Below, piece by piece: positions 1 to 64,000 of a DNA stretch of 64,000 nt. The notes beneath the pieces are model-generated. The model saw only the letters and a list, made by a program, of their open reading frames with translations. It did no database searches and had not been told where the DNA came from. The DNA is taken from the IMG/VR virus record IMGVR_UViG_3300037479_000183. One strand, written 5' to 3'. Numbering within the stretch: position 1 is the stretch's first letter; the number at the start of each line of letters is the position of its first letter. A program made the translations under genes and the position numbers. The stretch is from a virus.

Positions 1-10
1 AGGTGTGCAT

Positions 11-415
11 ATGAATGGGAAGAATCGCCACTTGACAAGAAGTTGGACAAGGCTGGGCCATAGGCATCGATATTGCTGGCTGGCCTATATTATTTTGGCG
101 GGCCTCTTGGCGGCCAGCCTGCTGGGAGTTTGGCAGGCCAAGCCTGACACCGCGCCCGCAGAGAACTCCATTACGCTAAAGTATAAGGAGGTTTGGTGGA
201 TTAGCACCCTGCGCCACAACGAAACGCTTTACTTTATTGATGGTTATGAGGAATCTTCGGGGCGGCAGGGTAGCACCACAGCACCCCTTTCCCAAACAAC
301 ATGGACGCGCAGCCCATTCACGCGGTTGGAAATCATCCACGTTGCGTTCGCAACCGCCAGCGGGTTATCGATAACCGAAACCTACTACGACCTCTACACG
401 CCCGACTTACCGTGA
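11..415 (+). CDS. Hypothetical membrane-anchored protein, convergent with the tail operon
   Basis: AGGTG RBS at 1-5 before ATG 11; hydrophobic segment WLAYIILAGLLAASLLGVW; 3' end overlaps the stop of the minus-strand tail gene at 407-415. Confidence 0.55.
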   Translation: MNGKNRHLTRSWTRLGHRHRYCWLAYIILAGLLAASLLGVWQAKPDTAPAENSITLKYKEVWWISTLRHNETLYFIDGYEESSGRQGSTTAPLSQTTWTRSPFTRLEIIHVAFATASGLSITETYYDLYTPDLP

Positions 416-3400
416 ATCGGCCCGGACTTGCGTAATTAGGCGCTTTATGGGAGTCTTTTCGATACCCACCACTGTGTCAACATATAGTTTGTGGACATCC
501 CACGTTGAACCGCTTCCACTCCCCTTTGAAGAAGTCCAGAGTCCATAATCGCGGACTTCGAAACTGAATTGAGAGCCATAGCTAGTAACGCGTTGGGCAG
601 AATCAAGATGTCGATGTTTCATAATCATTGTTGTTTGATTTGAAAAACTATTTGAGTCAAAGACTTGAGTGAAGTCTTCCCCAATGTCATCCGCCACCGC
701 ACTTTCTGGTAGATAGAGGTCAATAAGTTGACTGAATGGTTTATATTTATAGACAACAGAGAATCTTGTAATCCTTCCGTGGTGCACTCTAAGCGATGCC
801 CATGCTCCTGCATCAATAACTCCCATTGCGACAACATCTCCCCAGTTTCCTTCGCGGGGTTTTGGCAATCCTATGATATTAACTGGCAGTTCAAGGATAT
901 CTCCACCCTTTAGAGTGCCGTTTTGGAACACAGCGCCGTCGTCATTTGCAGTAAGACTGACCACAACTGGCACATTTACATTTACGGTTTTAGTCTCACT
1001 CAAAGTTGCTGGATTGCCAATACGGTCTTCCACTCGGGATGAGACATATTCAATTTTGGTAATCTCTGTTGGGATAGCTCTAAATGGAATTGGATATTTC
1101 CCTTTTAGAATATTCCAAATAGTATCTTTAGAAACCTCCGCAAACGGGTCGGCAATACTTGCGGTTAAGCTATACGTTTCTTCAATTTCGGGAATATCGA
1201 AGAAACTAAACGTCGCAAGGTCTGGTTTTTCGTGATGAATGGAAACATCAACATATGAAATTGTGAATTGGCTGGTAATAATAGACACCGTGGAATCGGT
1301 GGGACGCGTAGAGAGAACGACTACCATTAATTGCGTTGCGTCCAATTCGCTTGGCGAACCGCTTACAGTATGGACAACCTCTCTTACTGTGCTGAACGAA
1401 CCAGTCCACTCTGCCCAACCATTCGACAAAACATTTCGCTTTGCCAAACTTCCGATTGGGATAAAATGCCCAGCCGTCACGCTGGCTGTATCAAGTGTCC
1501 AAACGGTAATTATTTCGCTACCAGTTGGAGAACCAGCGCCACTAACTGAATAAGACGTTGTTGCTTTTGCAACACAAGTAATATTAAATCCTTTCATTAT
1601 GCTTGTGGTGCTGTTGGTTAGGCCGGCACGATATAAGCGGAATTCCATGGCAAGATGGCCACCACTCAGAACTGATATAGTATTTGAAGTGCTTTCTGTG
1701 CCGGGGTCGTAAACATCATCAATGGATATTTTTTCTCTTAGAGATGGAGACAGTGTTATCCAAAGAGAAGCAGAAGAGGTTTCGCCATGCCAGCCGGGCA
1801 TATCACTGTTGCTATTTGTCGCCACTTTGTTCATGCCAGAATGAACAGGTTTCCAATTCTTATAGAAATTTCTCCCCACCCGTGTAACACCCTTTAATAC
1901 CGGCATCGAGACGAACACAGGCGCGTTGGGAAGCAACATTTCGAACCCGTTGGTAAAGAGAGAGGGAGAAAGAGCGCGGCGGAAAATTGTGCTGCTTTGG
2001 CTAAGCGTCGTATCTGATGCAGAGCTTTGATACACTTGTCCAAACAACGTCAGCTGACCATTTGCGAATGGAGCGTCGATGGGATAAATTCTTGCTCCAT
2101 CTGATAAAGTTTCCTGAGCGAAGGGTGTTAGATATATAATACCCATCGAAGTGCTAGATGAGCCAGTTCCTACCAAAAGGAATGTAGCAGTGCGCGAGGA
2201 AGAGAAGGTGGATGGGTCACTCATCTCTTGCGACCAAGTTTCTATCGTAAAGTAAGTTGAAGCAATTTCTCTTTCAACTGGGTCTTCATTTTTTCGTGGC
2301 GTAACTCGCGTCTGTTCTGCCAATCTGTCAGCAACCAGGTCTGGCACAGTAAACATTCTATTCTCTAAGTCGAGTGTGATTGTGTATCGCCCATCGGCAG
2401 AAAAATTGTGTCTCTCTCGAACGACATCTCCAACTCCAACCATATCAGAAGATAGGTTTGTTCCATCAATTGTAATCTTCTTCCCAACTAAAATCTCGCC
2501 GTGAATAAGGCCGGGCAATTTTATAGAACCTTTTAGTTGTTTCTTTTTGCTATCACGATACACCGCACTAGCGCGCCACATTGCGTCGTTATAACCTTTC
2601 ACGCCCGGTGCCTGGTCAAGCTTAAAGAAGTTTGTGCTGACGGTTTTATTAATATCCTTGTCAATAATATACTCGTAGATTATTGGAACAGTGTCGTTTG
2701 AGGCAATTGTAACAACGCCGCGAATTCGGGCCGCCTCAGTTGCTTCCAACTGGAAGTCCATAATATCACGGCCTAGAGAGAAGGTTGGGGCGTAGTCGTC
2801 AAAGGCGTTGTGGAATGTTATGATAGAGCCCGTAGTTGGGGGAATGAAGAACACTGAAAGTTTGTCGGTATAAAACTTTAGGGCGTCAAAGACCGTGTGC
2901 CTGTCTAGAATGTCTAACACAGCATCCTTGCTTGCCGTTGCGCTGGCTGGGTCAACAAGACTGAATGTGCTAATGGTGATACCAGAACCCGAGGGTGTGA
3001 TTTCCACAACGTGCTTTACTGAAGGGTCAAGGTCGGTTTTTTGTTCAAACGTATATGTTCCAGCACCAGTAATTGTAGCCGTAGCGGAGGATAGCTCCTC
3101 ACCAGTTCGCTCATTAAACAACTTAACAACAGTAACAGCAGTTCCGCCCGATGATGCCGAGAATCGAATTTCGGGGAAAGCGAGGGGAGAGACGCCGCTT
3201 TTGGATAACGTAATAAAGAAGCTTGATTGGTCTGAAATACTAGATGTTATGCTTCCCGTATTTAGATAGAAACTTGGCGAACCACGAGTAAGTCCGGCAA
3301 ACGTTAAATCGCTTGCGTATAGAATACCATTTGGATAATTGGCATTTGAATCCGCCGACCAGCTATAACTATAAGTAGAAAGGGTCGTCCCCTTCATGAT

Positions 3401-3832
3401 GTCGCCGAGGTCTTTCTCTCGCATGACACACTGATTCGGCCCGATGACGTGGTATTTCAACGGAAACATTTTGCCAGTTCCGCGCACCGCTGCCCGCTGC
3501 CGCCCCTGTGAATCTATCGACCAGTTAATATCCTGGACGAATCCCTGAATCATAGAAGTTGTAAAAAGGGGCCAAGCTGAGCCGCTTCCAGCGTCAAGCG
3601 CAATTTCAATTCTATCCATGATGTTAAGTTTTGTAGATGAGGTCGCGGCTGTATATTTAAAACTTGGGTTGATAAGGTTGATTGTAAAGGCGTGGTCGCG
3701 GTCGGTGTTATATTCTATATCTACATCCATAACATCGGATGAAATAGTCTGGCTAAAGCTGCTCCAATCTGAGATAGTTGAAACGTAAATGTTTACGTTG
3801 AATGCCTTTTTAATACTATAATCAGTTGTCAA
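407..3832 (-). CDS. Large tail-tip protein (baseplate hub/Tal-like scaffold with Ser/Thr-rich beta-rich extensions, likely receptor binding)
   Basis: 1141 aa, last gene of the tail operon. The N-terminal (FTINLINP..DRIEI..QGFVQDI) and mid (KGSIKLPG..GKKITID..RHNFSADGRYTITLDL) segments resemble gp27/Tal-type hub architecture. Confidence 0.7.
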   Translation of the reverse strand: MTTDYSIKKAFNVNIYVSTISDWSSFSQTISSDVMDVDIEYNTDRDHAFTINLINPSFKYTAATSSTKLNIMDRIEIALDAGSGSAWPLFTTSMIQGFVQDINWSIDSQGRQRAAVRGTGKMFPLKYHVIGPNQCVMREKDLGDIMKGTTLSTYSYSWSADSNANYPNGILYASDLTFAGLTRGSPSFYLNTGSITSSISDQSSFFITLSKSGVSPLAFPEIRFSASSGGTAVTVVKLFNERTGEELSSATATITGAGTYTFEQKTDLDPSVKHVVEITPSGSGITISTFSLVDPASATASKDAVLDILDRHTVFDALKFYTDKLSVFFIPPTTGSIITFHNAFDDYAPTFSLGRDIMDFQLEATEAARIRGVVTIASNDTVPIIYEYIIDKDINKTVSTNFFKLDQAPGVKGYNDAMWRASAVYRDSKKKQLKGSIKLPGLIHGEILVGKKITIDGTNLSSDMVGVGDVVRERHNFSADGRYTITLDLENRMFTVPDLVADRLAEQTRVTPRKNEDPVEREIASTYFTIETWSQEMSDPSTFSSSRTATFLLVGTGSSSTSMGIIYLTPFAQETLSDGARIYPIDAPFANGQLTLFGQVYQSSASDTTLSQSSTIFRRALSPSLFTNGFEMLLPNAPVFVSMPVLKGVTRVGRNFYKNWKPVHSGMNKVATNSNSDMPGWHGETSSASLWITLSPSLREKISIDDVYDPGTESTSNTISVLSGGHLAMEFRLYRAGLTNSTTSIMKGFNITCVAKATTSYSVSGAGSPTGSEIITVWTLDTASVTAGHFIPIGSLAKRNVLSNGWAEWTGSFSTVREVVHTVSGSPSELDATQLMVVVLSTRPTDSTVSIITSQFTISYVDVSIHHEKPDLATFSFFDIPEIEETYSLTASIADPFAEVSKDTIWNILKGKYPIPFRAIPTEITKIEYVSSRVEDRIGNPATLSETKTVNVNVPVVVSLTANDDGAVFQNGTLKGGDILELPVNIIGLPKPREGNWGDVVAMGVIDAGAWASLRVHHGRITRFSVVYKYKPFSQLIDLYLPESAVADDIGEDFTQVFDSNSFSNQTTMIMKHRHLDSAQRVTSYGSQFSFEVRDYGLWTSSKGSGSGSTWDVHKLYVDTVVGIEKTPIKRLITQVRADSR

Positions 3833-4872
3833 CTCGCCGTAGCTCCTTCAACCACCCACGCATTAATCGTCAGCGGCGCGAATCCCTTTTTGCCAATAGG
3901 CTCCCATCCAACTTCATATACCGATAATGAATATGATGTGGTTGTTTTTGTTTTGTATTCCAAATAACGCATTAAGACCAATTCTTTTTGATTAAATTGT
4001 GCGTCAATATCATCTTCTATCGCCTTCCATTCTGTAGGAAGGTCTTCCACCTTTATCCACGCCCGTATTTGTAAGCCCGGATGTTGTCTTCCGGCCCAAA
4101 AATTCTTCCAGGCCTGGCTATCTGTTGTTCCCTCCCCAAATGTTTTTACAGTATCTATATCAACATTTTGCTGAACGCGAATGTCACGGAGATAACCAAA
4201 CAGTCCAAGCTGTTCTCCCAACCCGCCTTCAATTGTATAGACAATAGATAGAGACTGCTCTAACGTGGAATAAGTATCAAAGGGAGAGATGTTATCTGAA
4301 AACCGAGTAACGTTGTCATTGGACACGGATGCCGTTGTCCACCTCACCAAGCCTTGCGTCTCGACGCTGCCGGTATACATATCCATTCTAATCATGTAGC
4401 GTCCGGTAGGGCCGCGAGGCGCGATGGAATTCCAATCGCCCCCAAAACTATAAGAAACCGTAATCCTCGGCTCCCATAAGGTGTGCCCCACGGCAAACGA
4501 GGTATCGGGACTGTTTGTTGAAACGCTTCCATCCCAAATTAAAGTGCCAGGAACTAAAGAAGTCTCGTCGCCACTAACACTATAACTTGCTGTGTTAATC
4601 GAGACTTTTAATATAAAAGTTTCAGAAGGCTGAGATTCAACTACCCACAATCGAGGAATTATTACTTGCGCCGCAAAATAATCTGGGATTAGCCAATCAG
4701 TTATCACACGGCGGGGGATAGAACCCGTCGGCGGCCAGCGGGCAGATTGAAAGATTGGCAACGGGGATTCCGCCCAACGATAGGATTTGGTAGGCTCCGT
4801 GCCAGATTGAAAAATAACGCCGGCGGGCGCGAAGCGAATCTCGCGCGGCCTGTGAACCGTAATATGCGTCAT
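3829..4872 (-). CDS. Minor tail protein, C-terminal part distal-tail (Dit)-like
   Basis: Lies between tape measure and hub, with ATGA/TTGA overlaps to its neighbours; beta-rich composition. Confidence 0.55.
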   Translation of the reverse strand: MTHITVHRPREIRFAPAGVIFQSGTEPTKSYRWAESPLPIFQSARWPPTGSIPRRVITDWLIPDYFAAQVIIPRLWVVESQPSETFILKVSINTASYSVSGDETSLVPGTLIWDGSVSTNSPDTSFAVGHTLWEPRITVSYSFGGDWNSIAPRGPTGRYMIRMDMYTGSVETQGLVRWTTASVSNDNVTRFSDNISPFDTYSTLEQSLSIVYTIEGGLGEQLGLFGYLRDIRVQQNVDIDTVKTFGEGTTDSQAWKNFWAGRQHPGLQIRAWIKVEDLPTEWKAIEDDIDAQFNQKELVLMRYLEYKTKTTTSYSLSVYEVGWEPIGKKGFAPLTINAWVVEGATAS

Positions 4873-6629
4873 GCTGGTTCCTCCACCACGCTAATAGAAA
4901 AGCGCATAGCCTTTTCTGTTCCTTCTCGATTAATTGTCGAATTAATAAATCTCACAGAGTATGTGACGTAATCACTTTGTAATGTAAGCTTTTCTTTAAC
5001 TACTGAAAGAGATGCCAGATGTTTTTGTAATTCAAATCCGTCATACTCGCCCACAACCCGCGCATCAATGTTAATAATTCTTTGAGCATTATCATTGGCG
5101 TCGTTATAGAAGAAAAATCCAGAAAATGTGCTGTGTGGAACATATTGGTTTACAACGCGAAGCGGCATGCGGATGCGAAATCTTTCGGGGTGGAACATAA
5201 CAACTTGATTGTTTTGAGGAATATTTGGTAGTAGTTTGAATGAAAGCCCCGAACCCGTTCCAATAGAAACTATTGCTGACCCCGAGACCGATAGCTCGAC
5301 GCTATATGTTTTGTTTTCTATCAATAAAGAACTATAAGACATTGTAACGGTTTGCGAACTTGTGGTTCCAAACACTGTGGGAATAAAGATTGCTCCCTCA
5401 GCTTTTACCTTTTCTCCCTCAAGTATGCGAACGTTTATTGTGGATATCGTAGAGCCTGAAATGAAACTATAGGTAAAAGCCAGACGCGATGGATAATAAG
5501 TTTCGTGGGGAGCAAAAGTAGCAGAGACAGTGCCACCACCAGAACTGATAGTCTGTAATCCAGTAAATGGGGAGTTGAAAGAATCTGTAAGCTTGGTGAA
5601 GGATGTTGGATATATAATCCATCCTCGAAGAGGAAACTCTACGTTTCCATTGTCGTGTCCATTTCCCCTTGGTCGTGCTACTTCAAACCAACCAAAGTCG
5701 GTGCTGGTTTGTAGGCCTTTTATCATTGATATTGACATCGTATAGTGGCCAAATGCTAAATCTGGCACCACCCAACTAAAACTTTGAGTGCTAGTAGTGT
5801 CGGTAGAATTGCTTAACGTTTGCGAACCAATAGTGATAAAAGATTCTGTTTCATCAGCTAACGCAGATTTATAAGAAAAAATAACGGTTGCTGTTGGCTC
5901 CATTAAGTCGGCGGAATAGAGAACGCTTTCAGTTTGGCCGGGATGAAAATCTACGGGGTCAAGAAGTATTTCATCTCCCAACGTTTTCTTTCCAATCGGC
6001 CTCAATAACCTAACATCAAATGGAAGCGGAAGGTCGTCGGGGCCGAATGCGCCCTCTAATGTATAGAGAACGTAGTCTGTTCTAAGCAAAGAAAATGCAA
6101 CGGTGTTTAACTTTCTATGTTCAAATCGAATTTGATTTGTATCATCTGAACCAAGCGAAAAGGTGCTTATAGCCGTATCATCCACATATAGACTAGCCGA
6201 ACTTCCATCGTGTGTTAGGCGATATGAGTGTGTACCAGCGCTGACAGTCAAAACGGGATTTACCCCGCTCGCATCTCTATAAACAATCACTCCGGTTCCT
6301 TGCGAAGCTGGCTGATTGGCGAAGGAAATTCCAGCCTGTTTTCCAACAGTGGTTCCATTAAGCCTCACTTCGCATCGACCTGTTATTGCTCCGCTGCCCG
6401 CATTAGGTGCGATGAATGCCCGGATTATAATTGTGCCTGCCGTAATAGTAGAAGCGGTCTCTCGTGTCCATTGCACACTCTGTGCCGCGCTAGCTTGCGA
6501 AAAACTTGTGGTCATTACACCGTCAGAGACAGTATAAAGATTTGGAGAGGTTGCGTTCTTAGACCAACTAGCCGTAGTATTCTCTTCTGGCTTCTCATTC
6601 GCAAACCATCTCACCGACCAAGTTGGCAT
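4869..6629 (-). CDS. Minor tail protein: N-terminal lectin/ConA-like beta-sandwich plus C-terminal Dit-like domain
   Basis: Directly after the tape measure gene; HSYRLTHDGSSASLYVDD is typical of ConA/LamG folds. Confidence 0.55.
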   Translation of the reverse strand: MPTWSVRWFANEKPEENTTASWSKNATSPNLYTVSDGVMTTSFSQASAAQSVQWTRETASTITAGTIIIRAFIAPNAGSGAITGRCEVRLNGTTVGKQAGISFANQPASQGTGVIVYRDASGVNPVLTVSAGTHSYRLTHDGSSASLYVDDTAISTFSLGSDDTNQIRFEHRKLNTVAFSLLRTDYVLYTLEGAFGPDDLPLPFDVRLLRPIGKKTLGDEILLDPVDFHPGQTESVLYSADLMEPTATVIFSYKSALADETESFITIGSQTLSNSTDTTSTQSFSWVVPDLAFGHYTMSISMIKGLQTSTDFGWFEVARPRGNGHDNGNVEFPLRGWIIYPTSFTKLTDSFNSPFTGLQTISSGGGTVSATFAPHETYYPSRLAFTYSFISGSTISTINVRILEGEKVKAEGAIFIPTVFGTTSSQTVTMSYSSLLIENKTYSVELSVSGSAIVSIGTGSGLSFKLLPNIPQNNQVVMFHPERFRIRMPLRVVNQYVPHSTFSGFFFYNDANDNAQRIINIDARVVGEYDGFELQKHLASLSVVKEKLTLQSDYVTYSVRFINSTINREGTEKAMRFSISVVEEPA

Positions 6630-6631
6630 CT

Positions 6632-8950
6632 TTATGGCGCTCCACTTTGGTCTGGAACCTTGCGTTTGAAATCTTCGGCATCTTGAGTATAGACATTCAT
6701 ATTGTTAATATAATAGTTCCCTCCACCAGGGCCGCCGGCCCCCCACTGCCTCGCCCGTTCGCTTTCGGCGTAGAAGAAACCAAGCAAGCCTGCTACAAGG
6801 GCTACTCCAACGGCTGCGCCTGCAATTCCAAGCTGGCGAATGGCGGCTCCCAAAGTTTCGGCAACTAATGCTGAAATAATTGCGGGAATTAGAATGGTTG
6901 TAATCTGTATAGCAAGCATGACAAGCAACTGCCCCGCATCTCTGGCGGCCATTCCCATCAAGAACATCTGCCCACCAAGCATTGTCAGGCCGCGAGCGAG
7001 ATTGATGGTAGCTACGCGGAATGATTTGCTATCTCTAGCAAGCTCGCGGAGGCCGACGCCATAAGCCCTGGCGTGGCGAATTCCATTCGCAACCTGAGCA
7101 CTCCATTCGAACAAAGCTTTATAATTGATATTGAATACCTTAGAAAGTAGAGTGAACGTTATCACAGCGTTGGCGCCAGTTGCGCCGAGCATGTTGAGGA
7201 AGTTTACAAGTAGGCGGAGGATGTTTAGTCCGGCATCCATAATGCCCCAAAGCGCACTCTGTTCACTAGTTAGCATCTTAACAAGTGTGATGATTTCGGG
7301 CAACATGGCGCGGATGCGCATAAGGAAATGAAGTATCATTTGTCCAAACTGCGTGCTAATGTCTTTTCCTAACAACTCTTCATAGAATGTTTTAAAGAAA
7401 TCTCGCGCCACATCAGTAAATCCACGGAATAAGAAAGGCGCCCTGAAGGCTTCTACAATGCCTGTTATATAAGATTTGATTGATTCTAGATTTTCCTTTA
7501 CCATCAAATCTAAGTCCTCCAATGGCCCGCGTGATTTATCTACCAATTCAATAAACTTATCGAAGTTTTGAGCCAGTTGGATAATTGCGGTTGCGGAACG
7601 AATGTTCAATCCTTCTAACATTTTTTGAAGAACTGTAATATCTCCACGATTTTCTTTAATAACTTTAGATAATTGGCGAAGAACATCAACGAAATCAAGT
7701 TGTCCATTAGCGTCTAGCTTTACTTCAACACCCAATGCCTTCATCGCCGCCGTAAAGCCAGGCAAATCGCTTGCAATGTCACTAAACGCCTGTCGCATAT
7801 AACGACCAGCAATCGATGCTTCAAGACCTGTATTAGATAACACAGCGAGGGCAGCACCAAGTTCGTTGATATCGATGTTCAATAGAGCCGCCAGGCCACC
7901 AGCGTATTTGAATCCCTGCGCCATATCTTCGAAGTTGGCAATAGACTGATTGGTGAAGTATTGTAGAATCTCAGCCACCCTCGAAGCCTCTGTAAACTTC
8001 ATGTTCATGGCTGTGATAATCTTTACCAAATCTTCGGCTGCCAAACTCATATCGCGCTGGTTGGCAATCGATAGACGCAAAGCGGCGTTGAAAACATCTT
8101 GAGATTCGGCACCTCTTACACCAGCTTTTGCAATTGTAACATAAGCTCGGGCCATTTCGTCGCTGCTAGAACGGAATCGAACTGCCAGCGCGGCAAGTTC
8201 GTTTTGATATTTTCTAGTAGTCTCAAAAGTCCAACCCAATTCTTGGTTAATGGCAGCAAAGACGTGCATGGCAGCTTCTACATTTGCCCCCACAGTTGCG
8301 AATCCAATCGCCAAAGCGATTGCCGCCCCGCCGCCGATAAGTGCAAGCGTGGCGAATCCCTTTATCAATTCGCGCACCGCCGGCAGCACGCCCTGTGTCA
8401 TCTCAATCGTAACAGCTCGCAGGCCAACCTTCTCCCACCTTGCCGCCTCAGCAGCAGCCAAGGCCTTGGCCGCAGCTAGCCTTTCTACTTCTTTGCTTGC
8501 CAGGCCTGCCGAGGCTTTTAGTTTGTCCATTTGAGCCGTTACTCGGCCCATTGCCCTTTCAGCTAGAGCCATTTGATTTCTGGCCCGAACAAGGCCGGCA
8601 TTATCCTCCAAGGCTGCTGCATATTTCGATGATGCCAACGCTTTATTATAGCGCAATTGGGCCGCTGCGTGTTGCTCTTGCAACTTAGCCATTCGTGCCG
8701 TGTATGCATCAGCACCAGGCATACCTTTCAGGGCCGCGCCATATTCATCAACAAGACCACGGGCGGCCATTGCTTTTGCATTCGCAGCTTCGGTCATTGC
8801 AAAAACGCGTGATTGGAAAGCGCCCATCGAAGATTCAACTTGACGGAACACAGGCGTGGCTGCGTCGATGGCGACGATGCTAAATGCCATCTCGCTTGGT
8901 GCGCCGAGGCCATAAAGGCCGTAGCTTGCCGCTCTACCCAGACTCGGCAT
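6632..8950 (-). CDS. Tail tape measure protein (TP901-like core)
   Basis: 772 aa, Ala-rich and helical; motifs AQGFKYAGGLAALLNIDINELGAALAVLSNTGLEASIAGRYMRQ; hydrophobic C-terminal helices; follows the chaperone genes. Confidence 0.92.
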   Translation of the reverse strand: MPSLGRAASYGLYGLGAPSEMAFSIVAIDAATPVFRQVESSMGAFQSRVFAMTEAANAKAMAARGLVDEYGAALKGMPGADAYTARMAKLQEQHAAAQLRYNKALASSKYAAALEDNAGLVRARNQMALAERAMGRVTAQMDKLKASAGLASKEVERLAAAKALAAAEAARWEKVGLRAVTIEMTQGVLPAVRELIKGFATLALIGGGAAIALAIGFATVGANVEAAMHVFAAINQELGWTFETTRKYQNELAALAVRFRSSSDEMARAYVTIAKAGVRGAESQDVFNAALRLSIANQRDMSLAAEDLVKIITAMNMKFTEASRVAEILQYFTNQSIANFEDMAQGFKYAGGLAALLNIDINELGAALAVLSNTGLEASIAGRYMRQAFSDIASDLPGFTAAMKALGVEVKLDANGQLDFVDVLRQLSKVIKENRGDITVLQKMLEGLNIRSATAIIQLAQNFDKFIELVDKSRGPLEDLDLMVKENLESIKSYITGIVEAFRAPFLFRGFTDVARDFFKTFYEELLGKDISTQFGQMILHFLMRIRAMLPEIITLVKMLTSEQSALWGIMDAGLNILRLLVNFLNMLGATGANAVITFTLLSKVFNINYKALFEWSAQVANGIRHARAYGVGLRELARDSKSFRVATINLARGLTMLGGQMFLMGMAARDAGQLLVMLAIQITTILIPAIISALVAETLGAAIRQLGIAGAAVGVALVAGLLGFFYAESERARQWGAGGPGGGNYYINNMNVYTQDAEDFKRKVPDQSGAP

Positions 8951-9209
8951 GCTTCTCCCTTAACTTCTCCAACTTTTCCCTCTCTTCATCATAGGCGTCT
9001 TTCAATTCCCAAAACTCGGGGTGTTCCTTCAAAACTTCGGGAGTTAATTCGCCGCCCTTCTTCAACACTTCTGTGCGATGAATGATAGCCAACGCTACAT
9101 TAATTTGACTGCGAGTAGAATCTTTTATATCGCGCCACGTCCAGCCCCGCTCAAATAGCGGGCCGAGCTTGGCTAGGCCGATGGGGCTGTCCCTTGCCCA
9201 GACAAAAAA
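8934..9209 (-). CDS. -1 frameshift extension of the tail chaperone (gpGT-like)
   Basis: Open -1 frame continuing from the slippery heptamer TTTTTTG (minus strand 9209-9203) to the stop at 8934, overlapping the tape measure start. Confidence 0.8.
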   Translation of the reverse strand, partial: FFVWARDSPIGLAKLGPLFERGWTWRDIKDSTRSQINVALAIIHRTEVLKKGGELTPEVLKEHPEFWELKDAYDEEREKLEKLREKHAESG

Positions 9210-9580
9210 CTTTCGGTGCGTTCTTTGTCGACCGCGCTGATTCGATTCAAAACTCGTGCGCGGAGGCCTTCGGGTAGTCGTCGCCATTTTTCCTCCGACA
9301 TCTCCCACCCATCTGTCTTTCCATTGGCCTTCATTAGACGCTTTAGAATAAGTGCGTCCATATATTGTGCAATGGCAATCGGGTCTTTCGGCTTTCCCGT
9401 TTCGTCAATTAGACGTGCCATGTCGGCAATAGACGTATCTTCGCCTGTTAATTCACAAAAGTAAAACTTAATCTTAACAGGCTTGCCGTCTTTTTCCCAA
9501 TCAACAACCAACGCTCGCGGAGTTTCTGCATCCGCGATAATTTCGTCTAGAGTCGCCCACTCCGTATCCATATTCATCAC
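9173..9580 (-). CDS. Tail assembly chaperone (lambda gpG-like)
   Basis: 135 aa acidic protein between tail tube and tape measure; ends just after a T TTT TTG slippery site. Confidence 0.8.
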   Translation of the reverse strand: MMNMDTEWATLDEIIADAETPRALVVDWEKDGKPVKIKFYFCELTGEDTSIADMARLIDETGKPKDPIAIAQYMDALILKRLMKANGKTDGWEMSEEKWRRLPEGLRARVLNRISAVDKERTESFLSGQGTAPSA

Positions 9581-9608
9581 TTCCTATCGACATCACATCT
9601 CGAAGTGT

Positions 9609-10223
9609 TTACAGTTCGGTTCCACTTGTTGAAGCGGTATTTGCAGAACTGGAAACCGCCCAGAGGTTTCCTGAGAAGACTAAAGTTTCGACAGTAATCT
9701 TGTTTGGACTTGGCGCAACTTTGTGGTCACGGAATGCAGCATTACGGAACGAATAGACTGAGTTGGTTGCCACCCAAATATGGAGGCGGAATCCGTCAGT
9801 GGCCGCTCTTTGGTCAGTAGATGGTCTCCAACTGTCAGTATCCGTCGACGCATCCTCTACGCCGTGGTCGGCCTTATCGAACAATTGCGAGAAGTATGGA
9901 TTGTCCATCTTACGTGTGATTGTAACCTCGAAGGCATCACGCACCTTGGGATATTCCATCGTTACGCGACCAATGAGGTCGAAACTCTCCCTTGTTGGTT
10001 CGTTATTGATTTCAAGCGTTTCGATGTTAAGCTGCCGAAGCGCTGAGTTATAGTCATCCGAGCGCGTATCATTTAGGGTTGGTATCCAAATAAGCGCAGA
10101 GCCCGTGGCTTCTGTGCTAGATGTGCTGGTTCTGATGGAGCCCGACTCGGTGATAACTGAAGTGCCCGTCGCTTCTGTAGTAATAGTTACGCGAACGTCT
10201 TTACCGCGATATAGAACTGCCAT
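9609..10223 (-). CDS. Tail tube protein paralog 2
   Basis: Shares N-terminal LYRGKDVxVxITTE, central ETLEINNEPTRESFDLIGR and C-terminal Y(S/T)FRN..HK..NK..W..EL motifs with the adjacent gene; sits before the chaperone. Confidence 0.7.
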   Translation of the reverse strand: MAVLYRGKDVRVTITTEATGTSVITESGSIRTSTSSTEATGSALIWIPTLNDTRSDDYNSALRQLNIETLEINNEPTRESFDLIGRVTMEYPKVRDAFEVTITRKMDNPYFSQLFDKADHGVEDASTDTDSWRPSTDQRAATDGFRLHIWVATNSVYSFRNAAFRDHKVAPSPNKITVETLVFSGNLWAVSSSANTASTSGTEL

Positions 10224-10232
10224 GTTAACCAC

Positions 10233-10808
10233 CTATAGCTCGCTCTCAGAGGTCGCTGTGAAATATCCATCAGTGCCAACCTCCCATAGCGAAGAGTCGA
10301 ATGTAATCTGGTCTTGATTGGTCTTATTCGCCCCCACAACACTTTTGTGATTTCGAATGCAACAGTTGCGGAACGTATATACAAGCTCGCTGCCTCTTAC
10401 TTGAATGAAGATTCGGTATCCGTGAGTGGCTTCCTTAATCTCATCAAGCTCATTCAAGGCTGTTCCATCAATTCCACCATCTGCATTGCGGTGTAAAGCC
10501 GCCCACGCATGGTCAAGTTGTAGAAGATTTATGGTAATCTCCGCCTTATCACGATTGGTAATATAATCATCTAGGTTTCTACCTAGGTATTCAATAGTCT
10601 CCTTATCCCTCGTTGGCTCAAAAGACAGACCAACCACGTTTGTCAGCCGCGTAGCCGCAGCTAGACTTGCTCCTCGCTCTGCTATAAAATCAGGAGACGA
10701 GTTATCCGCAGAGAGGTCACCACCGCCGGTCTTACTAATACCATATGTTGGGTCTTCGGTGGTAATATAGACCACAACATCTTTTCCTCTATAAAGCTGG
10801 CCTGGCAT
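10233..10808 (-). CDS. Tail tube (major tail) protein paralog 1
   Basis: Position after neck genes; LTNVVGLSFEPTRDKETIEYLG is typical of siphovirus tube proteins. Confidence 0.72.
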   Translation of the reverse strand: MPGQLYRGKDVVVYITTEDPTYGISKTGGGDLSADNSSPDFIAERGASLAAATRLTNVVGLSFEPTRDKETIEYLGRNLDDYITNRDKAEITINLLQLDHAWAALHRNADGGIDGTALNELDEIKEATHGYRIFIQVRGSELVYTFRNCCIRNHKSVVGANKTNQDQITFDSSLWEVGTDGYFTATSESEL

Positions 10809-10861
10809 TCAAATCACTCTCTTCATATATTTTAAGTAAATATAACCCCTTATATACTACC

Positions 10862-11590
10862 TTATAAGCTCTTCATCCTACTTCCCAACAGTCCAAACTC
10901 TTGCGCTCGCCACTTTCGTGAGCTAATCCAAACCGTCATAAAATAGTTATACTGCCCCTGTGGGGTAGGGCCGGTGGCCTCAATTGCCGCTTCTACAGGC
11001 GTAGTGTCGTGCGCCCCCCAAGATTTGGTTCCTTTCCCTCTTTGGTGAGCGTAGCGAATCGCCTTGAGGCGAATCTGCTCGCTGGCATCAACGAGGGTGC
11101 CGAGTATCATCTCCTGTAAGGCCGCCTCATAGGCCGCCATATCGGGCAGATTGCTCTCTACTTGCATTGCTAGGTAAACTCGCTGCTCGCCCGCCAGCGG
11201 CCCACCAAACTTCCGCCGAGAAAACGGCGTCCGCCAAGCAATCTTGCCAATCACGCCCCCTGTGCGTTTGGTCATCCGCTTAAACGCCCGCCCGACCGTC
11301 TTCCTCCCATACATCCTGCCTCTGGTTTTGCCTTTCCCGATGGCAATCATCTCGCCGCCGGGCCGCTTAAAGGCCTGCATAAGCAAGGCAAGTTTGGCCT
11401 GCACTTGGTCGGTGATGGTAGCTGTTACTTCGCGGTAGGCATCGCGCAAAAAGTGTTTGCCTTTATAGCCTGGGCCAGGCCGCATTTTGTCCTTGAAAGG
11501 CATAAGATGCTGGCCGGGCTGGACGGGGAGGCGGAACACAGAGCCGCGCTGATGAATCGCCCATGCTGAAGACGGAGAAAGTTTGACCAT
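10862..11590 (-). CDS. Basic neck/tail-completion protein (HK97 gp10-like)
   Basis: Lys/Arg-rich; KHFLRDAY and AQEFG motifs recall gp10-like proteins; neck position. Confidence 0.55.
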   Translation of the reverse strand: MVKLSPSSAWAIHQRGSVFRLPVQPGQHLMPFKDKMRPGPGYKGKHFLRDAYREVTATITDQVQAKLALLMQAFKRPGGEMIAIGKGKTRGRMYGRKTVGRAFKRMTKRTGGVIGKIAWRTPFSRRKFGGPLAGEQRVYLAMQVESNLPDMAAYEAALQEMILGTLVDASEQIRLKAIRYAHQRGKGTKSWGAHDTTPVEAAIEATGPTPQGQYNYFMTVWISSRKWRAQEFGLLGSRMKSL

Positions 11591-12609
11591 TATTCACCTT
11601 TGTAGTTGATTGAAAATCTGCCAACACAACCATAAAGATAGTAGTTTTCGTAAGCTTCTTGGTGGTTGTCTATGCGCGCGTCGCGGCTATCCTCATTAAA
11701 CCCGCTCGATGTGAAGTCGGTATTCCATAGGATTCGTCGCAGCTCTTCTGCATACCAAAGGGCGAGAGTTTCGTCGCTAAGCGTTTCGCCATTCACCACG
11801 CGCGTGTGCCCGCCTTCTTCAAATAACAACCCGAGCTTAAAGGTTAGATTGGCGAAGTAATCCAATCCCAGCAAATAATCGTTTGGAGCGTCGTTTTCCA
11901 AATCTAGTATCACAGCGGGGGGGATGACTTCAAGGTGGCGGGGTGTGGTCTCGTAGACTTTCATGCCGCGATAGTGCCATTGAACTTGGCCAAATGGCGG
12001 CGTTATATGACTCGAAAGTGACTTATCCCACAATCGCAGGTCGTCAAAAGACACGCTTGCGTCGCCGGATGTTAGTCGCGCAGTTATAGTTCCGCTTGCC
12101 GCCGCCTCGCTAGCCGTTGCGACTGGCAATCCGTTTTCATAATGCACTATCTGACTTGGCGCCATAACCACCACGATGTGCATAAAAGACGCAGTTGGCT
12201 TGATAGAGAAGGTAAAAGCAGATGCGCCGTAGGTTAAGGAAACTTCCGAATTGGTATCTACGGAGTAGACCAAATCCGCTCCACCACGGCTAAATCGCCC
12301 AATCTCAGCCAGCGCGGTCGGCGCTGTGTCAACCTTCAACCAAAATTCCACACTATGAATAGAGGCAGAACCTATTGCGGAGACTGAATAGGTTGCGGTG
12401 TCTGAAAGCCGCAAGGCTTCGCGCGCTATACCTTCAACAAACGATTGCGTCCCGCTTGCGCTTACAAACGAAACGGAATTTCCCGAACTATCTGTAAGGT
12501 TTCCATTGAAGCGGAAATGCGCAAGCAGGTTGCTATCTGTCGCTACAGTTAACTCTTCTTGCAGAAGTTTCTGTAACTCCTGTCGGAATTTAAATCCAAT
12601 TAAACTCAT
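11590..12609 (-). CDS. Tail terminator-like protein with an inserted LamG/ConA-like domain
   Basis: Residues ~27-200 carry LamG hallmarks (HFRFNGNLTDSSGN, SVEFWLK, HIVVV, YENG, FDDLRLWDKSLS); the flanks are helical and terminator-like. Confidence 0.6.
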   Translation of the reverse strand: MSLIGFKFRQELQKLLQEELTVATDSNLLAHFRFNGNLTDSSGNSVSFVSASGTQSFVEGIAREALRLSDTATYSVSAIGSASIHSVEFWLKVDTAPTALAEIGRFSRGGADLVYSVDTNSEVSLTYGASAFTFSIKPTASFMHIVVVMAPSQIVHYENGLPVATASEAAASGTITARLTSGDASVSFDDLRLWDKSLSSHITPPFGQVQWHYRGMKVYETTPRHLEVIPPAVILDLENDAPNDYLLGLDYFANLTFKLGLLFEEGGHTRVVNGETLSDETLALWYAEELRRILWNTDFTSSGFNEDSRDARIDNHQEAYENYYLYGCVGRFSINYKGE

Positions 12610-12610
12610 A

Positions 12611-13879
12611 TCAGTTAAGGGTTATAAATTTCGGTTCTTGTGGAGTGCGTTTGTTATTATACCGCACGTTACCTTCTACTAACTTCTTCCACATTGGCAG
12701 AACAGCAGTATTCCAATCGTAGTTTTCGACGACAAATCGCCGCCCAGCGGCGGCCATAGGCCCCGTTCGTTCTGGATTTTTAACCGCCTCTATAATGGCC
12801 AACGCACCTTGGTGGATATTTGCCAACGCCCAAAGGCCGCCCGTTGGGTGATGCTCCAAGGTGTCAAAGGGAATCAAATATCCCCTTTTGCTTTCGGCTA
12901 CAGGCCTTCCATCCTTTACCCCTCTTTCGCCCAAAAATTCTGGGCCAGTGCAGTAAGCTGTGGTAATACACGGAAGCTGGCAGGCCATTGCTTCAATGAT
13001 TGGGATATCAAATCCCGCACCACCGTTAAGATGCACATAATAATCTGAAGCCTGGTAATACTTTGCCAACTCAGGCTCAGTAATGGGCGGGCAGCCTGCC
13101 ACATCAAGCATTGGCTTAGGCCAGATGATTCTGTCCGAAACCCCATAGTTCTTGGCGATTTGAATACAATCCCACCCACTTTCCCCTTTTGGATGAGAAT
13201 ACATAATCAAGAAGTTGTTAGGAATATATTTACACGATTCAGCGAAAGCCGCAATCGTCCTATCAAGCTTCTTCCTTATTTGGTTCATCCCGACGAACAG
13301 GCCAAGGGTGGCCTCTTTAGGCAGCCCGAATTCTTCCCTAATTGCTAGCTTTTCGTCGTATTTCACAGGGCGGAAGGTGTTGGTGTCGACGCCGTGCGGA
13401 ATGTATTCGTGGTTGACGCCAAGATTTCTAAGCATGCCGGAGGCAAATTTAGCGAACGCAAGAGGTAGGTCGGAACCAAATACAAGTGGGTTCCACATAT
13501 CAATATGATTCTCCGTGTCGTAGGTAATGTGGGGGATGTAGCGATAATCGCCCCCCATCTTCTGTTTGTCGAGAAGCCAATGATAGTTCCAAATGTCGCC
13601 AAGCGTGATAATGTCGTCGGGTTTGAAGCGTTTGATTAGATATGGATGCAAATCTTGGCCCCAAGGAGAATTGGCAAAGCCAACAAGCCGCAAGCCGTAG
13701 GCCGGCTCTCCCATAATCGTATTGACTTCTATCTCGCCTTGTTTTGTTAAGGCAGTGAAGTAAGTTAGGTCGTGGCCTAGCTGCTTCAAATACGTGCATA
13801 CTTTTCTTCCCACAAGGCCTTGGCCGGTTGTTGAGGCCGGACTAAAGCCGTTCCATAGTATTTTCTTCGTCTCCATCAC
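12611..13879 (-). CDS. GT-B fold glycosyltransferase (GT4 family)
   Basis: IPHGVDTNTFRP, GLFVGMNQIRKK, GAGFDIPIIEAMACQLP, NYDWN. Confidence 0.92.
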   Translation of the reverse strand: MMETKKILWNGFSPASTTGQGLVGRKVCTYLKQLGHDLTYFTALTKQGEIEVNTIMGEPAYGLRLVGFANSPWGQDLHPYLIKRFKPDDIITLGDIWNYHWLLDKQKMGGDYRYIPHITYDTENHIDMWNPLVFGSDLPLAFAKFASGMLRNLGVNHEYIPHGVDTNTFRPVKYDEKLAIREEFGLPKEATLGLFVGMNQIRKKLDRTIAAFAESCKYIPNNFLIMYSHPKGESGWDCIQIAKNYGVSDRIIWPKPMLDVAGCPPITEPELAKYYQASDYYVHLNGGAGFDIPIIEAMACQLPCITTAYCTGPEFLGERGVKDGRPVAESKRGYLIPFDTLEHHPTGGLWALANIHQGALAIIEAVKNPERTGPMAAAGRRFVVENYDWNTAVLPMWKKLVEGNVRYNNKRTPQEPKFITLN

Positions 13880-13889
13880 ATCACATCCT

Positions 13890-14743
13890 TTATGTTATCA
13901 CATATTGCACTGAATTATTAAGTATGATTTCTCCCTGCTCGCCGTGAAAGACCACTATTCCAACTGGATATATTACTGCCATAGAGCCGCGAGCGATTTT
14001 TGTGCTGCCATTGCCCGGGTCTGTCCAAACCAGTTTGAGTTGTTTATTGGAGGCAGAAATTGTGATTGGCCCATCGCTCATAGCGCATAACCTTTGTTTG
14101 TCAATTCTGTAGTAAGTTTAGCTTCGATATCTGTAGTAGAAGTAGCCAGCGGAAACATAAAGCAATGATTTACGTTTTTGCCATTTATTGTCTCAACACA
14201 AACGTGAATTAAAGTTTCTGTAGTATTATCGATGGGATTTTCCAATGTTTCGTTTTCTATTACATAAGTAAATGGCATATCAAGCCCTCTGCTTCGCTTC
14301 CCAGTCCACATCTCCAGTGAAGCTGTTCTGGAACGCGATTATGAAACCCACGTAAAGCCCGCCAACCTTTATTGGTTTATCCTTGAATGGTGGCTGTGCA
14401 CTTGCGTTACGGAGTGTTATCTGTATACTGGGCTCTAAATTGAAAGCAATTGGGTCGCCATTACTATCGTAGAAGTCGACACGACCAACCTTGGCATTCT
14501 CGAAGTGTAAAGTGCCACGAATGTAATTAACATCAATCGCTAGATGAGTGGGCATCAGGTCACCTCAATGGTAGATATAACTCCGCCATTATCTACCGTT
14601 AACTTCCACTTTGACCCATTCGGCGCCACCAACACTATAGCACTGAGAGCGCCCCCTTCAACCTCTAGTATCGGGACTTCAACGTCAATGCCTAGAGTGG
14701 TGACCGCGCCCGTCACTCCATCAACAATCCTTAGTCTACCCAT
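13890..14743 (-). CDS. Run of four small, translationally coupled ORFs (13890-14081, 14078-14311, 14280-14555, 14555-14743), probably accessory virion proteins
   Basis: Overlapping start/stop junctions; beta-strand-rich sequences within the structural operon. Confidence 0.55.
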
Positions 14744-15630
14744 TATAATGCCGCTCCGTCACCTATTGGCAATCCGTCGCCCGAAAAACCAAAAGTGCTA
14801 AAGTCTCCAGCAGTAGGAATTCCAACGTTGTTGACAACAACGAAGTGTGCCTTTTTAATTTTCTTTCCATTGGAGGCAGCCGTGTAGATATCTGTAAGAA
14901 TATCCTCGCGTGTTTTCTGAACGGTTGCGTTGGTATTGTTAGAGTAGGTGAATGTAGTGCCATCGCTAAACTCGGCAATGAACTCTCCAAATAGGTCTGC
15001 TACGACACGCTGAGGAAGATTAACACGCATTAGGAGAATGACTCCATTAGTACCAATGTCATAAGACGACAGAGTCGTTCGACCAGTCGAGTACGTAGTT
15101 AGAGCCGGGTTATCTTCTTTGCGTATAACGCCTGTAAAACCTGCTATGCTAAAAGTTCTATCAGCAGTAAGATTGCCCCCGCCTGTGAGACCGGTTCCAG
15201 CATTTATGGTTCTATCGGCAATAATAACCTCGCCGGTCGCCGTACCCTGGGTCACTCCTGTAATCTTTCCAGAATTGTTGATAACTGTAGGGCCAACTGT
15301 TAGTGCGTCTGTAGATGTATTATAAGAGAAACTAGAATCGAAAGAAAGTGAAGTTGTTGAGGCCCATATTGACACTTTCCCTGCGCTACCAAGACCACTT
15401 GGCGAATCCACTCCAACAACATTCGTTCCGCTTCTTGCAAGATGTTGCCCATCTGTTATGGAACTTACAGAAAGAGTTGTTCCCCCGCCCTCTTTAATAT
15501 GGGTAAGGTAGAAAGTTCCATCCTGCCCCTCAAGTTTTTCGGAGTTATCTACAATACTGTTAGAATTCGTGTCGTAAACACTTTTCTTCATGTCACCTAC
15601 GAAGCCAGATAAAATTAGTTGGTCGGTCAT
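14743..15630 (-). CDS. Fibre-like structural protein (collar/head fibre)
   Basis: Gly/Ser/Thr-rich; AGTGLTGGGNLTADRT is a recurrent phage fibre motif. Confidence 0.65.
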   Translation of the reverse strand: MTDQLILSGFVGDMKKSVYDTNSNSIVDNSEKLEGQDGTFYLTHIKEGGGTTLSVSSITDGQHLARSGTNVVGVDSPSGLGSAGKVSIWASTTSLSFDSSFSYNTSTDALTVGPTVINNSGKITGVTQGTATGEVIIADRTINAGTGLTGGGNLTADRTFSIAGFTGVIRKEDNPALTTYSTGRTTLSSYDIGTNGVILLMRVNLPQRVVADLFGEFIAEFSDGTTFTYSNNTNATVQKTREDILTDIYTAASNGKKIKKAHFVVVNNVGIPTAGDFSTFGFSGDGLPIGDGAAL

Positions 15631-16243
15631 GTAGTTACAATCCCCATAATAAATCCAACTATTTTGTCATTTATATCTGTCTTGGCTACAATCTTGTAAG
15701 TAGCCTTTAGATAAATGGGAGTCATTTCCAGATAGCCGCCAGGAGGTATTTCAAAATTGGGCGTTGTGATTCTATCCACATCGCCGCCTGGGCCCGAACC
15801 TGTATAGCAAAAAACATCCAGTTTTCTGTTTGAAGAAGTATCTACGTTGCTAAATCGGATTGTCAGAGCCGTCTCACTAGAAGCCGAGAAAACAACCGTG
15901 TCGGTTGTTTGTAACAATGTTCCTACTGGGGTGGCATATGAATTCGTCATAACATCATCGCATATCTCTGCACATCATATATATCGGTAATTTGACTCAG
16001 GTCTACATTAACCCGCTCGTTGCCAGAATCATCAGTAATTACTACGTCCGCCCCCGACCCCGCGATAAAATTAATCCCGCGTCGAGTGCCAACAAGTGCG
16101 CCTTCTTGACTAACACTAACACGCGCCGTGGCGTCGAGAAGGTCGCCAGAAACGAAAGCGTCTGAGCCGCCGACTTTGTGAGTGTTTTTGTGATTGGCTG
16201 ACGCGATTCCTCCGCCGCCATCCGCGCCTGTGATAATCCTCAT
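15627..16243 (-). CDS. Two small structural-type proteins (15627-15950, 15947-16243)
   Basis: ATGA-coupled; VGTRRGINFIAGSG..VVITDDSGNERVNV resembles fibre linker motifs. Confidence 0.55.
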
Positions 16244-16255
16244 CCCACCACCCCC

Positions 16256-16753
16256 TTAACTTGAAGTCTGACTTAACCCCTGTTCAATATACTTTTCCTT
16301 ATCCGCCCACGTTCTTAAACCGGATTTATTCTCGCCGCGTGTAAGCTGCGAATCAACCCGAGCGAGTTCGAAGGCAGGCCGGCTGGCCTGGATTTCGCCT
16401 GGCAGAACTTTATCGCCTTTGTAAATTAGGCCCCACACAGCGAGCATCATATCGTAGGCGGCCTTCCAATGCCTGTTTTCAATGCCGCCGGTTTCGGGGT
16501 CAACATGAACTCTGTCTTTCATGTGGTCAATGATGTAACACGATAGATGCGCGATACAGAAATTGGCAACACTGTGAGTGGTTGACGCTGTTGCATAATC
16601 GGAGATGGACATTGTATCCATGGTTAGTTCGTTGAAGATAGTCTGGGCCATTGGAATAACGGTGGTTGTCACATCCGCCTCTGTGATTCCTTTCACTGCG
16701 TCGTCTTCATAAGTTGAGAAACGACGAATTAATGTGTTAATAGAAAGCGTCAT
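16256..16753 (-). CDS. Head-tail adaptor (gp15/gp6/Mu gp36-like)
   Basis: 165 aa, helical; VANFCIAHLSCY..HWKAAYDMMLAVWG pattern; position downstream of the capsid gene. Confidence 0.6.
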   Translation of the reverse strand: MTLSINTLIRRFSTYEDDAVKGITEADVTTTVIPMAQTIFNELTMDTMSISDYATASTTHSVANFCIAHLSCYIIDHMKDRVHVDPETGGIENRHWKAAYDMMLAVWGLIYKGDKVLPGEIQASRPAFELARVDSQLTRGENKSGLRTWADKEKYIEQGLSQTSS

Positions 16754-16836
16754 GGTTTCTTAAATTTTAGCTTCTTGCGAGCTTTCTTTCGTGCAACAAC
16801 TGATACCTTTGGTGTTTCTGGAAGCGGTTCTACCAT
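16750..16836 (-). CDS. 28-aa basic peptide MVEPLPETPKVSVVARKKARKKLKFKKP (not in ORF track)
   Basis: ATG 2 nt after the upstream stop; its TGA overlaps the next ATG (ATGA), indicating translational coupling. Confidence 0.55.
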   Translation of the reverse strand: MVEPLPETPKVSVVARKKARKKLKFKKP

Positions 16837-16838
16837 AT

Positions 16839-18093
16839 TTATCGCCTTCGCCTTCCGCGCCTTCCGGGATGAGCATTCCTTCCGCGCCTCCGCGCGCTGT
16901 GAGAAACTACAACAGGCGCTTCTTCTTCTTCTTCACCTTCAATAACAAGTGTGCCATAGTAAAGTGTTGATTCGCCAGCGGATGAATAGAAGATATATCC
17001 AGTCGTCGCTGCCGAAGGCGGCTTACGCTCCATTGATATCATAATGGGCGGATTGTCTACATCATAATCCGAGCCATGTTGCGCCCAAGTTAAAGAAGAT
17101 AGAGTTAGTTTATAAACTTGAAAAGCGTTGCCCGTTGGTTTAGCAACCGACAAGTAAACATTCTCCAAGCCATCACTTAGCATAGAAGGAAGTGGCCAAC
17201 TATCGCTATGATTGACCGCCAAAGTAGAGCCCGATGTTCCATAGTTCCAACTGAAGTTGGCTAGTTGAACATTCCAATACTCGGTTAGATTGCCGGCTTC
17301 AAAAGCTACACAGACGATACGATTATCTTCGACTTCAGCCAATTCTGGATAGACCGCCATATTATGCACCGCCAGAGAGGTCAATAATTTGTGATAGACT
17401 TACTGTTGAATGAACCGCCGCCGCTGCCATCTTACCATAATAGACTTGGCTACTAGAACCAAACGCAATGTGTATGAAATTATTTGAGTCTACCACAATG
17501 GATGTTCCACCAAAAACCCCATCTGAAGCCACTGTTGCGTGTTCAATTGGGGTATCCCATCCAGAGCCGGAAGTCCACTTCGAAGTAAAGATACCATAAT
17601 CTGCCACTCCAACCGATTTGTGATTGTAAATACAGTAAACTCCTCCCAACGAATCAGCTGCCAAGCTTTGCAAATGGCCGCCTCCTGGCGCCGGGCTTGC
17701 TGTTAGAATCGCTGTTGCCCCGTTGGTTGATAGGTCGGCCTTCTTCCATGCAGAAGTGGAAGTGTATTGACTCAAATCTGTCAAAACTGTGTGATAGATT
17801 CCAAATCCTGGAGGATTGCTATCTACTTTGAAAATCATATGTAGCTTGTTTTGAACGATAGTTACACAGGGCTGGTTGGTTTGTAACCCGGCGAGGCCGG
17901 CAATTACTCCGCTTCCGCCTTCTATGGATAGGGTAGTTTCTGCTGAATAACTATCCAAAGAAGTTTTCATAAATATCCCATAACCATCCATGGGGTCGAT
18001 TGCTGAATAAATAACGTAAACATTTCCACTGGAATCCTGAACAATCTGTTGTCCGGGTTGTCCTGTTCCGTCTCTACTAGAAAGTGTTGGCAT
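16839..18093 (-). CDS. Beta-propeller (BNR-like) virion protein encoded as two adjacent ORFs (17362-18093 and about 16839-17360)
   Basis: Repeated blade motifs (IVQDSSGNVYVIY, LAADSLGGVYCIY, IVVDSNNFIHIAF) continue across the junction into the second ORF. Confidence 0.5.
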
Positions 18094-18095
18094 AT

Positions 18096-19304
18096 TTACA
18101 CCGCCACAGCGGCATATGTTACGCCGCTGCTTCTAAACTTAAACGCGCGAGTGGTTCCATTATCGAAAATCCACACATCGCCATTTGCTGGCGAAGCTGG
18201 GTCGGCGGCGAGAACTGGAACGTTAAGAGGCGCAGAAGTTGTTGGAGTGAAGATTGAAAATTTCCCAACATCGCTTAGTTTTGCTCGTTCTGTAAGACTT
18301 GACCCCGAACCAGTGGGACGTGTTTGAAATAATATCTCTCCACTTACATCATCTGTGCCAGTAAAGGTGCCAACCTGTCCCTGAATACGAGTGGTTTCTA
18401 TCCAATTGCTTCCATCCCAACCCTGAGCCGAGAAGATGGCAAGAAGGTTGCCGCTAGCAACTGCGGTTTTTGAAGCTAAAGTGCCTTTAGCTCGCCGCCC
18501 TGCAAAGCTTGGAGCTATAAGTGAGACGTTTGATGCGCCATCAAGAAGCACAGTAGTGCCACCACTTGAACCAACATGTAGAAGGGATTCGGCGGCGGTT
18601 GTAAGACCAATAGAAAGAGTTCCAGAAAGGTATCCGTTTTTAAATTGCTGCGTAAGCGAACCAAGCTCTGTAAAACTATTTGAAAATGGTTTCACAGCGC
18701 CCGCAGCTAGATTACCCACCACGAGTGTTAGGTCGCCCGGGGTTTGAATTAACGAATCGGCATACTCTGTTCGTCTAACTCTAATAGTGCCCGCTAATTG
18801 AATTGGCATCTAACCACCTCAAACGGTGCGACCACGCAGAACGCTACGTCCCGATGCGGTGCTTCCGCCGCTATTGCTGATAATAAATCTGACGGTTGGC
18901 GCAACAACCTCTTCAACAATCCCCGTGTTACTACCCGAAGAAACCGTCCACAAACTAGACGCATCGATGTTGGAAAAACTATCTTGGCTCTGTTGAATTT
19001 CAATTACAACATCTTGGTTATAGCGGACAGTCATGACGAGTTTTGCAAAAGAAATGCCGCTTAGAGTTGAGCTTGTTGCTGTCGATGCTGGTGCTATACC
19101 AGATGTAATATCAACAGAAGAAGTTCCGAGAACTTCGCCGCTTGGTGTAAAACTTAAAGTAACCGTGTCGGCTCCAACAATGGTAACCGGCACTGACCAA
19201 GCATTGCTAGAAGAATCGTAAATGCCTGTAACTGGCTGCCAGCCTCGTTTTGTCCCGATGCTGGTTGTATCTTCACTCCAAACGTGCAAGCCCAGATTAA
19301 CCAC
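18096..19304 (-). CDS. Two accessory structural proteins (18096-18809 fibre-like; 18819-19304 beta-sandwich)
   Basis: G/S/T-rich; the C-terminal DPASPANGDVWI..FKFRSSG motif is common in phage fibre proteins. Confidence 0.55.
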
Positions 19305-19306
19305 CT

Positions 19307-19756
19307 TTAATAAATTGTTGCAATCCTTAATTTGCGCTCAAGTGCAATAGAACAATCAGAATACAATATCTTAACCAGTTTGTTGAAATTTCTAGAGCCA
19401 CCAAATGATATTCTATATATACTCTTCGTTGGAACAATTTTGGTTTTAGAATTAATATTCTTAAGAGCAAAAATTCTAAACCCTTCAACTAGCTTCTTGG
19501 AGCAAAGATTAATATATGAGGCGGGCACGTCTTTAGCCTCAGTAATGGGCGCGTTTGAATTCAACGCATCTCTAAACTTTTCTACATGTGTTTTATCTCT
19601 ATTGTGTAGTTTAAGAATTATTGCTTTGTCAGAAATGTGTCCATCTGCCGCAAGAAAATCGAGCCAATAAGCTTTAGCTTCGCTATCGATGGTCTCGAAA
19701 AAATCCTCGTTTAGACTATACTTTCGAGGATGATTTGTTTTATTTCCTTGGCCCAT
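19307..19756 (-). mobile_element. LAGLIDADG-type homing endonuclease, probably degenerate
   Basis: KAYWLDFLAADG first motif (Gly normally at the Asp position); no second RGYFDGDG-type motif; visibly AT-richer than the flanks. Confidence 0.7.
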
Positions 19757-19789
19757 CTTTTGTTCACCTTCCTTGGGGGGAATGCGATT

Positions 19790-19825
19790 AAGAAGGAAAG
19801 GGGCCCTAAGGCCCGCTTGTCGGGC
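19790..19825 (-). terminator. Putative terminator after the capsid gene: GC hairpins followed by TTTCCTTCTT
   Basis: GGGCC-CTAA-GGCCC and GCCCG-CTTGT-CGGGC stems, then a pyrimidine tract. Confidence 0.5.
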
Positions 19826-19833
19826 TAACCTAT

Positions 19834-20811
19834 TTAGGTTGTTCCGTCTAGAAGGATTACGCCACGCGGCTCGCGATTGACGTAAACTTCCTCGAACCAG
19901 AACTGATAGGTCAGTTTGTGGTTGAGGTCGTTGAAGAAGCTGTGAACGAACAGCCCGTCGCCCGCCTGCGTGTAGCCTCCCGACTCTGGAACGTCGCCTT
20001 GGTTCTGGCTGAAGTAGCGAGTTACGGCCTGCTTGCCTGCTCGCATATCCATACCCAGCGCGACTTCTCCGTTTGTTGAAACGAAGGTGTCGCTTGGGGC
20101 CGCCAGCACCTTGTGGAAGTTAACTCCACCAATGGCCGGGACGGTTAGAGGCCCGAATGGGCTGCCCTGCCATACTGCGGCGTCATTATCCACGACATAC
20201 TTCACAAACGCGAAGTAAGTGGTGGGCTTCATCCAAAGGTCAGTGAGGGTATAGGCATATCCAGTCTGGTCTTCAATGCGCTTAATCGCATCGATAACAT
20301 CAGACACCGGATTTGCGCCCGAAGCCGTCCAAGCAGTGCCGATTTCCAGCACGCGAGGCCCGGTAACCGCGTCGGTGGGGTCGTTTGCCGCCCCCCAAGT
20401 CCGCTTAACGATTGCATCGGTCGCAATCTTGTTTCGGAATGCCGCTAGCCAGTATCCAACTCGGTCGCGTGTGCGAACGATTTCGTCAAGGCGGTCAGCG
20501 TAGCGCCGAACATCCTCATCGAACTGGATGGCCAGACCATACTTTAGCAATCCAGCGAACTTCTCGCTGATGCTAGACACCTTCACAGTTGGGAACTCGG
20601 CTGAGCTACCAAGTAGAATGGGGTCAAGCTTTAGCGGGTCGCTTGAGTCGCTATATAGGTCTTCGTAATATCTAATCGACGGAGCATCCGCAGCGAATGA
20701 AGGAAGACTTCCCGGAGGGAAAAGTAGAGTCTCGTTCAAAATTTTCGCCACGTCTTCCGCAAAGAACTCCTTACGGAGGATATCAAGGTTTGATAGAACT
20801 GTGTCTGGCAT
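19834..20811 (-). CDS. Major capsid protein (HK97-fold)
   Basis: 325 aa after protease-scaffold and decoration genes; LKYGLAIQFDED, NPVSDVIDAIKRIEDQTG, LWMKPTTY, EPRGVILLDG follow the HK97 layout. Confidence 0.88.
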   Translation of the reverse strand: MPDTVLSNLDILRKEFFAEDVAKILNETLLFPPGSLPSFAADAPSIRYYEDLYSDSSDPLKLDPILLGSSAEFPTVKVSSISEKFAGLLKYGLAIQFDEDVRRYADRLDEIVRTRDRVGYWLAAFRNKIATDAIVKRTWGAANDPTDAVTGPRVLEIGTAWTASGANPVSDVIDAIKRIEDQTGYAYTLTDLWMKPTTYFAFVKYVVDNDAAVWQGSPFGPLTVPAIGGVNFHKVLAAPSDTFVSTNGEVALGMDMRAGKQAVTRYFSQNQGDVPESGGYTQAGDGLFVHSFFNDLNHKLTYQFWFEEVYVNREPRGVILLDGTT

Positions 20812-20823
20812 TTTACATCACCT

Positions 20824-21315
20824 TCAATACACTATAACACTGACAGTGCTGCCAGATGACGCAGACTCCATTAGAACACCAATCTTGGTGCCCGAGCCAG
20901 TCGTAACCTCGTCTCTGTCCTTAACCTGAACCTCAACACCCGGGTCTGCTGTAACATCGATTAGGAATCGTCTTACACACTTACCCTTATACCACTCAAC
21001 AGTGGCGTGTCGCGCACCAGCACCAGGGGAAGCACTCCACGTCCACACTCCACCATCGGTTCCGACTTCTGGAATGGGGCCCTTTGGGGTCTCCACAATA
21101 CGTCCAATTACAGACGCGCCTGCTGATGCAGTAGTAACTGTCTTGTTCGCTCCGTCGTAAAGTTCTACAAAATCTCCAACACGGAGCGGGGCTGCGTAAG
21201 TTCCCCCAAACTGATACAGTCCACCAGGGGTTTCAATGTCAGTTCGAGTAAAATTCCCCTCGAACAGAATCATCGTAATCTGGAGGACATCACCAATATC
21301 GCCTGCTTCTGCCAT
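20824..21315 (-). CDS. Capsid decoration/cement protein
   Basis: 163 aa, Gly-rich, immediately upstream of the MCP; ends KIGVLMESASSGSTVSVIV, a typical decoration-protein C-terminus. Confidence 0.65.
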   Translation of the reverse strand: MAEAGDIGDVLQITMILFEGNFTRTDIETPGGLYQFGGTYAAPLRVGDFVELYDGANKTVTTASAGASVIGRIVETPKGPIPEVGTDGGVWTWSASPGAGARHATVEWYKGKCVRRFLIDVTADPGVEVQVKDRDEVTTGSGTKIGVLMESASSGSTVSVIVY

Positions 21316-21344
21316 ATTGCCTCACCTATTTAAGTAAATACCCT

Positions 21345-22589
21345 TTACTGATATCTGGGCTTGCCGTATTTGGCTTCCCATTTCTTCCTATATTCCTCAT
21401 ATTCGGTCTTTTTGTCGGTCTCGGCTGGCAGCCCAGCGCCCTGCGCCGTGCCCCCAACAGGCTTTTTAGCAGCCTCAGCAGTTGCCTTAATCTCTTCAAG
21501 GACTGCCGCAAAGGCCTCATTATCAAGCTTTGAAAGCTTTGCCGGGTCTCTTCCGAGCGCCTTCAAATCCTCTTCCATCTTCGTGCGAGCAGCCTTGGCC
21601 GCCTCGGCCTCCTTAGCCTTGTAGGCATCTAGGGCCGTCTTGACCTCGGCAAGCTCCTTATCTTTTGCTATAACTGCAGCATCTTTCTCTGCAATTGTAG
21701 CATCCTTTGCCGCCACAGCGGCCTCTAGTTCCTTAGTCTTACCGTCGCACATACACTTTCCTTCCTGTTCTTTAACCTCAGTTGCGGCCTCTGCCGGTTT
21801 AGCCTCCACCGGAGGCTCTACAGCTTCTTTGGCTGCTATTCCGATGTTCTTTCCACAATCCTCTGCGCCATCAAGAATGTCGCAAACGGGGTGTTTGGGA
21901 GAGAAAACGAGAGAGATTCCTTGCCCGTCAAATGCTAAAATCCCGTTTTCCTCTGAAAGAACCATTTCCTGAATGTCGATTGAAGAACCTACGGCTTCAT
22001 CTTTCTTTACATCCGCAGATACTTCAAGACCGAAATAAACGTATGGGTCGGCATAGATAAGGTCTTTAATGCTTCCCTTAACTGCCGCCTCCCCTTCCTT
22101 GTCGTGATTAAGAAACACAGGCTTTCCAAGCCAGGTCTTATGACAATTCTCCAACCCTTCGCGGGTGAAGGTGACAATACGACCGTCCGCCGCAAAGGCG
22201 GCTCCACCAACTTTCGTCCCCACCGTCCAGAATAGACCGTCTTGGGGAACATCGTCGCGGATTGCTTCACGCTGAACCAAAACATCTGCGCCCTGTGCAG
22301 ACTTTGCCGAGCTGACTTTAATACCAAACCGCGAAGCGCGCCGCTTTAGGCAGGCAAAAGTTTTTGACTTCGCCGCGGGTGAGAGGTCAGATTGTGGCAG
22401 GCGTGCGAGACCATTCCTAACATGCGCGGCGTCGTGAGCGGGAAATTTGCGAACCTTTTTCCCATCTACGACAGCCACATAACAGAATGACGAATCTGGC
22501 AGCTTCTGCCTTTCGGCAAAAGAAATCCTAGCGCCTTCGGCCGAAAGCGGCCAATCGGCCTCATCATAGATGACTTCATCTTCGGGCAT
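21345..22589 (-). CDS. Prohead protease-scaffold fusion with an extra N-terminal basic domain
   Basis: Central FTREGLENCHKTWLGKPVFLNH..VGSSID protease-like segment; C-terminal Ala/Glu/Lys coiled coil; N-terminal KFPAHDAAHVRNGLARLPQ motif. Confidence 0.8.
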   Translation of the reverse strand: MPEDEVIYDEADWPLSAEGARISFAERQKLPDSSFCYVAVVDGKKVRKFPAHDAAHVRNGLARLPQSDLSPAAKSKTFACLKRRASRFGIKVSSAKSAQGADVLVQREAIRDDVPQDGLFWTVGTKVGGAAFAADGRIVTFTREGLENCHKTWLGKPVFLNHDKEGEAAVKGSIKDLIYADPYVYFGLEVSADVKKDEAVGSSIDIQEMVLSEENGILAFDGQGISLVFSPKHPVCDILDGAEDCGKNIGIAAKEAVEPPVEAKPAEAATEVKEQEGKCMCDGKTKELEAAVAAKDATIAEKDAAVIAKDKELAEVKTALDAYKAKEAEAAKAARTKMEEDLKALGRDPAKLSKLDNEAFAAVLEEIKATAEAAKKPVGGTAQGAGLPAETDKKTEYEEYRKKWEAKYGKPRYQ

Positions 22590-22630
22590 GGTCTCATTAA
22601 GTTTAAGTAAATACACTATTTAAAGGGAGT

Positions 22631-23178
22631 TTATAAAGGCCCGTAAATCGGGTCGCAAGCTGGGCACCAATGCCCCGATACCCCCGGGCCAGGCCCGTCA
22701 TATGGCCCCGCCTTCCTTGTGCCGGCTTGGCCTTTCTTTGCCTTGAACACAGCGCTGGCTTCGTCAAGTTCGGAATTGATATCACGCGCCGGCGGGTTGG
22801 TGATGTCGCCGATTTTAAACTCCAATTCGGCGGGCTTCTTCTTCGGCTTCGGCGCTTTCTTAACTTCCTGCTCGGTCATTTTATCCGCCCCTCCTTTACT
22901 TTTTCTTTTATATACTCATCTATATGGTAGAAACTATCTTGCCAGAAAGAGACTAAACCATAGCCCCATAGTAACAAGCTTAAATATATACTATGTTCAT
23001 AAACTATCCCACCAACTAGGATAAATATAAGGCCCAACCAATGATGATGGAATAGCTTGGTTATTTTACTTGGCAGCGGCCTCTCGTCTACAAAGTGAAT
23101 ATATGCCCAAACGTTGATTAAAGCCAAGAGCGAACCAACAACAAAGAGCCAAAAGTATATTACTATCTCATTGAACAT
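22631..23178 (-). CDS. Small basic protein with CPAC (22631-22879) and a multi-pass membrane protein (22876-23178)
   Basis: About three hydrophobic helices in the 100-aa ORF; coupled junctions. Confidence 0.65.
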
Positions 23179-23263
23179 AGATTCCTCATATCTTCTTCAA
23201 ATTTTGGATGCCCTTTCCAAAAACTTGAGAGGGGAAGAATTTGAAAACACTTCGTGCATTTCT

Positions 23264-25483
23264 TTAAAGAATACATCGTTGGGCCATCTCCTCTTTCTCG
23301 ACTAGCATAATCTTCAATACATCTTCAAGCGTTGTCACTCCAATAATGTGCGCTTTGAAATCGGTTGCGTTAACACAGGCGAGGCGGTTTTCTTCGGGGA
23401 GGATGATGGTGGGGATGTCGAACATCTCGGCCCCGCGAATCTTCGCTGTGATGCCACCAACTGGGCCGACTTCGATGCGGCCAGACTGGTTTAGCAATAT
23501 CTCGCCCGTAATGGCTATGTCTTGGCGAATGTATTTATTCTCAAATATGCTAGCTAGGGCGACGGCCATGGCCATGCCGGCCGATGGGCCATCGACGCCG
23601 TGTGTTTGTGAGAAGTCAACGTGAAGATACCACTCGCGCGGGTTAAGCTCGTAGCGATGGAACATTCCGGTGATTACCTTATCAACCGACTCCTTTGCCA
23701 TCGTTTGTAGATTGCCGGTATATTTCACGGTGCCGGATTTGTCCTTTACCTTATAGGCCATGACGCGAATGGGCATCACACTACCCACCTCTTCGTCTGC
23801 CGAAGTTGTAATGACTCCCAAACCATTGATACAGCCCTGTAGGCTGCCTCGGTTATAAACGTGTTTGTAAAGATTCCTCACTTCCGCCATCTGTTTAAGA
23901 CGTTGTAATTCAACGGAAATGGCCTTTTCAATTCCTTTCTTTACATCTTGAACGAGAACAACAGTTCTGCCCATCTTCCTTGCCCACTCACTGGCCTTGC
24001 TAAGCACTGCCAGAAGGGGCCGAAGCTGGATGGTAAGGCGGTTGCGGAAAGTGGCTCGACGCCTGCATTCCTCTACCACCTCAACAGCCGCCTCTCTTGA
24101 AAAGGGCAAAAGCTGTAGGCGGTCAGATTCATTCACGATGAATTTCACAATGCGGCGACGATTGAAGGCGGTGTTATCAACATGGCCATCCATCCAAACG
24201 TCGCTTCCATATCCCCTAAAGCGCTGCCGTAGAGCGGGGTGCATGCGCTGAATCGCATCCTCATTACCACAACCTATAAAGAAGAACGTGCAAGGGATGG
24301 GTTCTGTAGCTACGTTTAAGGCCGAAGTGCCAAGACGGCTTTTAGAGCGCGAAGTAATGGCGTATTGGCCCTCTTCAAGAACGGTTAGCAGGTCGGGAAC
24401 ATCGTCTTCGCCAATCTGATTAACTTCGTCGTAGAACAACACCCCCCAGTGCGCCCTGTGAATCGCCCCGGCCTTTACTCTAGTGTGGGGCGGTTCTCCC
24501 CCTGCCGCGCGAGTTTGAAGAGCGTCCCACTTGATATCACCCAACAGCGCTGCGCCAGATTGGCCCGAAGCGTCAATAAACTTGGGTTTGTTGTCACTAT
24601 TGTCTAAAAGAATCACAGGCGGGTCATTATCTGAACCTCTTATAATATTTTTAAAGAAGTAATACATCATCGGTGTTGTCATCATCACCCCAAGCCCGGC
24701 CGCTGTGATTAAGAACCCAAAAAACATTACTCCATTGAATAGTAAATATAAGCCATAAAGTAGCATACAGATGCCTAAAACGATTGCAAAGACAATAAAC
24801 ACTTTAATGAGTTTTTCTCGCACGAACTTTTGATATCCGCGCTGCTTTTCTGTGGCGTCGATAATCTCCTGACCAAGACCGCCGGGGACGGTGATGTGGC
24901 GGGGCCGGTTTTCATCAACGACGTTTGGAAGCATTAGGACATCGGGCGGCGAGATGCCCTCCCTTTCCAGCTTCTCCCTATAGCCTTTGGCAATTAGGGA
25001 TTTACCTGTGCCGGGTGGGCCGATAAGAAGACAATACACACCGACGTTGTTTAGCCTATCGCGGTCGGCGTTGCTTTTGGGGTCTTTCTTTGCCTGTTCT
25101 CCAATATGTTTTTGAGCGTGATAGATTTTCTCTCCGACGGTAAGCTTGTTCCACCAACCGCGTGTTTTCTTATCTTTCTTTCCTTCTCCATCATTATAAT
25201 ACTCATTCCAGTTCAAGACAAGGCGTTTGGTTCTATTCCAAAACTTTTCAAAGTCTTCCTTCTGCTTCTTCACTTTCCGAAGAAACTTCTGGAAGTTTAG
25301 GTCAAGGTCTTCAAGGCATTGTTCTTGACCAACAATCTGTTCTAAAATTGTCCTATCGGGTATGACTTCATCTGTAGTATCGAATTTTTGCCAACGAGAA
25401 TTGTCGTGGGCGCCATCGATAGTAAAGTAATCTGGGTCGTTTGGCTCAGGTATCCTTACGTCCGCTGTTACCTTTGTTGGCAT
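23264..25483 (-). CDS. lonB: ATP-dependent Lon protease, archaeal membrane-anchored LonB type
   Basis: Walker A GPPGTGKS, two TM helices inserted in the AAA+ domain, Walker B VLFYDEV, catalytic Ser in GVDGPSAGMA and Lys in GGITAK. Confidence 0.95.
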   Translation of the reverse strand: MPTKVTADVRIPEPNDPDYFTIDGAHDNSRWQKFDTTDEVIPDRTILEQIVGQEQCLEDLDLNFQKFLRKVKKQKEDFEKFWNRTKRLVLNWNEYYNDGEGKKDKKTRGWWNKLTVGEKIYHAQKHIGEQAKKDPKSNADRDRLNNVGVYCLLIGPPGTGKSLIAKGYREKLEREGISPPDVLMLPNVVDENRPRHITVPGGLGQEIIDATEKQRGYQKFVREKLIKVFIVFAIVLGICMLLYGLYLLFNGVMFFGFLITAAGLGVMMTTPMMYYFFKNIIRGSDNDPPVILLDNSDNKPKFIDASGQSGAALLGDIKWDALQTRAAGGEPPHTRVKAGAIHRAHWGVLFYDEVNQIGEDDVPDLLTVLEEGQYAITSRSKSRLGTSALNVATEPIPCTFFFIGCGNEDAIQRMHPALRQRFRGYGSDVWMDGHVDNTAFNRRRIVKFIVNESDRLQLLPFSREAAVEVVEECRRRATFRNRLTIQLRPLLAVLSKASEWARKMGRTVVLVQDVKKGIEKAISVELQRLKQMAEVRNLYKHVYNRGSLQGCINGLGVITTSADEEVGSVMPIRVMAYKVKDKSGTVKYTGNLQTMAKESVDKVITGMFHRYELNPREWYLHVDFSQTHGVDGPSAGMAMAVALASIFENKYIRQDIAITGEILLNQSGRIEVGPVGGITAKIRGAEMFDIPTIILPEENRLACVNATDFKAHIIGVTTLEDVLKIMLVEKEEMAQRCIL

Positions 25484-26071
25484 TTTGAGCCTTCCATTTG
25501 TTGTATGAGTTGGTAAACATACCAACAATTCCACCGACTGCTAAAGCTACCAGATAATTACCGGTAATGGCCAGAACTACAAGCCACAAAATTGTGCCCG
25601 TGGCAATTGAGACTATCCATCCCTTAAAGCTAGCAAATAGGTGCCCAACAAAAGTTTTTGGAGGCTCCTTTGATTCTATCTCCTTCTCATCCACATCGAT
25701 TCCAGGCATGCCTAACCCTCTTTTGGTGCCCACCGCTTTATCGCATACCAAACGATTCCGAGGCCAATTAGGCCAAATCCGGCCGCTAGCATTACAAGGT
25801 TATTCATTGCGGCCGCCGTTGTGACAAGACCAAGGCCAGTTGTAACCAAAGTCACTTCACCAACATGCTCCTTTGCTGTATCCATTAGTCCCATTTTTTC
25901 CACCTTTTTGTCTATGTTTTTATCTTCACGGGTAAGTTCGCCAATCTTTACACTAATATCTAGTAGAGCGTCCCAGATGTGAGCGAGGTGATTTTTCTCA
26001 ATTGTGTCGAGACGGCCATTAATAGATGCTACATCTTTACGAATTTCTTTAATGTCGTCTTCGACCGCCAT
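25446..26071 (-). CDS. Two small membrane proteins (25446-25751, 25712-26071), holin-like topology
   Basis: Each has two C-terminal TM helices; 25712-26071 begins with a coiled coil containing IEKNHLAHI. Confidence 0.6.
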
Positions 26072-27319
26072 TTACTCACCCGGCAAACCGCCTCCAATCC
26101 TACCTGGAACTGGGATGAAGTTTTGTCCTTCATCTTCGATATCCAATTCGTCTTGGAAGAACTCGCGGCTGATTGCGCCACCGCTATACATTTCAAGAAG
26201 GAGCCGGGCGCGGAAGCGATATTCGGAGTCGGAGAGGTTCCATACAAACTCCACATCGGCGTCGTCGCCTAGTAACATAGGCAAAAGCTCGGTATCAATC
26301 AAGTATTTGATTTTGTTCTTTAGACGCTTCAGCCCCCGGCTTACGAACAAATCCTGAACTTCTGGCTCAACACCACCCTCTGCCCCATAGACAGAAGTGG
26401 CTATGTTGAAGTTAAGCATAATGATGGACATAAGTGGAGAGATGAGGTCGATAACGGGGAGGTTCAAACCCGAACCCCTTCCTCCACCCGCGCTGAGCAT
26501 TTCAACTCTGTGGCGATTGTCCAACACATAGTTAGTTGACGCGCTTACAATTGAATGTAACATATCGCTAAATTCGCGGATGGTGTTTTCCTTTTCTGTA
26601 TCGTTTGGAACAGATTCAAGGTCAAGGTAGGCGACCACGGGGGCGTAGGCGGCACGCTTGATAGCTTGGAGAATATCTCCCGCTGCGTCAAACAGCCCCC
26701 AAATCAGGGGTAGGTTAGGTCTAAAGAGCGAGATTCCGTAATAGCTGCTGCCCAAATCTAGAAGTTTGAAGTGAACAACATCGTCTGCATTTAGGTTAGT
26801 TTTCTGGCGCTGGGCGGGAGTTTTATAGGCATCCTGATACATCTTGCCATCTTGATAGAAGAACACAGTCGCGCCGTGGAGGTCTTGAATTTCGAGATTG
26901 TCGCCCGAGCCGGTTCGGTGGAGGTAGCCGTTGCCATAGATAATGGCGTGACCAACAGCGCGTTCAAGTTTAGGTTCTATTTTGTGCTGCCGCCACATTA
27001 GTTTTGCCTTAGCAATAGCATTTTTATCACCTTCAAAATGATAGCCGGGGCCAAATATTGCATCGTCCAATCCCTTAAAGAGGAAATTGGCGATGGCGTT
27101 TGTAAGCATTAGTTTAGAATATTCTTGATAAAGCTCTGGTTCCGCAAGTTTCCACATCTTGCGAAAGCGTTCTGTATCGTAAACCGAAAAATAATCACTC
27201 CAGGTTTTTTGAAGATTAATGGGGAACTTCTTCTCCCGAAGCTCCATTGACTTACTATCAACATTGGCCGCGCCAATAGCAAAACTTGGCGGCCTGTTGA
27301 CCTCTCTAAAACCTAGCAT
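26072..27319 (-). CDS. Portal protein
   Basis: 415 aa; AIIYGNGYLH, DDVVHFKL..SYYGISLFRP and final GAISREFFQDELDI are typical portal features; position downstream of terminase. Confidence 0.88.
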   Translation of the reverse strand: MLGFREVNRPPSFAIGAANVDSKSMELREKKFPINLQKTWSDYFSVYDTERFRKMWKLAEPELYQEYSKLMLTNAIANFLFKGLDDAIFGPGYHFEGDKNAIAKAKLMWRQHKIEPKLERAVGHAIIYGNGYLHRTGSGDNLEIQDLHGATVFFYQDGKMYQDAYKTPAQRQKTNLNADDVVHFKLLDLGSSYYGISLFRPNLPLIWGLFDAAGDILQAIKRAAYAPVVAYLDLESVPNDTEKENTIREFSDMLHSIVSASTNYVLDNRHRVEMLSAGGGRGSGLNLPVIDLISPLMSIIMLNFNIATSVYGAEGGVEPEVQDLFVSRGLKRLKNKIKYLIDTELLPMLLGDDADVEFVWNLSDSEYRFRARLLLEMYSGGAISREFFQDELDIEDEGQNFIPVPGRIGGGLPGE

Positions 27320-27338
27320 TATAAACCTCTCATAGTAT

Positions 27339-27782
27339 TTAAGTAAAGGAATCCTCGTCTAGGTTTTCATCCGCAGAGTTTTGAAGAGTATATATAAGAG
27401 GGAGAGAGATGCGCTGGACAACTATGCGCTGTCCTGGCTTTCCTACAAATCGGACGCTTAATCCCATGTGTAGCCCCGTCCCTACCAAAACGTGGAAGAG
27501 GCTGACGTTGGTATAATATTTACCATCTGCAACCCGGGTTAGGTTTTCTAGTATTCGCCAATACCTTCTGGGCGCCTTCTCCCGCATAGCAAGTAAGGCC
27601 TCTTCGGTGTGCCACACCTCTAGCTTGGGGCTGGTTAGCCGATATAGCCGCATCAACGGGATGCCCAATTTTCTTGAAAGGTGTGTCATCTTATGTGGCC
27701 CGGGGTTTTCTGCAAAATAGGAAAGTAGCACGATGGCATCGTTTTCCTGGGGGCTGGTTCCTTTTAAGACCACAGCCCGCAC
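27339..27782 (-). CDS. Putative helix-turn-helix DNA-binding protein
   Basis: PHKMTHLSRKLGIPLMRLYRL resembles an HTH. Confidence 0.45.
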   Translation of the reverse strand: MRAVVLKGTSPQENDAIVLLSYFAENPGPHKMTHLSRKLGIPLMRLYRLTSPKLEVWHTEEALLAMREKAPRRYWRILENLTRVADGKYYTNVSLFHVLVGTGLHMGLSVRFVGKPGQRIVVQRISLPLIYTLQNSADENLDEDSFT

Positions 27783-28258
27783 TCCTTTGCCTCTTCACCC
27801 GGTTTTAGGGCCTTAAGGATGAAAATGTGATTTCCGCCGCTTTCCTGCTTGCTAACAATCTTCCAGCGGCGCGGTGTGTAAAGCTTCCCATTATGCCCAC
27901 CCAAAAAGGTGGTATCGTCGAAGTAATCAAAGCTATCCTTGGTAAACCCCCGCCTGTGAGTGATGTCGGTATAGTGGTTATACGTCCCAGCCTGCGGCAC
28001 CTGAATGGTCGCAAGTCCGTCCGGTTTCAACACTCTGTGCATTTCGTTCATTATAAACAGCACGTCGTCCAAATGCTCTATGACATCGATAGCAAGGATG
28101 GCGTCAATTGTGTTGGATGGAAGGGGGATGCCGTGATTAAGATTACACAGGAGGTCGATGTCGGGGCCTTCGACTATATCAAGGTGGATGACCTTTGCAT
28201 CATCGCGGTGTTGTGGGGCGGCCCCACTACCCAGTTCCAGTATTACCTTCATCGGCAA
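27764..28258 (-). CDS. Class I SAM-dependent methyltransferase (type 11-like)
   Basis: ILELGSGA motif I, IHLDI, IPLPSNTIDAILAIDVIEHL, EMHRVLKPDG. Confidence 0.92.
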   Translation of the reverse strand: MPMKVILELGSGAAPQHRDDAKVIHLDIVEGPDIDLLCNLNHGIPLPSNTIDAILAIDVIEHLDDVLFIMNEMHRVLKPDGLATIQVPQAGTYNHYTDITHRRGFTKDSFDYFDDTTFLGGHNGKLYTPRRWKIVSKQESGGNHIFILKALKPGEEAKECGLWS

Positions 28259-28632
28259 ACTCCTTTGAAAGCTGCTTTATCCGCCACGGTTCCATAATTT
28301 CATAGAAGCCGCCGCACGCAAAGCAGAGGTCGGGAAAGGGTTGGCAGCCTTTACACAGCGAGACTTTTATTTTCTTCGATGGACGACCCAGGTGACCGGG
28401 CCCGCAATTGGCGCACTCGCCTTCATTAGCCCGCATTTGCCACATCCTTCTTCCAACTATAGCCACACCTGTTACAGGTAAGCTTTAGATGTTCGGTTGT
28501 ATCGAACATGTCTGGACGACTGTCTGTTCCAGTATAATTTTCTACATATCGATAACGACATCCGGGAAAGGTGCATTTCGGACACAGGTCGGCTCCAGAA
28601 GTATAATCCGGTAGCCAAACACTCCCCGTCAT
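28227..28632 (-). CDS. Two small Zn-ribbon proteins (28227-28466, 28426-28632)
   Basis: CxxC pairs. Confidence 0.55.
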
Positions 28633-29759
28633 GCCTTCACCTTCTCCAATTCAGCAACGAACTGCTTCGCCGCCTCCTTCTGCGTCCACGCCTCTTCTAC
28701 TCGGCGGCGGGCCAGGGAGCCTTTCTTTGCGGCCTCTTCGTGGTTGTCGAAGACATACCTCATCTGCTCCGCCAACGACTTGATGCTTGGCATTTCCCAC
28801 TCACCCTGGTTGATTGTATTGCCGAAAATTGGGTCATTTGCCTTTTCCAACCCTTCGCTTTCTACAACAAATCCCACATCGGCATCGAAGAAGTCTGCCA
28901 TTCCGGTATGAGAGGGGCTAATCACGGGCAGGCCGCAAGCCATTGCTTCAAGCACGGGCCGGCCGAAGCCCTCGGCTCTTGTTCCCCAAACAAACGCATC
29001 CATGCTACAGTATAGCTGAGCCATTAGCGCGGCGGTGGGGAGGGGTTCGATTGTTTCTATCGGAATGTGAGAAGGCAGTTGCATCTTATACAACTCCATC
29101 CCTACATCAACGCGGACGAAGGGGTTATGACAGAGGAGGAACAGATTAACCTTCTCGCCTGGCTTAAAGGCCTTTGCCCAAGCCTTAAGCAGAAGGTCAT
29201 ATCCCTTCCTCTTCTCCCACTTTCCTACACAAAGGAAATTAAATGTGTCCAACTGTTCGATTACGGGGAAGGGTTTATAGGAGTAGGGATTGAAAAGGTC
29301 GGCATTGACGGGTTCCTTAACAACCGCGACCGGCTTGCTGATGCCGCTTTCCTCAAACACCTTCTTGTTGTAGGTGGTGGGGGCCCAAACCGCGTCCATT
29401 TGGTTAAGGGCGGCAGGCCAGTCGGCCGGCAGCTTATTAACCTCGATGGTGGTATAGCCAATGCGCGGCTTACCAGCGAATCGGAACATGTCGAAGGCGG
29501 TTCCGTAGGCCAGGCCGACGCCTGGGGCCGAGAAGTCCATTTTTGGCAGCTTCTCTTGAATAAGCTTTGCAATATCTTCCAACTCTTTCTCCCGCAGGGC
29601 TTGGAGGTTGTCTGGGAATGGCGTCACGTCCACTCCAAGCTCGGCCAGGCCACGAATTAGGCCAACGTAATGCCCAACATAGCCCGTTGCTGCTCCAAGA
29701 GGCCCGAAAAAATTAACTTTTGTTCCACTATAGTCTGTCATCTCATCTACACTCTCCAC
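28629..29759 (-). CDS. GT4 glycosyltransferase
   Basis: FLCVGKWEKRKGYDLLLKAW, EGFGRPVLEAMACGLPVI. Confidence 0.93.
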   Translation of the reverse strand: MESVDEMTDYSGTKVNFFGPLGAATGYVGHYVGLIRGLAELGVDVTPFPDNLQALREKELEDIAKLIQEKLPKMDFSAPGVGLAYGTAFDMFRFAGKPRIGYTTIEVNKLPADWPAALNQMDAVWAPTTYNKKVFEESGISKPVAVVKEPVNADLFNPYSYKPFPVIEQLDTFNFLCVGKWEKRKGYDLLLKAWAKAFKPGEKVNLFLLCHNPFVRVDVGMELYKMQLPSHIPIETIEPLPTAALMAQLYCSMDAFVWGTRAEGFGRPVLEAMACGLPVISPSHTGMADFFDADVGFVVESEGLEKANDPIFGNTINQGEWEMPSIKSLAEQMRYVFDNHEEAAKKGSLARRRVEEAWTQKEAAKQFVAELEKVKA

Positions 29760-29901
29760 AATTTCTCTTTTTTCCTGCTTTATCTAACAAAATAAAACAA
29801 ATTTGACACGTCCAATATGGAATATGTCGGCAACCCGAATTCATATATGCTGAGGCTTTGCAAGGCCGAAGACACACTCCGCAGACATATGGTTCTTTCA
29901 T

Positions 29902-31506
29902 CTAAAATTTCCTCACTTTAAAACTTGGCTTACTCATCTGGCGGCGGATTGTAAGCGAAAGCATCGCGCACGCGAAGGCCAAATCCTTAAAGGCGTTTTT
30001 GATTTCGTTTAATTGGATATATTGCTTATGCGTGCCGACCATTTTGGATTCAAGTTGGTTATGTTGTGTGATGAATTCAGAATAAAACTTCTGTGTCAGC
30101 TCATCCCCTTCGTCCCCTGTGCCCGTGCCACGCGGGATGATGAACTTTCCCATCGACATCACAGCGCGGTGATTTTTCCACATTTCATCGTTGGAGGCGT
30201 CGGAGGCCACATAGCCGGTCTTATCGCGGTTGTCTGGCGGGTGCCAGATTTGCGGCTTCATAATCGGATTGGCACCTTCTGTGAAATACGGCAGCAATTT
30301 ATCCTGCCCCGCCGAGAAGTCGGGTATGAGTTTCCAACACCCCGCCCTGTGAAACAACTCCTTCACGATATCAACCTGCAGGGGCCAGTCTAGAATGCCA
30401 TCCTTGGGGTCAAGACGTTTCCAATATACAACGTGAAGGCGGCCGTCGATGGGTTCGGCGATGATTATTTCGGTTCTATCATGTAATCTTGCCCAATCAA
30501 CCGCCATGACAAAACCTCTCTCTGGGGCATGAGGGAGGGTGGCGTCGGTATAGAGAGAGTAGTTACCAATTGCCCCACTAGCACAGCTTACTAGCAGGCC
30601 GTGGGGGAAGTAACGGCCAGATTCGGTGGGGAATTTGGCGTTAAACTCCATGTCGATTTCGTCAGATGTCATTCTTGACATCCATTCGATGATTTCTTCA
30701 AACTTTACACAGCCCTCGTCTACCCCTCTTTCCCAACCAAGGCGGTAAACGATGCGGTCGGCCTTGCCATCCCACTCTTCTACCATCTTTCCAAGCTCGG
30801 GATTCCATTTGAGATTGGGGGTTCCAAGAAGCATAAGGCGCTTGTCTCCGTAGGCAGAAAGCAAAAATGGGGCAACAATAACGTGGAACATCTCCCTTTC
30901 AAGGCGCTGACACTCATCAACAACCACGCTGCCGCTTCCACCACGAATCAGTTCTCCCTTAGAAGCAAGTCCGATTGTAAGATTATCAAATCTAGCGCCG
31001 TTTTTTAGCTCAATTCTATCCCAATTCACCACGCCTTCGCCCGCCACGTATTCATTATAAAGGATGGGATTGTCCTCTAGATGACGCCGCACCCTCCGAT
31101 ATACCTGGTCTTGCCCTTTTGTGGGCGAAATACAGTTCCAATGGCGGAAATTGTTGCGCAAAGCGTCCCAAAGGATGTAGGCGGCGTGAACGGTGGATTT
31201 TCCAGTCTGACGACAAGCGAAGGTCATAGATTTGCGCTTATCCTGAACTTGTTCAAACCATTCAAGCTGCCAGGGCGCTAAAAGAAGTGGGTTTCCCTCG
31301 TCATCCGTAAGATAGTAGGCACAAAATGCAGGAAAATCTTCCAAAAGCCTGCCATGAAGCTCGGCGTTGGTGGTCGAGAGGTCAAAGTGCCTCACAAGGC
31401 GGTGGTAGATTTTTAATCGCATTAGATATTGTGGTTCGGTGGTCGCGGTTTGAATGAGTTTTATGATTTGTTTCTCGCGCGCTATGGGCGAAAACTCTTC
31501 TGGCAT
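29902..31506 (-). CDS. terL: Terminase large subunit
   Basis: Walker A CRQTGKST, Walker B VVVDECQ, C-motif LLGTP, RNase H-like nuclease AVDWARLHD, final D in FKDLAFACAM. Confidence 0.95.
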   Translation of the reverse strand: MPEEFSPIAREKQIIKLIQTATTEPQYLMRLKIYHRLVRHFDLSTTNAELHGRLLEDFPAFCAYYLTDDEGNPLLLAPWQLEWFEQVQDKRKSMTFACRQTGKSTVHAAYILWDALRNNFRHWNCISPTKGQDQVYRRVRRHLEDNPILYNEYVAGEGVVNWDRIELKNGARFDNLTIGLASKGELIRGGSGSVVVDECQRLEREMFHVIVAPFLLSAYGDKRLMLLGTPNLKWNPELGKMVEEWDGKADRIVYRLGWERGVDEGCVKFEEIIEWMSRMTSDEIDMEFNAKFPTESGRYFPHGLLVSCASGAIGNYSLYTDATLPHAPERGFVMAVDWARLHDRTEIIIAEPIDGRLHVVYWKRLDPKDGILDWPLQVDIVKELFHRAGCWKLIPDFSAGQDKLLPYFTEGANPIMKPQIWHPPDNRDKTGYVASDASNDEMWKNHRAVMSMGKFIIPRGTGTGDEGDELTQKFYSEFITQHNQLESKMVGTHKQYIQLNEIKNAFKDLAFACAMLSLTIRRQMSKPSFKVRKF

Positions 31507-32117
31507 TAGACCTTCTTTCCTCCTAGGGTTTTGGGGGCTGGTTTTTTGTCTTTACTTTTTTCTTTTTGTCCCTCTTCAACCTCTTTTGCTTTCTTTAACT
31601 GCTCAGATAGCGACGAGCGTGGGCGATTTTGCCACTCAATTTCGAGGTTTTCGCCATATTCCGCCCTCGCAGCCGCAGCTCCAAGCTTAGCCTGCTCTAG
31701 GAAGTTACCAGTGGTTTGCTTAGTGCTGCGATGTTTCTGCATGGCGTCGATTATGATGTTTCGATATAACCGAGCTTGCTGTTGAAGCTCTGGATTGATG
31801 CCTTCGATGGGGGTATGGCGCTCGTATTCGTTCCATATCTCTAAATACATCGTAATCCTAGCCAATGTGTCGTATTCCGTATCTGTTAATTCACCGTTGG
31901 TATCCTCTTCTAGCTGTTTCCTCACGCGCTTGTAAGCTTTTTGCTCTTCTACCGTCTCAAGCGCTCCGCGCTCAAGTTGCGACTTGGCGCGTCGCAGCTG
32001 ACCTAGTAGGTCGGCTGGCGGCGTCTGCGTGGTCGAAGTAGTCGGCGCTTCCGCATCTTTCTTCCGTGTCGTGCCATCGTCTCCCTCCTTTTCAGACATA
32101 CATATTTCCTGTATCAT
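31506..32117 (-). CDS. Probable terminase small subunit
   Basis: Helical 203-aa gene coupled directly upstream of TerL; basic C-terminal tail. Confidence 0.5.
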   Translation of the reverse strand: MIQEICMSEKEGDDGTTRKKDAEAPTTSTTQTPPADLLGQLRRAKSQLERGALETVEEQKAYKRVRKQLEEDTNGELTDTEYDTLARITMYLEIWNEYERHTPIEGINPELQQQARLYRNIIIDAMQKHRSTKQTTGNFLEQAKLGAAAARAEYGENLEIEWQNRPRSSLSEQLKKAKEVEEGQKEKSKDKKPAPKTLGGKKV

Positions 32118-35100
32118 CAGATGTTTCTGTGGGTTGAGAAAGAATTTTTTGCAATTCGCGCATTTGATTCACTTCTTGCTCCTTTGCCTGATAAACTTGA
32201 ATTAGATTCGCCACGAGTTTGGTAAAATACTCCTTCAGCTTGTCAAGGTCGTCGACATGACAGACCATTACCACAGCTGCACCGCTGGGTAGTTCAATCC
32301 GCGTAGTCACGAAATGTGTTTCAGTCATTTTTATCTTGCCTTGCAATCTCCTCAATCGTCTGTTCCCCAGCTTCAATCGTCTTAATCAAAGCGTCGTGAA
32401 CCTCGGCGGGAGTTTTCTTCTGTTCCAGCGCCTTCGCGAGAAGGTCACGGAGAACCTGTAGCGTCTCCAACTTTGCAGCGTGAACCTTTATGGCCTTCTC
32501 ACAATCCTCCAACCTTTCACGAAGAGTGGTCTCGCTATCCTTATAGATGATGGTAAATGTCCTAGAGACCCTTCCATCCTTGCGTTTTTCCTCACCAACA
32601 ACCGAAATTACCCTTTCAGCTTCAGGAATTTGGCGTGCAATAAACTTCAAAACGCTTCGTCGCCAATCTATAAACTCATCGGCGTCAGCAGTTTCCTCGT
32701 ATTCTGCCATCAGGCTGCCTCCAACATCTGCTTAACTTCCTCTTGAGCTTCAGTTGCGCCCTGTAGCTTCGCTTTAAGGTCTTCAATAAGCCTACCGAGG
32801 CCAGAATAAGCCTCTTGAAGCGTCTCCTTATCCTCTTTGAGGGTTGTAGTGATGATAAGCTTCACCTTATCCTCTTCTTGGATTATTTTTGCTGTCGCAC
32901 TAATAATTTCGCTGGGCTGGATAGAGAAAAGAATGCGCTCGATGATATCGATTGCGCCTTCCAACTCTTCAACACGCGGTAACTCCACTTTCAGTAGTTC
33001 CATCCTTTGCCACCTTTTCTGTAAACTTAGCGACGTAGCCCATGCCTGCCATGAATCCTTCCCTTTCCTCATCTGGCATTTGGGCCAGACGATTGCCAAT
33101 CATCATCATCATGTTGATGCCGGCCAGGAAGCCTTTGGTAAAGCCGGCCGATTTTCCTTCAACTGCTTCTGTTACGCCGCCAAATAGGTCTGCACCAAGC
33201 TTCGACGCGTTTGCCATCTTCTCTAGTTCATCCACTTAACCATCTCCTGCTACATAATAAGCTTTTCTGTGGAAGCATCGTTTACATAACTTGTTTAAAG
33301 GTTGCCTCATCGGGCCTGTTACTGTTTTTAGTAGTTTACGATTAAACCAGGGAGGCAAAGCAAGATTATCCTCCCATGTGTAGCCGCATTTTGCACACAT
33401 ATAGGTAGTTATGGAATCGCCTCCAATTCATGGCCGCAGGTTTCACACCACGGATGTTCGCGCCCGAACACTTCTGACGCATTTTCACACGCGCAGCGGC
33501 ATTTTATTGTTCGACAGTAGGCACACATTTTGCGCAACCATTTTCTCGTTTGTATTCATTAATTAGCTCCGGGATATAGTAAATTTTGCAGCGCGGGCAT
33601 TGCCAAAAATCAACTTGCAAAAAGCTGGCCTCCCGTTTTATCGGGCTCCCCACCACAAAAAGCGCATCTCTTCTCTTCTGGTAGCAGCAGATATCCACAA
33701 TCTCGGCAGACAAAATACTTTACCTTGTAATCATCAGGCATAACCGGGCACCTCTTCGGGTTTTTGTCCATTATAGTTAACCCACTCAGCTCTTCCAACC
33801 CAAATGGTTGGGGATTCCTCATCTGCGTCATAGCGTAGGAACTTATCACTTTTCTTCTTTTTCAATCCTTTGATTTCTTTTTTCTTGATGTGAATATTGC
33901 CAACAAAGCAGTTGCCTGGCTCAACGTTGGCTTCCTCGTCGCTGGTTGTTAGAATTATTACAGAGTAAGCTCCAGGTTTTCCCATACAAAAGAAAACTCG
34001 TTTGCCACTTTCAAGCGCTTTAACCTCGTTGGCAGTAAGCAGAACGAACACGCCCTCCTCCCGGGCTATCATGTCGGCTTCAGGCAACTTCATCAATCCC
34101 CTTTATATCTATCATCTCTGTTCGCTTCGTAAGCAACCAACCCTCCAACTCGTATATCTGCGCCCTTGCGGCATCGAGGTCTTCTGTATCTATCGTAATG
34201 CTATATCCTGTCCGCTTTTCTTCCCCCTTCTCTTCAGTGATGAAGTAAGCGGTAATTATAATCCGGTCAGCTTCCGTATCCGACCACTCAATCTCACACC
34301 CTGTGTTATTCGCAAGGGATTCAAGTAGGTTGCGCAATTCCATTCCAAGTTCAGTCAAGAATAAGCACTCCATCTGTTAAATAATCTGAAATTTTTGCCA
34401 ATCTTTCAGCAACTTTCTCCAAATCTTCGTCTTTCTTGACGGGTTCAACCCACCCTCTTGCAAGCCTGTCACCTTCAAAGGATGTCCAAACATAGAAATA
34501 ATCTCCCTTCTCCTCCACCCTCCATTCACATCGAGTGCAGATAACGAGTTCGCAAACATCTTGAAGAGCTTCTTTATTCATCTTTCACCACAGTTACTAT
34601 CTGAACTGGTATGTCTTTCCGTCTGCGACGCAAGAATTCCTTAATCCCCAGACTAATTAGGTCTGCAATCAGCACCGCCACTACAATAATTAGAATCTGC
34701 TCCATTATACTAGTCATCGCTCATCGGCTCCTTCGCTGCGGGTATTGAGTCGAACTTTGCGGCCAGCATACCGAGGTGTAAGCGACAGAGGGATATAACA
34801 TGACATCTATAGTTTGGGGAGGGAAGATAAACTATACACTCCTGTGGGGTGTAGTTTTCTTCATCCCAACAGATGTCGCAGTCTGCCTTCTTCTTGACTA
34901 AGTTATATTTGAATGTCATAGAACCACAATAGGATGTAGAAGGCAGTCGACCGTTGATTTGCCACAAGTGCATTCGACATTAATCTTCCAAGTATTATCT
35001 CTGTCATGTATTGGGTAAACTATTGTATATTTTAGTGGCGCATCTAGTGCATTAATCTTCGCCTCAATGCGCCTCAGCGCCTCTTCTATGGCCTGCAGCC

Positions 35101-35755
35101 TGGCCTCAAAGCCCGGGCCTGGCTCGGCCAACACAGCGCGCGCGGGCGTTTTTACGATTTCAATGTCGACATCTACGTATTTTTCATCTGTCATTTTTAT
35201 TCACTCGTTTTTATAAATATCATACGCTTGTGTTTCATCAAACTTAATGTTGTGGTTTCTAAGTAGGGTTTGAAGATAGTCGAACTTGTCTTGGCCGCAG
35301 CGGACACAGAAGGGGTCAATTTCATAGTCTCTATCCCAATAATGTTCTGGGCAGTGGGCTTGACAATAAAGAACTAGATTGGGCGCTCTGACAATCCATC
35401 CGCCGCTATATCCTCCACATTCTGAACATTTGTTTTGAAGAGCGGTTTTGCATTTCTCACAGAATAGTTTGGGGGTGTGGATAACATAAGAGGTTTTCTT
35501 CAAAACTGGCTCCCCACATCTCCCACACTTCCCTACCATCTTCCCACCCTCATGGCATTCCCAGCAGATGATGTCTTTCAAATCCACATCTTCAGGCTTC
35601 CAGTTTAGATGGACGAAAATGCCCGCCCGGCTACACTGCCCGCAGGCCACTTGACCGTGCCATAGACCATCCGCGCCCTGTGTAAAATCAACCATCATTA
35701 GCCTCTTGGCTGACAAGCAACGCATCCTTACAGGCCTTACACGCCAGTGTGACAA
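32092..35755 (-). CDS. Block of about 12 small hypothetical ORFs upstream of terminase, several with Zn ribbons (e.g. 33504-33713, 34710-34973, 35201-35755)
   Basis: Contiguous, overlapping minus-strand ORFs in the track; multiple CxxC pairs. Confidence 0.6.
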
Positions 35756-35883
35756 ACTCCGCGCCTTGCCAGATGATATAGATATAGCTGGGCTTGGCCT
35801 GGCAATGCCAGCAGGTTGTTGGGCTGGGCCGCTTCTCTACGCGAAGCATTCTTTCTAATAAGTCTTAAGTATATATTCGCGGG

Positions 35884-36090
35884 CTAGTATATAAAGGTTC
35901 CGGCCGCGCCGGGCCCTAACGGACGTGGGCCTGCCAGGCCTATAGGCAGGGGGCCTAGGCCTGGCCGGGCCTTACATATGCGGGTTCCCGTATAGTTAAC
36001 ACAGCGCGCTCTTGACTGTTGTGGGAAGAACCCACTGTAGTATATTTCCAGAAGAGTATCTCCGTTAGGCGGGTTTCCTTTATATACTAG
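35884..36090. promoter_or_regulatory. Divergent TATA pair forming a perfect 14-bp inverted repeat
   Basis: CTAGTATATAAAGG at 35884-35897 and its exact reverse complement CCTTTATATACTAG at 36077-36090. Confidence 0.75.
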
Positions 36091-36983
36091 GCACAGAAAC
36101 GCGTATAAAACTACAATTTTGCAGAAATAACCACAAAAATCGCCCAAACGTCGTTTCCCTCGTGTTCGGAAAAATCCTGCGCGCCTGTGAAAAAATTCAT
36201 CTATAATCGCACAGAATGCCATTAGATGCGTTCCAGCTGACCAAACCACCAACATCCTAATAAGCTTCCGCCCCACAAAAATCTTTAAGGTGGATTGCCC
36301 CGACCCACGCTCTCAAAACGACTCGCTAGCCCCCCTAGGGGCGTTTTACAAATGTAAAGGGGAAAGGAAAGGGGGAAAGGCTAGGGTGTCCATTCCCTAG
36401 CGTCATAGGGGGTCGCAACCCACTTGCTTTTGTTCCACGGGCCACGCCGCCCCACCCGGCCACCGTCGGCTAGCGTCAGGCTTGAGCCTTCTTCCCTCGC
36501 CGGAAAGATGATTCCCGCGAAGCCCACTCCAAGCCCCGTTTCCACGGCTACCGTTTCTGGGCAGGCCCGGCCCCGATGATAGGTTCGGACGTGATAGGGG
36601 CATCGGTTGTAGCCTGTTTCGTTCCTGCGCTTCTGCCACGCATCCATATAGCAGGATGGACAAATCTTTGTAAGCCCATCCCGCCCGCACCTGTCGCACT
36701 TCACCAATTGCGTCATAGACTCCAATACTCGCCTGACCATATATAGTTTGTGTCGCCCAGCCGACACTTATATACCCCATCTACGAAAATCGTAGTCGCC
36801 CCACATATATAAACTTTTGCCTAGCCCGGCTCGGCCCTGCCGCCGTCAGACAGGCGGCTGACGAGCGTCAGACTTCATCTTCGTCGTCCCAATCGCCCGA
36901 TTCGTCGTAGGCATCGTAGTGGTCAGAGTCCTTCCCGCCCTTTTCCTGCGCCTTTGGGGTCATAGACCTTAATGGGGGTCAGG

Positions 36984-39671
36984 GTATATAAAGTTTTGTC
37001 CGATGGGTGAAACTACTCAAAAACGCGTAAGGGGGAAGGGGGGCGTCAGACAAACGTCCTACGCCTGTCTGTCAAACTCCTGCTCTAGTTCCTCCTTCAA
37101 ACTGGCTTGAAGTTCCGCCATCGCTCGGGATGCCTTCATTCGCGTTAGGTAGAAACCCAACTGGTCGGCCAGTTCCCCAAGACTCTTGAGTTCCGCCATC
37201 GCCCTTGCCATCGCCTCATTCATCAACGCCTCATCGTCCATATACCTCAATGGTCGTCAAAGTATATGAAGTTTTACCCCATCGGTGAAAGTTTGCGACC
37301 CAAAGGGGTTTACCACCACCCGCTAGACGTTCCACGCTTCACGGCAATCTCCGCGCTTACCGCCAAGCACCGTGCCATCCCGATGGCGTTAACCGCCACC
37401 GCCTTCTTCGCCTGCCACTCGGGGCAATCGCGCATCCCGCCCCAACCCAATTCCGCGTATTCGTCGCATATCTCGCACATAGACCCCAATAGGTCGGTGG
37501 GGTATATAATCTTTTGCCCTATGAGTGAAAGACTCCACCCGGCGCGCGTCTATATAAATCTTTGCCTGCTCGCAACAGCGGGCGCTGTGATAAACTTTAT
37601 GTAGTAGCGCAAATCGGCCAGCGGGCTGGGCTTATAAAACTTTCCCTGCCCGCCGTAGGTTCTCCTCTCTCGTTACCTGCTCTAAATGCTCTGGGTTGAC
37701 GCAGAAGGTTCGGCGGCATAGGTGGTCAAGAGTCAGGCCCGGCCTGATAGGCCCGGCTAGCAACTCATATATGAATCTATGCCCAATGCGAACCGCCCCG
37801 TTTGCCCAAATCGCGGCGTAGCCGTGTCTCTCCGCGCCGCCCCAAATCCAGCAAGGCGTAGCCAGAGAGCCGCGATAGCGGCGTATCTTCCGCCTCACTC
37901 GCTCCGGCAATTCTCGGTAGTCCATCTTTTCACCTGCTACCCCATTCGCCTCAAGGCATATAAAGATTTGCTCGATGAGTGAAAGTAACATCGATTGGCA
38001 AAACTTGATATAGTTACACAGCGCGGCGCTGGGCGGGCGTGGGGTATATAAAACTTTGCTCGTCGGCCTGTCGGCTGACGGAAGATGGAAGCGGCGTCGG
38101 ACGGGCGTCCGACTAGTGGAGAATACCCAACCGAAGCAGGTTGTCCAGAATGAGTCCCCGCGTTCCGAACAGCAACTCCAACTTCCTCTGCTGGACGTAT
38201 TGCCTGTATTGCGGAAGCGACTTCATTTCGTCGATAATCTCCTGAAGTTTCGCTTCCTCTGCCGCCGCCTTTGCCTTTGCGAATTGCTCCTCGGTTATTC
38301 CGCTCATACTACCCCATACCCATCGGGGCACATATACTTTTCCCTTCCGCGACGCCATCGCCCGCATATATAAACTTATGCGTCAAAGTCGCATTGGCCG
38401 CGTGGCTTCTGTGTTCGCCAGCAAACTTGAATTGCTCCGTTTGTATCAAAGCGCAGACTGATAGGCGCACCACAAACACAATGCCCATAGGCGCATCGCC
38501 AGCCTTGTGTGAGATACGCGCCGCATAGGTCGCATCGCATAGGTGCTAATGGCTCTGTGGGTATATAAAATTATGCTTCAAGGCGAAGGCGCTCCGGGCG
38601 CTATATAAAGTTATGCTCCCGCGCCGCTGTGAAAACTTTTATATAGAAACGCAAAACGGAAATGGGAGGAAGGATATAAAGGTTTGCCTCACAAGCCCGC
38701 CGCCTTCAACACTAAGGCGACGATTGGCCCGGCCAGCAGGCACAGAAGAAGGTATATAAAGATTTGTCTCTCAAACTCCTCGGGCGGCGCTCGGGTGAAC
38801 ACGGTTACCACCCTTCCGCGTATCGCTCGCGCCACGCCGCGAAGTCGCTATCCTCACCGTCGCCGCGCCACTCCGACGTATCGACCGCGAACAACTCGCC
38901 CGCCGGGTCGCGCACCTGCGACCCTGCGTAGTGTATCATTCCCGCCGCCGTCTTGCCCTTCGCGTCTATCACCAGCATTGGTTTCACCTACCCCTTAATG
39001 GTCGCCGTAGTATATCAACTTTTCCCCAATGAGTGAAAGTTTGATAGGCATATAAAAGTTTGCCTACCAGCCGTCGCGGGCGATACATTCGCCGCACCCA
39101 AAGGTGCGGGAAGGGTGTTTCTCGGCGTGAAGGCGGCGCTTCAACTCCTTCTTGGTTTCCGCCATCAGCCGGGCCGCGTCATCGGCGCATACGTCGCAAA
39201 GCGCCACCTTTAGAACCTCAACATCCTCCTCAATCGAGGTTTCCATCGGGTTCCTTGGCGCGATGCTTGGCGCAACCGGATTGACGTAAAGCGCCCTCAA
39301 CTCACCGCACTCCGCGCAGGTTCCGTAGCCCTTTATCACGTTCAATTCCACTTTCATCTTTTTACACCTCACCCTGCTATGGTCGTCGCGGTATATGAAG
39401 TTATGCTCCATTGGTGAAAGTAAAAAAAGGCCCGCCACCGTTCTACTTCTTCTTCGGCGGCGGCACCAACTCTCGCGCGGGCGGCGCGTTTCGCGTCCAG
39501 AACGAAACGTAGTGGTCGAACCGCGCGGCTATCTCCGCTTGCGTTCCGCCCTTCTTTTCGCACCACTCGCGCAACTCTCGAAGTCGTCTTTCGTAGGCAC
39601 TCTCTCCTATGGGGCTCACCATACCACCTCAACAACATCGAAGTATATAAAGTTTTACACAATGAGTGAAA
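36984..39671 (-). promoter_or_regulatory. Seven archaeal-type promoters, each with an upstream TTTCAC(T/C)(C/G/A)AT motif at fixed spacing
   Basis: Plus-strand AT(G/C/T)(A/G)GTGAAA at 37003, 37281, 37521, 37975, 39029, 39410 and 39662, each 19 bp from the G preceding (T/C)ATAT(A/G/C)A. Confidence 0.8.
37632..37925 (-). CDS. HNH endonuclease (HNH_3-like)
   Basis: CWIW..GY..HRFIYELLAGPI..LDHLCRRTFCVNPEHLEQVTREENLRR. Confidence 0.92.
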   Translation of the reverse strand: MDYRELPERVRRKIRRYRGSLATPCWIWGGAERHGYAAIWANGAVRIGHRFIYELLAGPIRPGLTLDHLCRRTFCVNPEHLEQVTREENLRRAGKVL

Positions 39672-39680
39672 CTACTCAAA

Positions 39681-39706
39681 AATGAAAAATGGGGGCCGAA
39701 GCCCCC
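39681..39706 (-). terminator. Hairpin terminator with a cUUCGg tetraloop
   Basis: Minus strand GGGGGC-TTCG-GCCCCC followed by ATTTTTCATTTTT, just after the stop at 39719. Confidence 0.7.
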
Positions 39707-40405
39707 TTGCCGCCCGGCCTAGCCGGTGGCCCGCTTGATGGCTTTTAGGATGGCGGCCTGCTTTGCCTTCTTGCTCGCCTTCTTTGGCAAGCCTAGCGAA
39801 GCGGGCCAAAGGCCCGACTCCTTGGCCCGCCTGCCAATCCCCGCGACGGGGACGATAGGCGCGGCGGCCTGCTCCTTCCGCCTTCCGTCCTCAACTCCGG
39901 TCGTCCGAAGGTCGTCATCGCTGATGTCGTGTTCGGCGTTGAAGTCGGGCAACTCGCCCGTCGCCTGCGGCCCGCGCCCGGCCCGGCCCTTGGGGGCCGC
40001 CTCTAGCCACGGCTTCAACTCCGGCGCGAAGGTGTCCGTTGGCTTCGGCGCTCGCTTCACGACATAGGCAATCAACTCCTTCTCCTGCTTGGTTGTCATA
40101 GACCCCAGTAGGCGTCCCAACTATAAATAGTTTTACACAGCGCGCCCTTCGCCCCGGACGGTATATAAAGATTTGCCCTATATGAACTTTTGCCCGCCCG
40201 CCGCCCGGCCCGCATATATAAACTTATGCCCAGCCCGGCCTGCCGCAAGCCTTATATAGAAGGGCAAATCGGTTTTCCGGGCCGATATATAAAGCTTTGC
40301 CCAGCCCATCCGTCCGCCCGCCGTCAGACACTCGCCGCGCCTGTGTCAGACAAACATAAGACGCAGAAGAATTAAAGGGAAGAAGGAAAAGTCGGCTTAG
40401 ACTCG

Positions 40406-41824
40406 CTACTTTCGAGTCTTTTTCGACTTGCGGGCCTTGGGCTTGCCCTTCCCGCGCTTCGGCTTCTTTTGTGCTCGCACGGCTTCGCACTTGGCGCAAC
40501 AACACCAAAGCTTAGGCCGCCTGACGTGAAGCCCCAAGACGGCGAAGCATCCTTCCGGCTTCTGTGGGTTCGGCTTCGACGGAAGGCACCACTCCACGCC
40601 GGGGCAATGGGCCGCCTGATGCTTGCGGTTTCTCGCCCGCAACTTGGTGATGCTTCCCGGTTTCTCCCGTTCAAGCACCAACCAAGACGTCGGTATCTTC
40701 CGGTCGATTGGCGAGAGGACGCCGTGAAGGGTTCCGCGCTTCCCTTCCACGTCATACGCGATGCTCCCATCCTCTAGGTTGATGGCAGATACCCTTACTT
40801 GCCCCCAGAGGTCGCGTAGTCCCTTCGGGCCGGGCGAAGGCATCCGACTTAGGGCGGCGTCATAGACGATTTGCCTTCCCGTCTTGTTTGCGTTTCGTGC
40901 GCGGTGAAGGTTCGCCACAATCCACGCCGGAACGTCGGTAAGGCGCACCTTACGCAACTCCGCCGCTATCTTAGGGTGTCCAATCCTCTCAAGCCACCCT
41001 TCGACCTTCCGCCCCGTTTGGGTCGCATCGACGCCCGCAAGCACTCGCCGGAACCTCTTGATGCTTCCCGCCGCCGCCACCTTGGGGATGGGTTGGCCCG
41101 CAAGATAGGCGAGGGGTCGCCCTTGAGGGGCGGCGATTGCGTAGATGCGTCGGTCTGCTTGCTGGCCCGCCAAGCCTTCGGCCAAGGCCGCCGCTTCTTC
41201 GGCGTCAAAGTCGCCTTCATTGTCGGCTAGGATGGCTTTGGCCCTCTCGCCCGCCGCGTCTAGGCCGCGTTCCGCCAAGTAATCGACGGTTCCATCATCG
41301 GCACTAGCGTGTATGTTGGCGGTTTCTTCCCACTCCACGCCAAGCACTTTACCGCCGTTCATCGGCACGTCAGCCGAGCACCTGACGACACTTCGACGCC
41401 CGACGCTTACCGAATGGTCACAACCGGGGCGAGAGCATTTCGTCATATCGTCCTTACTCTCTAGCCGAGAGCAACGGCTAACGACAAACGACTCCGTGCT
41501 TCGCACTTCGCGGTTAGTGTTGATGCTAACCCACTTGCCATCTACTAGCTTCCCGCCCTTCTTGGCGTCCTTTACCGCCTTCGCGTAGATGGCGGCGAAA
41601 GGCACCGTTTCATCTTTCGGGATGCGGGCCTTGGCCTGAAGCACCGTCGCCTTCCAGCCTTCGGGGCTTGGCGTGATTATCACGCGGCCCTCTCGCGCAA
41701 GGGCGGCGGCGGTTCGCGGGAACCACTCGCCCGATTTCGCTTTCGACGTAGCCGCTACCAACACAGCCACTAGCAAGCACAGCGGCCCGAGTCCTGCTAG
41801 CGCGCTTCCGATTTCTGCCGACAT
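40406..41824 (-). CDS. 472-aa basic hypothetical protein with Cys/His clusters
   Basis: Long ORF with an AGGTG RBS, upstream TATA cluster and downstream TTTCCTTCTT tract. Confidence 0.7.
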   Translation of the reverse strand: MSAEIGSALAGLGPLCLLVAVLVAATSKAKSGEWFPRTAAALAREGRVIITPSPEGWKATVLQAKARIPKDETVPFAAIYAKAVKDAKKGGKLVDGKWVSINTNREVRSTESFVVSRCSRLESKDDMTKCSRPGCDHSVSVGRRSVVRCSADVPMNGGKVLGVEWEETANIHASADDGTVDYLAERGLDAAGERAKAILADNEGDFDAEEAAALAEGLAGQQADRRIYAIAAPQGRPLAYLAGQPIPKVAAAGSIKRFRRVLAGVDATQTGRKVEGWLERIGHPKIAAELRKVRLTDVPAWIVANLHRARNANKTGRQIVYDAALSRMPSPGPKGLRDLWGQVRVSAINLEDGSIAYDVEGKRGTLHGVLSPIDRKIPTSWLVLEREKPGSITKLRARNRKHQAAHCPGVEWCLPSKPNPQKPEGCFAVLGLHVRRPKLWCCCAKCEAVRAQKKPKRGKGKPKARKSKKTRK

Positions 41825-42084
41825 ACTTAGGCACCTCTGACGACGATAGGCGGTATGAGTATAAATAGATTTGCCCGCCGCCCGACGTAGGCCCGCAGGC
41901 CGCCTTCGCCCGCGCCGATATATAAACTTCTCCCCTATATAAACTTATGCCTGCCTGCCCGTCGTCCATTTGTGAGAACAACGCTTACGAATATAAACTT
42001 TTGCCCGTCCGACACTCGCCCGCGCTGTGTCCGACACCCATCAGCCAAGCCCGGCCTGCCTGTCAGACAAATGGCGGCCCGGCC

Positions 42085-42180
42085 TGTTATATAAACTTAT
42101 GCTCTTTACATTTGTAAAGTTATATTCAAATGGTTTTTATAAAAATGTTACAATATTAATTTTACAATTGTAAAGTTGGA
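42085..42180. promoter_or_regulatory. AT-rich island with palindromes; candidate replication origin or operator cluster
   Basis: TTTACATTTGTAAA 42105-42118, TTTTTATAAAAA 42134-42145 and TTTACAATTGTAAA 42161-42174, inside GC-rich flanks. Confidence 0.5.
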
Positions 42181-43475
42181 GCGTCAGACAATCGTCAGAA
42201 TAAGCGACTTTTATAATAATCACAGAATCCGACTAACTGCGTTCCGGGATTTTACGTCAAGACTTGACGATTCGGTATTTAAACCAATCGGCGGGCCTTT
42301 TCGTCGCCGCTAGAGATGTCTGACAGTGAAAATCGTTTTTCCACAGTCTTTCGACGGTCGCCGCCAAGGGCTAGGGCTTCCCCTAGTCAGGGGCGGGCCG
42401 CCCGTTAGTCGTCGGGCGCTTCAGGCCCATTCCCGTTAGGGGGCAAATGACTCTGACGGAAGCCTTCGGCTTCTGCTGAAACAGTCCCCCGAGGGAATCC
42501 GTAGCGATGCGGATTCGGCGCTTCCGAAAGAAAACGGATTCGTCGGAATCGACCTGAAGGTAAACAAAGGTATAGGCTGGAAATGAGCCAGCCTGCCATC
42601 CCGCAAGAGAGGTGCGAAATGTCGCCCAATCTTGGCCTTGACGATTCATTTTCGTGGCTAGAGGGATTACCAGAACGCCACCATATCCCCCGGAACGGAA
42701 AGGCCCGGCCTCGGACTCGGAGGCCGCAAGCGTTCCGTTCTGAGCAGTATACCATTTTGGGGATACTGCTGGCCCAATAGTAGAGAGGCCCGGCAATACT
42801 GCCCGGCCAATGGGCCTGATTGGGGGTCAGCGGAGCATTGACCGGCCCCGCCATCGCGCAAGCCCGTAAGGGCTGGCCGGCCAATTGTAAGAGCGCCCTA
42901 TCAGGACTCGGCGGCTAGGCAGGCCGGAAGCAGGCAACCGGGCCGAGCGTTTTTTGGTGGGCAGGCGTGGGTGTTTATAAAGGCTTAGACCCCACCCTAA
43001 CGGATTCGGAAGTAAACAGGGTATTTAAACTACCCGCCCGCCTAGGCACCTCGCCGGGCCTTGCCCAACAGGGCTTGCCCGGCCTTTCCTTTTATGGCAA
43101 GCATAAATGAAATCGTCGAGGCCATCCACGCGGCTTGCCGTCAGGCGGCCATACCGGAGGCCAAAGGCGGGCTTGGCGAGGACTTGGCATACCAAGTCTT
43201 GCTTCGCTTGCTTGGGGACTTCGGCAAAGCGGCCAAAAGGCGGTATGCCGCGATGGAGTGGGAGAGGCCGATTATCGTCGGCCTTGGGTTGGAAGCCTGT
43301 ATCGGTTGAAACCGGGCTCGGCTACTAACGGACACAGCACGGTGATTTACTCTTACCGTTAGGCGGCTAAGGCCGCCAAAAGTCGCAGACTTTATGCTTA
43401 ACGATGGGCCGGGTCGGTTCTTCGTTAAGAAAGTCCCCGGTGGGGACTTAGTGCCAAAACACGGAGCGTGCGAAA

Positions 43476-43958
43476 ATGGCGAAGGAAGCGGAGAATCTGC
43501 TGGCGATGTCCAGCGGTGTAAAGCGCGTGGAAACGAAGAATGTGCGGAAGGAGGACGAGTTCGAGGCCAAGATGAAGGCCGCCGGAGTCCTTGAGGTCGG
43601 CTACCGCCGAACCAACAAGGGCAAGGAGGACAAGTCCACCGCCTATCTGACCCTCTCGCAAGAGGTGCTTCAGGAGGAGGAGGACAACGGTGGCAACGCC
43701 AACCAGCTCGTTCTGAAGGCGGTTGCGACGGTGCGGAAGGACAAGCAGGGGGACTACAAGATGTCGTCCTTCGGCTTCGGGATTTCCGGTCGCCGCAAGG
43801 ACAAGGACGAGAAGGAGTGGGTCTGGACTCGGGGAATAGTGTTGCGCCCCGAGCAGATGCGGCTCCTCATCGCCGAGGGCGGGGAAAGCGTGGCGGTCAA
43901 GAAGGTCGCCACGGACGCCGTGAAGCCCCTCAAGGCGATTCAGGCCGTCCTCGCATAG
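43476..43958 (+). CDS. First gene of the rightward unit; possible PC4/whirly-like ssDNA-binding protein
   Basis: FGFGISGRRK..WVWTRGIVLRPEQMRLLI resembles PC4-like folds; hairpin plus TTTCCTTCTT downstream. Confidence 0.4.
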   Translation: MAKEAENLLAMSSGVKRVETKNVRKEDEFEAKMKAAGVLEVGYRRTNKGKEDKSTAYLTLSQEVLQEEEDNGGNANQLVLKAVATVRKDKQGDYKMSSFGFGISGRRKDKDEKEWVWTRGIVLRPEQMRLLIAEGGESVAVKKVATDAVKPLKAIQAVLA

Positions 43959-43994
43959 ACGCGTCGGCGTCTTAACGATTTTTCCTTCTTACCT

Positions 43995-44085
43995 ATGCCT
44001 CTGGTTGTGGGTCATACCACCGTGAGGCAACCGTATGTCGGTGTATTACCAGCCCGGTGAGGGACATACCCAAGTAGACGGGCAT
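43995..44085 (+). ncRNA. Candidate structured RNA with tandem three-way junctions
   Basis: Closing helix ATGCC/GGCAT; inner helices GGTTG/CAACC and GTATGTC/GACATAC, each enclosing two short hairpins, one GTGA-capped. Confidence 0.45.
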
Positions 44086-44119
44086 CATTCCTTAGCGGAG
44101 TGGGGAGCCACCTTTAGCC

Positions 44120-44155
44120 GCGCCGCGTGTATCCGGGTTCAAATCCGGCGGCGCA
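44120..44155 (+). ncRNA. tRNA-like minihelix (acceptor-like stem plus T-loop only)
   Basis: GCGCCGC/GCGGCGC 7-bp stem enclosing CCGG-GTTCAAAT-CCGG; no D or anticodon arm. Confidence 0.45.
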
Positions 44156-44157
44156 CT

Positions 44158-44639
44158 ATGCCGTTTGACTACAAACGCGACAACAGGCATACGGGAATGG
44201 ATGGATTCCCACCCGATAATGATTGTGGTTGTTGGGATTGTGCGGCGATGGGTTGCGGAATGGGAGTCATACCTGACGACAATTCCTGTCAAGAGAATTG
44301 TAGAATCTGTAATCCCAAGGAGAAATGAACGTGGGGCTTTACGACACCTTCATAGATGGCGAGCAAGAGGAGCAGGTAAAGGCGTTCAACCCCTCTTTGC
44401 GCGTCTATCGCATTGGGGATGTGGTTGATACCGCAGGCCTGCCCAAAACGTGCGTGATTGCGATTCCCGATTACTCCAAACCAGCGGCGGAAGGAATCGA
44501 AGGCTTGCTACCGGGAAAGCGGTATGCGGTGAAGTGTTTTGTCATTATCGAAAATGGCATCTTCATTGGAATCAAAAAGTATGGCCCCGATGGGATTATC
44601 GTGTTTGATAAATGGGGCGGCACAATTCCGAAGAATTGA
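44158..44639 (+). CDS. Cys-rich 56-aa ORF (44158-44328) and a 104-aa hypothetical protein (44325-44639)
   Basis: ATGA coupling; CGCWDC..C..C..CxxC. Confidence 0.6.
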
Positions 44640-44904
44640 TGCCCTGCCGTAAGGCGGCGAGCCGAGAGGCCGCCGCGTGATATTACTGTGGGGTTTCCGT
44701 GCGGCGCAGACCTTAAAGATTGGGTGGAAAGCGCTAAGGCTGGAACAGAGTCCCAACAAAATCCAGCTCCCTCTCCGTGGCTTTACCACAGGATTCCAAA
44801 CTTACCACCCCATCCGTTGCCGTGGATTCGGTTGGATGAAGGACAGGGATATATTGGAAATGTGAAGCCGCCTCACCTCGGCGGCTTTCACAGAACGGGG
44901 CATC
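44638..44904 (+). ncRNA. Candidate ~265-nt multi-hairpin ncRNA
   Basis: Closing helix GATGCCC/GGGCATC; GCC-GTAA-GGC and GCC-GAGA-GGC GNRA hairpins; CCTTA/TAAGG, GCTGGA/TCCAGC, CATCC/GGATG and GAAGCCGCC/GGCGGCTT stems. Confidence 0.5.
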
Positions 44905-45041
44905 CCTGCTTTCCATTTAGCAAAAGGTGAAAGGATGGACACTTGCCGGATTTGCGGACTTGAACACCTGCTTACGGACTATCTCTATTTTCCCGAAGCC
45001 TGTATTGCCACGCTTGGAAAGAGGTTGAAGGAATTAGAGAA

Positions 45042-45114
45042 GGGCGCATAGTATAGTTGGTCAGTATGCCGGACTGTCTATCCGGCGACGAGGGTTCGAA
45101 TCCCTTTGCGCCCG
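45042..45114 (+). tRNA. tRNA-Asp(GTC)
   Basis: Acceptor GGGCGCA/TGCGCCC, anticodon arm CCGGA-CTGTCTA-TCCGG, T arm GAGGG-TTCGAAT-CCCTT, G73; no CCA. Confidence 0.93.
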
Positions 45115-45544
45115 TATGTCCGTGTCGAAACCACAAATAGAGGAGCCGCTATACTGCCGAGCTTGCGGGCGATATGGGACTTTCAATCCTTATTGTAATC
45201 GGTGCTATGAATCCTCTCCAAGAGGGGGTTGGTTCAGCCTTCCTAATATCTTCTGCCCCCATTGTGGAATGAAGAAAACAGGAGTGGAAACGTGTCCGAA
45301 AACTGTGAAGCCCCACTAGGATTCTTCAGAAAACTTGCTATCAGGACTCGCATCAGGCTAACAGAGCGCCGCTTTGAGCGCGCAATCCTACGAGGCGACC
45401 CGCGAGCAGGTGAGCATTTCGCGGCGTGGAATGAAGCCCTTACGCTACTGAGGTTATTCAAATGACGCCGCCTAAAGGCGCACTCATTTTGGTCGTTGCG
45501 ACAATCGCCGCCGCCATTATCATCCATCTAATCAGGTGAAAGAA

Positions 45545-45682
45545 ATGCCCGGCGCACTGTGTTCAGCCTGCCAGCAAGCCCAAGGCAGGCAGGCTTGCCC
45601 GCATCTGCCCGGCTTTGCCTGCCAGCGAATCGCCGGGCAAAAAGGATTCATTCCAATTCTATGCTGTTGCCGAGGCAACTAG
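45545..45682 (+). CDS. 45-aa Cys-rich peptide (not in ORF track)
   Basis: AGGTGA RBS; MPGALCSACQQ..C..C..ILCCCRGN. Confidence 0.5.
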   Translation: MPGALCSACQQAQGRQACPHLPGFACQRIAGQKGFIPILCCCRGN

Positions 45683-45689
45683 CGAGCCT

Positions 45690-45762
45690 GCCAGCGTAGC
45701 TCAACGGTAGAGCGTCCGGCTGTTAACCGGAAAGTTATAAGGTTCGACTCCTATCGCTGGCG
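45690..45762 (+). tRNA. tRNA-Asn(GTT), T-stem with a 1-nt bulge
   Basis: Acceptor GCCAGCG/CGCTGGC, D arm GCTC/GAGC, anticodon arm TCCGG-CTGTTAA-CCGGA, T loop TTCGACT; no CCA. Confidence 0.88.
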
Positions 45763-46756
45763 TAACGGCTGATGTATTATGGGTAGAATCTACAATAGGA
45801 AAAGCGGAGATTCGGGCTACTATAACAACAACCGTAAGCCGCATCACTTTTCACCAAGCCGTGGCAAAACGAAAAGCCGCCGGCCCGGCCCGGCCAAACT
45901 CAAAAGGGGGAAGGGGTGGAAAGAAGTGTTTGTTGCGACGAAAGAGGGATACATTGACATCAGAATACGACGGACACAGCGGCGCGTGTAGATGCGGCGC
46001 TTGCTTAGAGGCGTGGAGCGCGATTGGGCGGTTTGCCCAAACGATGGGGGATTACCGCCGCGCGTGGCGGGCGTTTGTAGCGGCCAAAGGAATCACCGAA
46101 GCGGGAAGGTATGTTCAGGAGAGGATGATTTGACCGCAACTTGGAGAGTCGCGGCTAGCTTCGTTGGGGGCATTGCCATATTTGTTGGCGTGGTTGCTGA
46201 TAGCTGGAAGATTGCCCTAATGGGAATAATGTTACAAATGTGGTCAGCCTACGATTTAGCATATGAGGCGCGATATGGGCGATGAATACCTTTACTTCAT
46301 TCAGCAAGGACTTGGCCACGATGAAGCGGAATGGGCGGCGGCTTTGGTCGCCGAGTTGGTTGAAGGGTTAACGTCGATGGAAGGGGTGGTAAATGCTGCC
46401 AAGCTGGATATGCGACCCTAATTGCCTTAACTGCGGTGGGAAGGGGAAGATTCCATACGAAAGTTATGGTATCAAAAGCAACTACCTTTGCCCCGTCTGT
46501 GTCAAGTTTCCCCCGAGAATCAACTACGAGGCTTACGATGAAAACGATTGAGCAATTCTACTTCGCCAAGTGGCGGCCTATCGGATTCTTCACCGGAAGT
46601 GCGGAGTGGTATTATGGAGAAGTGGAAAGATTCCCCGAACATAGTTGAATATAGAGGTCAAATCCTGACTGTGCCGGATGTAACGGTCATTACGCTTGAC
46701 GAGTTGACACAGGGCGAGATTGAGTTTCTACTACAAAATGAAAAGGGCGAGGAAGA

Positions 46757-47197
46757 ATGACCTGTAAAATTGAAGTGTTCAACGGGTTGAAGTATCAGTA
46801 TCACTCATCGTGCCGGGGAAGGTGTTTCCCAACAGCGCAAGAGGTGGCGGCCTGCCTAAGCGATGCTGGCCCACAAAGGGAGATAGATTTGGCCCGGCTA
46901 ACGCTCTGTGTGGAGAACAGCGGGGTATTTATCACGGTTCGCAACAAACGAAAGCGGTTGGTGGGATTCCTGCGAGCCATCACCGATTGGACTTACTGTG
47001 CTTATGCTTGTAGCGCGGCTGTTCTGCCTCGCTATCGAAGGCGGGGAGTGTGGCGCAAGATGAATGACGAGTTGCGCCGGATTCTAGGGCCGGGAGTTAC
47101 AATCCTAGCCCTCAGTCGCACAGAAAGCGCTCCATATTTCCCGGCTATTGGATTTCAGCAAGCCAAACGAGCGTGGATAATTCCAAGGGTGAGATGA
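46757..47197 (+). CDS. GNAT-family N-acetyltransferase
   Basis: LVGFLRA..AAVLPRYRRRGVWRKM (acetyl-CoA motif A)..YFPAIGF. Confidence 0.88.
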   Translation: MTCKIEVFNGLKYQYHSSCRGRCFPTAQEVAACLSDAGPQREIDLARLTLCVENSGVFITVRNKRKRLVGFLRAITDWTYCAYACSAAVLPRYRRRGVWRKMNDELRRILGPGVTILALSRTESAPYFPAIGFQQAKRAWIIPRVR

Positions 47198-47662
47198 ACG
47201 ATGAAGCCAAATCTGCCAGCGATTGAAGCGTTTGTATTGGAAAAGCACAAAGTTGTGGGCCACGACGCGGCGTTGCGGTGGATAGCCGCGCCCGCTGTGA
47301 TAACCAACATCGACAACGAACCTTTGCGGCTGGCCTTTATCGCCGAAGTGGAACACAAAACTTCATACGGATTTGAAGTAGAAGTGGCGAGCCATCAGGT
47401 TTCGATTGAGTTGGCAAAGGCAAGAGGTTGGATATGACACATACGCTAGCATCCATCAAGTTCGCCGTGTGGTGTGATGATTGTTCGGGTGGTGGTTACG
47501 AGCCGTATTGTATAGTCAATACGCTTGAAGAAGCGGAAAGGGAGAAGAAACAACACGACAAATGGCATAGGAAGTGAAATATGTTTTGCGAACAATGTTG
47601 GGATGACCACATCCCAATTCTGTCCAGCGGAACGTGTAAGTGTCGCTGTCATAGAGGTGGAT

Positions 47663-47739
47663 GAGGGTTTTAGTGTATTGGTAATGAAGCACGGGAGTCT
47701 GTGGAACTCTCAGCGGGGGTTCGATTCCCCCAGACCCTC
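47663..47739 (+). tRNA. tRNA-His(GTG) with genome-encoded G-1:C73
   Basis: 8-bp acceptor GAGGGTTT/AGACCCTC, anticodon arm GGAGT-CTGTGGA-ACTCT, T arm GGGGG-TTCGATT-CCCCC. Confidence 0.92.
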
Positions 47740-48387
47740 CTTATGAATAAACCACAGCGCAAACCTGCCGAGCCTTACGAAACGGATTTGGATGAAAAGA
47801 ATGAAGATGAGGATTACGAACCCGTTTAACCCAAAGTTGTAAAAAGAAGGGAAGGATATGCCGAATTGCCTTGCTTGTAGTGTGGAAGTCGAAGATGAAG
47901 GCCCGGCCCTAATTGGCCACCTTGAGGATAACCCGAAGTGCGCGGAGAAGTGGAGTTGGTGGTTGGTGGAGCTTGCCAATGATACGAGGGGGGCGTAGAT
48001 GAATCCGCTAGATGAAGCAAGGCGGCAGGAATTGGAAAGGCGCATCCTTACAAATGAGGCCGCCATTGAACGCCTTTGCGACGCTATTCGCATTACGAAA
48101 GACGAAACAAAGAAGAAGGAAATGTTCTGCCGAATTGGCACTATCGTAATCGCCAATCGCACGATTAAAGAGTTTTTGAGGAGCAAAGAGGATGAAGATG
48201 TGGCGTTGCCAATCTGACCACGAACATCCCACTTTTCAAGAAAAGCTTGATTGTGATGTCGCAACCGCCCGCTGGCTGGCCAAGTTTTACGGAGTCGATA
48301 CAACCGACTTGCCTGCCTGCGGCGGCGTAGCGTTGGTTGGCGCAAAGAAATCCAGTCAAGAGGAATGGATAGAGGAGCCGGAAGTCG

Positions 48388-48789
48388 ATGAGTCTGAGGA
48401 GTCTGATTGACATAGCAATCCGGGCCGCTTCGCGCAGTAATATGCGCCAGCGCCACGGCGCGGCCTGCCTTACCTATAAAGGTAGCATAGTTTATGGGTG
48501 GAATTGGCGAGCTGAAGGCAAGTTGAATCCGCACACGGCCCGGAAGTTGGGCTATCACGATTACTCCATTCACGCAGAAGTTGCCGCAGTTATGGAAGCT
48601 ATCGCTTGTGGTGAGCATCCGAAAGAGGTTTTGGTTATCCGCCGGATGCGAAGCGGCTTGTTCGGCCTCAGTCGCCCCTGCGGAGCCTGTATGGGGGTTT
48701 TGGAGTGGGCGGGAGTAAGGCGGGTTTATTATTCCAGCGGCCCGAATACGATTGAAGAAGTTCACCTAACTAGGGAAGTGAAGAAATGA
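48388..48789 (+). CDS. Zn-dependent cytidine/CMP deaminase-fold protein
   Basis: IHAE ... SRPCGAC. Confidence 0.9.
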   Translation: MSLRSLIDIAIRAASRSNMRQRHGAACLTYKGSIVYGWNWRAEGKLNPHTARKLGYHDYSIHAEVAAVMEAIACGEHPKEVLVIRRMRSGLFGLSRPCGACMGVLEWAGVRRVYYSSGPNTIEEVHLTREVKK

Positions 48790-51167
48790 CCACCCTTTGG
48801 GACGCCAAGATTGCGACTTTGCCAAAAGACGACGCGATTGAGATGATTAACTGTGTCCAAAGGACGCAAGAGATTTTTCACAACATCATCTACGAGAGGA
48901 TAAAGGGTTGGTTCCTTACCCATTCGGTCGATGACTTTGAGAACGGGCTTGATGGCGTGGAGATAGAACTAATTGTATATGTGATGGCTTGGCTTAAAGA
49001 CGCCTATTCAATGCCCGAAGAAATCGCGCGCCCTGTGTCCTATTGGTATGCGAAGAATTGGGTTGAAGGATTGCGCGGGAAGGTGGAAAGGTGAAGTGGA
49101 TAAGCGATAATGTTAGAACAGTTTTCCTCGACAGGGATGACAATCTAGTAGATGATGGGGCGTGTCGAGAAGGATTGCTTGGTAGTGAGAGGGAGAAGTG
49201 GTTTGCGCTGGAGATTGCTACCGTTAAGATGTTTGAGAAAGGCCCGCGAAAGGATGAAATGGGCGACCTTGCTCATAGATTTCTCTTTGAGCTTGTTCCG
49301 ATTGAATATTCGTTTGACGGCAGGATAGAGGGATGGGATGGCAGAAAGACTAAGCCGCAAAACACCCTTACCATTCCCCTTTCACCCGCAAGGCGGAATC
49401 CGCTTCAAATCTCCACAATTATTGGTATAGCAAGAACGGCCTTCTACCTAACTCGCTCGAAATCTAAGGATGTGGAGAAGGACGCAAAGCATATCCTTCG
49501 TGCTTGGAATATAAGGGATTTGCGGAAGAAAATGTGGAGGCTTGCGAGCATATGGGTGAGAAGCATTGAGGAGATTGGTTATGAGTCAAACATTTTCAAC
49601 AAACTTCAATTACCCATAGCTGAGTATGTCCTAACGGAAGCCTTCCCAGCGAAGGAACTGTTTGGCGAATACTCCAAAGGCAGGTTTGTTAATTGGAATG
49701 GTGTGGCAAGCAGGCCGCTGGCTAAGTTTGTGAAGGGCCGCTGGCCGAAATGGGAAAGGGTTGTAAAGGCCCTAGTTAATTACTGTGATTGCGGTTGCTG
49801 TAATGGGTGTAATGGAGATTTGGATGAGGGTGATTTTGAATGAGGCTAAAGGCCGCCATATTTGTAGATGGTGAAGTTGCTTGGAAAGACCCCGGAGAAG
49901 GGGGCTGTGGGGCGGTGTCCTGCCGGGGGCAGTTTGTCCCCCACCTTTTTGGTCGAGAACCGTATCGCCGCCGGAATGACTTTGGTTGGTGTATCAGGGA
50001 GCCGATTCGTAAAGTCATAAAGGAGAAAAAGAATTGGACTTTGGGAGTTTTGGCAGAGCCAAATACTTATAATTCATTTCACTTTGAACATCTCAATGCT
50101 ATCAACTCTGCGCTAGGCGGGGCGGCAAACGTCAAGCAAAGAGTAACCGATGGTAGATATGTTGGTTGGGATGGAGTTAGCAAAGGGAAAGTAACTGTCG
50201 AGGCGGAGATTGTATTTGCCCATCCTATTTCATATCTTCCAAATTACGTCGGCGGTATCATTGGATTTGTTCGAGATGTTCTACAGAGAAAGAATCAACC
50301 GTTTGGTTCTTTGGAGAATTATTCGCAGGGGGCGAGGGCGGGTATGGCCGACCCCCATTGTATGGAAATCGTTGGGTGTTGCGAGCCACCATATTTGGAA
50401 TGGCTCCTAACGCAAACGAATTGGAACCTCCCGCGCGGCGGCAGTTTTAAGGAGTGGTGGTCGGCAACAAAAGGAGTTTACTATCAATCTGACCGCCTCT
50501 TTCATCACGAATACGCCAAGCACGGTTTGCGAAAATCTGAATTTAGGGCGTGGGTGAGGGAGAAATATCCTGAGTGGTGGGAAAAGATGGCAAAGAGGAA
50601 CGGAGTTGAAGTCTAATGGGCAAATCACTATTTGATACTTGGAGAGAGAAGTGGCCCACGTTAGAGGAAGCTAAGGAAAGAATAGAGAAAGCGATTCAGA
50701 AAACTCAAGAAAAAGAGGAGATGGTAAAGAAAGCGAAAACGGTTACAACTACCGCCACGACAGCCGTTAAGCCTTCCTCAGTTGGCGATGCCAACCTTCA
50801 GGCGCTTGCGGAGTTGGTTGGAGAGGCGGCACTAGAACCCGACAAACCCGAAAGGAATACGCCGCAGGGTGTCAAGGATTTATATGATGCGGTGATGGAG
50901 TTTATCAAAACTGACGTTACTCCACCTATTACTGCCGATGCCAAAACGGTTCAAGACAATATGATTCTTGCTGAAATTGAAGGAGTTTGGGACATAGCCA
51001 ACTCAAAGAACAATGCGTGGGAGTATTTTACACAGCGCGTTGTGGAGGAGATAGACCAGATTCAGGAAATAAACATTACGTCGGGACTTCAATGTTCTTG
51101 GAATCATCTATACAGACGTTTGCGACAGCTTGCGATTGAAGCAGGAATGAGTGCGGTGAAAGTATGA
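48786..51167 (+). CDS. Four coupled hypothetical proteins (48786-49094, 49091-49843, 49840-50616, 50616-51167) leading into the ligase cluster
   Basis: Overlapping start/stop junctions; no recognisable family. Confidence 0.7.
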
Positions 51168-52102
51168 AGGTTACGTTGGGGACAGACCCGGAAGTATTTG
51201 TGAGCGATGGGGATAAGATTATCCCGGCGGATTGGGTCGTGCCGCCAAAGGACAAAGCGATGGCCCTGCCAAGCGGCGCGAAGATTTTCTTCGACGGCAT
51301 CGGATTGGAGCTAAACGTGGCCCCCACCGATACGCCCACCTCTTTCGCGCGCGCTGTGATGCTCGCAAAGAAGGAAGCCGAGGCTTACTTGGTAAAGAAG
51401 GGTTATAAGATGGTGGTTCTGCCCGCTGTTCCAATCGCTTTGGATACGATTAAGCGGGCGCATAAAGACGCACAGATTTTCGGATGCGACCCCGACCAAG
51501 TAGTGTATGAAATGGGCAAGCTTCGCAAGCCAACGGTTGACGCAAGGAATCATCCGTGGAGATATGCGGGTGGCCACATTCACGTCGGCCTGCCTAGCCT
51601 TTTGCCGGGCCTTCACTCTTGCGGCGAAAAGACAATCTACACCAATAGTTTCGACGGCTGGAAATGCTCGAAGTGTAAGGCGCAGGCGGATATGAGTGCG
51701 CTGATGCGAGTTATCGTAGCGCTTGACCTGCTTGGTGGTGAGAAGCTTCTTGCCGTTGAACGGGGCGTTCAGGATTCTTGGAGAAGGCGGAAGTATTACG
51801 GTGTTCCCGGCTCCTTCCGCTTCCAGCCGTGGGGGGTAGAGTGGCGCTTCCCAAGCAATCTGTGGCTAAGGAGCGAAGATGAGGCGAGGATGATGGGAGA
51901 GATGGCGATGAAGGCGGCTGAATTAAGCGCCGCCCTGCCCGCCTTGCTTAAGATTCCCGGGACGCGAGAGGCCATCAGCAACTTCAGAACTAGCCTAACC
52001 GATATGGCACTAACCGATAGAACATTTGATTGGGTTAGAGAGGAAGGAGAAAGGATATGTGCGGTATTGGCGGAATTGTCAAACTCGAAGGCGACGCAAT
52101 AG
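51164..52102 (+). CDS. phiEco32-like COOH-NH2 ligase (glutamine synthetase-fold amidoligase)
   Basis: LGTDPEVF, FFDGIGLELN, FGCDPD, RYAGGHIHVG, RRKYYGVPGSFRFQPWGVEWRFPSNLWL. Confidence 0.9.
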   Translation: MKVTLGTDPEVFVSDGDKIIPADWVVPPKDKAMALPSGAKIFFDGIGLELNVAPTDTPTSFARAVMLAKKEAEAYLVKKGYKMVVLPAVPIALDTIKRAHKDAQIFGCDPDQVVYEMGKLRKPTVDARNHPWRYAGGHIHVGLPSLLPGLHSCGEKTIYTNSFDGWKCSKCKAQADMSALMRVIVALDLLGGEKLLAVERGVQDSWRRRKYYGVPGSFRFQPWGVEWRFPSNLWLRSEDEARMMGEMAMKAAELSAALPALLKIPGTREAISNFRTSLTDMALTDRTFDWVREEGERICAVLAELSNSKATQ

Positions 52103-52950
52103 ACCCAAACCTATTGATTTCGCTACTAAATAAGCTAGATGGTAGCGGGCCAAAGGCGGTTGGTATTATTCTTGTTGGCAAAGAGGGCGGAGTGCTGACA
52201 ATCAAGACAACAAAAGGTTGGAGCGAGTGGGGGAAGGAGGAAAAGGAAAGCCTGAAGAACCGCGCTGGTGCGGCAAAAGCGGTGCTTGTTCACACACGCG
52301 CCCCAACTACCGGCCCCAACACCCTTGAAAACACTCATCCGTTTGAGGACTACGAAACCGGCCTATGGCTGGCCCACAATGGCGGGATTTTCAACCACGA
52401 TTCTATCTTCCAACTTCACGATTACAAAGGCCCTGTTGAGTGCGACTCGATGGCGGTTCTGTTGGAGTTTCTAACGCTTATAAAAGATAGCGGAACGGTT
52501 CAACACATCGCCGACTTAGAGGCAATAATGAGTGGTTGGTGGAATTGTTGGGCCTATCTTGCCAAGACCAACGACATCGTTCTGTTTACCAATATGGAAG
52601 GATTCAGGGCGGCGCAGAAGGATGGACATTTCATCTTTGCCAACCTCTCTTATGCTTTTGAGGGCGAACAACTACCAAGTGTGGTGAAGATTAATCTTGG
52701 ACAGGGAACGGACAAGCCGACCTTTACCTATTACCCCCTCGCCCCCGTGAAAACAGAAGTTGAAGAAGCGTTTAAGAAACTAATTGTTGCCGAAGATGAT
52801 AGACATTACCATCTTAAAATCCCTGAAGATGCTCAGAAAAGATTCCAAGGTTGGAAGTTGGCGGATAATGGCATCTTGATAGTGAGAAAGTATCAATGCG
52901 ATAAGGTAAAGAAAAATCGTATTTTGGGCATCATAAGAGGTGTGGGATGA
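52057..52950 (+). CDS. Class II (Ntn) glutamine amidotransferase 1
   Basis: N-terminal MCG, HTRAPT, NTHPF, HNG, CDS. Confidence 0.9.
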   Translation: MCGIGGIVKLEGDAIDPNLLISLLNKLDGSGPKAVGIILVGKEGGVLTIKTTKGWSEWGKEEKESLKNRAGAAKAVLVHTRAPTTGPNTLENTHPFEDYETGLWLAHNGGIFNHDSIFQLHDYKGPVECDSMAVLLEFLTLIKDSGTVQHIADLEAIMSGWWNCWAYLAKTNDIVLFTNMEGFRAAQKDGHFIFANLSYAFEGEQLPSVVKINLGQGTDKPTFTYYPLAPVKTEVEEAFKKLIVAEDDRHYHLKIPEDAQKRFQGWKLADNGILIVRKYQCDKVKKNRILGIIRGVG

Positions 52951-54356
52951 ATCCAGAGGAAATTGCGCGGCTAATGGATGCCGAGCCAAAACCAAAGCAT
53001 AACATCGCAGGCATCTACAACGAGTGGGATGCGGTGCCGGGCGGCCATACCCTTGACATTGGAGTTGAAATCGAAATCTACATTGGACGCAGAAGGGGAA
53101 GATTTTTTGCGCCATTCGGCGAGAATACGGATGACGGCTACATCCTCCACACTATTCTATCCAGATGTAAGGATAAGGTATTCCGCGACTATTATCCTCA
53201 TCAATTGGAAATCAGAGCTGGCCCCGGCAAAGCGCCGCAGGTAATAGAGGAGCTACAAACAACTCTTAAGGAAATTGGAGAGCTTCTTAGACCTTTCAAG
53301 TGTGGACTTCTATTTCGGTCGCGGTTTGGCGACTTCCAAACGTGCGGTCTTCACATTCACGCTGACGTATCCCTTTTTAATGACCGCCTAGATACTTTGG
53401 GAACGGCGATGGCCGTTTCCTACCTTCCCATCCTAATGAATTACGAGGCGCATCGGGATACAGAAACCAAACACTCAAGGATTGTAGATAATAAGTTTTC
53501 ACAGGCGGTCTATGATGTGGCCGATACGCTGGACAAATATCACGACCTTCACCTCAGCCCGGCGCGTGAAAATCCCGAAGGCCGCCATCGCTTAGTTAAA
53601 CCGATAACTTGGGAAACGCGCATATATGATACAGCGCCGCCGGAATCAATGTGGCACGGCATCTTGAAACATTCAGAAATCCTAAGCAGAAGCCTTCAAT
53701 TGGTGGAAAGCAATTCCGATTGTTTAAAGATTCCCGCCCGGCAAATCTTTGCGGCGGCGGTTAGATATAGAGGCAAGTTTTTCAACCAAGCCCCCGCTAT
53801 CTACAACTATCATAAGAAGATGTGGGCGTGGGTTGGGGCAGAGCCGGTGCCATCGGAGCAGGCAATCTGGACACGGTGGATACACTCGCTTGACATTTTC
53901 TCCAATGCTATTGTCCGAGAAATCAATGGGATTGATGAGCTAATTACCCACGTATTGCCATACAATCGCTGGCGGAAGCCGATGGCGGGCGATTGGGTCT
54001 TGAACGTGCTTACGCACGAATTGGGAAGATTCGATGAGATGGGAGAAGTAAGGTTACAAAATGGAGATATGCGTCCTTTTGACGTAAAGTTTTGGTATAA
54101 GGTGTTTACCTTTGAACCCGGACAGTATTATATAGCGCGGGTTATGAAGAGTGGGGTGGTGGAGTGGACACCACAAAACGTTAAAACGCCCGCAAAGGCA
54201 GATTTTGAAGGACTTGCTCCAAGCACAGAGCTAAAAATCATCAGCCAAGAGGTTCAGGACACGGTTCAGCTTGGCTTTATCGACCAAGTATCTAAGCCCG
54301 CCTTTGGGATTGTGAGGGCGGCTTATTCGGCGAATCCAAATCGTTGCCCGTTGTGA
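52947..54356 (+). CDS. Second GS-fold ligase (glutamate-cysteine ligase GCS2/amidoligase-like) with a C-terminal extension
   Basis: IGVEIEI, QLEIRAGP, TCGLHIHAD, TWETRIYD. Confidence 0.78.
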   Translation: MNPEEIARLMDAEPKPKHNIAGIYNEWDAVPGGHTLDIGVEIEIYIGRRRGRFFAPFGENTDDGYILHTILSRCKDKVFRDYYPHQLEIRAGPGKAPQVIEELQTTLKEIGELLRPFKCGLLFRSRFGDFQTCGLHIHADVSLFNDRLDTLGTAMAVSYLPILMNYEAHRDTETKHSRIVDNKFSQAVYDVADTLDKYHDLHLSPARENPEGRHRLVKPITWETRIYDTAPPESMWHGILKHSEILSRSLQLVESNSDCLKIPARQIFAAAVRYRGKFFNQAPAIYNYHKKMWAWVGAEPVPSEQAIWTRWIHSLDIFSNAIVREINGIDELITHVLPYNRWRKPMAGDWVLNVLTHELGRFDEMGEVRLQNGDMRPFDVKFWYKVFTFEPGQYYIARVMKSGVVEWTPQNVKTPAKADFEGLAPSTELKIISQEVQDTVQLGFIDQVSKPAFGIVRAAYSANPNRCPL

Positions 54357-54360
54357 GAAA

Positions 54361-55578
54361 ATGTGTGGTATAACTATATACGCAGGGAAGGAGCCTATAA
54401 CCTTCTATGAGGCGTTAAAGAGGACGCCTTATTGGAGAGGGGGCGATGGGCTAGGCGTGATGTGGCTTGAAGATGGAAAGATTCGCGTCCAGAAAAGCGC
54501 GGGCGCGGTTGAAAACTATCTTAAGGTTATCCTCGGAACAAGAGAAACCTTCTACTCAACTGATAAGTTTACCCTTCCCCCACTTGAAGCAACTAGCACG
54601 TTTTGGCTTATCCACAACCGAAAGGGAACGGTGGGTTCTTCCTATGATACAAAGAACAACCATCCCCACTTCCTTAAGGAGTATGGGGTGTGGGTGTTAC
54701 AGAATGGAACGGTTGTGGGTTTGGACTTCTATCGTGGCCTTCTAGAAATGGCAGGCGTGAAGTTTAACTCCGCCACGGATACAGAAGTGTTGGGCCACGC
54801 GGCTGTTCAACATATCATTCCAAAAATCCAAGAGATTTGTGGGAAAGCGGAAGATAAGTATAAGGCAGTAGAGGAGTTTCTGGAGCCATTCGCAAAAGCA
54901 ACGGCTGGCTTCGGCGTGTTTGTTGTTGTTGACCCCGAGAATAAACAAGTCCACGTTTTGAAGGATGATGATAGAACGCTGTGGCTGTCAAGGGATAATA
55001 CAGGGGGCGTGTGGCTCACATCGGAGATAGTCGTGCCGATTCAAAATGGAAAACTTTTTTCCACAGAAATCTACAATGGCTACATCAGACTTGACCTCAA
55101 CCAAGCAGACTTTACAGAAACAGCATATTACTATGCTCAAAGGTGTGAGGATTTGTGGAAGGTAATTCGCCAAGCAAAGCCCGTGGAGATGACCCACACT
55201 TCTTGCGACGCCTGCCGAGAAGAAAGATTGGTTTTCAAATGTGCGGAGTTTGATATTTGTTGGGAATGTATTGCCGATAACAAAAACAAGCCGGATTTTG
55301 GTGTAAGTTTTCGGGGGACAAGCGAGTGGGATGGGGGGAAGTGGAGCGACCCCACTCTAGCATACCACAAGACCCACTCGAAAGATGGCGCAACTCCATC
55401 TATCATTGATTTCAGCGGAGCAAAGAAGTTTACAGATTACAAAACGGGGAAGCCCGACGACCCCATTATCTCTCCTGTTAAAGAATTGGATATTTGGACA
55501 AGAAGTGTGGAGCAGATGGCGAACAAGATGGAGTTACTAATTCAGCGCGGTTGCGAAGAGGAAAGGGATTGTGAATGA
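54361..55578 (+). CDS. Class II (Ntn) glutamine amidotransferase 2 with a C-terminal Zn-ribbon extension
   Basis: MCG, WRGGDGLG, HNRKGT, NNHPH, QNGT, TDTE; later CDAC..C..CWEC. Confidence 0.88.
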   Translation: MCGITIYAGKEPITFYEALKRTPYWRGGDGLGVMWLEDGKIRVQKSAGAVENYLKVILGTRETFYSTDKFTLPPLEATSTFWLIHNRKGTVGSSYDTKNNHPHFLKEYGVWVLQNGTVVGLDFYRGLLEMAGVKFNSATDTEVLGHAAVQHIIPKIQEICGKAEDKYKAVEEFLEPFAKATAGFGVFVVVDPENKQVHVLKDDDRTLWLSRDNTGGVWLTSEIVVPIQNGKLFSTEIYNGYIRLDLNQADFTETAYYYAQRCEDLWKVIRQAKPVEMTHTSCDACREERLVFKCAEFDICWECIADNKNKPDFGVSFRGTSEWDGGKWSDPTLAYHKTHSKDGATPSIIDFSGAKKFTDYKTGKPDDPIISPVKELDIWTRSVEQMANKMELLIQRGCEEERDCE

Positions 55579-56279
55579 ATAAGAACTGTCGTATAGCGGC
55601 AGAAGCGGCTGTGGGCAACCTTCCGCCTTCCTGCGCCATCAACATTGAAGCGCATAGGATAACCGGCTGCGCCCCGGCCTGCTATGAGGATTGTTTGGGC
55701 TATGACGAAACAGCGGGAATGTGCGCCAATTCCGCACTAGTGTATCCTATTCAAATCTTCAAACCCGTTTTTCTTGAACCAAAGAAGAGCCGCCAATGGC
55801 TCGCTATGCTTGACCACCCCGCCCTAACTATGATGCTAGATACGATGCTAAATGTGGTATTTGAAAGTGAAGGTTATGCCTGTATGGACTGTTCACTATT
55901 TCAGGAGAGCAAATGCCAACTGCTTGCTTGGGTAAGGGAGCATGCTTATGGTTATATTGAAAAACTTATCCCGCTTCGTGAACAACAGCCGCCGCCTGTG
56001 AAACAACTTACCGATAATAACATTCGGCACCTAAGCATAATTGTGGAGAAGATTCGCGCCTATGAATCATTCATTAGTAAAGGCAAAGAAGTCGGCCCAA
56101 CGCCCGAAAAGATTTCCGACTTCATCAAACTTGCTCCGGTTCCGGGGCCGGGCGGGCCTGCTGGCGGGGGCGGATTTGAAGTGGCAGAAGAAGATGAAGG
56201 TGGCGATGTGTGCGATGAGTGCGGCCACGATTGGGAGGATGTAGTAGAGGGATGCGGCCATTGTGTTAATGAGCATTGA
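55575..56279 (+). CDS. Cys-rich protein with a Gly/Pro linker and acidic Zn-ribbon tail
   Basis: Multiple Cys clusters; GPGGPAGGGGFEVAEEDEGGDVCDEC..CGHC. Confidence 0.65.
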   Translation: MNKNCRIAAEAAVGNLPPSCAINIEAHRITGCAPACYEDCLGYDETAGMCANSALVYPIQIFKPVFLEPKKSRQWLAMLDHPALTMMLDTMLNVVFESEGYACMDCSLFQESKCQLLAWVREHAYGYIEKLIPLREQQPPPVKQLTDNNIRHLSIIVEKIRAYESFISKGKEVGPTPEKISDFIKLAPVPGPGGPAGGGGFEVAEEDEGGDVCDECGHDWEDVVEGCGHCVNEH

Positions 56280-56397
56280 GGGTGAAGGATGAAGCTCTGT
56301 AAGGAACATACGATATCACAGCGCTGGCGGGCGTGGCAGGTCGATATTGTTTCGCACGCTGAGTGTGCGGCGTGTGAAGATGAAAGGGGTTGGTAAG

Positions 56398-57282
56398 ATG
56401 ATAATTCTAGAACAGCGAGAGGAAACTCTTGGGAGTTTTAAGCGGCATTTGTGGGAAGCGGCGAATAGGATTGCGCCCGAAGATTGTTTCCATTCAAGTG
56501 AAGTGGAGATGGAGGATGGATGGATTTATCTTCACGATAGCAAAACGCCAGCAAAGGCGCTTATCCTGACTCCCAGCAAAGCGTCTCGCCCTCACACTCC
56601 TCTAACTCTTGGGGCGCGGAGTTGCTATCCGCTTCTCAATCCTCCGCGCTCCTCCTTAACAAGTAAACCGGAGTGGCAAAAGATTCTGCGAGATTTGGAA
56701 ATCCCAACGCCAACCTATTATATCCACACCACAAAACCGGGGATTGCGAAGCCTGTTTATGGGCAGGGTGGTAAGGGAATCAAGAAGGGAAAAGGTGTCT
56801 ACACTCAAGATGGCATTTTTAACCCGTTCACAGAGAAGGGGATTGGGTGGGATATTAGGGTAGTGATGTTTATGGGAGGGGCGATTGGCGCGATGCTTCG
56901 CATCAACCCATTCGACTTCCGCAGCAACATCCACCAAGGCGGCCATCCCGTAACCTTTTGGGAAGGAAAGACAAATCCAATTGTCAATCACGAAATCCGC
57001 GATGTGTATCCGCAAATCGTAAAGTGGCTCGGAATGACCGCCCCCGACAAGAGTTGGTTTGTGTGGGGAAAGAAGTTAACGGAAGCAACCCGCTGTGCTT
57101 ACTTTGGGATGGATATTATCTTCGACGAAGCTCGCAAGCCTTTTGTAATCGACATCAATCCCACCGCCGGGCAGGACGCCAACGAAAGAAACATCATCAG
57201 AGTAGCAAGAAGTTTAAGACTACTAAGAGATAAAGAGTATATAAACAAAGAGGCTAAGATAAAAGTAGAAGCACTAACGTAA
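56398..57282 (+). CDS. RimK-like ATP-grasp ligase
   Basis: IAKPVYGQGGKGI, WDIRVVM, FRSNIHQGG, YFGMDII, VIDINPTAG. Confidence 0.88.
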   Translation: MIILEQREETLGSFKRHLWEAANRIAPEDCFHSSEVEMEDGWIYLHDSKTPAKALILTPSKASRPHTPLTLGARSCYPLLNPPRSSLTSKPEWQKILRDLEIPTPTYYIHTTKPGIAKPVYGQGGKGIKKGKGVYTQDGIFNPFTEKGIGWDIRVVMFMGGAIGAMLRINPFDFRSNIHQGGHPVTFWEGKTNPIVNHEIRDVYPQIVKWLGMTAPDKSWFVWGKKLTEATRCAYFGMDIIFDEARKPFVIDINPTAGQDANERNIIRVARSLRLLRDKEYINKEAKIKVEALT

Positions 57283-57958
57283 TAGTAATCACTTCGCTGT
57301 GTTCCGTTAGGTGATAGAATGATTTGCTATCTAACAAAAGGAAAGTTTGGGGGCGCTCTTAAGCTGATGATGTGGAATAGATGGGGAAGAAGGGAGGAGG
57401 AAGTGGCGATTCGCTGTCCGTGGGGACACGTTACGGAGATGCCGTGGCTATCAGATGGTATCAAACTTCAAGTTTTGGAAGGAGCGTCAAAGGGGTTTGA
57501 GTGTCAAGGATACACCATCAATCCTGTTAGCGGAAGGCAGACTAAATGCCCATTTAAAGGCGACCTCATTCTAATAGGGTGGAAGGAATGAAAACATTCA
57601 TTATCAAAGCGATTGACAAATACGATGAAAGGGCGCTAACTTGGGATTGTCCAGAGACCGGTGGGTTGGGATTTCACTGTCCCTTCAAACATTGGAATAC
57701 GATGCTTAAACTCCAAATACATTTAAAACTACTCGATGCTCCCTATCCAGATGCCGATGGAGTGTTCCCATTTGTTTTGGGCTGCGCTTATCCAGCCTGT
57801 AAGTGGCAAGATAAGGAGGTTGTTCTTCTTGGATATAAGGAGTGGAAGAAAAAACTAGGTAGGGTGGCCAACAAACCTAAATGGGGAGGATGGGGATTGG
57901 TCTTTGATGACTATACAAACCTTTAAATACCACCCCGCCAATCAGATGTTGATGCTCT

Positions 57959-58735
57959 GTGTTAGCAAAACCAACCAACCGTTTTCAGACCGACCTTAGT
58001 GAATACTCTGCGGGCCTTTCGGACTTAATGAGGCAGTTGCCTCCGCAAAGACGATTTTATTGGTATGCTACCGACGCTTTCTCTTGTGAAAGAAAGATGG
58101 CAATTGAGTGGCTTGCCCTTGCTCCGCAAAAGGCATACTCCGAAGAATCGGGCGTGGCGTTTGCGCAAGGAGATGCGCTGGAAGAAGAGTTTATCACACG
58201 ACTGATTTCGGCTGGGCTGATTATTGCCCGCCAAGTGGGAGTGTTTATTCCCTCTCACGGAATCTCAGGAAGGGTGGATGCCATCGTTTTCCGGCCCGAA
58301 CCAGAGATTTTGGAAATCAAAACGGTTAAAGGTTATCCCTTCAAGAAGCTAATGGAAGCGCCGTGGGATGCGGGATATGATGCCATCTTCGCTTATATGA
58401 AGCGAAATTGGATGGACAAGATTCTTATCAACTACACTCAACTTCAACTTTATTTGTTTGCCTTAGAGCAGGAAAAGGGATTTCTGATTTATTTCGACAA
58501 AAATACAGGCAAGCGATTGGATTTAGAAATAAGGCGCGACGATACTGCGGTTGCCAAAGCCTTGACTTGGTTTAGCCAAACGAAAGGCGCAATAGATAAA
58601 GCCCGCCTAGGCTTGGAGCAAGGCAGGCCAGCCGATGAAGTGTTGCCACCAACTCTAGATAAGAAAAAATTCCCATGCGCGTGGGAAGCCGACCGCTGTG
58701 CGTTTTGGGAGTTTTGTTACGGGGAAAAGAAATAG
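57959..58735 (+). CDS. Cas4-like PD-(D/E)XK exonuclease
   Basis: CERK..G...E..GRVDAI..LEIKT..QLQLY..C..CxFxxFC (four Fe-S-type Cys). Confidence 0.85.
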   Translation: MLAKPTNRFQTDLSEYSAGLSDLMRQLPPQRRFYWYATDAFSCERKMAIEWLALAPQKAYSEESGVAFAQGDALEEEFITRLISAGLIIARQVGVFIPSHGISGRVDAIVFRPEPEILEIKTVKGYPFKKLMEAPWDAGYDAIFAYMKRNWMDKILINYTQLQLYLFALEQEKGFLIYFDKNTGKRLDLEIRRDDTAVAKALTWFSQTKGAIDKARLGLEQGRPADEVLPPTLDKKKFPCAWEADRCAFWEFCYGEKK

Positions 58736-58806
58736 AATGAATCTTTCAGAAACTCAAAAAGTATATCTCGCCGCTCTACTAGAGCTTGCCATAAAGGAGT
58801 TGAATC

Positions 58807-59160
58807 ATGGTGGAACCACCGCCAAAGCCCGGCCAGCAGGCCGTTTGGCCGTTGATGCGGGAGTGGATGGAGCAGAGGATTAAGGCAGGCAAAGAAAAGT
58901 ATGGAACTTTGCTTGAAACGTGGAATGGTAGGAATCCCATTCAAGATGCTTTAGAGGAGTGGTTCGATAAGGGGACGTATTTGACACAGGCGGCGCGGGA
59001 AAGGGTGGATATGCTGGCGCTGCTGCGGGAATACTATTATACCTGCGTGTGTTCCGTTAAGATTCCGCTATGGCGCAGGCTTCTTAAACCTCAAGATAGA
59101 TTCTGTCCTCAATGTTTGAAATATCGGAAGATGGTGGAAAATGGAACCCGATTGGAATAG
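58807..59160 (+). CDS. All-alpha nucleotide pyrophosphatase-like phage protein
   Basis: RIKAGKEKYGTLLETWNGRNPIQDALEEWFDKGTYL pattern. Confidence 0.55.
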   Translation: MVEPPPKPGQQAVWPLMREWMEQRIKAGKEKYGTLLETWNGRNPIQDALEEWFDKGTYLTQAARERVDMLALLREYYYTCVCSVKIPLWRRLLKPQDRFCPQCLKYRKMVENGTRLE

Positions 59161-59501
59161 GCTTAAAGAGTTTAAAGAGTGTGTTGGAAAGGGCTGGTGG
59201 CCCCTTGTCGAAACGCTTGTCGATTTCGCAAAGAATGGTTATAAATCTTATGAAGAAGACATGAAGCTTCTGGCAAAATGGGAGGCGGAGGAGAATTACT
59301 GTGCTGGCTGGAAGCGAGTGAAGGAGCTTAAAGAGGAATCTCCTACAAATCCCTATACTTGTGTTGAAACAAAACTTAAGAAGGGGCGGAAGCTGGTTGA
59401 AGCGCCCCAGCGATGAGTGTTGGTGGTGCGGCAGCCCCCTCGTGCTGTGTAAGCGTTTTCACGACGACTGCTGCGATATGTGTTCTCACGGAGGTTAAAG
59501 T

Positions 59502-60464
59502 ATGAGATTTGTAATGCCTGAATATCCCCATATCCGCCGAATTGGAGATAGGGAGAATGAGGGAGTTTTGCGGTGCGATGCGTTGGCAATTGAGGAGAAG
59601 GTAGACGGTGCGAACTTTAGGTTTGCGCGCTTTGATGACGACCAAGAAGCGCCCCGCATTATCTTTGGAAGTCGTGAGCGGGTGCTTGGCCCCTTCCGGG
59701 GAAATGTATGGGTGAATAATAGTAGGCAATTCAAGAAGGTTATAGACTTTCTTTCTTCACGCTTAAAAGTTGAAGATTTGAATCCTTCTTTTGTTTACTT
59801 CGGGGAAGACCTCTCCCACCCACATACGGTCAAATACGATTCTGCGCCGCAGTTTGTAGGCTTTGATATAATGGCCATCGCACCCGAAGGGAGTGTTGTG
59901 GAGAGGAAAGGCGGGGCGGCATTTCTATCTACCGACGCTAAGCGCAAGGAGTTTGAAAGGCTCAGCCTAGATTTCATCGAACCTTGGAGTGTGTTGAAGA
60001 ATCCTCAGCCAGAAGAGTTGGAGGCGTTTCTAAAGCAAACAAGGTATCAAACTAAAATGCCAGAAGGCATTGTGATTAAAAACTATCAACGCCTTAATCG
60101 ATGGGGCAGACCGCTATTCGCCAAGATTGTAAATGAAGACTTTAAAGAAGTTAACAAAGCAGTTTGGCGTGGCATAAAGCGCGATAGGAATTGTGAAATG
60201 GAAATAGCAGAGGCATTTGTAACACAGCCGCGCGTAAGAAAAATCGCATTGAAGATGGTTGAGCAAGGAGATGCTGCGGCGTTGGAGATGGCGATGATGC
60301 CAACCCTCTATGCGAATGTAGTTTATAACGTGCTTCAAGAGGAGATTCATACGATTGCCGATAAGTGGCCGAGTATCGACTTCGGCCAGCTTAATAGAGA
60401 AGTCGCCAAGCAAACCGCCCGCCATTTGGAGGAGTTGATAGCGGAAAATGCTAAAGGAGAATAA
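59502..60464 (+). CDS. ATP-dependent RNA ligase, Rnl2-like
   Basis: Motif I EEKVDGANF, FGE, FVGFDI, motif IV EGIVIK, motif V FAK. Confidence 0.88.
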   Translation: MRFVMPEYPHIRRIGDRENEGVLRCDALAIEEKVDGANFRFARFDDDQEAPRIIFGSRERVLGPFRGNVWVNNSRQFKKVIDFLSSRLKVEDLNPSFVYFGEDLSHPHTVKYDSAPQFVGFDIMAIAPEGSVVERKGGAAFLSTDAKRKEFERLSLDFIEPWSVLKNPQPEELEAFLKQTRYQTKMPEGIVIKNYQRLNRWGRPLFAKIVNEDFKEVNKAVWRGIKRDRNCEMEIAEAFVTQPRVRKIALKMVEQGDAAALEMAMMPTLYANVVYNVLQEEIHTIADKWPSIDFGQLNREVAKQTARHLEELIAENAKGE

Positions 60465-60708
60465 CGCCCGCGCCGCTGTGAATCGCCTCTTGTGGGATGA
60501 GGCGTTTGTGGGGAAAAGTATAATCATCTTTTATTTGGATAGAAATCTTTTTGGCGAAGCTAAGCTTAAACCCCTTCCCCTCCACCACGTTGAGGGGGTC
60601 GGAAAACTTTTCCTTTATCTAACGGGCGATGAAGAATTTGGGATGTTGCCACTTCACCGAATACGAACAATTACTGTGGACGGAGATATGGTATGGCAGC
60701 GCGTATGA
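60448..60708 (+). CDS. MJ1316/DUF504-like RNA-repair domain protein
   Basis: IIFYLDR ... LPLHRIRTITVDGDMVWQR matches the family's P-HRI..I...G...W-R signature; overlaps the ligase stop. Confidence 0.75.
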   Translation: MLKENNARAAVNRLLWDEAFVGKSIIIFYLDRNLFGEAKLKPLPLHHVEGVGKLFLYLTGDEEFGMLPLHRIRTITVDGDMVWQRV

Positions 60709-60790
60709 GTTGTGTGAATGAGGAGCATTATAACTGCCCGAACATAGCAAGGAATGAAATGTCTGCGTGTTGCTGTTGGAGGCCAAGCTG

Positions 60791-61600
60791 ATGGGGAAGT
60801 GGAAGGTGAAAGAGTGGTGGTCAAAGGCTTATCGCCTTAATGAAATATACACTTCTGGAATGGAATTCGCTTTTGTTAGTCAAGATGGCCGACAAGTTCA
60901 TCCTTTCGCATTTTGTAAAGACTTCCTTCAAGACGTAGTTCACGCATTTGTAAATAACAAATCCCTATCCATCTACGGGCTTAACTATAAGCCCGAAAGA
61001 GACCCGCCCCCCGACCTTCACCGCACTAGAATTGTAGTGAGGAATGTGGAGTGGGAGGCTGCTGAGGCAGCTGAAAAGGCCATCAATGCGGGAAGGTTTC
61101 TAAACGCAATTGAAAGAGAAGCGGGGATTAAAAGAACGAAAGTGAAGTTTGTTGGGAATAATGAAGTTGGTGGAGGGATTGCCTGGGATGGGGCACAAAC
61201 GGAGAAAAAGACCGCCCCTGTATTCGCCTTCTTAGGAAGTTCGATATGGATGAAAGCGCCGCCGCTTCTATCCTTCTACACTTTTGCTATTCGCGCTGGT
61301 GGAAGTTATAAAGGCGGTGCGTGGAGGGAATGGCTGCGGCCTAACAATCCAGAGATTACCCTTAACGACCGAAGCTACCTTAAAGCAAGCAATAAGTTTT
61401 GGGATAGATTCCTAACAAAAGATAGGGTAAGGTGGTATTCCGCCTTATCTATGAAGAAGGCATACCCCGCCAATCTTGGCACCCACGATGTCCACGACCA
61501 AACCGGGTTTAGCACAGTTGGCGGCCTAACCGCCCCCCACGTGAAAACCTATTCCGGCCCTCTTGGAGATTGGTATAGGATGTTTATAGAAGGAGGATAA
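60791..61600 (+). CDS. Hypothetical protein (HPFAFCKDFLQD motif)
   Basis: Long ORF with an RBS; function not recognised. Confidence 0.7.
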   Translation: MGKWKVKEWWSKAYRLNEIYTSGMEFAFVSQDGRQVHPFAFCKDFLQDVVHAFVNNKSLSIYGLNYKPERDPPPDLHRTRIVVRNVEWEAAEAAEKAINAGRFLNAIEREAGIKRTKVKFVGNNEVGGGIAWDGAQTEKKTAPVFAFLGSSIWMKAPPLLSFYTFAIRAGGSYKGGAWREWLRPNNPEITLNDRSYLKASNKFWDRFLTKDRVRWYSALSMKKAYPANLGTHDVHDQTGFSTVGGLTAPHVKTYSGPLGDWYRMFIEGG

Positions 61601-61601
61601 A

Positions 61602-63397
61602 ATGACTGACAAGTGCCCCAAGTGCGGCGGAAGAGGAAAGGATTTCGTGTGCTGTTCAGACCCTACTTGCCCCCCCAACGATTGTGATGATTGTGGAGCG
61701 ACCGGCAAGGCCCGAGTCGGTGGCGGAGAGGCTGGTTCAGATGGCAAAAATGAGGAAACCCAAACGAATAAGAAAGCACAAGAGACGGCTACCGAGCAGG
61801 CAGACACTCGCGGACGAGTTATGGATGACAGTAGGAGATTGACCCCCGCGAACCCCGGCCCTGGCGAGAAGCCGCTGACGGAGGAGGAGTTGCGAGGGGT
61901 AGAACGAGGATGGCCTCTAGCAGAGAGAGCCGCCCGCGAGATTCGCTCCCTCCGCACCCGCTTGGAGCAGGCCGAGGCCCGAGTGAAGGAATTACTGACG
62001 GTGCTATCTCGCTCTACAAAAAGCGAGCAGATGGAGATGGTTCTCAGGGAGCGCGACCAAGCCCGCGCTGAGGTGGAGAGGTTCAAGAGCATCTCAGATA
62101 GTTGGATGTTGACGGCCACCGAGAGATTGCGCCGCGCCGAGGAGTTGCAGGCTCAGGTCAAGGTCTTGCGCGAGGCGCTGCGCCCATTGCTGCCCGAATG
62201 TGAGAGGTGCCCAGAGAAGAACCGGAAACCTGCTTGGTGGTTGAGCGAAGTAGCATACGAAGACGAGCCGCTGTGGACCTGCGAAGAACACCGTCTTAGG
62301 GGGTCCGGCGCTGCTGGTAGGATGCCATCTACGGAGGAAACCGCGCAAAAGACAGGATGGGCCGCGCTCGCCAAGTCAGGCAAGGAGGCGAAGCGATGAA
62401 GTGCTACTCCGAATACTGCAAGGGTTCGAGAGAGATGGAACTCATGTGGGTCTGCGAGCATTGCGGTGAGCGCAAAGACTCGACTGGCACTCTTGCTCCA
62501 GGTTACAGGGATTACTCAGGCAAGGAGGATGAGACGAAATGACCCACTACTGCCCGGCCTGCGAACTGACCTTCGATGAGGGTCCATCATCCTACCAATA
62601 CATCGACCATCTTGAGTGGCATTTGCGTCAGGATAGCGGGACGGTGATGCCCGGCCAGTTCCCCGGTCAAAGCACGACCGGCCCAGGACCGCAGTTCATC
62701 CCGACGGGATACCAGCAGGGCAACGAAGGCGCCGCCGCCAAGCCCGCGCCCCGTGAGGAGAGGCGTGAGGGGTGCGTGAGATGCGCCCTCCTCGGTCGAG
62801 AGGGACGCTTACCTGGGGGCACTCATCTCCCAGCGCACACCTGCGGAGGCACCGGGAAGCGAGCCGGGGGTGGGGAGTGATGCTAGATGTCCGGCCAGTG
62901 GTCGACACCAAGCAGACCGACCTCTATGGCAAGCGCATCTTTCTTGTCCCCCATGCCCTCGGATGGGCCATCTATCGGGTCGAGCGCCGCGCTGAAGGAA
63001 AGTAGGTGAAGGATGAATCATATCTGTTACGGCCCTGAAGGGAGACACGATTTCAAATGTCCGGGACATCCAAATGGCCACTATCTTATAATGCCATGTT
63101 GCGAGGAGCATCACAAATATATGGTTGCCGAGATGCGTTGTTGGAATTGCGCCCGTGGATACTTTGATTGCGTGAATAGCGAGCATGACTGTTGTCCCAA
63201 GTGTAAGCATGATACATTGTAAACTATGTGAGGGAACCGGGCCCGGCCTACGAATCCGTTGCCTGCTTTGTAACACCATAATTCAAAGCAAATACAGACA
63301 TGACTATGTAAAGTGTAATTGTGGACAGGCAGCCATTGATGGCGGCGACGCCTATACTCGTATTATAGGAGATAAAAGATGGTTGGAAATGTTATAG
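61602..63397 (+). CDS. Run of small hypothetical and Zn-finger ORFs (61602-62399 coiled coil, 62539-62880, 63013-63222, about 63209-63397)
   Basis: Coupled ORFs; IRCLLC..HDYVKCNCGQAAIDGG is a recurrent phage Zn-binding family. Confidence 0.6.
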
Positions 63398-63840
63398 ATA
63401 GATTTGATGGAGAACATCGGTTTCTTTCTAACTTCTACTCACACTTTCTGGGCTGGCTAGGCAGGCTTTGGCCCTCAGCCGAACACGCTTATCAATGGAG
63501 TAAGACGGACAACTTTCAATGGAAAGAACGAATCCGCCTAGCCGCCTCGCCCGGCCAGGCCAAGATATTAGGCAGGCAGGCCCCGCTGCGGCCGGGCTTT
63601 CACGAAATTAAAGTGGGAATAATGGAGGATATCATCTTTGCTAAGTTTGCCGATAAAGATTTGGCAAAGAAGTTGATTAACACAGGCGGGGCGTGGTTGA
63701 TTGAGGGCAACGATTGGGGCGATACGTTTTGGGGGGCGGTGAGGGTTGATGGGAAATGGCGCGGACAGAATCATCTCGGTAAGACGTTAATGTTAGTGCG
63801 GAATTGGTTGATGGAAAATGAGAACAGCAGATTGGTATAG
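63379..63840 (+). CDS. NADAR (YbiA-like) hydrolase
   Basis: FLSNFY, WPSAEHAYQ..K, AKF..LINTG..LIE..DTFWG..GQNHLGKTLMLVR. Confidence 0.93.
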   Translation: MVGNVIDRFDGEHRFLSNFYSHFLGWLGRLWPSAEHAYQWSKTDNFQWKERIRLAASPGQAKILGRQAPLRPGFHEIKVGIMEDIIFAKFADKDLAKKLINTGGAWLIEGNDWGDTFWGAVRVDGKWRGQNHLGKTLMLVRNWLMENENSRLV

Positions 63841-64000
63841 GGCAATTCTAGAAGAGATTAATCGCCAAGAATACAACGGGCTGCTAACCATCCCCGACGT
63901 GTTCTTTGCGAAAAGGTTGGTTGGCACGAAGATTATGGCGGCGGTGGAGTGGGGAATGGAGACAAGCAATTTCATACCAGTCGTCAAGCAGGTCATACTA
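63818..64000 (+). CDS. Hypothetical protein, truncated by the window end
   Basis: Open frame MRTADWYRAILEE... runs to position 64000. Confidence 0.5.
   Translation, partial: MRTADWYRAILEEINRQEYNGLLTIPDVFFAKRLVGTKIMAAVEWGMETSNFIPVVKQVIL

What the first reader, a model, noticed from the sequence alone, without database searches (positions are those of the whole stretch)
45042..60708. Only GUN-anticodon tRNAs (Asp, Asn, His) plus an Rnl2 + MJ1316 RNA-repair pair: counter-defence against a colicin-E5-like anticodon nuclease?
Seen: the three full tRNAs found have anticodons GTC, GTT and GTG, three of the four GUN tRNAs; I found no Tyr-GTA. An Rnl2-like ligase overlaps an MJ1316-like gene. Established: colicin E5-type nucleases cut the GUN set (Tyr, His, Asn, Asp), and MJ1316 domains are linked to recognition of 2',3'-cyclic phosphate RNA ends in RNA repair systems. 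Inference: the virus both replaces and repairs a specific tRNA class destroyed by an unknown host defence toxin, which would predict a GUN-specific anticodon nuclease in the archaeal host.
Basis: partly seen in the sequence, partly recalled or inferred. Interest (0 to 1): 0.8.

Follow-up and report, generated by a model that had tools for sequence, protein, structure and literature searches.

The report
Viral tRNA trio plus RNA-repair ligase
A tailed virus from a freshwater metagenome carries three tRNA genes (Asp, Asn, His) and, 12 kb away, an RNA-sealing ligase coupled to a small RNA-end-binding protein; these look like tools for surviving host attacks on RNA, but nothing here shows that they form one system aimed at a single toxin.

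Summary
The window has exactly three tRNA genes: Asp-GUC, Asn-GUU and His-GUG. It also has an intact T4-Rnl2-type RNA ligase whose last 17 nt overlap a genuine MJ1316/UPF0248 gene. 5.3 kb of the 69.3-kb contig could not be read.

For:
- A GUN-only trio is unlikely by chance (P about 0.0004 to 0.004 before post-hoc correction).
- The virus's amino-acid and codon use does not call for these tRNAs.
- tRNA-Asp has a very rare U37 in its anticodon loop.
- The ligase-MJ1316 pair recurs in a second, diverged element. In the closest relative the same slot holds RlaP, an RNA-repair enzyme.

Against:
- The tRNAs and the ligase lie 12 kb apart, with unrelated genes between them.
- Related ligases sit beside tRNA arrays of every anticodon class.
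- Tyr, the tRNA most sensitive to colicin E5, is missing.
- All three viral tRNAs keep the E5 determinant U33-G34-U35.
- E5-type cuts leave 2',3'-cyclic-phosphate and 5'-OH ends. An Rnl2 ligase cannot seal these without a kinase and a phosphatase, and I found neither.

The host is unknown; I lean archaeal. My verdict is two generic anti-RNA-damage tools. The ligase-MJ1316 pairing is a new variant of a known kind.

The parts
45042..45114 (+). tRNA-Asp, anticodon GUC, discriminator G73, no encoded CCA. The anticodon loop is CUGUCUA, so position 37 is U instead of a purine.
   Evidence: (64.9 bits). U37 rarity: 2 of 202 tRNAs surveyed.
45689..45763 (+). tRNA-Asn, anticodon GUU, with an ordinary loop CUGUUAA. 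Rfam places it at 45690-45762.
   Evidence: (68.4 bits). Its 5' 24-mer is identical to tRNA-Thr genes of many Planctomycetota.
47663..47740 (+). tRNA-His, anticodon GUG, with G-1 encoded at 47663 opposite C73, a long D-loop and the loop CUGUGGA.
   Evidence: (51.8 bits).
57959..58735 (+). Cas4-like (PD-(D/E)xK) nuclease. It is the first gene of a block that is syntenic with L005.
   Evidence: NCBIfam cas4 (weak), PHROG 1990 and PADLOC Cas4. 58% identical to L005:443-1228.
59502..60464 (+). Rnl2-family ATP-dependent RNA ligase, 320 aa, with all nucleotidyltransferase motifs present. A GGAGGT Shine-Dalgarno sequence lies 7 nt before the ATG.
   Evidence: Pfam PF09414, PHROG 548. Invariant residues K33/D35/G36, E102, E188-G189, K193, K208. 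Profile match to T4 Rnl2 2hvq residues 2-327, E 2e-13. Sequence.
60448..60708 (+). Stand-alone MJ1316/UPF0248 protein, 86 aa. It overlaps the ligase stop by 17 nt, so translational coupling is likely.
   Evidence: Pfam PF04457, 50.2 bits. Family-invariant D17, P68, H70, R71, W83. AlphaFold model pLDDT 90.9. TM 0.64-0.75 to archaeal UPF0248 models, including MJ1316 itself. Small Sm/SH3-like barrel.
60791..61600 (+). Protein of unknown function, 269 aa from the ATG at 60791 (the ORF as listed starts at the GTG at 60767). It is a conserved neighbour of the ligase and a candidate missing partner, for example an end-healing enzyme. That role is inferred only.
   Evidence: 40-42% identical to L005:1225-2016, which lies directly upstream of the L005 ligase. 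No hit in Pfam, NCBIfam, PHROGs, PADLOC or the Atlas. The fold model is unusable (pLDDT 43.6).

Best explanation
The virus carries two separate accessory tools that protect translation when RNA is under attack. They are not shown to be one system.

(1) RNA-break sealing module. An Rnl2-type ligase is translationally coupled to a small, non-catalytic MJ1316 protein with an Sm/SH3-like barrel fold. The module sits in a conserved block: Cas4-like nuclease, unknown 269-aa protein, ligase. I infer that MJ1316 binds damaged RNA ends and brings them to the ligase, which seals 3'-OH/5'-phosphate nicks in folded RNA such as a broken tRNA anticodon loop. In the closest relative the same slot holds RlaP, which adds back nucleotides lost from a damaged 3' end. 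The accessory partner therefore seems exchangeable according to the kind of damage.

(2) Three tRNA genes (Asp, Asn, His) at the head of the same-strand gene block. They most likely top up or replace host tRNAs of this class. The G34-U35 restriction and U37 in tRNA-Asp hint that a host enzyme reading that part of the anticodon loop is being countered.

Shown: the genes, their families, intact motifs, the overlap, the synteny and the rarity of the tRNA set. Inferred: every functional step, the substrate and any link between the two tools.
For: - Ligase family and intact motifs.
- MJ1316 family, motifs and fold.
- MJ1316 is fused in other organisms to 2H cyclic phosphodiesterases, poly(A)-polymerase-type nucleotidyltransferases and EEP phosphatases. 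This ties the domain to RNA-end processing (PMC6514570).
- The ligase-MJ1316 pair recurs in L090 at 41% and 35-37% identity.
- In L005 the order is Cas4-like, the ORF269 homologue, ligase, RlaP. RlaP repairs damaged tRNA 3' ends in vitro (bioRxiv 10.64898/2025.12.29.696909).
- 18 of 35 metagenomic loci of at least 8 kb that carry a related ligase have tRNA genes in the fetched flanks of up to 10 kb each side. Phage tRNAs together with RNA ligases are an established counter-defence theme (PMC7824862; PMC10264068).
- Rarity of the tRNA set. U37. Unremarkable viral codon and amino-acid use.
- A NADAR gene at 63379-63840 lies close by. NAMPT and RNase T genes follow the ligase in relative L006. 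Both fit an accessory, conflict-type neighbourhood.
Against: - No biochemical function is known for stand-alone MJ1316 proteins. 'Cyclic-phosphate end recognition' is a computational prediction.
- If MJ1316 does mark 2',3'-cyclic-phosphate ends, the ligase cannot use them. No kinase, cyclic phosphodiesterase or phosphatase was recognised in the window.
- T4 Rnl2 itself has no established in vivo role (my own knowledge).
- None of the other 169 loci fetched by ligase similarity has MJ1316. L090 was found through its MJ1316 protein, so the pairing rests on two instances.
- The tRNA trio is seen in one genome only, and no relative carrying the tRNA region was found.
- 5.3 kb of the contig is unread.
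Confidence: 0.5

Rival explanations
1. This is one coordinated counter-defence against a host anticodon nuclease that, like colicin E5, cuts GUN tRNAs. The virus replaces the cut tRNAs with its own, and Rnl2 guided by MJ1316 repairs them.
For: - The GUN-only set is improbable by chance and not explained by viral codon use.
- U37 in tRNA-Asp could be an escape change.
- MJ1316 is linked through domain fusions to enzymes that act on cyclic-phosphate ends.
- The concept is established for T4 and proposed for E5 targets in coliphages.
Against: - E5 specificity is Y33-G34-U35-N36, with Tyr the best substrate. Tyr is absent, and all three viral tRNAs keep U-G-U.
- E5 products are 2',3'-cyclic phosphate and 5'-OH, which this ligase class cannot join. 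No healing enzyme was found (and the family scans).
- tRNAs and ligase are 11.8 kb apart, with unrelated genes between them.
- Related ligases accompany tRNAs of all classes.
- The host is unknown and no nuclease was identified.
Confidence: 0.17
2. The tRNAs serve ordinary translational supply, that is, amino-acid or tRNA-pool matching to an unknown host, or host-independent decoding late in infection. Their shared G34-U35 is a coincidence of a small sample. The ligase module has an unrelated RNA-processing or repair role.
For: - Small viral tRNA sets are common and varied.
- The GUN class was defined after seeing the data.
- The gene clusters are physically separate.
- Asp and Asn tRNAs also lie side by side inside larger mixed arrays in L001 and L016.
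Against: - Each of these amino acids has a single anticodon, so classic rare-codon compensation does not apply.
- The virus uses D, N and H at unremarkable levels and shows no strong NAY codon bias.
- P is about 0.0004-0.004.
- U37 is unexplained.
Confidence: 0.22
3. The tRNAs act mainly as RNA-processing punctuation. RNase P and RNase Z cutting at each tRNA would release downstream mRNAs with almost no leader.
For: Start codons follow the tRNA 3' ends closely: ATG at 45116 (2 nt after tRNA-Asp), at 47743 (3 nt after tRNA-His) and at 45779 (16 nt after tRNA-Asn). An earlier first-stage note, e1-5360672, makes the same point.
Against: - It does not explain why all three have GUN anticodons or why they are canonical, high-scoring tRNAs.
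- The ORFs after the tRNAs are short and have no family support.
Confidence: 0.08

Closest known systems
Bacteriophage T4 tRNA repair (Pnkp + Rnl1 against PrrC) and T4 Rnl2 (gp24.1)
   Same: Both are virus-encoded ATP-dependent RNA ligases. The protein here is homologous to T4 Rnl2 over both domains. The virus also encodes tRNAs.
   Different: No Pnkp-type kinase/phosphatase and no Rnl1 were found. The partner is MJ1316, which T4 lacks. The host nuclease is unknown. T4's system is aimed at tRNA-Lys.
Rnl2-type ligase + RlaP modules of phages (Burroughs & Aravind 2016, as cited in PMC7824862; RlaP biochemistry in bioRxiv 10.64898/2025.12.29.696909)
   Same: The same ligase clade is involved. The closest relative, L005, has RlaP directly after the ligase, and L007-9 and L016 also carry it. 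Both sit in accessory gene neighbourhoods.
   Different: Here the gene directly after the ligase, RlaP's place in L005, is MJ1316, a binding-type barrel rather than a nucleotidyltransferase. No RlaP occurs in the window.
Halovirus HGTV-1 (RNA ligase gene 217 plus a large tRNA set)
   Same: It gives the best match to the ligase among isolated viruses (30% identity over 98% of the length). It is an archaeal tailed virus with tRNAs and an Rnl2-type ligase followed by an overlapping 86-aa ORF.
   Different: The HGTV-1 86-aa ORF is not MJ1316. By my own recollection, HGTV-1 carries tRNAs for nearly all amino acids rather than a GUN-only trio.
Cellular UPF0248/MJ1316 proteins of archaea and MJ1316 fusions (LENG9; 2H-MJ1316 and PAP-MJ1316 in Actinomycetota and eukaryotes)
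   Same: The fold and the invariant residues are the same. Size is the same as the archaeal stand-alone proteins.
   Different: It is virus-encoded, only 35-39% identical to its nearest relatives, and coupled to an Rnl2 ligase. One cellular copy examined (L093/L094) sits next to a MiaB-like radical-SAM gene instead.
Colicin E5 and phage tRNAs proposed to counter it (PMC1635277; PMC10264068)
   Same: Three of the four E5 target identities are present, and tRNA-Asp has an anticodon-loop change.
   Different: Tyr is missing, the YGU determinant is retained, the host is not enterobacterial, and no E5 homologue was detected (an uninformative search).

Membership tests
Rnl2-type ATP-dependent RNA ligase (T4 gp24.1 family, Pfam PF09414) | Covalent nucleotidyltransferase motifs: the motif I lysine (KxDG), motifs III/IIIa, motif IV (EGxxxK) and the motif V lysines | tested here: met
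   K33-x-D35-G36, E102, E188-G189-x3-K193 and K208 are invariant or nearly so across 30 relatives and present in the window protein. Pfam E 1.3e-14.
Rnl2-type ATP-dependent RNA ligase (T4 gp24.1 family, Pfam PF09414) | Rnl2-specific C-terminal domain after the adenylyltransferase domain | tested here: met
   The profile of A1 aligns to T4 Rnl2 2hvq residues 2-327 of 335 (E 2e-13). Rnl3 and Rnl5 structures match only the N-terminal domain.
Rnl2-type ATP-dependent RNA ligase (T4 gp24.1 family, Pfam PF09414) | Seals 3'-OH/5'-phosphate nicks in duplex or folded RNA | not testable with these tools
   Needs an enzyme assay.
MJ1316 / UPF0248 (Pfam PF04457) | Sequence match above the curated cut-off, with the family's conserved residues | tested here: met
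   50.2 bits against 26.3. D17, P68, H70, R71 and W83 are invariant in alignment A2. The N-terminal NRLxWD and C-terminal PLHRI...W.R motifs are present.
MJ1316 / UPF0248 (Pfam PF04457) | The family fold: an N-terminal helix plus a small beta-barrel | tested here: met
   Model pLDDT 90.9. Foldseek TM 0.64-0.75 to 28 of the 29 archaeal UPF0248 entries listed (0.56 to MK0350), including MJ1316 itself (Q58712). Atlas TM 0.78 to a Woesearchaeota MJ1316 cluster.
MJ1316 / UPF0248 (Pfam PF04457) | Binds RNA ends carrying a 2',3'-cyclic phosphate | not testable with these tools
   This is a prediction from domain fusions. I found no experimental paper in the library.
Complete heal-and-seal tRNA repair system (T4 Pnkp + ligase type) | A 5'-OH polynucleotide kinase and a 2',3'-phosphate/cyclic-phosphate esterase encoded with the ligase | tested here: not met
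   The only Walker A motifs in plausible genes are in LonB and terminase (plus one in the NADAR ORF), and there are no HAD or metallophosphatase signatures. No such family appears in the Pfam, NCBIfam, PHROGs or PADLOC scans of the + strand genes. The unknown ORFs at 60791-61600 and 61602-62399 remain open.
Colicin-E5-type target set / counter-defence | All four GUN tRNAs (Tyr, His, Asn, Asp) involved, with Tyr the most sensitive | tested here: not met
   Asp, Asn and His are present and Tyr is absent from the 64-kb window. Susceptibility order from PMC1635277. 5.3 kb of the contig is unread.
Colicin-E5-type target set / counter-defence | An E5-like nuclease present in the host lineage | tested here: inconclusive
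   PF12106 gave 0 hits in 301 genomes of the phylum of a Methanosarcinaceae MAG. It also gave no hit in any control genome. The host is unknown.
Rnl2 + RlaP repair module | An RlaP (PF10127) nucleotidyltransferase next to the ligase | tested here: not met
   No RlaP in the window by phmmer or HMM. It is present in relatives L005, L007-9 and L016.

The most novel reading that the evidence does not exclude
A probably archaeal virus counters a still unknown host anticodon nuclease that reads G34-U35. It does so with replacement tRNAs, one carrying a U37 escape change, and with a new repair route. In that route MJ1316 recognises the broken end, the conserved unknown 269-aa protein heals it, and Rnl2 seals it. 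This would be the first anticodon-nuclease/counter-defence pair of this kind outside Bacteria and would give the near-universal archaeal MJ1316 protein a function.
Probability: 0.12. Interest if true: 0.8.

Novelty: new variant of a known kind. Interest (0 to 1): 0.45.

Why it matters
Viral tRNAs and RNA ligases as counter-measures to tRNA-cutting defences are well established for phages. They are almost unexplored for viruses of archaea and of uncultured freshwater microbes.

The ligase-MJ1316 coupling, seen twice here, offers a simple testable handle on MJ1316/UPF0248. In Swiss-Prot this small protein is listed across many archaeal genera. It is fused to RNA-end enzymes in bacteria and animals (LENG9), and no biochemical function is known for it.

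The GUN-only tRNA set and U37 in tRNA-Asp give a concrete prediction about what a host nuclease might read. That prediction could guide searches once the host is known.

Tried and rejected
- Fetching the rest of the contig failed.
- No relatives of the virus were found in IMG/VR with the 469-aa protein or with terminase, and there was no DNA match among phage records.
- Complex prediction for ligase + MJ1316 gave no verdict: score 0.00, controls not run. It is not evidence either way.
- The AlphaFold model of the 277-aa ORF is unusable (pLDDT 43.6). The Atlas feature search gave no usable lead for it or for the 265-aa ORF.
- The HGTV-1 86-aa ORF after its ligase is not MJ1316, and neither is the L006 73-aa ORF.
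- The Colicin_E5 family search gave 0 of 301 genomes, but the controls were silent too, so it is uninformative.
- Host identification from tRNA sequence was ambiguous.
  - The tRNA-Asn 5' 24-mer matches Planctomycetota tRNA-Thr genes.
  - The tRNA-Asp 3' 22-mer matches mostly Actinomycetota.
  - BLAST of the tRNA region gives 79-85% identity to both Halobacteriota and Planctomycetota tRNAs.
- Sigma-70 promoter-like and intrinsic-terminator-like sites are not enriched over shuffles.
- No RNA holder was listed among public runs. The only full holder is a freshwater metagenome that may be the source.
- PADLOC gave no match for the ligase, MJ1316 or the unknown ORFs.
- A pattern search for MJ1316 in viral contigs was not possible because the alignment is too variable.
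- Burroughs & Aravind 2016 (PMC5062991) is not held, so I could not check whether an Rnl2-MJ1316 linkage is already described there.

Full report
WHAT THE WINDOW IS

The window is most of a 69,261-nt contig of a tailed virus.
- The minus strand from about 0.4 to 42.9 kb carries a tape-measure-like protein, glycosyltransferases, an archaeal-type LonB protease, a weak portal match and a T4-type large terminase.
- The plus strand from about 43 kb onwards carries small ORFs, the three tRNAs, a GNAT, a dCMP deaminase, an amidoligase/glutaminase/ATP-grasp cluster, a Cas4-like nuclease, the ligase, MJ1316 and a NADAR protein.
- No phage record resembles it at DNA level, and IMG/VR holds no close relative.
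- The only public run that holds it in full is a freshwater metagenome.

CHECK OF THE OBSERVATION

ARAGORN and Rfam agree on three tRNA genes:
- Asp-GTC at 45042-45114;
- Asn-GTT at 45689-45763;
- His-GTG at 47664-47740.

All three score well above threshold. tRNA-His has its G-1 encoded at 47663 opposite C73. None encodes CCA. A permissive Rfam scan of 42-64 kb and ARAGORN with introns allowed add nothing credible, so there is no Tyr-GTA gene in the window.

The 320-aa product of 59502-60464 is an Rnl2-type ligase.
- It matches Pfam RNA_ligase and PHROG 548.
- All nucleotidyltransferase motif residues are conserved.
- A profile of it and 29 relatives aligns to T4 Rnl2 across both domains (E 2e-13). 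Rnl3- and Rnl5-type structures match only the N-terminal domain.

The 86-aa product of 60448-60708 overlaps the ligase gene by 17 nt and is a bona fide MJ1316/UPF0248 protein.
- It scores 50.2 bits against a cut-off of 26.3.
- It has the family's invariant D, P-x-H-R and W residues.
- A confident model (pLDDT 90.9) superposes on archaeal UPF0248 models, including MJ1316 itself, at TM 0.64-0.75.

The reservation is that 5.3 kb of the contig could not be read.

IS THE GUN-ONLY SET MORE THAN CHANCE?

Three distinct identities all drawn from Asp/Asn/His/Tyr has P = 0.0035 with equal weights. It is about 0.0004 when weighted by the 162 non-redundant tRNAs I found around related ligases, where GUN tRNAs make up 10%. 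The class was chosen after seeing the data, so these values overstate significance, perhaps tenfold. The set is odd but not compelling on its own.

Viral demand does not explain it. In 98 ORFs, Asp is 5.5%, Asn 3.8%, His 1.95% and Tyr 3.2% of residues. The C-ending share of the NAY codon pairs is 0.35-0.57. Each of these amino acids has a single anticodon, so ordinary rare-codon compensation does not apply.

One further oddity is that the tRNA-Asp anticodon loop is CUGUCUA, with U at position 37. Anticodon-loop changes are what van den Berg et al. proposed as nuclease-evasion marks in phage tRNAs (PMC10264068).

THE LIGASE MODULE AND ITS RELATIVES

The closest ligase relatives (62-66% identity) sit on short metagenomic contigs.
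- L005 has the order Cas4-like nuclease (58% identical to 57959-58735), a 263-aa protein (40-42% identical to 60791-61600), ligase, then RlaP.
- The window has Cas4-like, two small ORFs, ligase, MJ1316, then the 269-aa protein.

The nuclease, the unknown protein and the ligase are therefore a conserved set. The gene directly after the ligase is MJ1316 here and RlaP in L005. RlaP adds one or two nucleotides to damaged RNA 3' ends and restores aminoacylation of over-trimmed tRNA (bioRxiv 10.64898/2025.12.29.696909).

A second ligase-MJ1316 pair turned up when I traced the nearest MJ1316 relative. L090 has a ligase C-terminus (41% identity) followed 40 nt later by an MJ1316 gene at 35-37% identity, and Pfam gives 1.6e-13. 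None of the other 169 loci fetched by ligase similarity has MJ1316, and PHROGs has no family for it. The pairing is therefore rare, but it is not a one-off.

Related ligases often lie near tRNA genes. Among metagenomic loci of at least 8 kb, 18 of 35 have tRNA genes in the fetched flanks. Those tRNAs are of every class: Met, Leu, Arg, Thr, Gly and others.

WHAT MJ1316 PROBABLY DOES

The fold is an N-terminal helix plus a small Sm/SH3-like barrel. The best solved-structure matches are SspB, WYL domains and Hfq, at Z 4-6.7. That range is common for small barrels and points to a binding module rather than an enzyme.

In other organisms the domain is fused to 2H cyclic phosphodiesterases, poly(A)-polymerase-type nucleotidyltransferases and EEP phosphatases. 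It is described as recognising 2',3'-cyclic RNA ends (PMC6514570). I found no experimental study. One cellular copy overlaps a MiaB-like radical-SAM gene, which I take to be a tRNA methylthiotransferase; the context looks archaeal.

THE CHEMISTRY PROBLEM FOR THE E5 MODEL

Colicin E5 needs Y33-G34-U35-N36 and prefers Tyr over Asp over His and Asn. It leaves 2',3'-cyclic phosphate and 5'-OH ends (PMC1635277). ATP-dependent ligases of this class need 3'-OH and 5'-phosphate, and they normally come with a kinase and phosphoesterases (PMC7824862).

In the window, the only Walker A motifs in plausible genes are in LonB and terminase (plus one in the NADAR ORF). There are no HAD or metallophosphatase signatures. 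No kinase or phosphoesterase family was detected in any scan.

There are three ways out:
- host enzymes heal the ends;
- the unknown 269-aa protein does it, which is untestable here because its fold model failed;
- the damage comes from a metal-dependent nuclease that leaves ligatable ends. From my own knowledge, PIN/VapC-type toxins are common in archaea and do this.

The last reading fits Rnl2 but not the predicted role of MJ1316.

In addition, Tyr, the best E5 substrate, is the one tRNA not supplied. All three viral tRNAs keep U-G-U, so by sequence they would be cut too.

HOST

Pointing to an archaeal virus:
- The major capsid protein's best hit is a Methanobacteriales virus (29% identity).
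- The LonB matches archaeal LonB over its full length (E 1e-76 to 1e-89), but only the Lon C-domain in Brocadiales genomes.
- The ligase's best isolate match is halovirus HGTV-1.
- Its best genome matches are MAGs of Woesearchaeota and Methanosarcinaceae.
- The Swiss-Prot MJ1316 look-alikes are all archaeal apart from mouse LENG9.

Pointing elsewhere:
- The tRNA-Asn 5' half is identical to tRNA-Thr genes of about 90 mostly Planctomycetota genomes.
- A 66%-identical ligase is binned in a Brocadiales MAG.
- Stand-alone MJ1316 proteins also occur in bacteria.
- The tRNA BLAST comparisons are ambiguous.

I put an archaeal host at about 70%. If the host were bacterial, the GUN tRNAs would also be the queuosine-modified class. 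That opens further explanations which I could not test.

VERDICT

The components are real, and each fits the known theme of viral protection of translation against RNA-targeting defences. Their union into one GUN-specific replace-and-repair system is an attractive inference that the present evidence does not carry: the gene clusters are separate, the ligase family is not tied to GUN tRNAs, the end chemistry does not match, Tyr is missing, and neither host nor nuclease is known.

The most useful new item is the recurrent coupling of an Rnl2-type ligase to MJ1316, and its replacement by RlaP in a close relative. This gives a direct experimental route to the function of MJ1316.

Noticed in passing
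window 51164-57282: Cluster of a phiEco32-like COOH-NH2 ligase, two class-II glutamine amidotransferase-like proteins, a 469-aa unknown and a RimK-like ATP-grasp. It looks like an amide/peptide-ligase pathway. A dCMP deaminase lies upstream at 48388-48789.
   Followed up: partly
window 23264-25534 (-): A full-length archaeal-type LonB protease lies inside the head-morphogenesis module. It matches cellular archaeal LonB at 33-36% identity, but only the Lon C-domain in Brocadiales genomes.
   Followed up: partly
window 63379-63840 (+): NADAR-family protein (TIGR02464, E 6e-18; weak match to an anti-phage NADAR model and to PADLOC PDC-M42C). It may reverse ADP-ribosylation or process an ADP-ribose derivative. 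It lies 2.7 kb downstream of MJ1316.
   Followed up: no
window 45689-45712; loci L176-L265: The first 24 nt of the viral tRNA-Asn (acceptor stem plus D arm) are identical to tRNA-Thr(UGU/CGU) genes in about 90 GTDB genomes, nearly all Planctomycetota. Full-length identity is 77-84%. This could be a host clue, an anticodon-switched captured tRNA, or convergence.
   Followed up: partly
window 45114-45118, 45763-45781, 47740-47745: Each tRNA 3' end is followed within 2-16 nt by an ATG that opens a short ORF. tRNA processing could therefore release near-leaderless mRNAs.
   Followed up: partly
L093:9264-10824 and L094:5016-6576: In an archaeal-looking cellular contig from a hydrothermal vent, a stand-alone MJ1316 gene overlaps the start of a MiaB-like radical-SAM gene (UPF0004 + Radical_SAM), which I take to be a tRNA methylthiotransferase. 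This hints at a tRNA-linked cellular role for MJ1316.
   Followed up: no
L006:821-2700: In a close relative (ligase 64% identical), the genes after the ligase include a NAMPT N-terminal-domain protein and an RNase T-like exonuclease. Two small ORFs there are 55-71% identical to window 63010-63394.
   Followed up: no
L027 and L028: Metagenomic viral contigs with a related ligase carry 24-tRNA arrays that include a suppressor-type tRNA with anticodon UUA (reads the UAA stop codon).
   Followed up: no
window 42960-43030: The divergent region between the two gene blocks contains TTTATAAA and TATTTAAA elements, which resemble archaeal TATA boxes. Sigma-70-like promoters are not enriched in 43-63 kb.
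   Followed up: partly

Follow-up and report, generated by a model that had tools for sequence, protein, structure and literature searches.

A putative two-glutaminase variant of the phage amidoligase cassette in an uncultured tailed virus

In the window, a stretch of 64,000 nucleotides of viral DNA (IMG/VR record IMGVR_UViG_3300037479_000183) for which the sole sequencing run containing it is a DNA run, six co-directional genes lie on the + strand at 51164-57282 and, according to the ORF listing, are translationally coupled (Table 1). The spacing between consecutive genes is -46, -4, +4, -4 and +100 nt, the first value being the overlap of the start of GAT1 with the end of Lig1, and ATG 56398 is an alternative possible start of the last gene. 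ORFs, strand, coordinates and family matches all agree with the original prediction of six tightly coupled genes in the order ligase, glutamine amidotransferase (GATase), ligase, GATase, Cys-rich protein and ATP-grasp. Seventeen tightly packed genes (47858-57926) form a longer string with the block at its centre; in the upstream part of this string stop/start overlaps of 1-26 nt occur throughout, and all ligases and GATases are encoded in a single translationally coupled string. A TATA-like TTTAAATA element is located at 57922, just before the gene that follows the string, and no such element was found on the + strand from 43.0 to 57.9 kb. The upstream orphans have no matches to Pfam, PHROG, NCBIfam or PADLOC, and the PADLOC defence-system protein models gave no match to any of ten proteins searched. 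Three tRNA genes are found upstream of the cassette, and Rnl2 and MJ1316 downstream.

Table 1. Genes of the packed string in the window.
Feature	Position	Strand	Description
Upstream part of packed string	47858..51167	+	small ORFs, deaminase-fold gene, four orphans
Cytidine/dCMP-deaminase-fold protein	48388-48789	+	dCMP_cyt_deam_1, E 1.6e-10
Four upstream orphans	48786-49094, 49091-49843, 49840-50616, 50616-51167	+	
Lig1	51164..52102	+	312 aa, phiEco32-type COOH-NH2 ligase
GAT1 (P0002)	52057..52950	+	297 aa, stand-alone class-II (Ntn) glutamine amidotransferase
Lig2 (P0003)	52947..54356	+	469 aa, second GS-fold ligase, GCS2/YbdK-like
GAT2	54361..55578	+	405 aa, second class-II (Ntn) glutamine amidotransferase
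Cys-rich orphan protein (P0005)	55575..56279	+	234 aa
RimK-like ATP-grasp ligase	56347-57282	+	open from TTG, 311 aa; called start ATG 56380
Two small orphan genes closing packed string	57319..57926	+	90 and 115 aa

Lig1 matches phrog_3815 ('COOH.NH2 ligase', E 6e-34) and narrowly misses the 25-bit cut-off of Pfam COOH-NH2_lig (PF14395; 23.6 bits, E 3.5e-5), and its relatives are present in 288 phage records. Residues G6, D8, P9, E10, E49, N51, R133, G136, G137, H138, H140, R208, E226 and R228 are invariant between Lig1 and six orthologues, including gp19 of phage tf, and comprise the GS-fold catalytic motifs D8/E10, E49, H138/H140, R208 and E226/R228; a Cys-containing insert at about aa 146-175 is specific to this window. 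Lig2 itself has no Pfam, PHROG or NCBIfam match above threshold, its direct match to Pfam Amidoligase_2 reaching only E 0.07, and just 21 relatives were found among 1.8 billion representatives. Eight of these relatives, however, match GCS2, five Amidoligase_2 and four COOH-NH2_lig, and their alignment displays as invariant G39, E41, E43, D81, Y83, Q86, E88, G134, H136, H138, R170, H176, T221, E223, R225 and D228. The GS-fold catalytic motifs E41/E43, E88, H136/H138, R170 and E223/R225 are also kept in Lig2, where they align with YbdK; they lie in a catalytic domain at about aa 30-255, which is followed by a lineage-specific C-terminal domain (260-469). The predicted model of Lig2 resembles glutamine synthetases (Foldseek E 2e-6), the YbdK/GCS2 structure 1tt4 (Z 13.3), glutamate-cysteine ligases (GCL, Z 11) and PafA/Dop (Z 10), with which it has in common the fold and the metal- and ATP-binding Glu, His and Arg motifs, whereas identity to these enzymes is just 8-15%, no family model reaches its cut-off and, as regards PafA/Dop, no Pup-like partner was found for Lig2. 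Likewise, a Lig2 profile aligned by hhalign to 58 canonical phage Amidoligase_2 proteins with a probability of 81% (E 1e-5, 189 columns). Judged by its relatives, predicted fold and profile alignment, Lig2 is GCS2/YbdK-like and the counterpart of the canonical phage Amidoligase_2, and the initial 'GCS2-like' call is borne out despite the missing direct family match. In the alignments of both ligases the catalytic Glu, His and Arg residues on which the original reading of the operon depended are intact.

Both GATases start with MCG and score above the Pfam GATase_6 cut-off of 27 bits (GAT1, 31.6 bits, with GATase_4 also matched; GAT2, 30.2 bits), and residues 1-202 of GAT2 match the GlmS N-terminal model (E 3.6e-16). 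In 12 of 12 viral GATases C2, behind the initiator Met, R30, G31, H79, R81, N92, H94, P95, N108, G109 and D130 (P0002 numbering) are invariant, GAT2 keeping the same glutaminase residues as GAT1; the class-II amidotransferase set, namely the Cys1 nucleophile, the glutamine-binding Arg and Asp and the Asn-Gly oxyanion hole, is kept. Against solved structures the GATase profile matches GlmS (E 4e-25), PurF (2e-16) and AsnB (2e-8), and 1te5, the only YafJ-like stand-alone protein among the matches listed, at E 8e-4. In GlmS, PurF and AsnB, as in GAT1 and GAT2, the glutaminase domain has an N-terminal Cys and all glutamine-binding residues; in contrast, the viral proteins stand alone, with no fused synthase domain in either, and the acceptor enzyme would be a GS-fold ligase on another polypeptide, an arrangement for which we know of no characterised example. 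A search of long phage GATases revealed none fused to a ligase. Behind its glutaminase domain GAT2 carries a CxxC...CxxC zinc ribbon, the cysteines of which are kept across GAT2 orthologues, and then an acidic C-terminus. In the GATase tree, GAT1 falls in a GAT1 clade (support 90/86) and GAT2 in a separate GAT2 clade (98/89), each with the identical set of viruses, and by this topology the two are old paralogues, with no recent duplication.

The Cys-rich protein contains 13 Cys, a Gly/Pro linker and an acidic stretch, and its C-terminal motif is CxxC-x10-CxxC, the sequence ending in ...VNEH. It has no Pfam, PHROG, NCBIfam or PADLOC match and no convincing relative in the atlas, and its predicted model has a pLDDT of 0.49. 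Related cassettes encode a 218-aa protein at this position, but a correspondence between the two was rejected, as there is no homology; in the nearest relative the gene preceding the ATP-grasp likewise has a CxxC motif and an acidic tail at its end. The ATP-grasp exceeds the cut-off of Pfam RimK (25.2 bits against 21) and also matches ATP-grasp_3, and its NCBIfam matches to rimK_fam (E 2.4e-8) and rimK_rel_E_lig (1.7e-7) are both far below the curated cut-offs (TIGR00768, 33.7 bits against 143; MptN, 23.5 against 350). Alignment with E. coli RimK structures recovers its RimK motifs DIR...DFRSN.H.GG and D...D.N, its predicted model has a pLDDT of 40, and a search of 5.8 billion proteins retrieved only one other relative, at 51% identity. 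No orthology was detected to gp24 of phage tf (R2K_2 type) or to the ATP-grasps of Zobellviridae or related cassettes. In RimK and LysX-LysW systems a RimK-family-like ATP-grasp adjoins a small-to-medium Cys-rich protein with acidic segments, as it does here, but the window is without a LysW-like 54-aa carrier ending in EDWGE, and in its HMM scores the ATP-grasp stays far short of the RimK/LysX cut-offs. A zinc-knuckle mini-ORF of 35 aa (56289-56396) was rejected as a LysW-type carrier, since it ends in ...EDERGW and is absent from the nearest relative (L093). The Cys-rich protein is possibly an accessory or substrate protein.

Amidoligase cassettes of the phiEco32/LUZ24/tf type were reportedly predicted by Iyer, Abhiman, Burroughs and Aravind in Mol Biosyst in 2009. 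They are known from hundreds of phages (Pfam PF14395 and PF12224) and, to our knowledge, the phiEco32/LUZ24 type has never been characterised. The common form, found in phage tf, a Zobellviridae phage and 53 of 80 IMG/VR loci surveyed, comprises two GS-like ligases, one GATase, an ATP-grasp and, in some cases, a gamma-glutamyl cyclotransferase. The window has in common with it a COOH-NH2 ligase orthologous to tf gp19, a second GS-like ligase that aligns to the Amidoligase_2 profile, an MCG-start class-II GATase and an ATP-grasp, all of them early genes of a tailed virus that lie in a single co-directional block. It differs in having two GATases of distinct old lineages rather than one, no gamma-glutamyl cyclotransferase, an extra Cys-rich protein, an additional domain of 210 aa in Lig2, a RimK-like ATP-grasp of a different lineage and a probably archaeal host. 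On these comparisons, the six-gene block is best described as a divergent phiEco32/LUZ24-type cassette of a two-glutaminase subtype and not as a new kind of system. The novelty originally attached to the doubled architecture was overstated, two GS-fold ligases with an ATP-grasp being standard and only the second GATase a variant. Since most cassettes have one GATase per two GS-like ligases, strict ligase-GATase pairing is no general rule; for the window, the proposal that each ligase has its own glutaminase is plausible given the 1:1 order, the intact GATase residues and the GlmS/PurF-like profile, while the lack of a fusion and the single GATase of the common cassette weigh against it.

What is new here is the subtype ligase-GATase-ligase-GATase without cyclotransferase. 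A synteny survey found this variant in several other uncultured viruses as well, kept as a unit in at least five further lineages. The doubled-GATase set comprises JGI contigs L001-L003, IMG/VR loci L006/L014 and L009/L013, Logan contig L011 and L010, a contig (C4) binned with a Thermoplasmatales MAG; the order Lig1-GAT1-Lig2-GAT2 is found with 1:1 orthology in L001/L002/L003, L006, L009, L010 and L011. These viruses resemble the window in that orthology (22-31% identity), in the zinc ribbon of GAT2 and in a nearby ATP-grasp, which lies beside the four-gene core in every full-length relative. They differ in a longer GAT1 (460-476 aa), a shorter Lig2 (326-335 aa), an ATP-grasp of the R2K_2/TTL-like kind and two conserved partners, of 218 and 144 aa, that the window is without; three carry a third Lig1 paralogue upstream. 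They are very distant, with nothing else in common within 8-kb flanks, and the core order has been passed on as a unit in several viral lineages. Within these flanks 30 of 68 single-GATase loci carry a gamma-glutamyl cyclotransferase, as against none of seven doubled-GATase loci, and neither the window nor any locus with doubled GATases gave an AIG2/GGCT match. RNA-repair-type genes lie near some relatives' cassettes (MJ1316 in L011, RlaP in L006), and the L010 cassette has phosphoesterases inside. The source is an uncultured tailed virus, and the archaeal host assumed at the outset is likely; a putative archaeal (Poseidoniales) virus with an amidoligase and a GATase was described earlier (PMC11706807).

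The block is predicted to encode three intact ATP-dependent carboxylate-amine ligases, two GS-fold and one ATP-grasp, and two intact stand-alone Ntn GATases of the GlmS/PurF type. We put at about even the chance that together they perform two glutamine-dependent amidations and a peptide-type ligation on an acceptor other than nucleic acid. It is unlikely, but deserves consideration, that the GS-fold ligases instead put gamma-glutamyl on an amine and that the Ntn enzymes are amidohydrolases removing or transferring this group, the second standing in for the common cassette's cyclotransferase. Ergothioneine synthesis, with EgtA/EgtC, and the use of methylamine, with GmaS/MgsA, offer precedents. 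Such a role would suit the distribution of the cyclotransferase and the additional match of GAT1 to GATase_4 (Pfam 'Glutamine amidotransferases class-II'), and a gamma-glutamyl amide would fit the glutamine-binding residues equally well, since the alpha-amino-acid end, to which the conserved Arg and Asp bind, is common to both. The GATase profile, however, favours true amidotransferases over 1te5 by 20 orders of magnitude, and no EgtC structure is among the matches listed; moreover, a cyclotransferase could sit beyond the 8-kb flanks, and its absence is weak statistics, the small number of doubled loci amounting, through relatedness, to about 4-5 independent lineages.

A set of auxiliary metabolic genes for a viral gamma-glutamyl cycle reinforcing host nitrogen or thiol metabolism, in which a GCL-like ligase and a glutathione-synthetase-like ATP-grasp make glutathione-like peptides or glutamine-derived amino acids, has been proposed along these lines for phage ZRK32 (PMC10945688) and Vyasavirus (PMC11706807). 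The GCS2 matches of the Lig2 relatives, the fold likeness of Lig2 to glutamate-cysteine ligases and weak GSH-S_ATP and glutathione-synthase matches of the ATP-grasp point this way, but the glutathione-enzyme matches are superfamily-level only, far below family cut-offs, and the proteins are very divergent and virus-restricted (2-21 relatives among billions), unlike recent host acquisitions. As such a cycle would also leave two glutaminases without a role, we regard it as quite improbable. Slightly less probable still is an amide-linked group placed on a nucleotide, viral DNA or tRNA, an idea raised by the deaminase-fold gene within the same packed string, by the tRNA genes, Rnl2 and MJ1316 around it and by the genes near the cassettes of L011, L006 and L010. 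Nevertheless, apart from the deaminase-fold protein, the scanned neighbours hold no hypermodification enzymes: no ThyA-like hydroxymethylase, 5-hmdU DNA/nucleotide kinase, pyrophosphorylase-type transferase or DNA glycosylase was found by Pfam, PHROG and NCBIfam in 24 ORFs (43.4-63.9 kb). The TATA-like element sets the RNA-repair genes apart from the string, unrelated functions cluster in early regions of viruses, and we know of no GS-fold or RimK-type ligase acting on nucleic acids. That the six are adjacent but independent accessory genes with no common pathway would fit an ATP-grasp and a Cys-rich gene that are not orthologous to their counterparts in related cassettes; it is very hard to reconcile with a four-gene core that has the same order and orthologous genes in very distant viruses, an ATP-grasp always accompanying it in full-length relatives, and we consider it highly improbable.

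Returning to a two-glutaminase amidoligase pathway, we hypothesize that each GS-fold ligase uses ATP to activate a carboxylate, enzymes of this fold working via an acyl-phosphate, and that the neighboring glutaminase would deliver ammonia from glutamine to its ligase, converting carboxylate to carboxamide in two steps. The RimK-like ATP-grasp may add an amino acid, most likely glutamate, in a peptide-type linkage. We would expect as product a short, amidated, amide-linked compound of the Glu/Gln type, either free or on a protein carboxylate; in the latter case a conserved host protein and the Cys-rich or acidic-tailed proteins of the virus are candidate acceptors. The compound would be synthesized during the non-structural phase of infection, and may serve in host takeover, counter-defence or exclusion.

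All six genes of the predicted amide/peptide-ligase operon (51164-57282, plus strand) were found in the window, which represents 64 kb of a 69-kb contig from a freshwater metagenome and belongs to a tailed virus, as seen from its HK97-type capsid protein, large terminase and minus-strand structural module. In the order ligase 1 (Lig1), class-II glutamine amidotransferase 1 (GAT1), ligase 2 (Lig2), amidotransferase 2 (GAT2), Cys-rich orphan P0005 and ATP-grasp protein P0006, the genes are spaced by -46, -4, +4 and -4 nt, with a 100-nt gap ahead of the last one, and they occupy the middle of a packed string of 17 genes (47858-57926). From 43.0 to 57.9 kb, the plus strand has no TATA-like element. 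The conserved, coupled unit encodes three ATP-dependent carboxylate-amine ligases and two Ntn enzymes of the glutaminase type, all of them intact.

Lig1, a phiEco32-type COOH-NH2 ligase, has relatives in 288 deposited phage records and matched 133 IMG/VR loci, and in an alignment with four metagenomic orthologues, gp19 of phage tf and one Zobellviridae protein all its motifs are kept (D8/E10, E49/N51, H138/H140, R208 and E226/R228). Lig2 itself matches nothing in Pfam, PHROGs, NCBIfam or PDB, and a search of 1.8 billion representatives gave only 21 relatives, all with the invariant motifs G-E-x-E, Q-x-E-I-R, G-x-H-x-H, R and T-x-E-x-R-x-x-D; single relatives match GCS2 (8), Amidoligase_2 (5) and COOH-NH2_lig (4). 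The AlphaFold model of Lig2, confident over residues ~30-255 and poor over the C-terminal domain (260-469, no confident fold), matches glutamine synthetases (GS; Foldseek E 2e-6), the YbdK/GCS2 structure 1tt4 (Z 13.3), glutamate-cysteine ligases (Z 11) and PafA/Dop (Z 10). The family matches of the relatives, together with this fold, bear out the GCS2-like assignment made for the third gene from sequence alone, and the catalytic residues that the original prediction expected are retained. Against a profile made from 58 canonical Amidoligase_2 proteins, Lig2 aligns with 81% probability (E 1e-5); it resembles Lig1 only remotely.

Both amidotransferases start with MCG and pass the GATase_6 cut-off. 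When 12 viral GATases are aligned, no sequence departs from the nucleophile Cys, the glutamine-holding Arg and Asp or the Asn-Gly oxyanion pair, and the profile of these 12 matches GlmS (E 4e-25), PurF (2e-16) and AsnB (2e-8), and the YafJ-like stand-alone protein 1te5 only at 8e-4. Based on these invariant residues and profile matches, GAT1 and GAT2 look like true glutaminase domains. Both are stand-alone proteins with short, unassigned C-terminal parts, and GAT2 carries a CxxC...CxxC zinc ribbon conserved in its orthologues. A maximum-likelihood tree built from 77 GATase domains places GAT1 with the GAT1 proteins of other viruses with two GATases (support 90/86) and GAT2 with their GAT2 proteins (98/89). 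The window's proteins sit on long branches, and the software warned that the joining of GAT1 with locus L056 is possibly a long-branch effect. Since separate clades span the same viruses, the tree indicates that GAT1 and GAT2 are old paralogues inherited together and not a recent tandem duplication. A second, independent doubling appears to have occurred in locus L040. Prediction of a Lig1-GAT1 complex from shallow 5-row alignments scored 0.00, a value that speaks neither for nor against an interface, and no fusion to a ligase was found in long phage GATases (484-727 aa). A 736-aa fusion candidate (locus L025, 5737-7947) proved to join a prohead protease (Peptidase_S78) to a capsid protein (Phage_capsid_4); this ORF adjoins a Lig1 gene.

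In cultured bacterial phages a COOH-NH2 ligase, an Amidoligase_2 protein, a class-II GATase, an ATP-grasp protein and a gamma-glutamyl cyclotransferase are encoded in one block, as exemplified by tf gp19-gp25 and one Zobellviridae genome. A survey typed the ORFs of the best 80 of the 133 IMG/VR loci encoding a Lig1 relative, as well as of the window and three further loci, with profiles made for this purpose. A single GATase accompanies a second GS-like ligase and an ATP-grasp protein in 53 loci, 25 of which also have a cyclotransferase; two GATases occur in seven loci. It follows from this survey and from the alignment of Lig2 with Amidoligase_2 that two GS-fold ligases plus an ATP-grasp enzyme constitute the standard phage cassette. 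The operon is real and was read correctly, but as a system it is not new: it represents a variant of a phage cassette that is known, though still uncharacterised. The cassette was reportedly predicted computationally by Iyer et al. in 2009. Literature searches found neither an experimental characterisation of it nor an identical operon already characterised. PMC4431377, PMC7824862 and PMC11706807 all cite the 2009 prediction. Cassette genes of phage ZRK32 have been interpreted, speculatively, as nitrogen metabolism (PMC10945688), and the Poseidoniales virus Vyasavirus also carries amidoligase and GATase genes, speculatively related to secondary metabolites or superinfection immunity (PMC11706807).

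The same gene order, Lig1-GAT1-Lig2-GAT2, is found in JGI contigs L001-L003, IMG/VR loci L006/L014 and L009/L013, a Logan contig, L011 (which begins at GAT1) and the Thermoplasmatales MAG contig C4 (L010), with one-to-one orthologues that are 22-31% identical; within 8-kb flanks no other gene is shared between the window and these contigs. A cyclotransferase is present in none of the 7 doubled loci and in 30 of the 68 single-GATase loci. This contrast is no more than suggestive, given that the doubled loci come from just four or five independent lineages or so. Downstream, the relatives encode an R2K_2/TTL-like ATP-grasp protein orthologous to that of bacterial phages and conserved 218-aa and 144-aa proteins, whereas the window encodes the Cys-rich orphan and a RimK-like ATP-grasp protein from another lineage. 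The latter carries RimK-type motifs, scores far under the family cut-offs and has just one other relative found; its structure prediction from a 3-row alignment (pLDDT 40) was not usable. A 35-aa zinc-knuckle ORF between these two genes may be spurious, as its conservation does not extend to L093, the closest relative. In L010 (9642-10895), genes for a dual-specificity phosphatase-like protein and a Metallophos_2 phosphoesterase sit between Lig2 and GAT2. A third, divergent COOH-NH2-ligase paralogue (311-324 aa), found with the Lig1 profile only, lies ~1-3 kb upstream of Lig1 in three doubled cassettes (L001 4895-5869, L006 2289-3224 and L010 2302-3249).

Features of the window within and around the cassette
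Feature	Coordinates	Strand	Remarks
LonB protease, 756 aa	23264-25534	-	Lon_C + LonB_AAA-LID; within head-morphogenesis module
Acidic-tailed protein	48192-48410	+	C-terminus ...EEPEVDESEESD
Cytidine/dCMP-deaminase-fold protein, 133 aa	48388-48789	+	E 1.6e-10; weak MafB19-deaminase match; first gene of enzyme part of packed string
Acidic-tailed protein	49091-49843	+	C-terminus ...GDLDEGDFE
Lig1	51164-52102	+	phrog_3815 E 6e-34; PF14395 slightly below cut-off
Acidic-tailed protein	54361-55578	+	this is GAT2; C-terminus ...CEEERDCE
Cys-rich orphan P0005	55575-56279	+	
Zinc-knuckle ORF, 35 aa	56289-56396	+	CxxH...CxxC; good GGTGA site; stop abuts ATG 56398
TTTAAATA element	57922		precedes the three following genes
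Cas4-like PD-(D/E)XK nuclease	57959-58735	+	3' of cassette
Rnl2-type RNA ligase	59502-60464	+	PF09414 E 1e-14; 3' of cassette
MJ1316 RNA cyclic-end recognition domain	60448-60708	+	E 7e-13; 3' of cassette
NADAR-domain protein	63379-63840	+	PF08719 E 1.8e-21; phrog_1017 E 6e-39

An archaeal host is likely, not proven, because the window encodes an archaeal-type LonB with a LonB AAA-lid domain and an MJ1316-domain gene, TTTAWATA elements are in excess (25 observed versus 5.3 expected), and a relative of the cassette, among the nearest, is binned with Thermoplasmatales (L010, C4). Of these elements, 20, almost all of them on the minus strand, lie within 35888-42283, a GC-rich stretch of small genes. 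No close relative of LonB turned up in genome_contigs or among deposited phages, and a host search with terminase and LonB gave only remote matches, all to bacterial phages. As to a possible viral nature of C4, the Thermoplasmatales MAG has Terminase_6N matches on contigs other than C4; an HK97 capsid match was sought in it and none was found. Within the packed string, the deaminase-fold protein has a size more in keeping with a cytidine or nucleic-acid deaminase than with a dCMP deaminase of the T4 type. The three acidic tails have no common tag motif, and a family of small proteins built around a single shared C-terminal tag was looked for and not found. Orphans P0005, P0030 and P0031 had no informative match in Atlas, Pfam, PHROG, NCBIfam or PADLOC, and the last two look like paralogues only weakly (E 0.003). 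Among relatives, L011 has an MJ1316 gene 0.7 kb past the cassette, and L006 has an RlaP gene 4.6 kb past its own. NADAR-family enzymes reverse ADP-ribosylation, and the NADAR gene is for this reason a possible counter-defence candidate.

Regarding function, we hypothesize, with about even confidence, that the ligase-glutaminase pairs carry out two glutamine-fed amidations and the ATP-grasp enzyme an amino-acid addition: each GS-fold ligase would make an acyl-phosphate, the neighbouring glutaminase would hand ammonia to it, resulting in two carboxamide-forming steps, and the ATP-grasp enzyme would then contribute an amino acid. The main alternative, which we regard as unlikely, is that the Ntn enzymes may hydrolyse gamma-glutamyl amides made by the ligases, the second one standing in for the missing cyclotransferase; EgtA/EgtC provide the model for a ligase-made gamma-glutamyl amide later hydrolysed by an Ntn enzyme, and no EgtC entry was found among the matches of the 12-GATase profile.

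Less supported are a gamma-glutamyl-cycle or metabolic-gene role, which seems improbable, and nucleic-acid modification by the cassette, more improbable still. The latter would agree with the deaminase-fold gene upstream, the tRNA, Rnl2 and MJ1316 genes nearby and the RNA-repair-type genes close to the cassettes of relatives, but the hydroxymethylase, kinase and transferase of known DNA hypermodification were looked for with Pfam, PHROG and NCBIfam in 24 ORFs between 43.4 and 63.9 kb and none was found. We also consider it very improbable that the two-glutaminase subtype is a pathway proper to archaeal tailed viruses that acts on a virus-encoded Cys-rich, acidic-tailed protein by RimK-like extension and two amidating pairs. 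The carrier or target would be P0005 or the protein encoded at 49091-49843; the RimK-like ligase would lengthen its carboxyl end and both ligase-glutaminase pairs would amidate it. If true, this would be a new type of viral chemistry, either post-translational tagging or the use of a carrier protein, with a logic akin to LysW/LysX and pupylation.

The value of the finding is comparative; an uncultured copy alone makes the cassette question no easier to test. Few conserved enzyme modules of tailed phages are as widespread as the amidoligase cassette, and it extends to very divergent, probably archaeal, viruses, where a stable subtype has a glutaminase of its own for each GS-fold ligase and no cyclotransferase. 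With its old, co-inherited paralogues, this subtype offers a cleaner biochemical hypothesis, namely that two amidations take place, and lends itself naturally to comparison in work on the cassette of a cultured phage.
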